A stretch of DNA of 33,000 bases, from positions 4,526,001 to 4,559,000 of the forward strand of contig OZ176056.1 in assembly GCA_964247055.1 (NCBI GenBank), read 5' to 3'. The DNA is from Paragordius varius. Taxonomy: Eukaryota > Animalia > Nematomorpha. Shown one piece after another: positions 1 to 33,000 of the stretch (position 1 is its first letter; each line of letters begins with the position of its first letter). A program made the position numbers and the translations under genes. The notes beneath the pieces were generated by a model. It ran no database searches, was not told where the DNA came from, and was given only the letters and a program-made list of their open reading frames with translations.

Positions 1-20
1 GTAAATTCATAGTAAAATAC

Positions 21-1303
21 TTGTTTCCTGTAATCCCGTAAAGCCTTCCCAAACACTAGCTAAAATTTATATTTGACAAAAATGTAATATATAATATAAT
101 ATATTTGTGGATACGTTAAACTTACATTGAAAAACTATCAAATATTATAGTATTAATTTTTAATATATATAATTAGTATTTAAGTTATTTTTGAAAATAA
201 ATTTATACCTCTCTGCAGTCTAAGTGCCGCTACAAATGTAAAAAATCACATATAACCAAAAACAGCCATAAATATTTTATATCAAATAAATTTTTTTTAT
301 AAATTGTAAAACATATTTTGGTTAATTATAAAAGTATACATTTACTTTTTTTAAGATTAGATATTATACTGTTTAATATCCAAATTCACCCCTCAACAAT
401 TTAACCTTAAACAAAATTCACCCTAAAAATGATTATGTGTTTTCAGGCTAATATAACTCATCATTGATAAGACATATATTCTTAAATTTCCTGTTTTAAA
501 AATATTCTATAGGTAATTTTTAAACTTAAAAAACACATAATTTGTTTTAGGAAAATTAAAATTGTTCCAGGGTGAATTTAAATTGTTCATGGATGAATTT
601 GAATTGTTTAAGGGTGAATAATTTGAAGTGTAAATAGTTTATCATTAATAAAACAAAATTTACATTTAAACAAATATAAAGTAAGTTATAGGCAAAAATA
701 ATTCGAATCTATTTTTAAAAAAATTACATTCTGAGATTACTGAAGTGGCTAAAGAAAATCAACATATAAAATTTAAGCGATTAAAATATAATTTTTTAGC
801 ATTGTATTATGATACATACTTTCTTCCATAATATCAGCGCCTTTAAATATAGTGATTTATTAATGTATTAAAAAATATTTAGTATATAATAAAATAATTC
901 ATACCGATTCTTATATTATCGAGAGCTGAAATAAATATTTTTTTACATATTACGCACAGTAAAAACAGAAAATATATAGACAAAACCTGAAATATATAAA
1001 CAAATTTTTTTTAAAGCCAACCATACTTTTTGAATCTTGTTTTTATAATATAACTCAATGTTTAAAATGAAGTGGGAAATAGTGATATATATAAGCAAAC
1101 ATGATTTATAGCCTTTATTAGTAATATTAAAAGTATGTTTATTTTTAAAAAAATATTTGTCTTTATAATTTTACACGTTTTGTCCGTATAATTTCAATTT
1201 TTACTGTAAATTAAATATAAATTATACGCAAAATAATATACATGACATCATAACTTGTGAGGCTAAATTGTAAAACTAACATTACCTAATTGTTCACTGC
1301 GTG
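21..1303 (-). CDS. Micro-exon gene, cluster III: 9-39 nt phase-1 exons, five of them exactly 21 nt; continues past window start
   Basis: Exons 1286-1303 (18), 1242-1262 (21), 905-925 (21), 820-840 (21), 728-748 (21), 209-229 (21), 126-134 (9), 21-59 (39). Each is flanked by AG and GT (donors gtaatg, gtatat, gtatga, gtatgt, gtaatt, gtataa, gtaagt, gtattt). Joined: xRSEQL-ASQVMMS-SLDNIRI-GADIMEE-TTSVISE-SALRLQR-VFQ-SSVWEGFTGLQET with no stops. Several introns are 64-74 nt, like the 65-nt introns of the NDRG gene. Confidence 0.72.
369..637. mobile_element. Foldback-like MITE, subfamily E copy 1 (TIRs built of ~20-nt AATTCACCCTTAAAC subrepeats)
   Basis: Left arm caaattcacccctcaacaat..aaattcaccc is inverted relative to right arm gggtgaatttaaattgttc..gggtgaataatttgaagtgtaaatag. 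Confidence 0.6.
957..1206. mobile_element. Tc1/mariner-pogo-like MITE family D copy 1 (CAGT..ACTG, TA target)
   Basis: ~50-bp imperfect TIRs (CAGTAAAAA..GACAAAAC / GTTTTGTCCGTATA..TTTTTACTG), followed by TA; left flank is CA. Confidence 0.7.
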
Positions 1304-1341
<38 letters not shown>

Positions 1342-1348
1342 TTCTTAA

Positions 1349-1815
1349 TGAATACTACACATTTATTTCAGTCCTTCGATTCAAATTGGGGTCGTTTGAT
1401 ACCCCAGGCCTGAATTAAAAAAAATCATTCAAAGATATTTGATATTACTTAATTTAAAGTAACGCCCAAAGATAAAATTTAATTACTATGACATGTGTGC
1501 ATTAGATATATTTGAAAAAATAAAAAATAAACCACTTTTTCTGTTTTCATCAATGGTAGATGAGATTTAAAAAATTAGCCTTGATTTTAACTCTGAAATT
1601 AAATAAACACGATATTTCGCAAAAATACTGTAAAAATACTGTAGAAATAGATTGATATAAAGCCTTTATTCACTAAATTTTATTTAGATATTTTAGCTTA
1701 TTTATATAATATTTATTAGGATATTTAATTGGCACCGTTTCTTTCAGTAGTTTATTACAAATACCAACTTAAGTATAATCTGGGGTATTAATATGCCCCA
1801 ATTTTAATCGAAGCA
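1349..1815 (+). mobile_element. piggyBac-like TTAA MITE family A, degenerate copy 1
   Basis: Homologous to 12511-13060. Inverted subterminal cttcgatt(c/a)aaattgggg..cccc motifs at both ends; termini eroded. Confidence 0.7.
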
Positions 1816-2177
1816 CGGTGAAATTTTTAAATAAATCTAATTTAAACCATAAAATTTACAATGCATGTGGTATTAAATCGTATTTTATTTTCTTTAACTG
1901 TTCAATCCTTATTCTCCTGAATGATCTTAGATGCATTATAGATAATTCTTGACAATTAAAAACCTATAAAAGCCACCTAAATTTAATTGTTATTGAAAAA
2001 ATTTAATATATAAAATACTTAACACTTTAAAATATTTTTGTATACATATATATATATATATATATAATAATATATTTTTGGAATTAGGTGGCTGATTTTG
2101 GAATAAAGAAAGGGTTTCATTACGATTCAGAAAATTTTTACCTTTAGTGTAAAAAATAAGATAATAGATTTATATTA

Positions 2178-4206
2178 CATTGTGCGCAAAAAAGGGGGGT
2201 AAAAAAATAAACAAATATGATTTTTATCTAGAATAATAAGAAATCCTTTGGAAAAGGAGACCCCAAAAATTTGGGTCAAAAATGCGCCCCAAAATGAAAA
2301 TATTCCATTTTTTCATCTTTGACTAGAAATAGATTTTTATCCATATTTTTAAAACTTATTGAGCAAACATGATAAAACTTATATATATTATATAAAACCT
2401 AATATATTCTTAAGAAAAATACATAAAATCATTTTAAAGTATCAATAATTTTTTTACTCCACAAAAATAGAAATTCGTAAATTTCATGACATTGTCGAAA
2501 TATATTATAAAAAAATTATTTGCAAGAACTCCATATTGTTTTTATTGTTTATGACTTATATATAACATACCAAAGAGTTGGTATATATAATAAAGGCTAT
2601 GTATCTTTTTAAGTCCCAAAAAATTATTTTTTGAAAAATTTTCGCGATTTTTGTTGCATTTTCCTCACATGCTTCTCACTGTTTCATAAATACATAAATC
2701 CACAATTTTCAAATGCGAATACTGAAAAAACCAATTAAACTTCAAGATTATGAAATTCCCATTACATTACTTTGGATAAATGTTTATATACTATTTAATC
2801 TATAGATAATAAATTTAATTAAAGACCTTTTGATATACAGAAGGCAGCATCGGAAATATAATTAGCATTTTTTGCTATTGCTATACACTATATTTAGCTT
2901 TTTAAGTAAAATTCTATTTGTCACGTATATTTTCTTCATATAATTTTAGTTACAAAATAGAATTTTCCTTGCACCAAAATTATTCTGACATTTGTAAATA
3001 ATCTACTTCCAGAATCTCTATTGCCAAATTATAAATCTAACAATTATTACAATTATATATATTTAAAAACTGATAATAAATCGATTTATTTTAATTCGAT
3101 AGAATTTTTAGCATTCTTTTACAATAAGAATATTTAATTAAGTTTCTACAAAATTTTAAATTAAAAATTTTCCGGTCTTATCAAGATATTGTCAAATACA
3201 AACTTCGTTTGCAAAAATTGCTGCAACATCTCTTCAAGTCTAACCCAACAACAACACTTAAAATACATATAAAATTTATTTATACACAATGAGTACATTA
3301 TTCAGACATAAAATGATTCCAATAGTATTCACCAACTATTGGAACTATTATAGTTTTTTTCTATATGTTTGAGCGTTTGATGGATTGTTCTCCATCCTGG
3401 TCTGTAGCCCTCCACCGGAATATAATTACCTTGCTGCTCATATTTGCTTGTAATGAACTAATTTCTCAGCAAAATACATGTTGTAATAGGTAATTATTTG
3501 TTCAGTTAATTTAATCAAATTTGTAGGGCGATGATACCTTCCGCATATATAGCAGAAAAGTTCTGTATTCAATTTGCAATTGAATTTATTAACTATGTTA
3601 TTAAATAATATATATATACTTTTATCCAAATTAAGGGTTCATAATCTTGAAGTTTTATTGGTTTTTTCAGTATTCGCATTTGAAAATTGTGGATTTATGT
3701 ATTTATGAAACAGTGAGAAGCATGTGAGGAAAATGCAACAAAAATCGCGAAAATTTTTCAAAAAATACAAATTTTTTGAGGGACTTAAAAGGATACATAA
3801 CCTTTATTATATATACCAACTCTTTGGTATGTTATATATAAGTCATAAACTTAAATAATAAAAACAATATGGAGTTCTTACAAATAATTTTTTTATAATA
3901 TATTTCGACAATGTCATAAAAATTTACGAAATTTTTGTGGAATAAAAATATTATTGATACTTTCAAATAATTTTATGTTTTTCTTAAGAATATATTAGGT
4001 TTTATATAATATATAAAAGTTTTATCATGTTTGCTCAATAAGTTTTAAAAATATGGACAAAAATCTATTTCTAGTCAAAAATGAAAAAATGGAATATTTC
4101 CATTTAGGGGCGCATTTTTGCCCCAAAATTTTTGGAGTCTCCTTTTCCAAGGGATTCCTTATTATTCTAGATGAAAATCATGTTTGTTTATTTTTTGTGC
4201 ACTGTG
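2178..4206 (-). mobile_element. Chapaev3-like (CMC superfamily) DNA transposon, internally deleted, with ~640-bp terminal inverted repeats
   Basis: 2178-~2820 is the reverse complement of ~3580-4206 over its length. Ends are CATTGTGCGCAAAAAA and TTTTTTGTGCACTGTG, with TTA on both flanks (2175-2177, 4207-4209). The centre carries a transposase remnant. The family assignment rests on remembered Chapaev3 traits (CAC..GTG ends, 3-bp TWA TSD, protein motifs). Confidence 0.75.
2830..3629 (-). pseudogene. Decayed Chapaev3-like transposase fragments
   Basis: Supplied ORF 3438..3629 gives NCKLNTELFCYICGRY...ITYYNMYFAEKL...KQI*A, matching the FCYICG..Y..YF..KL...W-A N-terminus. Frameshifted pieces follow: VPIV..NH..C..C, then VDYL..QNNFGA and MKKIY..K*N, resembling the C-terminal LDFFPENLGAVS..MEKRYQGKWN motif. 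Many stops and a large internal deletion. Confidence 0.65.
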
Positions 4207-4748
4207 TTATACAATACTAGCAATTTTAATATGAAATAATGGTAAAGTAATTTGTGGATATTTCGTTAGGGAATGTCTGAGCTTTATAATGCTAACGAGC
4301 CTGGAGACCTTAAATTTTTTTTATTAATGTTGGTTACAAATTTATGTAAAATGGGATTTTCTTGGCATTTCGTTTTATTTAATGGATCGCGCAATTTATT
4401 CATATATTGAATACTTTAGGAAAATTACATTTAGATATATTAATGCCGACTTCAGCTGAAAATACATCCCCCTAAGCTTTTTTTAAAAAAAACAGAGTCC
4501 ACATTAAATAAGGTACAATTAATTTGAAAGATCTTCGTAAGTGATGTCGATTTTATACAACAAGTATGTGATGGATATAATATTGTAACATTAAAATTTA
4601 TTAATATTTAATATAAATTTAATTTTTTAAGCAGTGTATTTTGTGATTGTAAAGAATTTAGAATAAGTGATCACATGATAAATTTAATATTAGTTTATTA
4701 GTATCTATCTTATTATAAAATTTTATACAGCAAAATTGATATCATATA

Positions 4749-5006
4749 CAGTTAAAATGTAAAAACATAAAGACAAATATATTGTTTAAAAAGACCGCTA
4801 TAGATCTTTATGCAATATATAACTGATTGTTATAATTGCATAGTATGAAAACATGTAAAATGGCAACACAATCAATTATATATTTTTAAATTGTAATTAG
4901 TGTATATAGGAAAAATTAAGGTTTAAATGAGTTGGTTTTTGTCTGTTAAATAATATTTGTCTTTATAATTATTTACGCTTTATCCGTATAATTTCAATTT
5001 TGACTG
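4749..5006. mobile_element. MITE family D copy 2
   Basis: TA-CAGTTAAAATG..TAAAGACAAATAT and ATATTTGTCTTTATA..TTTTGACTG-TA; TA on both flanks. Confidence 0.7.
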
Positions 5007-5019
5007 TAAATGCATATAC

Positions 5020-5726
5020 TTTGCTGTCGAGGTAGATTTTCATTGACGGACACATCATCAATGTTAGTGTCACCTATTAATTGATTTTATGAATTATTTT
5101 TTTTCTAAAAAAAGCAATTTAAGCAACTTAATATTTTTAGTATTATACTACTGCTGCTTTCGGTATCAAATCTATTTTCTTCAGAGTTCGGTTCACTGTT
5201 AACTGGATCTTCTTCAACTGAATTGTTAAATAGATTAAATGCAATTTTAATTAAAATTATAGCTGTTTTATAGTTTTAATGAAATTATTATTTTTTATGT
5301 AGTAATATATTTTTAGATTAAGAATTTAAATTTTTTGACTAAATATAAATTAGATAAAGAGATAGCCTAATTAACAGAAAGATATATATAATACTTTTTA
5401 ATTATTTTTTAACCCTTCTTAACTACACTTAAAATAATTTTAAACTTTAAAATATTTATTTAAACAAAATGTATCATTTATAATAAAAATATTTACAGAT
5501 TAATATTAATATTATACTTTTCCCCACAATTAACATATAATTAATAAATTATACTCTGTAGTTCAGATCCATTTTCATCCGAAAATAAATCATCATCAAG
5601 GTTGTCTTCTACATATTGCACAATAATTATTTAATTTTTTTTATTTTTAATTAAATTTTTGTTATGGAAAAAAACCTTCATCACCCTCAATTCCAATCTC
5701 ATCTTCAAAGTCATCAGGTGAATTTT
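5020..5726 (-). CDS. Micro-exon gene, cluster II: four phase-1 exons encoding an acidic low-complexity segment
   Basis: Exons 5676-5726 (51; weak gaag acceptor, alternative phase-2 start 5731), 5555-5608 (54), 5149-5217 (69), 5020-5073 (54); introns 67, 337 and 75 nt. Joined: xNSPDDFEDEIGIEGDEEDNLDDDLFSDENGSELQIEEDPVNSEPNSEENRFDTESSSSDTNIDDVSVNENLPRQQ. The Asp/Glu/Ser/Asn bias holds in one frame across all four exons. Confidence 0.8.
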
Positions 5727-5882
5727 CTTCGCTTTTTGATTAAATATAATTTATTATGATTACTGAATATATATATATAATATATATATAAATATTTGTT
5801 TTCGTGCATTAATAAACTATATATTTTGTAAGAAGTTTATTTTTTAAACTTAATATATATGGTTTTTTTTAAAGATTGGTTT

Positions 5883-6095
5883 CAAAGGCGCAAAGGGAAA
5901 GGGGACCTGATGCAACGGGCTTGCCATAGTTTAAGGGGGGCCGGATTCTAAATTTTTTTATTTAATTTCAAAAAAATAGTTATTAAAAAATTATTATTTT
6001 TAAAAAATCATTCATTTATGAGTGGTCATGACCAAGGTTGGGGACAAGAAGAGGCCATCACGGACTGGGCGTCAGAAATGCAAGTTACGTCTCTG
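5883..6095. mobile_element. hAT-like MITE (213 bp)
   Basis: Imperfect 11-bp TIR (CAAAGGCGCAA versus reverse complement CAGAGACGTAA, 8/11). GC-rich ends around an AT core; 8-bp flanks ATTGGTTT and ATTGAATT (6/8), compatible with a decayed 8-bp TSD. Confidence 0.5.
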
Positions 6096-6313
6096 ATTGA
6101 ATTGGTTAAGATCGCTTGTACATATTTATTATTTTTCGTTCTTTGGTAAAAGTGTTAAAATTAGTTAGCTATTTATAGTGTTTTCACTATAACTTGCGAA
6201 AAAACTAAGATAAATCAAAATTTCTTACTATATATTCAAGATTTGTTGAAAGATTTAATTTTAACAAATTTTCACTCGGCTTACACAGATTGGTTATGAA
6301 ATTATATAATAAA

Positions 6314-6345
6314 CTAGCGTAAATCTCGTGCTGCTACGAAGCCCG
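6314..6345 (-). mobile_element. Possible Helitron 3-prime end (imperfect hairpin plus CTAG|T)
   Basis: Minus strand reads ..TCGTAGCAGCACGAGATTTACG-CTAG-T: an imperfect GC-rich hairpin about 8 nt before CTAG. It borders a relatively GC-rich non-coding block (~6320-7700) whose other end I could not define. Confidence 0.35.
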
Positions 6346-7741
6346 AGGAAGTTTCGGACTTCTGGGGGGGGGGGGGGGGTCTATTTGAAAAAAGAGACAA
6401 TAAAATAATCCATATATGTGGATTGCAAAACATTATTTAATAGCTATGATCTCATGGGATTTTCAAAACGGTGCATTCATACTAATATATTGTTTACTAT
6501 GTTAAGTCCCCATATTGACCTTAACGGAAAAAACCGCTATACTATAATATTTTTATGGGTAATATTTAAAGCCTTTAATTGAATTCCTATGGCTTTTAAT
6601 TTTTTTGAAAATTAGCTCCAAATTGTATGGCGTCTCAGTTTTAAACCGGTAGGCTACCCACAGGCCTTTATAGAAAAAGCGCTAAGTTATATTTTTTGTA
6701 TAGGGAAATATTTGGAATCATCTTTGACACCATCGTATCATGGAAAAAATACCTCAACACTAAATAATCGTTATGTATTTTTAGGGCATAAAGGCCCCAG
6801 ATTAACGGCTAATAAAAAAAGGCTGGCCTTAATTTTTACCTAGTTACGGGTAATATTTCGAACTTTAAATGAATATGGCATAAGTTTTAAATTAGTTGCA
6901 AAACAACGCCATTTCTATATAGTGGCACAGTTTTTGGCGAGCTTCTTACCCAGAGGCAGGTATATAATAGTGTCGGGCAAAATTTGTTTTTATAAGTTCT
7001 TGGAAATATTGCTACAAAACCAAAAAATTGTTCTATGGCGGCGAATTTTCAGAGCGTAAAACTTTCCTTAGCGACTCATTTAATAACCCCCTGTAGTAAA
7101 ATATTTGTTTTTTAAGATGTAATATTAGGCCCTGATTGAACTCACATAATCTCATAAGTTTTCTGAAATTTAGCTCCAAAGGCATGCTGTATCGATATAG
7201 TGACTTTTTACGCGGATAGCCCCCTACTCAGAGCCTATTTAACCGCTATTTAAAAAATCAGCTCGACTAAAATTTTTGCCTTTTAACAGGGAATACCTGA
7301 AATCCTTATTGAATTTTAACAGTCTCATACTTTGGGCGAAAAATAGTTTCAAAAAATTATTTTTGTGGACTTGATTTTTTTGAAAAAAAAATGGCATTTT
7401 ACGGTGGGAGCGGGTAAAAAGAGAGCCTAAATTTAAAAAGCGAGCCGACTATGTTCGGCGCAATCAAATAAGTAAAAAAAATCACATTTGAAATCGAATG
7501 GTCCAACACGTTTTCCGGAAAATTGTTTCAAAATAACCGTTTCTTACGCGGAGTGGGCCCGAACCCGAGGCCTAATTCAAAAAAGGGCGAAGCTATTGTC
7601 GGGGCATTCATTAATGATTATATTTTTTCGGTATGACTTGAATGGGTTTACCGGTTTTTCGGAAACAGATCACAAAGCCACCGCTTTCCATTTTTATAAA
7701 TATATAGATTACAAATTAGATACCCATCATTTTTTAATATT

Positions 7742-7833
7742 TTATGGCATAATCCAACTAACTCCATAAAAAATCCAATAAATCCCGCCAATGAATACAA
7801 GCGAAAGCAACACAATATATGTGAAACTCAACT
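7742..7833 (-). CDS. Candidate terminal exon encoding a hydrophobic transmembrane or GPI-signal-like tail
   Basis: Phase-1 acceptor (ttaaaag|AG at 7834/7833) reads KLSFTYIVLLSLVFIGGIYWIFYGVSWIMP* directly after the STTTAPP exon. Requires a 41-nt intron (7834-7874). Confidence 0.5.
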
Positions 7834-7874
7834 CTTTTAACGATATAAATTTATGTTTTAAAATAAAATATAAC

Positions 7875-9664
7875 TTGGTGGTGCTGTTGTCGTGGATTGT
7901 AGGTTTGATTCTGGTGTCACATCATCTGTAAGGTTAGTATGATAAAAATTAAGTTTAATCAAAATAGAATTATCTTAAAAATAAGATGAAAAATAGAGAT
8001 CAATAAAACTATAATTCACTGAATTATTATTTGTATTCCTCTGTATGAATCGTTATTGATATATACATTCCTTAACAAAATTTTGATAAATAACTCGCTA
8101 AAGTGCATCAACTCATCAATGTTGTTTCCTTAAATATTTAATAAATCAAACTAGCAATGTTTATGGTCTTAAAATAAACTTAATTAAAACTCTGACTATT
8201 TAAAATCTATAACCTGGTTGAGTAATCCCTTCTGTTTGGACAGCTAGTTTTTTATATTTATAGGTGTGAATTAGTCTTCGAAAATTATTAAATTGAAAAC
8301 AATACAATTTGTATGGGTTAATCATGTCGCGATTATATATTATAGCTGCTTAAAATTAGTTTTGTTTTTATGTTTTAAAAACGATCATTTTATTATAATA
8401 CAAGGAATATAAATCTTAATCTAAGACTGTAAAATAAGTTTTATACATATACTATTTGCACTTCAAGAGTGTCCTTAAACACTTCATGTTGGTCCTTGTA
8501 CATTTGATGGTCCTTGAACATTTTAAGTTTGTCCTTGAACACTTCAAGTTGGTCCTTTAAAGTTTTAAATATTAATTTAATCATAATTTTTGCATTTATT
8601 TTTTAATTTATTAATTTTTTATCTAATTTACTTTATTTATAATTATAGATTCAAAAATAAAAATTTTGTTCATAAACTACTTTTTTGTTTCAAAATAATT
8701 TTTTTCCATTTTACAAAATTATTAACTTTTAAATGTTTTCCATGAAAAATTGTAAAACCCGCATGTATTTTTTAATTTCGTGAATCTTATAAATATCCAA
8801 AATAATTTTGAGAAATTAAAAAAAGATAACGGTTTATCAATGATTAAAAGTTGATATTGATTTAAAATTTATGTTAAATAATTGAAATAGGTCAAAAACG
8901 ATAAAATAGATGAATGATATACGATTTGATAGGTCAAAAACTAAACAAAAAAAGGACCAACTTGAATTGTCCAAGGACAAACTTGAAATGTTCAAGGACA
9001 TTCTTGAAGTGCAAATGGTATATATATATTAAAAAATATAGACTTTGAGGTTGGACATTTTGAGCCATTGCATTTATTCCAGAAGGTCCGGCGACGCCAG
9101 CTAATTGTGATGTAGCACTTGAACTTGCCCCAATTATTACTCCTAGGTTTTTGCGTTTTGTAATTTTTTAATTTGAATATAAAATAAAATTTATAAATTA
9201 AGACAGAATAATAAAATTTTACCACCAATTGCTCCTTAATTACATAAAAAATAAAATAAGTATTCAAACAATGTAGTTGTCATAAATGATAAATTTGAAC
9301 TAAATATATACCTACTCCCCCAACTATATTTCATATTATTTAAATGTGATTGAAACCTGTCAATGGTATAACTCCAATCGGAACAATAGATTTGTCAGTG
9401 TTATCTTGAAAAAAAAAATAAATACTATTTTTAAAAAAATTTGCAAAAGGTTGATGAGAAGCTCTGAAAATTTTATACATATAAGTTTTAATGATATTGT
9501 TTCTTTGCAATTTATAAAATAAGAATCCAACAATAGTTTACCAATATATGAAATAAAAAAAATAATTTGAATGTAAATACCCGATTTTAGCCCAGATTTA
9601 ATTTTGGGAATATTGCGAAACTCTGAAGTCCCATTGTTTTTCAATATATGTTGATTTAAAATTT
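7875..9664 (-). CDS. Micro-exon gene, cluster I: phase-1 exons encoding a Gly-rich and Ser/Thr/Pro-rich linker or stalk
   Basis: Exons 9581-9664 (84), 9357-9404 (48), 9312-9323 (12), 9223-9234 (12), 9044-9142 (99), 8214-8243 (30), 8099-8128 (30, GC donor), 7875-7925 (51). Joined: xILNQHILKNNGTSEFRNIPKIKSGLKSDNTDKSIVPIGVIPLTVGGVGAIGGVIIGASSSATSQLAGVAGPSGINAMAQNVQPQTVQTEGITQPGNNIDELMHFNDVTPESNLQSTTTAPP, no stops. Confidence 0.75.
8452..9018. mobile_element. Foldback-like MITE, subfamily F (567 bp; TIRs with tandem 21-nt GTCCTTGAACACTTCAAGTTG units; TA flanks)
   Basis: TA-CTATTTGCACTTCAAGAGTGTCCTT.. at left and ..AAGGACATTCTTGAAGTGCAAATGG-TA at right. About four subrepeat units at left and three inverted units at right. 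Confidence 0.75.
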
Positions 9665-9939
9665 CTAAATGCAGAAAAATTTTAATAAATTTGATAAAAA
9701 AAATATTTTAAAAAATAATGGTGACACAGGCACACGACACATTTTTAAACGCCCTCTTATATAATTTCTAATTAATTAAAAATATTTTAAATAATTTTTA
9801 GGTTTAGGTTAAAAGATATTCGTACTAATGATAATGATATTTTCATAAAATAAATTGTTTTCATAATAAATCAATAAATTTAAATTTTAGCTTAGCTGTT
9901 TTTAGCCACATATAAGGTTATTAACTTATTTTACATTAA

Positions 9940-11333
9940 TGTGACCAGATAGGCTGTATTCAGTACAGTACTGGGTTTTTAGAAAAAAATTGCGCCTGTA
10001 CTGCGCCCTTTTTTGTACTGCTTTTTGAAATTAAAAAAATTTAATTTTTTATAAATATATATTAAGTACTTTTATTTATTCAACAAAATTATTTTAGAAT
10101 ATTGAATATAAAATCCTCTATAAAATTAACCCCACAATTTATAAAGCAATGGTTTATAAAAAACTAAGATTTGTAATTGATTAATATTATTTCTGTTCAT
10201 AAATCGTCGACTCCACCGTAAGATTCAGGCTAATAGCACTTTCAATCAGGGTTTCCTCAAAAAGAAGTGCCTCAAAATTTAAAATTAACAAAGTTTTTGA
10301 TATTTTAATATATTTTTGATTAGTTAGAAAGTTCATTTTTTGTTATAATTATCAAACGGAAAATTATATAAAAAATTGTATTCCCGTAACATATTATTTA
10401 AAATTTATTATATATGGCATATGATTTCGAAACCTATTTTTTTTTATTAAAAGATTAAGAGTTTTTTAGATTTTCGGTGAGTAGGATATTTCTAATTTAT
10501 TCCTAATATTTATTTATATTAGTTTTCTGATTTTTTGCATTAACAAATTCGAGATATTTTTTGTTGAAGCGTACTTGAACCTTTTTTGAACATGAGGGAA
10601 ACGGTATATCGCTTATATAAAAATCCTTTTTATAAATAATTCGATGATGTTGAATATTACTATGGGCTGAGAATTTTAATTATAAGTTTTGGCGAATTTT
10701 TGAAAAAAGAATACTGATTGAGAAATTAGCATTACCGAATTATATATATATTTTATATTATCTCAACCGTTATCGTTTCCATTATGTTCAAAATAGTCCG
10801 TAGTTTGCTTCAACAAAATTTGCTAAATAATAAATTTTCGAGTATGCATTTTTTAAAAAAATATAGTTGATATCAAAATTTAGCATATATTTAAAATTTT
10901 TGTACAATGTCGAAATTTTGCGTTATTTTAAGAGAACAGTCCATTTTAAAGAGCCAAAAAATTTGGAACTTTCAGAGCCAACATCTAAAAATTTAATATT
11001 TTTAAAGATATTGTACTTTTTATATGTAGTTTATGTTATATTTTAGTGATATTTTTTGAAATAAAGATTTAACACTCACCAAAAAATATATTTGAGAAAT
11101 TGCGCTCTTTTTTGCAATTTTGTACGGAGCACTTACCACCGTGTAAATAACTTTCTTTAACAACTAGTAAAAGTTAAAACCAAAAGCACCATGATAATTC
11201 TGTTATTTTCCTATCAGAATATATATATTTCATCAGGATATTTTGTGGAAGCTGTGCAATATACCACACCGATTGTGTGTATACAGGCAATTTTAATTTT
11301 GTACTGCGTTAGAGATCAAATTATCTGGTCACA
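9940..11333. mobile_element. 1.4-kb non-autonomous TIR element with TGT..ACA termini
   Basis: TGTGACCAGATA at 9940 and TATCTGGTCACA ending at 11333, with further inverted cagtaca and aaaattgc(g)cctgta motifs. Flanks TTAA and TTAT. Superfamily not determined. Confidence 0.5.
10868..11230 (+). repeat. Dispersed repeat H copy 1
   Basis: Shares ggaactttcagagccaacatctaa..aaaaccaaaagcaccatgataa..ctatcagaatatatat with 15575-15910. Confidence 0.7.
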
Positions 11334-11476
11334 TTATTTTACATCCAAAACAAGTTTTATTAATAAATAATAAGTTATTATATTAAAAAAGTAAAAATCA
11401 TCTTTACTTTAAAATTACAACTATTTCTTATACAGGCTTTTACCTTAAATTATATTAATTACATATTAGCCCACAC

Positions 11477-12076
11477 TCAAAATATTTGAGTATCTTTCTT
11501 CACCTTGAACTAAAGCAAATATTTGTATAATTTTCGAAACAAGTTGTGATAGGTTAAGGGGAGGGGGTGCAAATGACTTGGCTTATTTATTGATTTTTAT
11601 ATTTTAAAGCCAACCTCAAAATTGATTTGATATTCTATCATTATGAATCAACTAAAATTGACAACCATCTTATTTTTGGTGCTTATGGTTTTTTGGAAAT
11701 CGCAAAACCAAGTAAATTTAATTAAGATAATTTAAAGATACTTTTATAACAAGAGTTAAACTGTAATAAAAATGATGTTAAAACAAAGACATTTTTTATG
11801 AGAAATGATTATAGTTTCGAAAATTTTTATTTCCTGATTAAGGTAATATTAAAAAATTTGGACTAAAGTCTCTTTTTTTCTTCATATATTTAAGGTAAGA
11901 ACTTATATATCAGGACTTGTGAAAGCTTTGACACTCGCCTACCCATATTTTATATTTCATATAAAATTTCATTTTTGCTCAATATTTAATATTCAAAATT
12001 TCTAAAACAAAAATATGTAACAAATCTATATTTAAAACCGAATATAACTTACAGTCGATAGAACACACTTTAAAAT
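11477..12076 (-). CDS. Two tentative linking micro-exons (12053-12076, 24 nt; 11477-11509, 33 nt)
   Basis: 12053-12076 has a ttttag acceptor and gtaagt donor (xFKVCSID in phase 1; ILKCVLST in phase 0 is also open). 11477-11509 has a tttgctttag acceptor and a weak gtgtgg donor (xQGEERYSNIL). Both are phase-compatible with flanking exons but short enough to arise by chance. Confidence 0.35.
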
Positions 12077-12510
12077 CTAAAATCATAATTGTTTTAGGGA
12101 TCCATTTATAACATACGGATTTCAATTACTTTTTATAAAAAGCAAACGATTTTAAAATTTTTATCTATGGGATAATAATTTATCATCTGACTTATTTTTC
12201 ATATTCCTCTAGTAGATGACTAGAGTATTAAATATAATTTATGCTGTTCTAAAAAACAACTATTTATATAAGAAACTATAGAAAATTTAAAATGAGAAAT
12301 GCGTATAGCTCGAATTTATAAAATTTTGGGGTTTTGCTAGACATGATAAAATCATTTAACGATTATTCATAAACAATAAACGATAAAATGATATATTTTT
12401 AAAATTTTGACTTCTTTCGACCATGCATTTTCTATATCTGTAATTAAGGATGTAAAAAAGTCCGTAAACATTTGAAAGCTTTTATATTTATGTATTAAAA
12501 ATTTATTTAA

Positions 12511-13060
12511 CATTTGGATACAACACATTCATTTTAGTCCTTCGATTCAAATTGGGGTAGTTGGATACCTCAGGCATTCTTTAAAAAATATGGAAGGAAT
12601 TGAAACCATAGCAAAATTTTGTACTTATATAACATTAATAAACCGGAATATATAAAAAAATTTTTTCAAAAATACTTGATATTATTTATTTTAAGCTAAA
12701 ACCCAAAGGTGAAAATTTAAACCTGACATATGTTGAAAAATAATACAAAATAAACCACTTTTTTTATTTATATCAGTGTTAGATATGATTTAAATAAAAA
12801 ATTAGCTTTAATTATACTTTGAAAAATAAATGAACACGATATTTTGCAAAAAGTTTGCAAAATAAAAATGGCGTCCAAGTAGTTTGAGTGGAACTTTTTT
12901 TTCAAAACGAAATTTTATTAAATATTTTAGCCTATTTATATAATTTTTATTGGGATAGAGGCATAAATTAAAATTAGGGCCCTTTCTTTCAGTAGTTTTT
13001 TTAAAATTTTAAATTTTATTTGGTCTGGGGTATATAGATACCCCAAATTGAATCGAAGTG
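12511..13060 (+). mobile_element. piggyBac-like TTAA MITE family A, full-length copy 2 (550 bp)
   Basis: TTAA on both sides (12507-12510, 13061-13064). Ends are CATTTGGATAC and GAATCGAAGTG, with a subterminal GGGGTA-N6-TACC(C/T)C palindrome at each end. No coding capacity. Confidence 0.8.
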
Positions 13061-13070
13061 TTAATCATTA

Positions 13071-14746
13071 CACATGGCGCAAAAGAGAGGGTTAGTTTTT
13101 TTAACTAAACGAGATAGCTTATGACCAGCGAATTTATTTGCCGCAAAATTTGACGACTAGTTATTTAAATATTAAGAGAAATTCAAAATTGGGCAAAAAG
13201 TGAAAATATTAAGAATAATTCAAATAATGATACTTGAGATATTATGGTTTGTTATTATTTTAGGAGATTTTTTTTATAATGGCCTAAAATCATATAGTTA
13301 GGGTTTGTATAAAATCCCAGTTCAAAACATGGCCTTAAAAGACAAAAAAAATATTTTTTTAATTATTTCCTAGCTAAACTCACTATTAATATCTCAATTA
13401 ATATTTTATTGAGAAGTTATATATCAAAATAAAACTAAAAAAATGTTATTTATTTTTTCATGTTTATGTCATCTGGTTTATGAGTATATAACAAATTTAT
13501 ACTGTATATTATTTTGAATCTTGCATGCGTGGAAATTATGTAGTGTATAATTATGCAAAAAGGATTTAAAGGTAGTTTAACACTTCGATTCAAATGGGGT
13601 ATCTAAATACCCCAGACTAAATTTAAGTTAGGATTTTTCAAAAACTACCAAAGGAAACGGTCCCAATTTAAATTTATGCTTCTATCCTAAAAAAAATTAT
13701 ATAAATATGCCAAAATATGTAAATAACATATTGTTTTGAAAAAAAAGTTTCTGTCAAAATACTTCTACGCCATTTTTATTTTACAAAATTTTTGCAAAAT
13801 ATCGTTTTTGCTTAATTTTAATGGTAAAATTAAAGCTTATTTTTTTAAATTACATCTAGCATTGTAGAAATAGAAAAAGCGGTTTATTTTGTATTATTTT
13901 TTAATTTTACCATTTCATATATATCGCGTTGATGAAATTTTCACCTTTCGGTTTTGGCCTAAAATAAGTAATATCAAGTATTTTTGAATTAAAATTTTTA
14001 TATATTTCGGTTTTTTAATTTAAGTGCAAAATTTTGCCATGGTTTCGATTCCTATATTCTAGATTGAATACATGCCTGGGGTATTCAACTACCCCAACTT
14101 GATTCGAAGGATTAAAATGAATGCATTGTATCCAAGTGTTAATACCAACCAACAATCCTTACAAATCCCTGTAACAAGTTTGTATTAACTCAAACTAATA
14201 TTTTAACTGGGTTATGTACGGATATTTGGTTGATTTTTCACTATTTGCTATTTTGTATTATTTATATATTTAATAATTCCAGCTCATGTAAGAATCTAAA
14301 AAACGGTTAATTTTTTATAGTCATAACCAGATGACAAAAAATGAAAAAATAAAAAATATTTTTTAGTTTATTTTGATATAAAAGTTTTTATTACTGAATA
14401 AAATATGAATGTTAATATTATAGTGAGTTTTATATTCTATTTCATAAAATTTTTTAGTCTTTTAAGTTAGTTAAAAAACGCCATCTTTTGACCTGAAATT
14501 TATACAAACCCTATCTATATGATTTTAGTCAATTAATATATTGCGAGTATCTCTTAAAATGATAATAAACCATAATATCGCAACTTTTTTCACAATCCTT
14601 AATTTTCACCTTTTGCCCGATTTGGATTTTCTCTCAAAATTTCAAAAACTAGGTCGTAAAAAAATTTTTTACGCCAAATGAATTTGGTCATAAGCTATCT
14701 CAAGAAAAAAAATTATTTTGTTAAAAATATTTTTGCACACAGTGTG
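13071..14746. mobile_element. Second Chapaev3-like non-autonomous element with ~460-bp TIRs, interrupted by a piggyBac-like MITE
   Basis: 13071-~13533 is inverted relative to ~14278-14746 (shared gagatagcttatgacca, gggcaaaa(a/g)gtgaaaa, gtcatctggtt). Ends are CACATGGCGCAAAAA and TTTTGCACACAGTGTG, with TTA on both flanks (13068-13070, 14747-14749). The first ~20 nt resemble the 2178 element end. Confidence 0.7.
13581..14138 (-). mobile_element. piggyBac-like TTAA MITE family A, full-length copy 3 (558 bp), inverted, nested in the 13071-14746 element
   Basis: TTAA on both sides (13577-13580, 14139-14142); reverse complement of copy 2 along its length. Confidence 0.8.
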
Positions 14747-14874
14747 TTATGGTATTTATATATTTAAACTTTATTAGCCATGATTTCGCAAAGTTAATGT
14801 TTGATGAATGACTTTATGCGTGATTGCACACTAACATATTTTAATTAGATTACAGGAGCTTCTTAAATATTTAC

Positions 14875-15287
14875 ACTCCATTTGAATATTCAATGCCAAA
14901 TCTGGATCATTATATTTATATGGTAAAATCCAAGATTCAAAAACGGTTTTACGGGATTTTTCGGAATTATCTTATATGTTTTGTTCTGGTAAAAATTTAT
15001 AGCGTTTGCTTTAGCTAAGATGATTAATGCCATAATACTAAAAATAACTCTTTTCGGTTTTTTGTATTTATTTCCATTATATGGCGCTTGATTCCCAATT
15101 CCATAATGGACTCTAACTAAAAATGAATCTTTAGGGATACAAAAATTCCAAATTTTAAACACTATGTATATATTTAGTAAATGAGACGAAATCGATTAAC
15201 GATACACATAGCATTGGAAAGCGTGGTGTTTGGTACGTCGAGGAATATGGTGTGGAAGAATATTACGAAGTATATTAAAATTATATC
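14875..15287 (-). CDS. Probable upstream exons of the micro-exon gene; globular-looking segment of unknown family
   Basis: Phase-1 exon 14875-14970 (xNSEKSRKTVFESWILPYKYNDPDLALNIQME, donor gtaaat). A 68-nt intron separates it from exon 15039-15161 (xFKIWNFCIPKDSFLVRVHYGIGNQAPYNGNKYKKPKRVIF; alternative start 15116). A further exon starts at 15287 with ambiguous frame and donor (15267, 15237 or 15206). Overlaps supplied ORF 14890..15162. Confidence 0.55.
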
Positions 15288-15574
15288 CTATTTAAAAGGT
15301 AATTACAATAAAAATTAAAACCATCGATAATATATTATTAAAATTAATTGGTTTAAAACGATTTGCATAGTCAAAAATAACGCATATAAGTCATAGTGTA
15401 TCATTTGGTTGTAAAAGTTTTTACTTTTTAAAATTTTTTTAAAAATATTACATTGCCACTCAAAAATTAAACTTTTTACAAAAAATTTTTAAAGAGCAGC
15501 AAGTGCCTGAGGAACCACCTAGGACACCCTTGCTCTAAATCAAATAACCCTTTTCACGCAAAAAACTTTTTTTG

Positions 15575-15910
15575 ATGTCAAAAATCAGCATATATTTCAA
15601 ATTTTATCGCCGCGCAATCTCGTAATTTTTGCGGTTAAGAGAAATGGCCCATTTAAGAAGGGCGAAAAAAATTGGGACATTCAGAGCCCACATCTAATAA
15701 ATATTAATAAAAACATTGATTAACTTTTTATATGCAGTTTATATGTTTTAGTAGTTTTTGAAATGTAGCATTTTCACCAAAAAAAAATTATTTAAGAAAA
15801 TGTGCCTTATATGGACGACACCTAAAATGCTATAATTTTATATTTCATTCTTAAGCCTTAAAACCAAAAGCACCATGATAACCCTAATATTCTTTTCTAT
15901 CAGAATATAT
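15575..15910 (+). repeat. Dispersed repeat H copy 2
   Basis: Colinear with 10868-11230 (tgat(a/g)tcaaaa..agcatatattt, cagagcccacatctaa, aaaaccaaaagcaccatgataa). Confidence 0.7.
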
Positions 15911-17655
15911 ATATTTTATTATATTTTTTCTCTATTTTAGACGCGTGTAATCCTTTTTAAAATTTTTACTAAAGTCACAAAACTTAACACAGATTAAATA
16001 ACTATTTATATATAGGTAAAATGATCACACATAATTACCAAGATTATTAAATATCAAATTTAACTGAAGCGTAATGAAGAATTATGAATGGAACAGGAGT
16101 CGAATGTTTATTTTTTGTAAATTATAAAAATTGAACTATATAAAAAAGTTTAATCTCAAATAAGGGCGCTTTTGCAGGATTACTTCCTATCCATAAATAT
16201 TTATTTATCACTTTAGGATTCACGTGGTAAGATTTATTATTTCGTTCAATTTAATATACATATATAATTGTTTTTCTTATATGTTTAGTCTATCACGGTT
16301 AATTTAACAAGCGATTTAAGAAAATTCAAACTAGTTTTCAAATAAATTTAAATGAATAGTTGTTACTAAATAAATTTTTGTTAAATTTACTATTTTGGTT
16401 ACCGAGCAATTTCAAATTCGATTTTAAATAAAAAGTATGTATTCTTTAGCTTTTTGGACGCATGATTCAATTTTTTGTAAAGCTCAAAAAAATCCTCATC
16501 TCAATCGAAAAATAAATGTATAATAATTTTATATATCAGCTGCTCTTGACCTGGTTTCAAGCTATCTCAATTTTAATTTTATAATTAACCACAAACAGAA
16601 TAGCTTTTTAATAGTTAAGACCTATGTTTGCTGAAAAATTTAACCCAAAAAACCTTCAAAACAGCTGATAATATGCAAGTTTAAGTTCTGGGGTAATCCG
16701 AAAAAAAAATAAAAAGGTAATGTTTATGTTTTACCTTATGATTCTAGGATAAAGCCAAAATTTTTTCGATTATAATGAAAATTCTACCTATTTTCTTGCT
16801 AACAGCTAAATATATTAGATTTTAGCTACTATGAAACCAATATATTATTTACAAGAAAACTCTATATAAATGATGTGGTTGTAAGGGGTAAACTTAATTG
16901 AATTCGAGAAATAATAAAAACTATATACATTTATTCGATGTATGTTGTATTTTTAGTTGTTTTATTTAAAGTACCAATATTAAATTTATTTTATGACTTA
17001 CTTAATAATAAAGTTGAGCTATGTGTGGGTAGCTAAAACTATAAACGATATATATTAATAAAATCATAGTTTAAAATGGTTTAATAAAAATTAGAAAACG
17101 TGCTTTATTTAATACAACAATAATACTTTAAGTAATCCATTTACCAATATCCAGGTGAATTGTTAATAGATCTAAAATAAATTTTTAACCTTACATATCG
17201 CAAAATGAACCAAATATTTTTTATTTTTATACAAACGAGTTATATTAAATCTTATTTCATTAAAATTTAATGGTAATAAAAGATATAATTATGAGAGTTT
17301 ATAGTTTAATTTTTAAAAAAATAACTAAAATTTAATGTTTCGTGATACAGATATTATTTATTTGTAAATATTTGTAATTAATTTAAATTAAATATGCCAA
17401 TTGTCTTATACACATATAAATAATAAATATCAAATTAAACATACCATAATAGATTGCATAAAAACTATAAATTAAAAATATGGATATATATTAAGATTTA
17501 AATATGTTTAAAACTAGAGACACCACCATTTCCGATATTACTTTAAAAAATATCAATTTATGCATATAGGGACATTTGCTTTTTATATAAATAAATTTAC
17601 TATAGTATGCTGTAGACTAAAAATTATTTAAAGAGTATTGTACAACATCATATTA

Positions 17656-17950
17656 CAGTAAAAAATAAAATGAATATAAAGACAAAACGTAAAAACTCAA
17701 AAAGTTTATATATTTTTTTAAAAAAGGCATCCATATTTTTATAAACCTAACTATTTCAAATATAACTTATTGTTTAAGGCGAAGAATAAAGCTAATTGGA
17801 TAAATACTCAATTAAATGACATTTCAATCAAAATCAATTAGGTAATATACTCAAAAAATAAAAGGCCAAAAATATGAATTATTTTGTAAAAAATATTATA
17901 TTAATCCATTAATTTTACGTTTTGTCTTTATAAAGATTTAATTTTCACTG
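17656..17950. mobile_element. MITE family D copy 3, ~185 nt downstream of the NDRG stop
   Basis: TA-CAGTAAAAAATAAAATGAATATAAAGACAAAACGTAAAA and TTTTACGTTTTGTCTTTATA..TTCACTG-TA. Confidence 0.7.
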
Positions 17951-18134
17951 TAATAGACATAGTTTCATAAAAATTATCAGCGAAGAATTTGACATAATAT
18001 ATATACACATAACATATAAAGGAAGTTAGATAAAAATGGTGTACAAATAGTATGTATATATCTTATGACTAATTTTCTATTGTTTTTTCGCTTTGGGAAA
18101 GCAAGAAAAACAAGGATTAAAAGTTTCAAATTAT

Positions 18135-20491
18135 TTATGATCGACTAAATCGACGCATATCAGGTTTGTCCGCATCTTGCATAGTTAAATAGGGACTTTT
18201 TTGACTCATATGACCAGTGGTGTGAACAGCTGTCTTTTGGAATAGCGGAAGTGCGGGAACTATACATTATGAAAACAAAAAAAATAAGGAATCCATAATT
18301 TTGCGGACAAAAAATTAAAGGAAATTTTTTTGATTGTCCTCCAATGTTTTAACGTTACTTTGGTGTAAAAATGGTCATTAATTATGTTAAAAATTATTAA
18401 AACAAGGTGTTTATATATATATATATATAATTGATTTGTCCAAACTTACATACAACCATTATGTAATTTAAAAAATAAAATGAATGTGAAATCACTTTGA
18501 AAACTGTATAGTATACTGTTTAATGTACCTTAAACAAATGAACAAATAAATGAGCCAGAAAAGTATACATTTAAAGTATTTATACTTAACGGATATCAGG
18601 ATTTTAAATCAAAAAAACAAAAGCAATGTAACTTACTAAATCCTGTGCCCTTGAGAAAAAATGTTAATCCTTCGGCTAACTTTGCGGGCTATATGCAAAA
18701 ATATATTAAAATTAAATAGATATAAATAGTAAATAAGAATCAATATTTTAATTAAAACAGAACCATTAATTTAAAAAAAAATATTATATATAGTGTCATG
18801 GGTTATTATTAAATAATTTCTTTATGTAACCATTATTATTATTTGGTATTACAATTTAATAAAGCAAAAACATATAGAATTTGTAAATTCACAGCATATG
18901 ATTTATCACTAAAATATTACAAAGATTAAAAATGTGGAATATTTAATAAAAATCATTTGTACTTAATTTTACCTATATATAAGTTCATTTGTCAAATAAA
19001 TTAAGTCTGTTATCAATTCACATCTCTATTTCAACCATATATTTCACAATTCTAAAACCCAATACGTTATTTTCAAAAATCAGAGTTCTTTACCAAAAAA
19101 ATAATAATTTAAAAACACCATTTTCTTTTCAAATCTCTAAATTTTACTTTAAAAGAATTATTTTTTTACAAAAGACATACCGCTTCATTCAAGACATCGC
19201 CAACATCATCAACTTGTAGAAGGGAAGATTTCTGCTTATTAAGGTGAGAAAACATGGTGTGCACGGTATGTAAGTGAGATGCCTTATTACCCACAACCAA
19301 TAACACATCGACTCTAATACAGAAAAAAAATTCAAAACATTAAACAAAATTATCATTTTCTCTAAGCTTAAGTTTTGAAAAAATTTATGTTTATATTTAT
19401 TTTACATAAAAAAAAATAGGTTTTAAATTAAAATTATTTTTTGCAAAAACTTTTTCCTACTCTTTTAGGACTAAGTTTGACCGATTATGAATTAACTGAG
19501 ACCGCTTTATAACTACTAATAGCATATTATTTATAGAAAGCCTTAAATAAAAATCTTTAAATCATACTTCTTAAAATAAATTATATTTTTTGGCTAAAAT
19601 TGTTTGATATAGTAGAGTTAGTTCGTATTATTAATATTATTTGATATGAATAAATTTTGAAAATGTATCAAAATAACCAGCCAAAATTTGTTAATTTCGA
19701 TTCATAAAACTCAAATTAAAAGTATATAATAGATAATATTATTAAAAAATATATTTGTAAAAATAAATTACGAGTAAAATAAATTCAATATTTTTTTGTT
19801 TTAGTTTTATTTTGTTATAACATCAGGCGGTGATTATTTTCTATATAAAAATAAAACAAAATGATAAATAAATAAATTATTTAACACAAATCCCCAAAAA
19901 AATAATTTTTTATATTTATATAAAATAAAGTATAAAATATTAATTTAATTACGTCATTTCCGTCTCCAATCGATTTGAAATATCTGTACGGCTAAAGTTG
20001 TTGAAAAAAATAATCATTAAAATAATTGTACACATAATTAAACCCTAAGTTATATTTATTCTAGTTTTAATTTTAACCACTAAACTATTTTTGTAAATAT
20101 ATAGAAATAAAAAACCAAACTTTCATTTTATAAATGCTTAAATATAAAAAATATTTAGGAAATGTATTTTAAAGTTTGTTAAAAATATTTTTTTTTATTA
20201 ATTCAATGCATATATTAATTAAAATTTGATAAAACAAAAAAAATTATTTAATATTAATCCATTATAATTAAAAAATTTTGGTTCAAAAATAATTAAAAAA
20301 GTATTAATATAATTTAATTAAAAATAATTTTTGTCCTAATTCACAAATATTAACGAAAAACATTTAAAAAAGGAAATATATATATTAATATACTTAAAAC
20401 ACTGTTGTTAATTTCAAAATAATTTTATAAAAAAATGTTTAAAATATTTTTTTTCATTTTCAACACAAATATTATATTAATAAAAAATAAG

Positions 20492-20539
<48 letters not shown>

Positions 20540-23500
20540 TAATATTCTTTAAAACCGTTAATTTAAAAAAAAAATTCAAAAATATTTTTTTCCAATTTGT
20601 CACCATAAAAATTAATAAATCTATTGCAAAACAAAAAATAACAGATGATATCTCTAAATAAATATTATGATTATAAATCATAAAAAAATTCGTCCGCATT
20701 TAAAATAATAATAATTTTATATAAGATTAAAATATTTACTTTAAAAACGATTCCAAAAAATAACGCAAATTTTGAGGTCTAATTTCTTTCCGCAAATTAT
20801 CAGCATATAAGGCAATCATACGTTCACGTTGTTCATTATTTGCCGCGGCTTCCAATTCCTATTTTAATTTTTTAATAAAATTAAAAATTAAAAAAAAATT
20901 ATTTTTAAGCACTGATTTAAAGTAATTGATAATTAACGCGGACAAAACGTAAGAATATAAAGACAAATATTGTCATTCAAAAGACAACCCTATACGTTAC
21001 CTTATAATATCTATAAATTATTTAAGGACAATTGTGAAATATATAGAATTGATGGTGTTACCAGATAATATAATCTATTTTAGTAATTTAAAACAATGAG
21101 TTAGTTATATATAAAATAAATCAAGGTTAAAATAGTATTACAGCAGTCAAAAAAAATTTTGTTTTTATATTATTACCTTTTGTCCGTATGACTTAAATAT
21201 TTACTGTAATTTCCAATATTTAACTTTTTGAAGGGTTAAATAATTGAGTTTTGTTAGTTTTGTTCAAAATTTGTGCGTATAACCAATTTTTTTGTAACTA
21301 TTTATATATTTTAAAGAATCTTTTAAGCTACAGCACCTTATTTTTAGAAATATAGTATTTTTTAGGTTTACAGTATGCATTTTAATGGTTGTTTATTTCA
21401 CAACATTGTAGTTGGGCAATTGCAACACAGTGAGGTATGGAAAAAAAACAACAAAATGTTGAATAAACATTATTTCCTTTCTTTTTTCCATACACTAATG
21501 TGTTTCAAATTGCCCTACAACCATTCAAATGCATACTGTATATGCAAAATTTTATAATGATTCTAGACTCTAAAATATATTTTATTTTTATTTATTAAAA
21601 AAAAATTTTTTGCTAAATTAATTTTAACTTTACTTACATATTATAAAACAAAATTAAGGAATATTAATAAACATAAATCTAAATATATTACATTTTTTGG
21701 ACAAATCACAAAAATACATTAAAAACAATGATTAAAAAATAATATTTAAAATAAGTTATACTGATCCAAATTTATGGAAAACGAGGTATTGTTCCGCCGT
21801 AGGATTAACACCAGAATCTAAATTCCATGTGATAATCTATGAAATATATAAAAAATAAGTAATTTTAAATAATTGGAATTATTTGAAAAAAATATAAAAA
21901 TTTTAAATAGTCTATAATTCTATATAAAACATTTAGCTTTATTAATTAAACAGTTTTCGGTTTAATTTCAAAATAATAATTAAATATAAAACCATAAAAA
22001 AAATTATTTTTTGTGATTAAAAGCAAATATATATAAATTATACGGTGGATTTTTAATTTAATTATGAGGTAAATGTGTTTTATTCCAAATTACGCAACTG
22101 GAATAATAAACAGCTCTCTGTGTATACTTTAAACTGATTTTTTTTTTAAATATATATATTGATGTATATAAATTTTTATCTCTAAATTAGGATATTATAT
22201 ATGTGGCACAGAAAAATCAATACTTTTAATAAATATGCTAAAAAAAGGTTAAAACACTTCAGAAGAATAAATTTTCCTATTAATATATATATATATATAT
22301 ATATATATTAATTTAATTAAAACTAATGGGATATTTATAAGGTGTTTATATATTAATTTATTCAAAACTAATGGTTTCAAAACTTTTTTTAAAGTTAAAA
22401 AAAGGTATATTGCAAATATATCTGATAATTTAATATAACAATTAAAAGGAAATTTAGCTTCAACTAGAGTTATAATTATGTTGATATTCTTGTAAGCACA
22501 AAGACAAAAGAATTATCCAAAATTTTAATGAAAAATAGGATAAAATATCAAAAAATTTGAATATGTAGTTTAGTTTCAGAAATTAAAATAAAGTATTACA
22601 TTGATATATATATACCATTTACAGTTCAAATTCACCCTTAAACAATTCATCCCCCTCGAACAATTATTCACCCCCAAATAAATTGTGTGTTTTAAAAATC
22701 AAATATATTAGCTATATTTTTTTATATTAAAAATGAGATTTTGTTTAAAATTGTTATAATACTGAAAAAATAATAAATTATGCCATAAGAATATAATATA
22801 AAATAATTTGGAGTTGAATTAGCCCAAAACCCATAATTTATTTTTACGGTGAATTTGAATTGCTTAAGGGTATATATATAGCTATGTGAATAAATTGCGA
22901 CAATAATTTATACAAAAAAATTCAAATCCATATTACTAGAGTTAAACAAGTAATATTAACAAATAAGAATAAGATTATCAAAAATATAATAAGAGGGTTT
23001 ATTTAATCAAAGAAAAACCGTGGTTTAGACCAAAAACCCGTTTACGTGCCGTTTTTATAATTTTATTTTGCAAATTCTCAAAAAGAATAAAAATCAATAT
23101 TTTAAAGAAATACAATAAAAAAATTTCTTAAAAAAATTAATTAAAATATAATAAATAACCTTATCCTTAAAGTATTCCATGACACCGGCTGTTGTAGAGG
23201 TACAATGAATTAAAACGACCCCCATACATCTTAATGGATATGCCATCTATATTATATTTATAAATTAATTTATAAATTTAAATAATCTAAAAAACTTTTA
23301 AAAAAAAGTACAATATAAAACAAATACAAAAATCTTAAATAATATAAAATATTCCAGGCTAAAATTTGAAATTATAAAAAGGTAAAGAAGACAAATATTT
23401 GAAACACTTAGCATTTTTCAGTCAAAAGCAACATTTATAAACCAAAGACAACGTTTTTCTAGAAAAATTGAGAGAATTAGGCATTATTTATGATATAATT

Positions 23501-25087
23501 TATAAATAAAACAAGCTAGAATGCCTATGAAATAATATAAGAATTTTAGTTTTGGACTTTTATTTCATACGCATTATAGCTTATATTAGAACATTTATTC
23601 AAGTAAACGCAACATTTTTTTCGATTGTCTTTGCTTGTTAAATAAAAATATTGCGTTTGCTAGAAAAGGAATATTTAAAATATTTATTATTAAATGTAAA
23701 GCTAATTATCACAAAAAATTTACTCAAAAAAAATAAATAAGCCATCTGATGTTCATAAAAAAGGTAAAAAGAAAATGAAAAAATACCGCAAATCGCGCCA
23801 ATATATTTGCCCCGGCTCCCTCGCCCAAACCCACCACATAATTCAATCTATTTTAATGATAACAAAAAATTCAATCAAAAAAATAAAAAATATATTATTT
23901 AAAAAAAATTATAAATTTTTTTAAAGAAAAAAAAATATTTACTCGAAAGCGTCTAAAACAGAGACTAATGATTCTCCCAATTCTTGGAGTGTAGGATAAC
24001 GGAAGCTAAAATATATAATTTATGTAATATTTTCAAAATTTTAAGCAAAAAAATATGATATTTATTTAAAAAAATCTTGTTTTTAAATTAATTTAATAAA
24101 ATTTTAAATGTGGATTAATATTGAGTTTATTATGAAATTACATAAAGTTTACACATACAGTGGGAAAAAATGGTACTTTTGTCCCGCTCTTTGCCTTATT
24201 TTTTATATTATATATTAACAATTTTTCAAATTTATTTCTTTTATACACTTTTATTTTCAAAAAAATAATAAAATTTAATAATTAATTTAGTTTTTTTGCA
24301 TAAGGTACGATATAATTTCCAAGTTAACAAAAAAATGAATCTTTGTCTCATAAAAACTAAAATAAACTTTTCAGCAGGAAGTACAGGATCATTTTCGCCC
24401 TGGCCCAAAATATCGATTTCAAGGAAGGAGGCACGTTTCCTAATTTCTTCCATAGAGGGATCAAATATGAATCGGTGAAAACTGTTATCTAAGATTTGAA
24501 TGAAATATTTTAAATTTATTTAGAAATTAAGTTTTTAATTTATTTTAGCTTACGATTGCTTCCTATATCATGAACGGTTAGGATTACAGGGTGCTTTTTA
24601 ACATTTTCTTTTGTGCTCTGTAAAATATATAAAATAAATTTACTATATATATATATACACATAGTAGGCATTTAGAGCATTTTATATGTATATATATATA
24701 TATATATATATTATTTAATTATTATTATACATATATCATTGTTAAAAATGCAATATGTAATTATTTCATTAATTAACCAAATATGTATACCCCGAAGGGT
24801 TAGATAGATGATACGTTTTGATAACAAGTATAATATTTATCAAGATCCCAATCTTATCCCCTTTTACAAATGTGCACAATTTAAACATTTTGAAAATTTA
24901 AATAAATGTAAAAAATCCATATCTTGATACTTAAAACAAAATCAATAATTTACGTGGAAAAACACATTGAGTGGAAATCCTTTGTGAGTTGGCACACTGA
25001 TACACTAATAAATTATAAAATGCAGTATAGATAAAGGATTCAATATTGATTTATATTAAAATAATTTACATTTTCTTTGATTTCCAT
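18135..25087 (-). CDS. NDRG: NDRG/Ndr-family protein (catalytically inactive alpha/beta-hydrolase fold; ZK1073.1-like), 13 coding exons, 335 aa
   Basis: Minus-strand join: 25070-25087, 24954-25004, 24554-24617, 24368-24488, 23943-24005, 23787-23847, 23160-23246, 21762-21836, 20740-20858, 19953-19991, 19181-19313, 18637-18688, 18135-18259. Total 1008 nt, all GT-AG, phases consistent, one ORF ATG..TAA. Translation MEIKENCISVPTHKGFPLNVFFHSTKENVKKHPVILTVHDIGSNH...YPTLQELGESL...VVGLGEGAGANILARFA...VLIHCTSTTAG...GVNPTAEQYLVFHKFG...LLVVGNKASHLHTV...APAKLAEGLTFFLKGTGF...MQDADKPDMRRFSRS*. These motifs are recognisable as the Ndr family. A longer N-terminus from upstream exons cannot be excluded because the first exon also has an acceptor (ctaaccccag at 25090). 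Confidence 0.93.
20495..20537. repeat. (TA)n microsatellite; others near 1305-1335, 2046-2065, 22281-22307, 24690-24710, 28268-28303, 29459-29496
   Basis: Direct dinucleotide runs. Confidence 0.95.
20920..21206. mobile_element. MITE family D copy 4, in an NDRG intron
   Basis: Left end ..CGGACAAAACGTAAGAATATAAAGACAAATAT, right end TTTGTCCGTATG..TTTACTG-TA. Interior patchily similar to copy 2. Confidence 0.6.
22615..22881. mobile_element. Foldback-like MITE, subfamily E copy 2, in an NDRG intron
   Basis: TA-CCATTTACAGTTCAAATTCACCCTTAAACAATTC start; inverted ggtgaatttgaattgcttaaggg at ~22846-22870; right end eroded. Confidence 0.55.
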
Positions 25088-26299
25088 AACTGGGGTTAGA
25101 ATCTCCTCAAATCATATGGTAAAACGTATGTTAAAAATATTTTATGTGATTGCCAAATTATAAACATTTTTACAGTGCTATAAAAATAACTTTACGTGTA
25201 TTTTATTATAAATTTATATACCAATTATAAGCTGTAAAAATCATCAAAAAATTGAAATAAAATGGCAATATCGTTAAGTTTTTGATTTATGTGGTTACAT
25301 ATAAAGCTTTTAATTAATTTTTTCCAATTCAATACTCTCAAAATTAAAGTCTTTGAGGGAAAAATTGTAGTGCAAATAATACTATAGAAACCATAAATTT
25401 TAATTAAAATGGACAATGTTTTCAGGTGCTCGGTTTTGGTTAACTTTTAGAAAACGCATTTCATACGTAATCTCTGTATGAAATATCGACAACACATAAT
25501 GCTAATATTATTTTAATGGCAAAGCTAAATATTTTATTTATTATAGTTAAAAAATATTATCTTAGCAAAATAATATTTATGATAAATTCATTTTTATATC
25601 CGGGAAAAAATTTCATATTTTTGGTCTCCTTGAAAATGGCAAAGTTTCTATATAAACACAAAAATGCTGATAGTGTGAGGTAATAATTTGGAACAAGTAC
25701 TAGCGCTGGATTACACAGTCGGACGGGCAAAAAAATATCATGATATATGTATATATATTCTTTAGGAAAATATAATTAGGTCTATCATGGTGTTTTTGGT
25801 TTTGGTAATTAAGGTAATTTAGCAAGATATTTTTGTAGTGATCTATATCGAAAAAAGGCAAATATGCGCATATCTTTAAAATAAAATGGAAGTTAAATGC
25901 TTCATTATTCAGTAAAATATGAAATAAACATAAGACAGAATAATAATTTATGAATATTTTGAATTTTAGATGTGGACACCAAAAATTATAGTTGTTTTGC
26001 TCCTCTATTTCAGAAAAGCAAAAATGTGACATTTCACGATAACGGTTAAGTAGCTAAGCTTTGCTATCAACTAAAAATATTTTCAAATCCATACCTATTT
26101 TAAAAATTTAATTTTTAAATTTTTTGAATATTTCATACTTGAGGCAACAATAATCTTTTTTTTTATAATATTCCAGGGAAATTCTATTTCTTCAGATTTT
26201 GAATTTGCAGTTTCGTTTGATTTCAAATTTTGGTGTTCTAAAAAAACACAATATATGTTTAACATACATTGGACGACATGTTAGAATGTTCATCATCAT

Positions 26300-26750
26300 T
26301 GAATTATTTAGAAAAAGTGTTTTTATAATATCTTTAAACGTTTTTATACCGTTTACCTCATGTCTCAAAATAGTATAAAGTACGTTTCAACAATACTATA
26401 TATGCTAAATTCTTTTATCAAAATTTAATTGTTAGCAAAATTTTGTTAGAGGGTCCTTCATACTAAGGCATGACTTTACCAGTTTAAAAAGGGTTTAAAA
26501 TATAAAAATACTTTTTCTATATTTAATGAGACTGAACATTTCTATCGTTTCAGAATTTTTTAAAGGTTCATTTTTTAAAATTGTAGTGAAATTTATAAAA
26601 AAAATAATTAATATTTCACAGAGAGAAGACGATCGAATATTATCAAAATTCTGAGGCAATAGTAAGGTTTAACATTATCGAATTAGGTAAAAAAAGTGTT
26701 TTTATATAAAATGCTTTTATACCGTTTCCATCGTGCCTCGAAATAGTATC
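26300..26750 (+). repeat. Pair of ~80-bp diverged direct repeats (26300-26390 and 26678-26750)
   Basis: Both contain gaatta..aaaaagtgtttttata..tttttataccgttt..aaatagtat. Confidence 0.6.
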
Positions 26751-26817
26751 ATGCTTAAAAATATTTTTTAATTAATATCTAAATTTATTTAAAATTTATA
26801 TCCCACGACAACTTAGG

Positions 26818-27075
26818 AGCAAAAAAATTTGGAACTTTCGGAGCTCACATCTAAAATTACAATTTTTTAAAAATATTTTTTGCTTTTGAAATTTATGATA
26901 TATTTTAGTAATATTTTAGGAGTGAAGCATTATTTCACCAAAAATGTCCTCATATTTTGCCATTTTCTGATATGGATTTTTACCACAAGGGTGTAAACAA
27001 CATTCCTATATCATTTGTAAGGACCAAAATCATCATGAAAATCCTGATACATTTGCATATCAAAATATTTATATT
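26818..27075 (+). repeat. Dispersed repeat H copy 3 (partial)
   Basis: aaaaaatttggaactttcggagctcacatctaaaa..attttagt..caccaaaaa matches copies 1 and 2. Confidence 0.6.
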
Positions 27076-27880
27076 TCAACAGGATTTTTGTATAGCCTGT
27101 GTGTGCAATAAAGATGAAATTTGGAATGTAATTATTATGCATAATTTTTATAAAATACGGGCTATGATCGCAGAATCAAGACTGTGATCGGCTGCAAAAT
27201 TTTGATAGGATGCGTCATTAAATAACTATAATATAATTTTAAAATATTTCTTCAATTAATTTTTATCAGAATCTAAGAATCTCGTTATTTTTATTTTAGT
27301 TATAAACATTTTTTTTCATTTTTAATTTAACTTTTTAGAATTAAAACCGGTAATTTTTCCTAATTTAAAAAAATTTTAATTTAAAGTTTTAACTCCTTTA
27401 TTCGGCCACTGACAAACCACAAATTTGGGCACACTAAATACATATGCCTAACTTGAATAGATTTATTATATTATTTGGTTAATAAACCAAAATATATATT
27501 GAATTTAGACAGATATTTACTATTTTAAATGATCATTCCCAAGCTATAAAAAAGGTAGAAGAGCCGATATCGCGCGGAAATGTTAAAATATACAGTAAAT
27601 TTAAACACCATATGAATTCCATAACTTTGGATTAAGTTTTGAGGCTATTTAAAACCCATGACGAAACTTGTAAATAAACTGCTTTATGATAGTTGTATTG
27701 GTTAAAAATTAATATAGATTGTCTTCTATTGCATAAAAAGCTTATAATTTTACAATCCAATTTTTAGCGTCCAAAATTAGAGCTCCAATGGATTGAATAT
27801 ATTTAAAAATCAATAATGCTCATATGTGAAAACTGTCAAAGCCATTCCAAAAGATGAAAATTTATACGATTATACAATTC

Positions 27881-28263
27881 CAAAATATTTTAAATTTTGC
27901 GCCCAAAATTTTAAAGAATACAAAAAATGTATGTCAGTAAATTTGGCCCAATATCTTTAATACTTTCTAAATACTATGATAACATGCTAAGAGGTAATGA
28001 AATGTTAAAATTAAATTTCCAAATGAACCGACACTTTATAATGTAATCATCATAGAATGTCACCTCTGGTAAAGCGTTAAAGCGATATCATTATTCCTAT
28101 TTATCAAACTAATTAAATGTGTCACAATTAATTTCTATAAATATAAAACAAATCATTTATTAATTTATGCAAAATAATCAAATAAATTTTATTAAATAGT
28201 CAATGATCGAGATTCATCTATATCTAAAACTTCTGCAATTAAAGTTAAATATTACCAAAAAAA

Positions 28264-28307
<44 letters not shown>

Positions 28308-28665
28308 ATGTGCCCGTGTCCCCTTTTTAGGTATAAAATGCCCCTTCTAAAAATAAATACCTGTTTTATTTTCTTGAAATGACTTAATTTCCGAAATATC
28401 TAAAAAAATTAACAATAAACCGATAGTTTAATAAATACAACTTGCCACTGGTTTTGTATATTCGATCCTCGCAAGTTTGGGATTCGAATCTAAAAATGTT
28501 AAAAAATTAAAACTGTATATTTATATTTGCTATTTAAATCTTTGAAACATTTCTCAACAAAAATTTTAAATAATTATTGTGCTATATTGATTATTTTAAT
28601 AGCGAAAATACGGAATTTTAAAATCGATATCGGCACCGCATCAAAATTTTCAATATAATTTATAA
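27881..28665 (+). repeat. Direct repeat G copy 1 (~785 bp, internal (TA)n)
   Basis: Aligns by eye with 29120-29853 at an offset of ~1240 bp, including (TA)n followed by gtcatgtgccc(g/a)tgtcccctttt. Confidence 0.85.
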
Positions 28666-29119
28666 ATCTTTTCAATAATTTTAATATTTTATTTTAAGTA
28701 TAAATATTATTTTAAATTTTTTTTATGCAGATGTTGAAACTTATGAGTTTGGTTATATATATTACGCTCGATTTTTGGCTATTCTTTCCACTGTGCCAAA
28801 CTTACTAAACGCTATATGTAATATAAAAACACCGGCATTTTTAGAATTTTAACAAAAAATAACCATTTTTCCCATTGGAATCTTCCGTTTTTCAGAATAT
28901 AATATTTATAATCCGCCAACAAAACTGACAAGAAATATAACTTGAACTAAACTAAAAACCATTTCGATTTACGATATATACTGTTTTCCATTCTTTATTA
29001 TCCTTCTAATAAAATAAAAATACTAAAAACTAGTATAAACTAGTTAATTACAACTTTTTATATAAAATAATATTAATTTGAATTTAATTTTTCAGTTATA
29101 TATTAGCCTTCGAAAAAAA

Positions 29120-29455
29120 CAAAATATTTTAAAAAATGCTCCCAAAATTCTAAAGAATAGTATACAGTAAATATGGCCCAAAAGTTTAAACCTTTTTTTA
29201 TACTATGATAACTACCTAAGAGGTAATAAAATGTTAAAATTAAATTTCCAAATGACCCGACATTTAAAATTATAATCCTCATAGAATATCACCTCTGGTA
29301 AAGCGTTAAGCTATATTATTATTCCTTCCCTATCAAACAAATTTATTCTATTTAAAATATAAAACAGATAATATTTTTTTATTAATTTATTGATCGAGAT
29401 ACATCTATATATAAAATTTGTCTTATGCAATTAAATTAACAAAATTCCAAAAAAA

Positions 29456-29500
<45 letters not shown>

Positions 29501-29853
29501 CATGTGCCCATGTCCCCTTTTTCAGGTATAAAATATCCCTTCTAAAAATAAATACCTGTTTTATTTTCTGGAAATGATTCAATTTCCGAAATATCTAAAG
29601 AATTAACAATCAACCGATAGTTAAATAAATACAACTTGCCACTGGTTTTGTATGTTCCATCCTCACAAGTTTGGGATTTGAACCTAAAAATGTTGATAAA
29701 TTAAAAATTTAAATATATATCCGCAAAGCTTTAAATGTTTAACAAAAGCCTAAAATAATTATTGTGCTACATTAACTGTTTCAAAATTCGATAGAAATAC
29801 GGCTGTCAAAATCGTTTTCGGCATCGCATCAAATTTTTTAATATAATCTAAAA
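29120..29853 (+). repeat. Direct repeat G copy 2 (~735 bp)
   Basis: As above; long shared stretches such as aagaggtaat(g/a)aaatgttaaaattaaatttccaaatga and caacttgccactggttttgtat. Confidence 0.85.
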
Positions 29854-30029
29854 AAATACGTCACTTAAAAAACTTGGAAGTCTCAAAAATATCATTTTAC
29901 CTAAGAACATAAGTTTAATACAGACAAGTCAAAGTTTTTTATAAACCACTCGAATATAAACGAACTTTTTTTTATTTGCTCAAATGAAAATTATAAATTT
30001 ATGCTTTATAATAAATATTTTTAAATTGT

Positions 30030-30930
30030 TTGCTCTAGGATCGCAGGATATCTGCCAAATATTTAGTTAATAGCTTTGATTGTATCTTGATTTTATCAAA
30101 AAATAGGAATAGTGAAAAGCATCTATAATATGTTTAGGTCAATCATTTATTGGTGCCGTTGATAAACAAAGCCTATGGAAAACGGAAAGCGTTTTATTAG
30201 AAATGTTTTTATGATATAAATACTAAGGAATACCGCTATCATTATATTTGGCCGGAACTACAAAGATTGTATTGCCGATTCGGAATTCAGATGTGTTTGA
30301 ATCTAGAAATTACAAAATAAGCATTTTACAAATCATCAAATTTTAAGTTATTCATACACTTACTTAAGCCAGTATCGTGATTTTTAAAAACAGTTGGAGA
30401 AATGCGATAAACATAAGGTTTTGATAAATTATTAAGACTTAAAGAATATATAGATGATAAAGAAATAAAACCATAAATTTTAAATAAAGTGATTATATTT
30501 TACTAATTTTGATTTAGATTATTCTATGGAAATTATAATTGTATATACTTGATCATCACTTTCTAAATAAAATTTTATTATAATCGAATAAAATATATGA
30601 TTTAATTATAAAAATCCAGAAAATGTAGTTATTGATGTTTTCCCAAACTTTTTCCCTATAAATCTTTAAACTAAAATTATAGATGAATTGGAAAAAAACA
30701 ACTAACTGAATTCAAAATAGATTAATTATTACTAAATATTTGCCGCCAATTTTACATAAAAGCATTTTCAGCTGCATTGATAATAACTTTGATTTGCAGT
30801 TATTAGAAATGTATTTGAAAATAATTAAAAATGGGATCACAACTCCTCTAATAATAAATTGAAATGTGTATTTCGGTATTTTTTAAATTATTTCAAAGTT
30901 GGGTTACAAAATTAATTAGATAACATAATA
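30030..30930 (+). mobile_element. Highly decayed non-LTR retrotransposon RT fragment (L1/Tx1-like)
   Basis: Frame-broken pieces G-RRISA (cf. GRSISDN), KASIICLGQSFIGAVDKQSLWKT (cf. AIISLDQxKAFDRVxHxFLWK) and SKLGYKIN (cf. SGxKIN) occur in the expected order. Confidence 0.35.
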
Positions 30931-31395
30931 GTGAGTTAAGTTAACATAAAATTATACCTTTTTTGGACGAGTTTAATAGGGGCCTAGCTTCTAAATTAAT
31001 AGATAATTAAATATGACCACTTTAAAATGAATAGGGCTTACCCAAACACATCATGGGTAAAAATGCACCCCATATCAATAATTCATTAAAGTAAATCATA
31101 TTCTAAATTTTCTTATAAAAATAATATGTAAATGATATAATCGAAAAGATAATTGAGTTCAACAAAATGTTGGTACATTGAACCTGTATACTCATATTAA
31201 AATAGCCAATTAGCAAAAAATTTTAACGTTCGAATTTAAAAAAGGTTCAACATGGCAATGTTTTTTATGGCTGGATGAATGTGTTGATACCATCGAGGTC
31301 GATACCTTTTGCAATATTGGAAATGAAATCTCTCGAATTGCGGTTTTTAATTTTATATAGTATTGAGTTCCAAAGTTGGATCATAAACGTTTTAA

Positions 31396-31930
31396 CATTC
31401 GGATACAACACATTCATTTTAGTCCTTCGCTTCAAATTAGGGTAGTTAAATACCCCAGGCCTGTTTAAAATTAAATTCTCTAAAAAATATGGAGGGAATC
31501 GAAACATGGCAAAATTTAGCCCTTATATATCATTAATAAACCGAAATATATAAAAAATTTATTCAAAAATTCTTGATATTACTTAATTTAAGCTAAAACC
31601 GAATGGTAAAAATTTGGTCAACGTGGCATGTGTGCACTGGGAAAATTAAGAAATAATATAAAATAAACCGCTTTTTCTATTTCTATCAATGTTAGATGTA
31701 ATTTAAATAAAAAATTAGCTTTAATTTTACCCTTAATCTTTTTGCAAAAATTTTGTAAAATAAAAATGGCGTCGAAGTAGTTTGACATGGAACTTTTCTT
31801 TCAAAACAAAATTTTATTTAGATATTTTGGCAAATATTTTTGTTAGAATAGAAGCAATTTAAATTGGGACCGATTCATTCAGTAGTTTTTTTAAAAATCA
31901 TAACCTAAAATTTGTCTGGGGTATTTAAAT
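31396..31930 (+). mobile_element. piggyBac-like TTAA MITE family A, copy 4, right end truncated
   Basis: TTAA-CATTCGGATACAACACATTCATTTTAGTCCTTCG start. Colinear with copy 2 until tctggggtatttaaat, where homology stops inside the right palindrome. Confidence 0.75.
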
Positions 31931-32129
31931 TCAGATGAAAAGTTTATATAAATCTTTTAGTATAGAAAATTATTTGTAAAATAAATTGAGTGCTGAGTTA
32001 TTAAGGTAATTTCACAAATAAGTTTTTTTACTGCAAATATTTATCACATGTCTAAATTGCAATCGATCGATTAATTTTGCATGTGAGTACAGATTTGATA
32101 AACCGTAATTTTCCAAAATAAGCTGGTGT

Positions 32130-32560
32130 CGTGTCAATGTAAAATAGTCGCGTTTGCGATAAAGGTAAAATGTTTGCGTTATTTAATTAAAAATAAATTA
32201 GGTAATTAAGTAAAAAAGTTTAATCCAATGCCTATGTCTAGTAAAGGGTAAATGATTGACTTAAAAGATTATTTTAATGTTACTTTAAGTAAACCAGTAA
32301 ATGAGATATTTTGGGCGTATCTATTATAAATAAATTTGTTGATATTTGGGCGTGCTGATGTTTTCATAAGAGACCTTATAGATGATAAATAAGCTACAAG
32401 TGGAGAAAACTAATTATAATTTGTGACGTTAATATTGGGATTATAATCAGATATATTAGTGCTGTATTTCAGCCGACGATGATGTATAATACACAAAAGG
32501 CCAGTAAAGAATCTGAAGAAATAAGGGAAAGGAGAATGCTTGACTGATGAGTTACGAGAA
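32130..32560 (+). mobile_element. Possible decayed RTE-like LINE RT C-terminal fragment
   Basis: VAFA near 32148 (cf. LAFADD) and AVFQPTMMYNTQKASKESEEIRERRML near 32460-32545 (cf. VVRPxxxYG..ERxML). Heavily stop-interrupted. Confidence 0.25.
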
Positions 32561-32579
32561 ATATACAGTCATAGATATA

Positions 32580-32695
32580 CCATTTTTAATGCAAAAACAC
32601 CATTTTTTCAAGCAAAGACAATATTTTTTCAACCAAACGCATTTTTTTAAGCAAACCCAACCAACATCTTTTCAAGCAAAAACAACAATTTTTTT
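32580..32695 (+). repeat. Degenerate ~20-nt tandem repeat (CATTTTTTCAAGCAAAAACA-like, about 5 units)
   Basis: Visible periodic ttttcaagcaaa motif. Similar units occur in both orientations at ~23400-23670. Confidence 0.5.
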
Positions 32696-33000
32696 AAATT
32701 AATAAGATTTTTTTTATGCCAATTTAATTATTAAGTATATTTAATTTTAAGATAATATAATAAGGTTTCAGCGAGGAATTATGATTTTTATTGTTATATC
32801 ATTATCATCAATTGATGATATAATTGATTTTCAAACATTTTTAATTTTGCCCATAAGTTGCATTATTTATTTATATTAATTATTTTTTTTCTTCACCTAA
32901 TCAATCTATTCAAGAGTTTCTTTGATTTAGATTATCCTTCTCTTATTATAATTCCTTTTTTTTCAGTTTGCATAAAGTGTTGTTTTTGTTTTATTTAAAC

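Follow-up and report, generated by a model that had tools for sequence, protein, structure and literature searches.

Alternatively spliced micro-exons of 3–27 nt, such as those of the neuronal programme, are isolated within ordinary, conserved, well-expressed animal genes. They are recognised from RNA evidence and from their conservation, and they are not visible without spliced reads. The micro-exon genes (MEGs) of Schistosoma contain many short exons in one phase, with lengths divisible by three (3n), separated by transposon-bearing introns that range from less than 100 nt to several kilobases; MEGs are missed by ORF finders and automatic annotation, and the skipping of their exons is frame-neutral in principle (PMC4350168; bioRxiv 10.1101/2023.06.21.545858). 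They are described as confined to platyhelminths and as always bearing a signal peptide (PMC4350168). Most of the MEG coding region consists of very small exons, of which those of 15 bp are the commonest, and the products, with a maximum length of 189 residues (bioRxiv 10.1101/2023.06.21.545858), are expressed in parasite glands or epithelia. All-1:1 phase is also found in ordinary genes such as tropoelastin, in which each exon border splits a codon 1:1 to give cassette exons, and which encodes a low-complexity product and grows by exon duplication (bioRxiv 10.1101/2024.12.03.626628).

The locus described here lies in a window of 33,000 nt from Paragordius varius, the whole stretch of DNA that was analysed. 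Downstream of an NDRG gene, the minus strand carries a row of short GC-rich islands with coding signals. They probably belong to a genuine gene, seen here in part, whose mini-exons are symmetric and in phase 1. The row shares with Schistosoma MEGs the short 3n exons in one phase, the mixture of short and long transposon-bearing introns, and the concealment from ORF finders and automatic annotation. It shares with tropoelastin the 1:1 borders, the low-complexity predicted product and the growth by exon duplication. The likeness to tropoelastin is one of architecture only; the product here would be Ser/Thr/Pro/Gln-rich and then acidic, without a lysine-rich cross-linking module. Neuronal-type micro-exons are similarly very short, of 3n length and flanked by strong splice signals, but they are isolated, whereas here a whole row is predicted from the DNA sequence. 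The preliminary description of the locus held that its architecture defines MEGs; since all-1:1 phase occurs in ordinary genes, the architecture alone does not do so, and there is no support for placing the row in the MEG family.

The NDRG gene occupies positions 18135–24617 of the minus strand and serves as the local reference. Its eleven exons that were read join into a 313-aa open frame, which matches Pfam Ndr at 5e-8 and 6e-5, and the terminal exon 18259–18135 ends exactly with the stop codon. The host genome is animal-like and very AT-rich, with 23% GC, and the NDRG motifs are insect-like. The donors gtataa, gttatt and gtattt, which those of the row were said to resemble, are present in the NDRG gene, and both the donors and the intron sizes of the row agree with it.

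About 20 segments bounded by AG and GT, of 3n length and in phase 1, had been proposed, and 18–19 of the 20 were found as placed on the minus strand. The exception is the second 30-nt segment. Its sole candidate (8483–8512, minus strand) was rejected as an exon, with an in-frame TGA in phase 1 and a position inside an arm of a MITE inverted repeat (8442–8558 / 8951–9028). The segments join without stops only if it is omitted. Two of the proposed introns, at 9356–9324 and 1285–1263, are just 33 and 23 nt long, compared with a verified 65 nt for the shortest NDRG intron here. Overall, some six of the 20 segments are doubtful or have to be rejected. The resulting chain comprises at least 241 codons and is open at both ends.

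The density of phase-1, 3n, open AG..GT segments, proposed as a test, does not set the row apart, as it is the same whichever phase or strand is counted and is matched by shuffled sequence. Enrichment is likewise absent among micro-sized candidates filtered by splice scores or GC contrast. When open 3n AG..GT segments with GC ≥ 0.33 are chained, minus phase 1 yields 1344 nt, against 1179 and 1272 nt in the other minus phases and 936–1164 nt on the plus strand. That the observed density equals the null density favours an explanation that we consider fairly unlikely, in which there is no functional gene. On this view the larger islands would be remnants of a decaying gene, or else conserved non-coding GC islands, while the micro-exons would be chance AG...GT segments chosen by eye where such segments are plentiful. 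The same explanation gains from the two impossible introns, the stop-bearing segment, an 84-nt segment without coding signal, the absence of expression in the available transcriptomes, and the failure to find either a start or a homologue.

Against this explanation, the chosen set departs from randomness by three independent measures, namely codon usage, codon-position GC periodicity and island bracketing, each significant relative to matched nulls. Codon usage was scored with a model trained only on the NDRG coding sequence, of just 313 codons, versus NDRG introns. The phase-1 frame ranks first of six in 6/8 larger exons, and seven of the eight score 0.85–1.05 bits per codon, compared with 0.15–1.04 for NDRG exons left out one at a time. 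Relative to 756 GC-matched open AG..GT segments, the exons of 99, 51, 51, 54, 69, 54 and 39 nt fall in the top 2.6–6.6% (Fisher combined p = 1.9e-4). The GC content at the three codon positions is 0.57/0.41/0.24 in the larger exons and 0.56/0.40/0.24 in the whole codons of nine micro-exons. For the latter, GC1-GC3 is 0.32, a value reached in 0/20,000 resamples of a null with -0.04 ± 0.08 (p < 5e-5), and the micro-exon cluster at 1–1303 is periodic by itself (p = 0.007). As the preliminary description had observed, GC islands outside transposons are bracketed by AG and GT in minus phase 1, which holds for 8/9 of them, compared with 15/57 elsewhere (p = 1.6e-4). Exon GC is 0.33–0.58, whereas the 40-nt flanks have 0.07–0.30. 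The locus is single-copy, with a depth in DNA run X1 of ~550–650 in exon-bearing bins and 1e4–1e6 in transposon bins. The frame is open across 18 segments with a coherent composition, which also counts against a non-gene origin. However, a recently dead gene would look identical, so that explanation survives mainly in the form of a pseudogene. A multi-exon coding region hidden from ORF finders is, on codon usage, GC periodicity and island bracketing, very probable.

The larger exons, all on the minus strand and, except for the last one described, in phase 1-1, carry most of this signal. The 99-nt exon at 9044–9142 is strongly supported, and its peptide is Gly/Ala/Ser-rich, then Gln/Pro-rich. 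It has a GC content of 0.44 (flanks 0.17–0.20), a codon log-odds score of +27.3, which is the highest of the six frames and within the top 6.6% of the null, and codon-position GC of 0.59/0.56/0.19. The 24 codons that precede its sole in-frame ATG are periodic too (0.54/0.67/0.17, p = 0.007), indicating that the reading frame enters the exon from upstream. The supported 51-nt exon at 7875–7925 encodes a Ser/Thr/Pro-rich peptide and is open in the phase-1 frame alone. Its 0.86 bits per codon lie in the top 6.5% of the null, with one plus-strand frame slightly higher, and its GC of 0.45 contrasts with 0.20 and 0.10 in the flanks. The next four exons are strongly supported, encode acidic peptides and score best in the phase-1 frame: 51 nt at 5676–5726 (codon score 15.6, top 4.5% of the null; codon-position GC 0.69/0.25/0.19; single-copy depth in run X1), 54 nt at 5555–5608 (17.8, top 2.6%), 69 nt at 5149–5217 (22.0, top 4.1%; also Ser-rich), and, after an intron of 75 nt, 54 nt at 5020–5073 (17.0, top 4.1%). 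The last of these has acceptor and donor scores of 6.7 and 6.8, but was itself in the splice-site training set. The exons 5555–5608 and 5073–5020 are paralogues, with 29/54 bases identical in register (shuffle mean 14.4, p < 2e-4). Of all exons in the span that were left out of the splice-site training, the 39-nt exon at 21–59, in phase 1, has the highest splice scores (acceptor 9.0, donor 7.5); its codon score of 11.7 is the best of its frames and in the top 4.5% of the null. It is either internal, with the donor gtattt, or, if this donor is not used, the terminal coding exon, which would then end at a TGA at 9–7. Its donor is ~20 nt from the window edge, where the 3′ end is cut off.

The smaller segments, also on the minus strand, are more heterogeneous. 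The 30-nt exon at 8214–8243 (phase 1-1) is moderately supported, with GC of 0.47 against 0.23 and 0.15 in its flanks, periodic GC (0.7/0.5/0.2), and acceptor and donor scores of 5.6 and 3.6. Equally moderate is the support for a 12-nt candidate at 9223–9234, too short for a test alone, which has GC of 0.50 (flanks 0.15 and 0.07; periodic, 0.75/0.75/0) and introns of 77 and 80 nt on either side, and for three 21-nt candidates. The first of the three, at 905–925 (acceptor 6.7, donor 6.6), is at this stringency one of only four such segments in the 33 kb, with none on the plus strand; phase 1 is its sole open frame and its depth is single-copy. The second, at 820–840, follows a 64-nt intron and has a donor of 7.4, an acceptor of 3.4 and a codon score of 7.8 in its best frame, phase 1. 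The third, at 209–229 (acceptor 7.3, donor 6.2), has GC of 0.57 compared with 0.25 and 0.07 in the flanks. The 21-nt candidates at 728–748 (acceptor 0.4, donor 3.4) and 1242–1262 (site scores 4.5 and 4.3) are weak and show no GC periodicity. The latter is 23 nt from a doubtful 18-nt candidate at 1286–1303, which requires this distance as an intron and adjoins a (TA)n run at 1304–1349. Similarly doubtful is a 12-nt candidate at 9312–9323 (donor 7.4, GC 0.58), which requires the 33-nt intron after the segment 9404–9357. That weakly supported 48-nt segment (9357–9404), with a hydrophobic peptide, has weak sites (acceptor 2.4, donor 1.3) and 0.09 bits per codon, equalled or exceeded by 71% of null segments; its GC island is bracketed in phase 1 only. 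The 9-nt segment at 126–134 has AG and GT as its sole support, and with 11% GC it is not a GC island.

The 84-nt segment at 9581–9664, previously taken as the first exon, is unsupported as coding (codon score -6.6, flat GC of 0.30/0.30/0.30); its phase-1 frame has no ATG, and an ATG at 9633 meets a stop before the donor. None of the candidates that precede the 99-nt exon has an in-frame ATG, no start exon was found, and scanning 9405–18100 for exons with an ATG and a phase-1 end gave nothing convincing. The 32-aa peptide of the 99-nt exon had no match in 1.84 billion representatives, in a word-indexed search or in Pfam. Expression was not detected in three transcriptomes with the same species label (contigs of 19–30 Mb), in which ~0.00 of the sampled words were shared.

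We regard it as very unlikely that the locus is a true MEG-like gene, with a product that is secreted or anchored at the surface and with many symmetric micro-exons whose combinatorial skipping yields a set of variants, as it does in Schistosoma. Such a gene would agree with the symmetric, phase-1 form of all exons and with the alternation of long transposon-filled introns with short ones. Ten of the 19 segments are ≤36 nt, and joining any two exons in order never gives a stop at the junction, in line with the preliminary description's view that in-frame skipping is possible. A hydrophobic stretch near the 5′ end of the chain (Kyte-Doolittle up to 2.1), if the weak 48-, 12- and 12-nt segments are real, and the absence of a detectable homologue, as in orphan secreted families, point the same way. 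However, exons of ≤36 nt make up just 25% of the coding length and 75% lies in exons of 39–99 nt, most of it in those of 48–99 nt, several micro-exons are doubtful, and the chain exceeds the longest MEG protein. Neither skipping nor expression was observed, no signal-peptide exon was found at the locus, and no homology to any MEG family was found with the peptide of the 99-nt exon, the only one searched. The apparent restriction of MEGs to platyhelminths, and the signal peptide that all of them have, also argue against this assignment.

NDRG proteins typically have disordered, phosphorylatable C-terminal tails. The exons could be alternative 3′ coding exons of the NDRG gene, with the last internal donor (18637) skipping the terminal exon 18259–18135 and joining the phase-1 series, an unlikely arrangement in our view. 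It would fit the position of the series, on the same strand, immediately downstream and with no intervening gene, and also a frame that enters the 99-nt exon from upstream although a start exon was not found in the intervening 8.5 kb; the product would be Ser/Thr-rich, acidic and of low complexity, as suits such a tail. Donor 18637 shares phase 1 with all candidate exons, but this match is expected by chance in one-third of cases. The NDRG gene already ends in its own stop-bearing exon with a plausible 3′ UTR, the candidate exons begin only 8.5 kb further on, past many transposons, and the GC island at ~9713–9764, which carries a TATA-like motif, may be a promoter of its own. The hydrophobic stretch, if real, would be foreign to NDRG, and we know of no NDRG tail spread over ~18 exons and 18 kb. 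If the exons did belong to NDRG, there would be an isoform with a long disordered Ser/Thr-rich, acidic C-terminal tail.

Our preferred reading, held tentatively, is that the islands are coding exons of one minus-strand transcription unit, part of which lies inside the span, and which is most likely an independent gene outside current RNA coverage. Its well-supported core consists of the exons of 99, 30, 51, 51, 54, 69 and 54 nt, ~136 codons, and the complete set may include some of the exons of ≤21 nt. The core product is probably a disordered, low-complexity polypeptide, which is in order Gly/Ala/Ser-rich, Ser/Thr/Gln/Pro-rich and strongly acidic. A 159-aa join that also takes in the 48-nt segment and two of 12 nt has a computed pI of 4.05. 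If real, these three segments would add a hydrophobic, glycine-rich stretch and a possible membrane anchor. The common phase 1 and 3n lengths are the footprint that tandem duplication of symmetric exons would be expected to leave, and the 54-nt paralogues show an exon duplication. With this shared phase and these lengths, any loss, gain or skipping of an exon would be frame-neutral.

The preliminary description had proposed that the minus strand of window positions 21-9664 carries about 20 small exons, each preceded by AG, followed by GT, divisible by three in length and open in phase 1. Eighteen of the 20 listed segments are exactly as claimed. The claim that they join without stops holds for the chain that omits the second 30-nt segment. 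The sole possible candidate for that segment, 8512-8483, contains an in-frame TGA, lies inside the arm of a MITE and was rejected. The 9-nt segment at 134-126, listed as a GC-enriched island, has a GC content of 11%, and two of the proposed introns are only 33 and 23 nt long. In the null count that had been suggested, open, GC-enriched AG..GT segments with lengths divisible by three were about equally dense in the three phases, on the two strands and in a Markov shuffle. Open AG..GT segments of such lengths showed no enrichment even after splice-site scores or GC contrast were added. Because the null density equals that observed, the bare pattern is not evidence for exons, by the yardstick of the preliminary description itself.

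The chosen set of segments is far from random. A codon log-odds model, trained solely on the coding sequence of the neighboring NDRG-family gene versus the introns of that gene, placed the predicted frame ahead of the other five in six of the eight larger exons. For seven exons (99, 51, 51, 54, 69, 54, and 39 nt), the model gives 0.85-1.05 bits per codon, on par with the NDRG exons in leave-one-out, and among 756 GC-matched null segments this score puts them in the top 2.6-6.6%. The codon usage combined over these seven exons gives a Fisher p = 1.9e-4. Coding sequences in AT-rich genomes have low GC at the third codon position. The codon-position GC of the larger exons in the predicted frame is 0.57/0.41/0.24, and that of the nine micro-exons, counted over whole inner codons only, is 0.56/0.40/0.24. 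The difference between the first and third positions in the micro-exon set is 0.32, versus -0.04 +/- 0.08 in phase-1 null segments, and was reached by none of 20,000 resamples. The cluster at 1-1303 taken alone gives p = 0.007 in the codon-position GC test.

The surroundings of the segments are also distinctive. Minus-strand phase-1 bracketing is found at eight of nine GC islands outside transposons, versus 15 of 57 elsewhere (p = 1.6e-4). The GC content of the exons is 0.33-0.58, compared with 0.07-0.30 in their 40-nt flanks, and the bins bearing exons are single-copy. The two 54-nt exons are identical at 29 of 54 positions in register (p < 2e-4), indicating exon duplication. Acceptor and donor scores are both at least 6 in the untrained segments 925-905, 229-209, and 59-21; one more segment with both scores this high lies in the remaining 23 kb on this strand, and the plus strand contains none.

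Seven minus-strand segments were graded as strong candidates: 9142-9044, 7925-7875, 5726-5676, 5608-5555, 5217-5149, 5073-5020, and 59-21. Segments 8243-8214, 9234-9223, 925-905, 840-820, and 229-209 were graded moderate, and 9404-9357, 1262-1242, and 748-728 weak. The remaining segments are doubtful or rejected: 9323-9312 and 1303-1286, for which the introns are impossible; 9664-9581 (84 nt), which has a codon score of -6.6, flat GC, and no in-frame ATG; and 134-126 together with 8512-8483. Certainty is lowest for the smallest segments.

The exons are absent from the available RNA: three transcriptomes labeled as the same species share ~0.00 of the words sampled from 1-9700 and from the exon-dense part at 5020-5726. 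The sole placement in read mapping on 1-5800 was a spurious 23-nt match. DNA contigs from two related species match parts of 4972-5674 at ~90-97% identity, the visible matches being mostly transposon copies. In both relatives the share of words present is higher in 5020-5726, which was not counted as conservation because a low-copy repeat at ~5433-5626 may be its source. In a single contig of the alternative haplotype from the same-species DNA run, the 67-nt intron between two acidic exons contains all three listed differences (5619, 5666, and 5672), which is anecdotal. Homology searches with the 32-residue peptide of the 99-nt exon gave no match in phmmer against 1.84 billion representatives, no Pfam family, and, in the ESM Atlas, nothing above noise (best score 0.50). 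A word-indexed search with the 77-residue open stretch around this exon gave no match. With so short and low-complexity a query, these blanks are weak evidence. In an exact-product look-up of two open reading frames from the window, neither was on record. It is rather unlikely that the segments are a relic or a product of chance: the silence of the transcriptomes and the ordinary density of the bare pattern are consistent with such an origin, and the codon usage and codon-position GC of the set speak for coding sequence.

The nearest gene on the same strand encodes an NDRG-family protein and lies at 24617-18135, with 8.5 kb separating it from the claimed span. Eleven exons were read and joined into an open frame of 313 codons ending in a TAA stop, which forms the final three bases of the terminal exon. 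Pfam matches to single exons, the best at 5e-8 and 6e-5, confirm the Ndr domain. The location of the N-terminal exons upstream of 24617 was not found. The donors of this gene are gtaagc, gtttat, gtaaat, gtattt, gttatt, gtataa, gtaaat, gtaatt, gtatgt, and gtaagt, and its introns range from 65 to 1323 nt, so that what had been stated about NDRG donors and short introns is correct. The GC content of the window is 16-33% per kilobase, with a mean of ~23%, and its introns look like those of animals. Neither Rfam nor a tRNA scan gave a match in the window.

The ends of the candidate gene bear on its relation to NDRG. None of the candidate exons upstream of the 99-nt exon contains an in-frame ATG. 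The 24 codons preceding the lone in-frame ATG of the 99-nt exon are strongly periodic (GC 0.54/0.67/0.17, p = 0.007), which rules out this ATG as the translation start; therefore, the reading frame enters the 99-nt exon from upstream, in phase 1. No exon that starts with ATG, ends in phase 1 and has credible signals emerged when 9405-18100 was scanned. The ATG at 9633, a possible start, is in frame with the chain solely via the gtttcg donor, which is very weak (score below 3); ahead of the better donor, at 9581, it meets a stop. The last internal donor of NDRG, at 18637, is in phase 1, as are all the downstream mini-exons. Thus, an NDRG isoform that reads on into the downstream exons, as a 3' extension of that gene, is a live rival; the compatible donor phase, the frame entering from upstream, and the lack of a convincing start exon in the scanned interval favor it, and it is nonetheless rated as rather unlikely. 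A sharp GC island at 9713-9764, just upstream of the exon cluster, carries a TATATAAG motif ~20 nt upstream of a short ATG-initiated open reading frame, and may be the core promoter or 5' untranslated region of an independent gene. Exon 59-21, at the 3' end, either continues by splicing past the window edge or reads into a TGA at 9-7. The segments are tentatively read as part of an independent gene, for which the chance is put at a little below even.

Transposon sequence fills the gap between NDRG and the claimed span, as well as much of the span itself. A foldback-type element of ~2 kb at 2202-4196 has a unique center of ~750 nt between two ~600-nt arms that are inverted copies of each other, with blocks of 89-99% complementarity; its depth is 20-60 times that of unique sequence, indicating that it is multi-copy in the genome. 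The GC-richer element (33% GC) at ~5850-7860 carries a long run of C near 6365-6380 and, on either strand, numerous short open frames, and is probably a decayed transposon within the 2.1-kb intron that separates two 51-nt exons. The MITE-like element at 8442-9028, from which the spurious 30-nt segment derives, has inverted arms built from ~21-nt units (GTCCTTGAAC-like) that read as a repetitive 'KDQ..E' peptide. Judged by depth in the same-species DNA run, extremely abundant MITE families occupy ~389-650, 1142-1212, and 1304-1813, with further copies near 12,520-12,590, 13,020-13,160, 13,580-13,620, 14,040-14,170, and 31,390-31,520. In that run, transposon and MITE sequence has a depth of 1e4-1e6, versus ~600 for unique sequence, with word depth in the abundant MITE families reaching ~5e5-9e5. 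These families are abundant in both related species too, and one of them has a conserved core reading 'PNLKRRT-MNV'.

Elsewhere in the window, the minus-strand repeats 28421-28489 and 29615-29683 each form a 69-nt phase-open AG...GT segment, with near-identical peptides, a clear example of transposons creating exon-like segments in this genome. Low-depth contigs from one of the related species (organism C) match the window at 100% identity over 151-212 nt, at 431-581, 595-806, and 4656-4806; other contigs from that species differ from the window by 5-10%. The identical contigs could reflect cross-contamination, very recent transposon sharing, or introgression.

The joined phase-1 chain is open over 241 codons and at both ends. 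Its robust core is rich in Gly, Ala, and Ser, then in Ser, Thr, Gln, and Pro, and then strongly acidic across four exons, a composition from which intrinsic disorder is predicted. Including the weak 48-nt segment (9404-9357) and the two 12-nt segments (9323-9312 and 9234-9223) adds a glycine-rich hydrophobic stretch (Kyte-Doolittle up to 2.1), with no Met upstream, that the chain otherwise lacks. Because of this dependence, a membrane anchor is a possibility, not a finding.

Exons that all share the 1:1 phase are a general route by which repetitive or disordered proteins grow through exon duplication. In tropoelastin this architecture is the rule and permits cassette splicing (bioRxiv 10.1101/2024.12.03.626628). 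The candidate exons resemble it in that all have lengths divisible by three and are open in the phase-1 frame. Elastin alternates hydrophobic and lysine-rich cross-linking exons, whereas the candidate has no Lys-Ala modules; its joined peptide is rich in Ser, Thr, Pro, and Gln and then acidic, with a pI of 4.05 computed on a 159-residue join to which the 48-nt segment and both 12-nt segments belong.

The segments had been interpreted as a hidden micro-exon gene (MEG) in which skipping of any subset of exons would keep the frame. No stop arises at the junction of any ordered exon pair, and therefore the skipping claim holds arithmetically. Likeness to MEGs also includes the symmetry and the common phase 1 of all 19 segments. 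MEGs encode small secreted proteins with exon-skipping variants and are apparently restricted to platyhelminths (PMC4350168; bioRxiv 10.1101/2023.06.21.545858); very small symmetric exons make up most of their coding region and every product has a signal peptide (PMC4350168). Their exons are 3-81 bp long, most commonly 15 bp, and their products have at most 189 residues (bioRxiv 10.1101/2023.06.21.545858). In contrast, the ten of 19 candidate segments with lengths of up to 36 nt total just 25% of 735 nt, with exons of up to 81 nt holding ~75% of the coding length; the scan of 9405-18100 located neither a signal-peptide exon nor the gene's 5' end; and the 241-codon chain, open at both ends, exceeds any MEG product. 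With a chain of this length and an exon peptide that has no match among 1.84 billion representatives, the candidate does not fit the description of a small secreted product from a known MEG family of platyhelminths. Therefore, the candidate resembles MEGs and tropoelastin in architecture and is not classifiable as a MEG. A hidden MEG analog with combinatorial isoforms is unsupported. A genuinely MEG-like, variant-generating gene is very improbable. There is equally little expectation of an orphan gene outside flatworms that independently evolved this architecture, with ~15-19 symmetric phase-1 mini- and micro-exons arising by duplication, an acidic membrane-anchored or secreted product, and combinatorial skipping into many isoforms.

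That the micro-exons carry a coding signal as a set is a neat result. The gene may be one that annotation lacks. If the segments are transcribed, they form a protein-coding gene or a long alternative NDRG tail of a kind that would escape ORF-based and many automatic annotators in a genome with 23% GC, and codon-position GC periodicity can single out exons as short as 12-21 nt, as a set. Transcription would also add another disordered protein built from duplicated symmetric phase-1 exons, alongside MEGs and tropoelastin. For the locus to bear on whether MEG-like variation systems exist beyond platyhelminths, both isoform ladders and a secretion signal would have to turn up.
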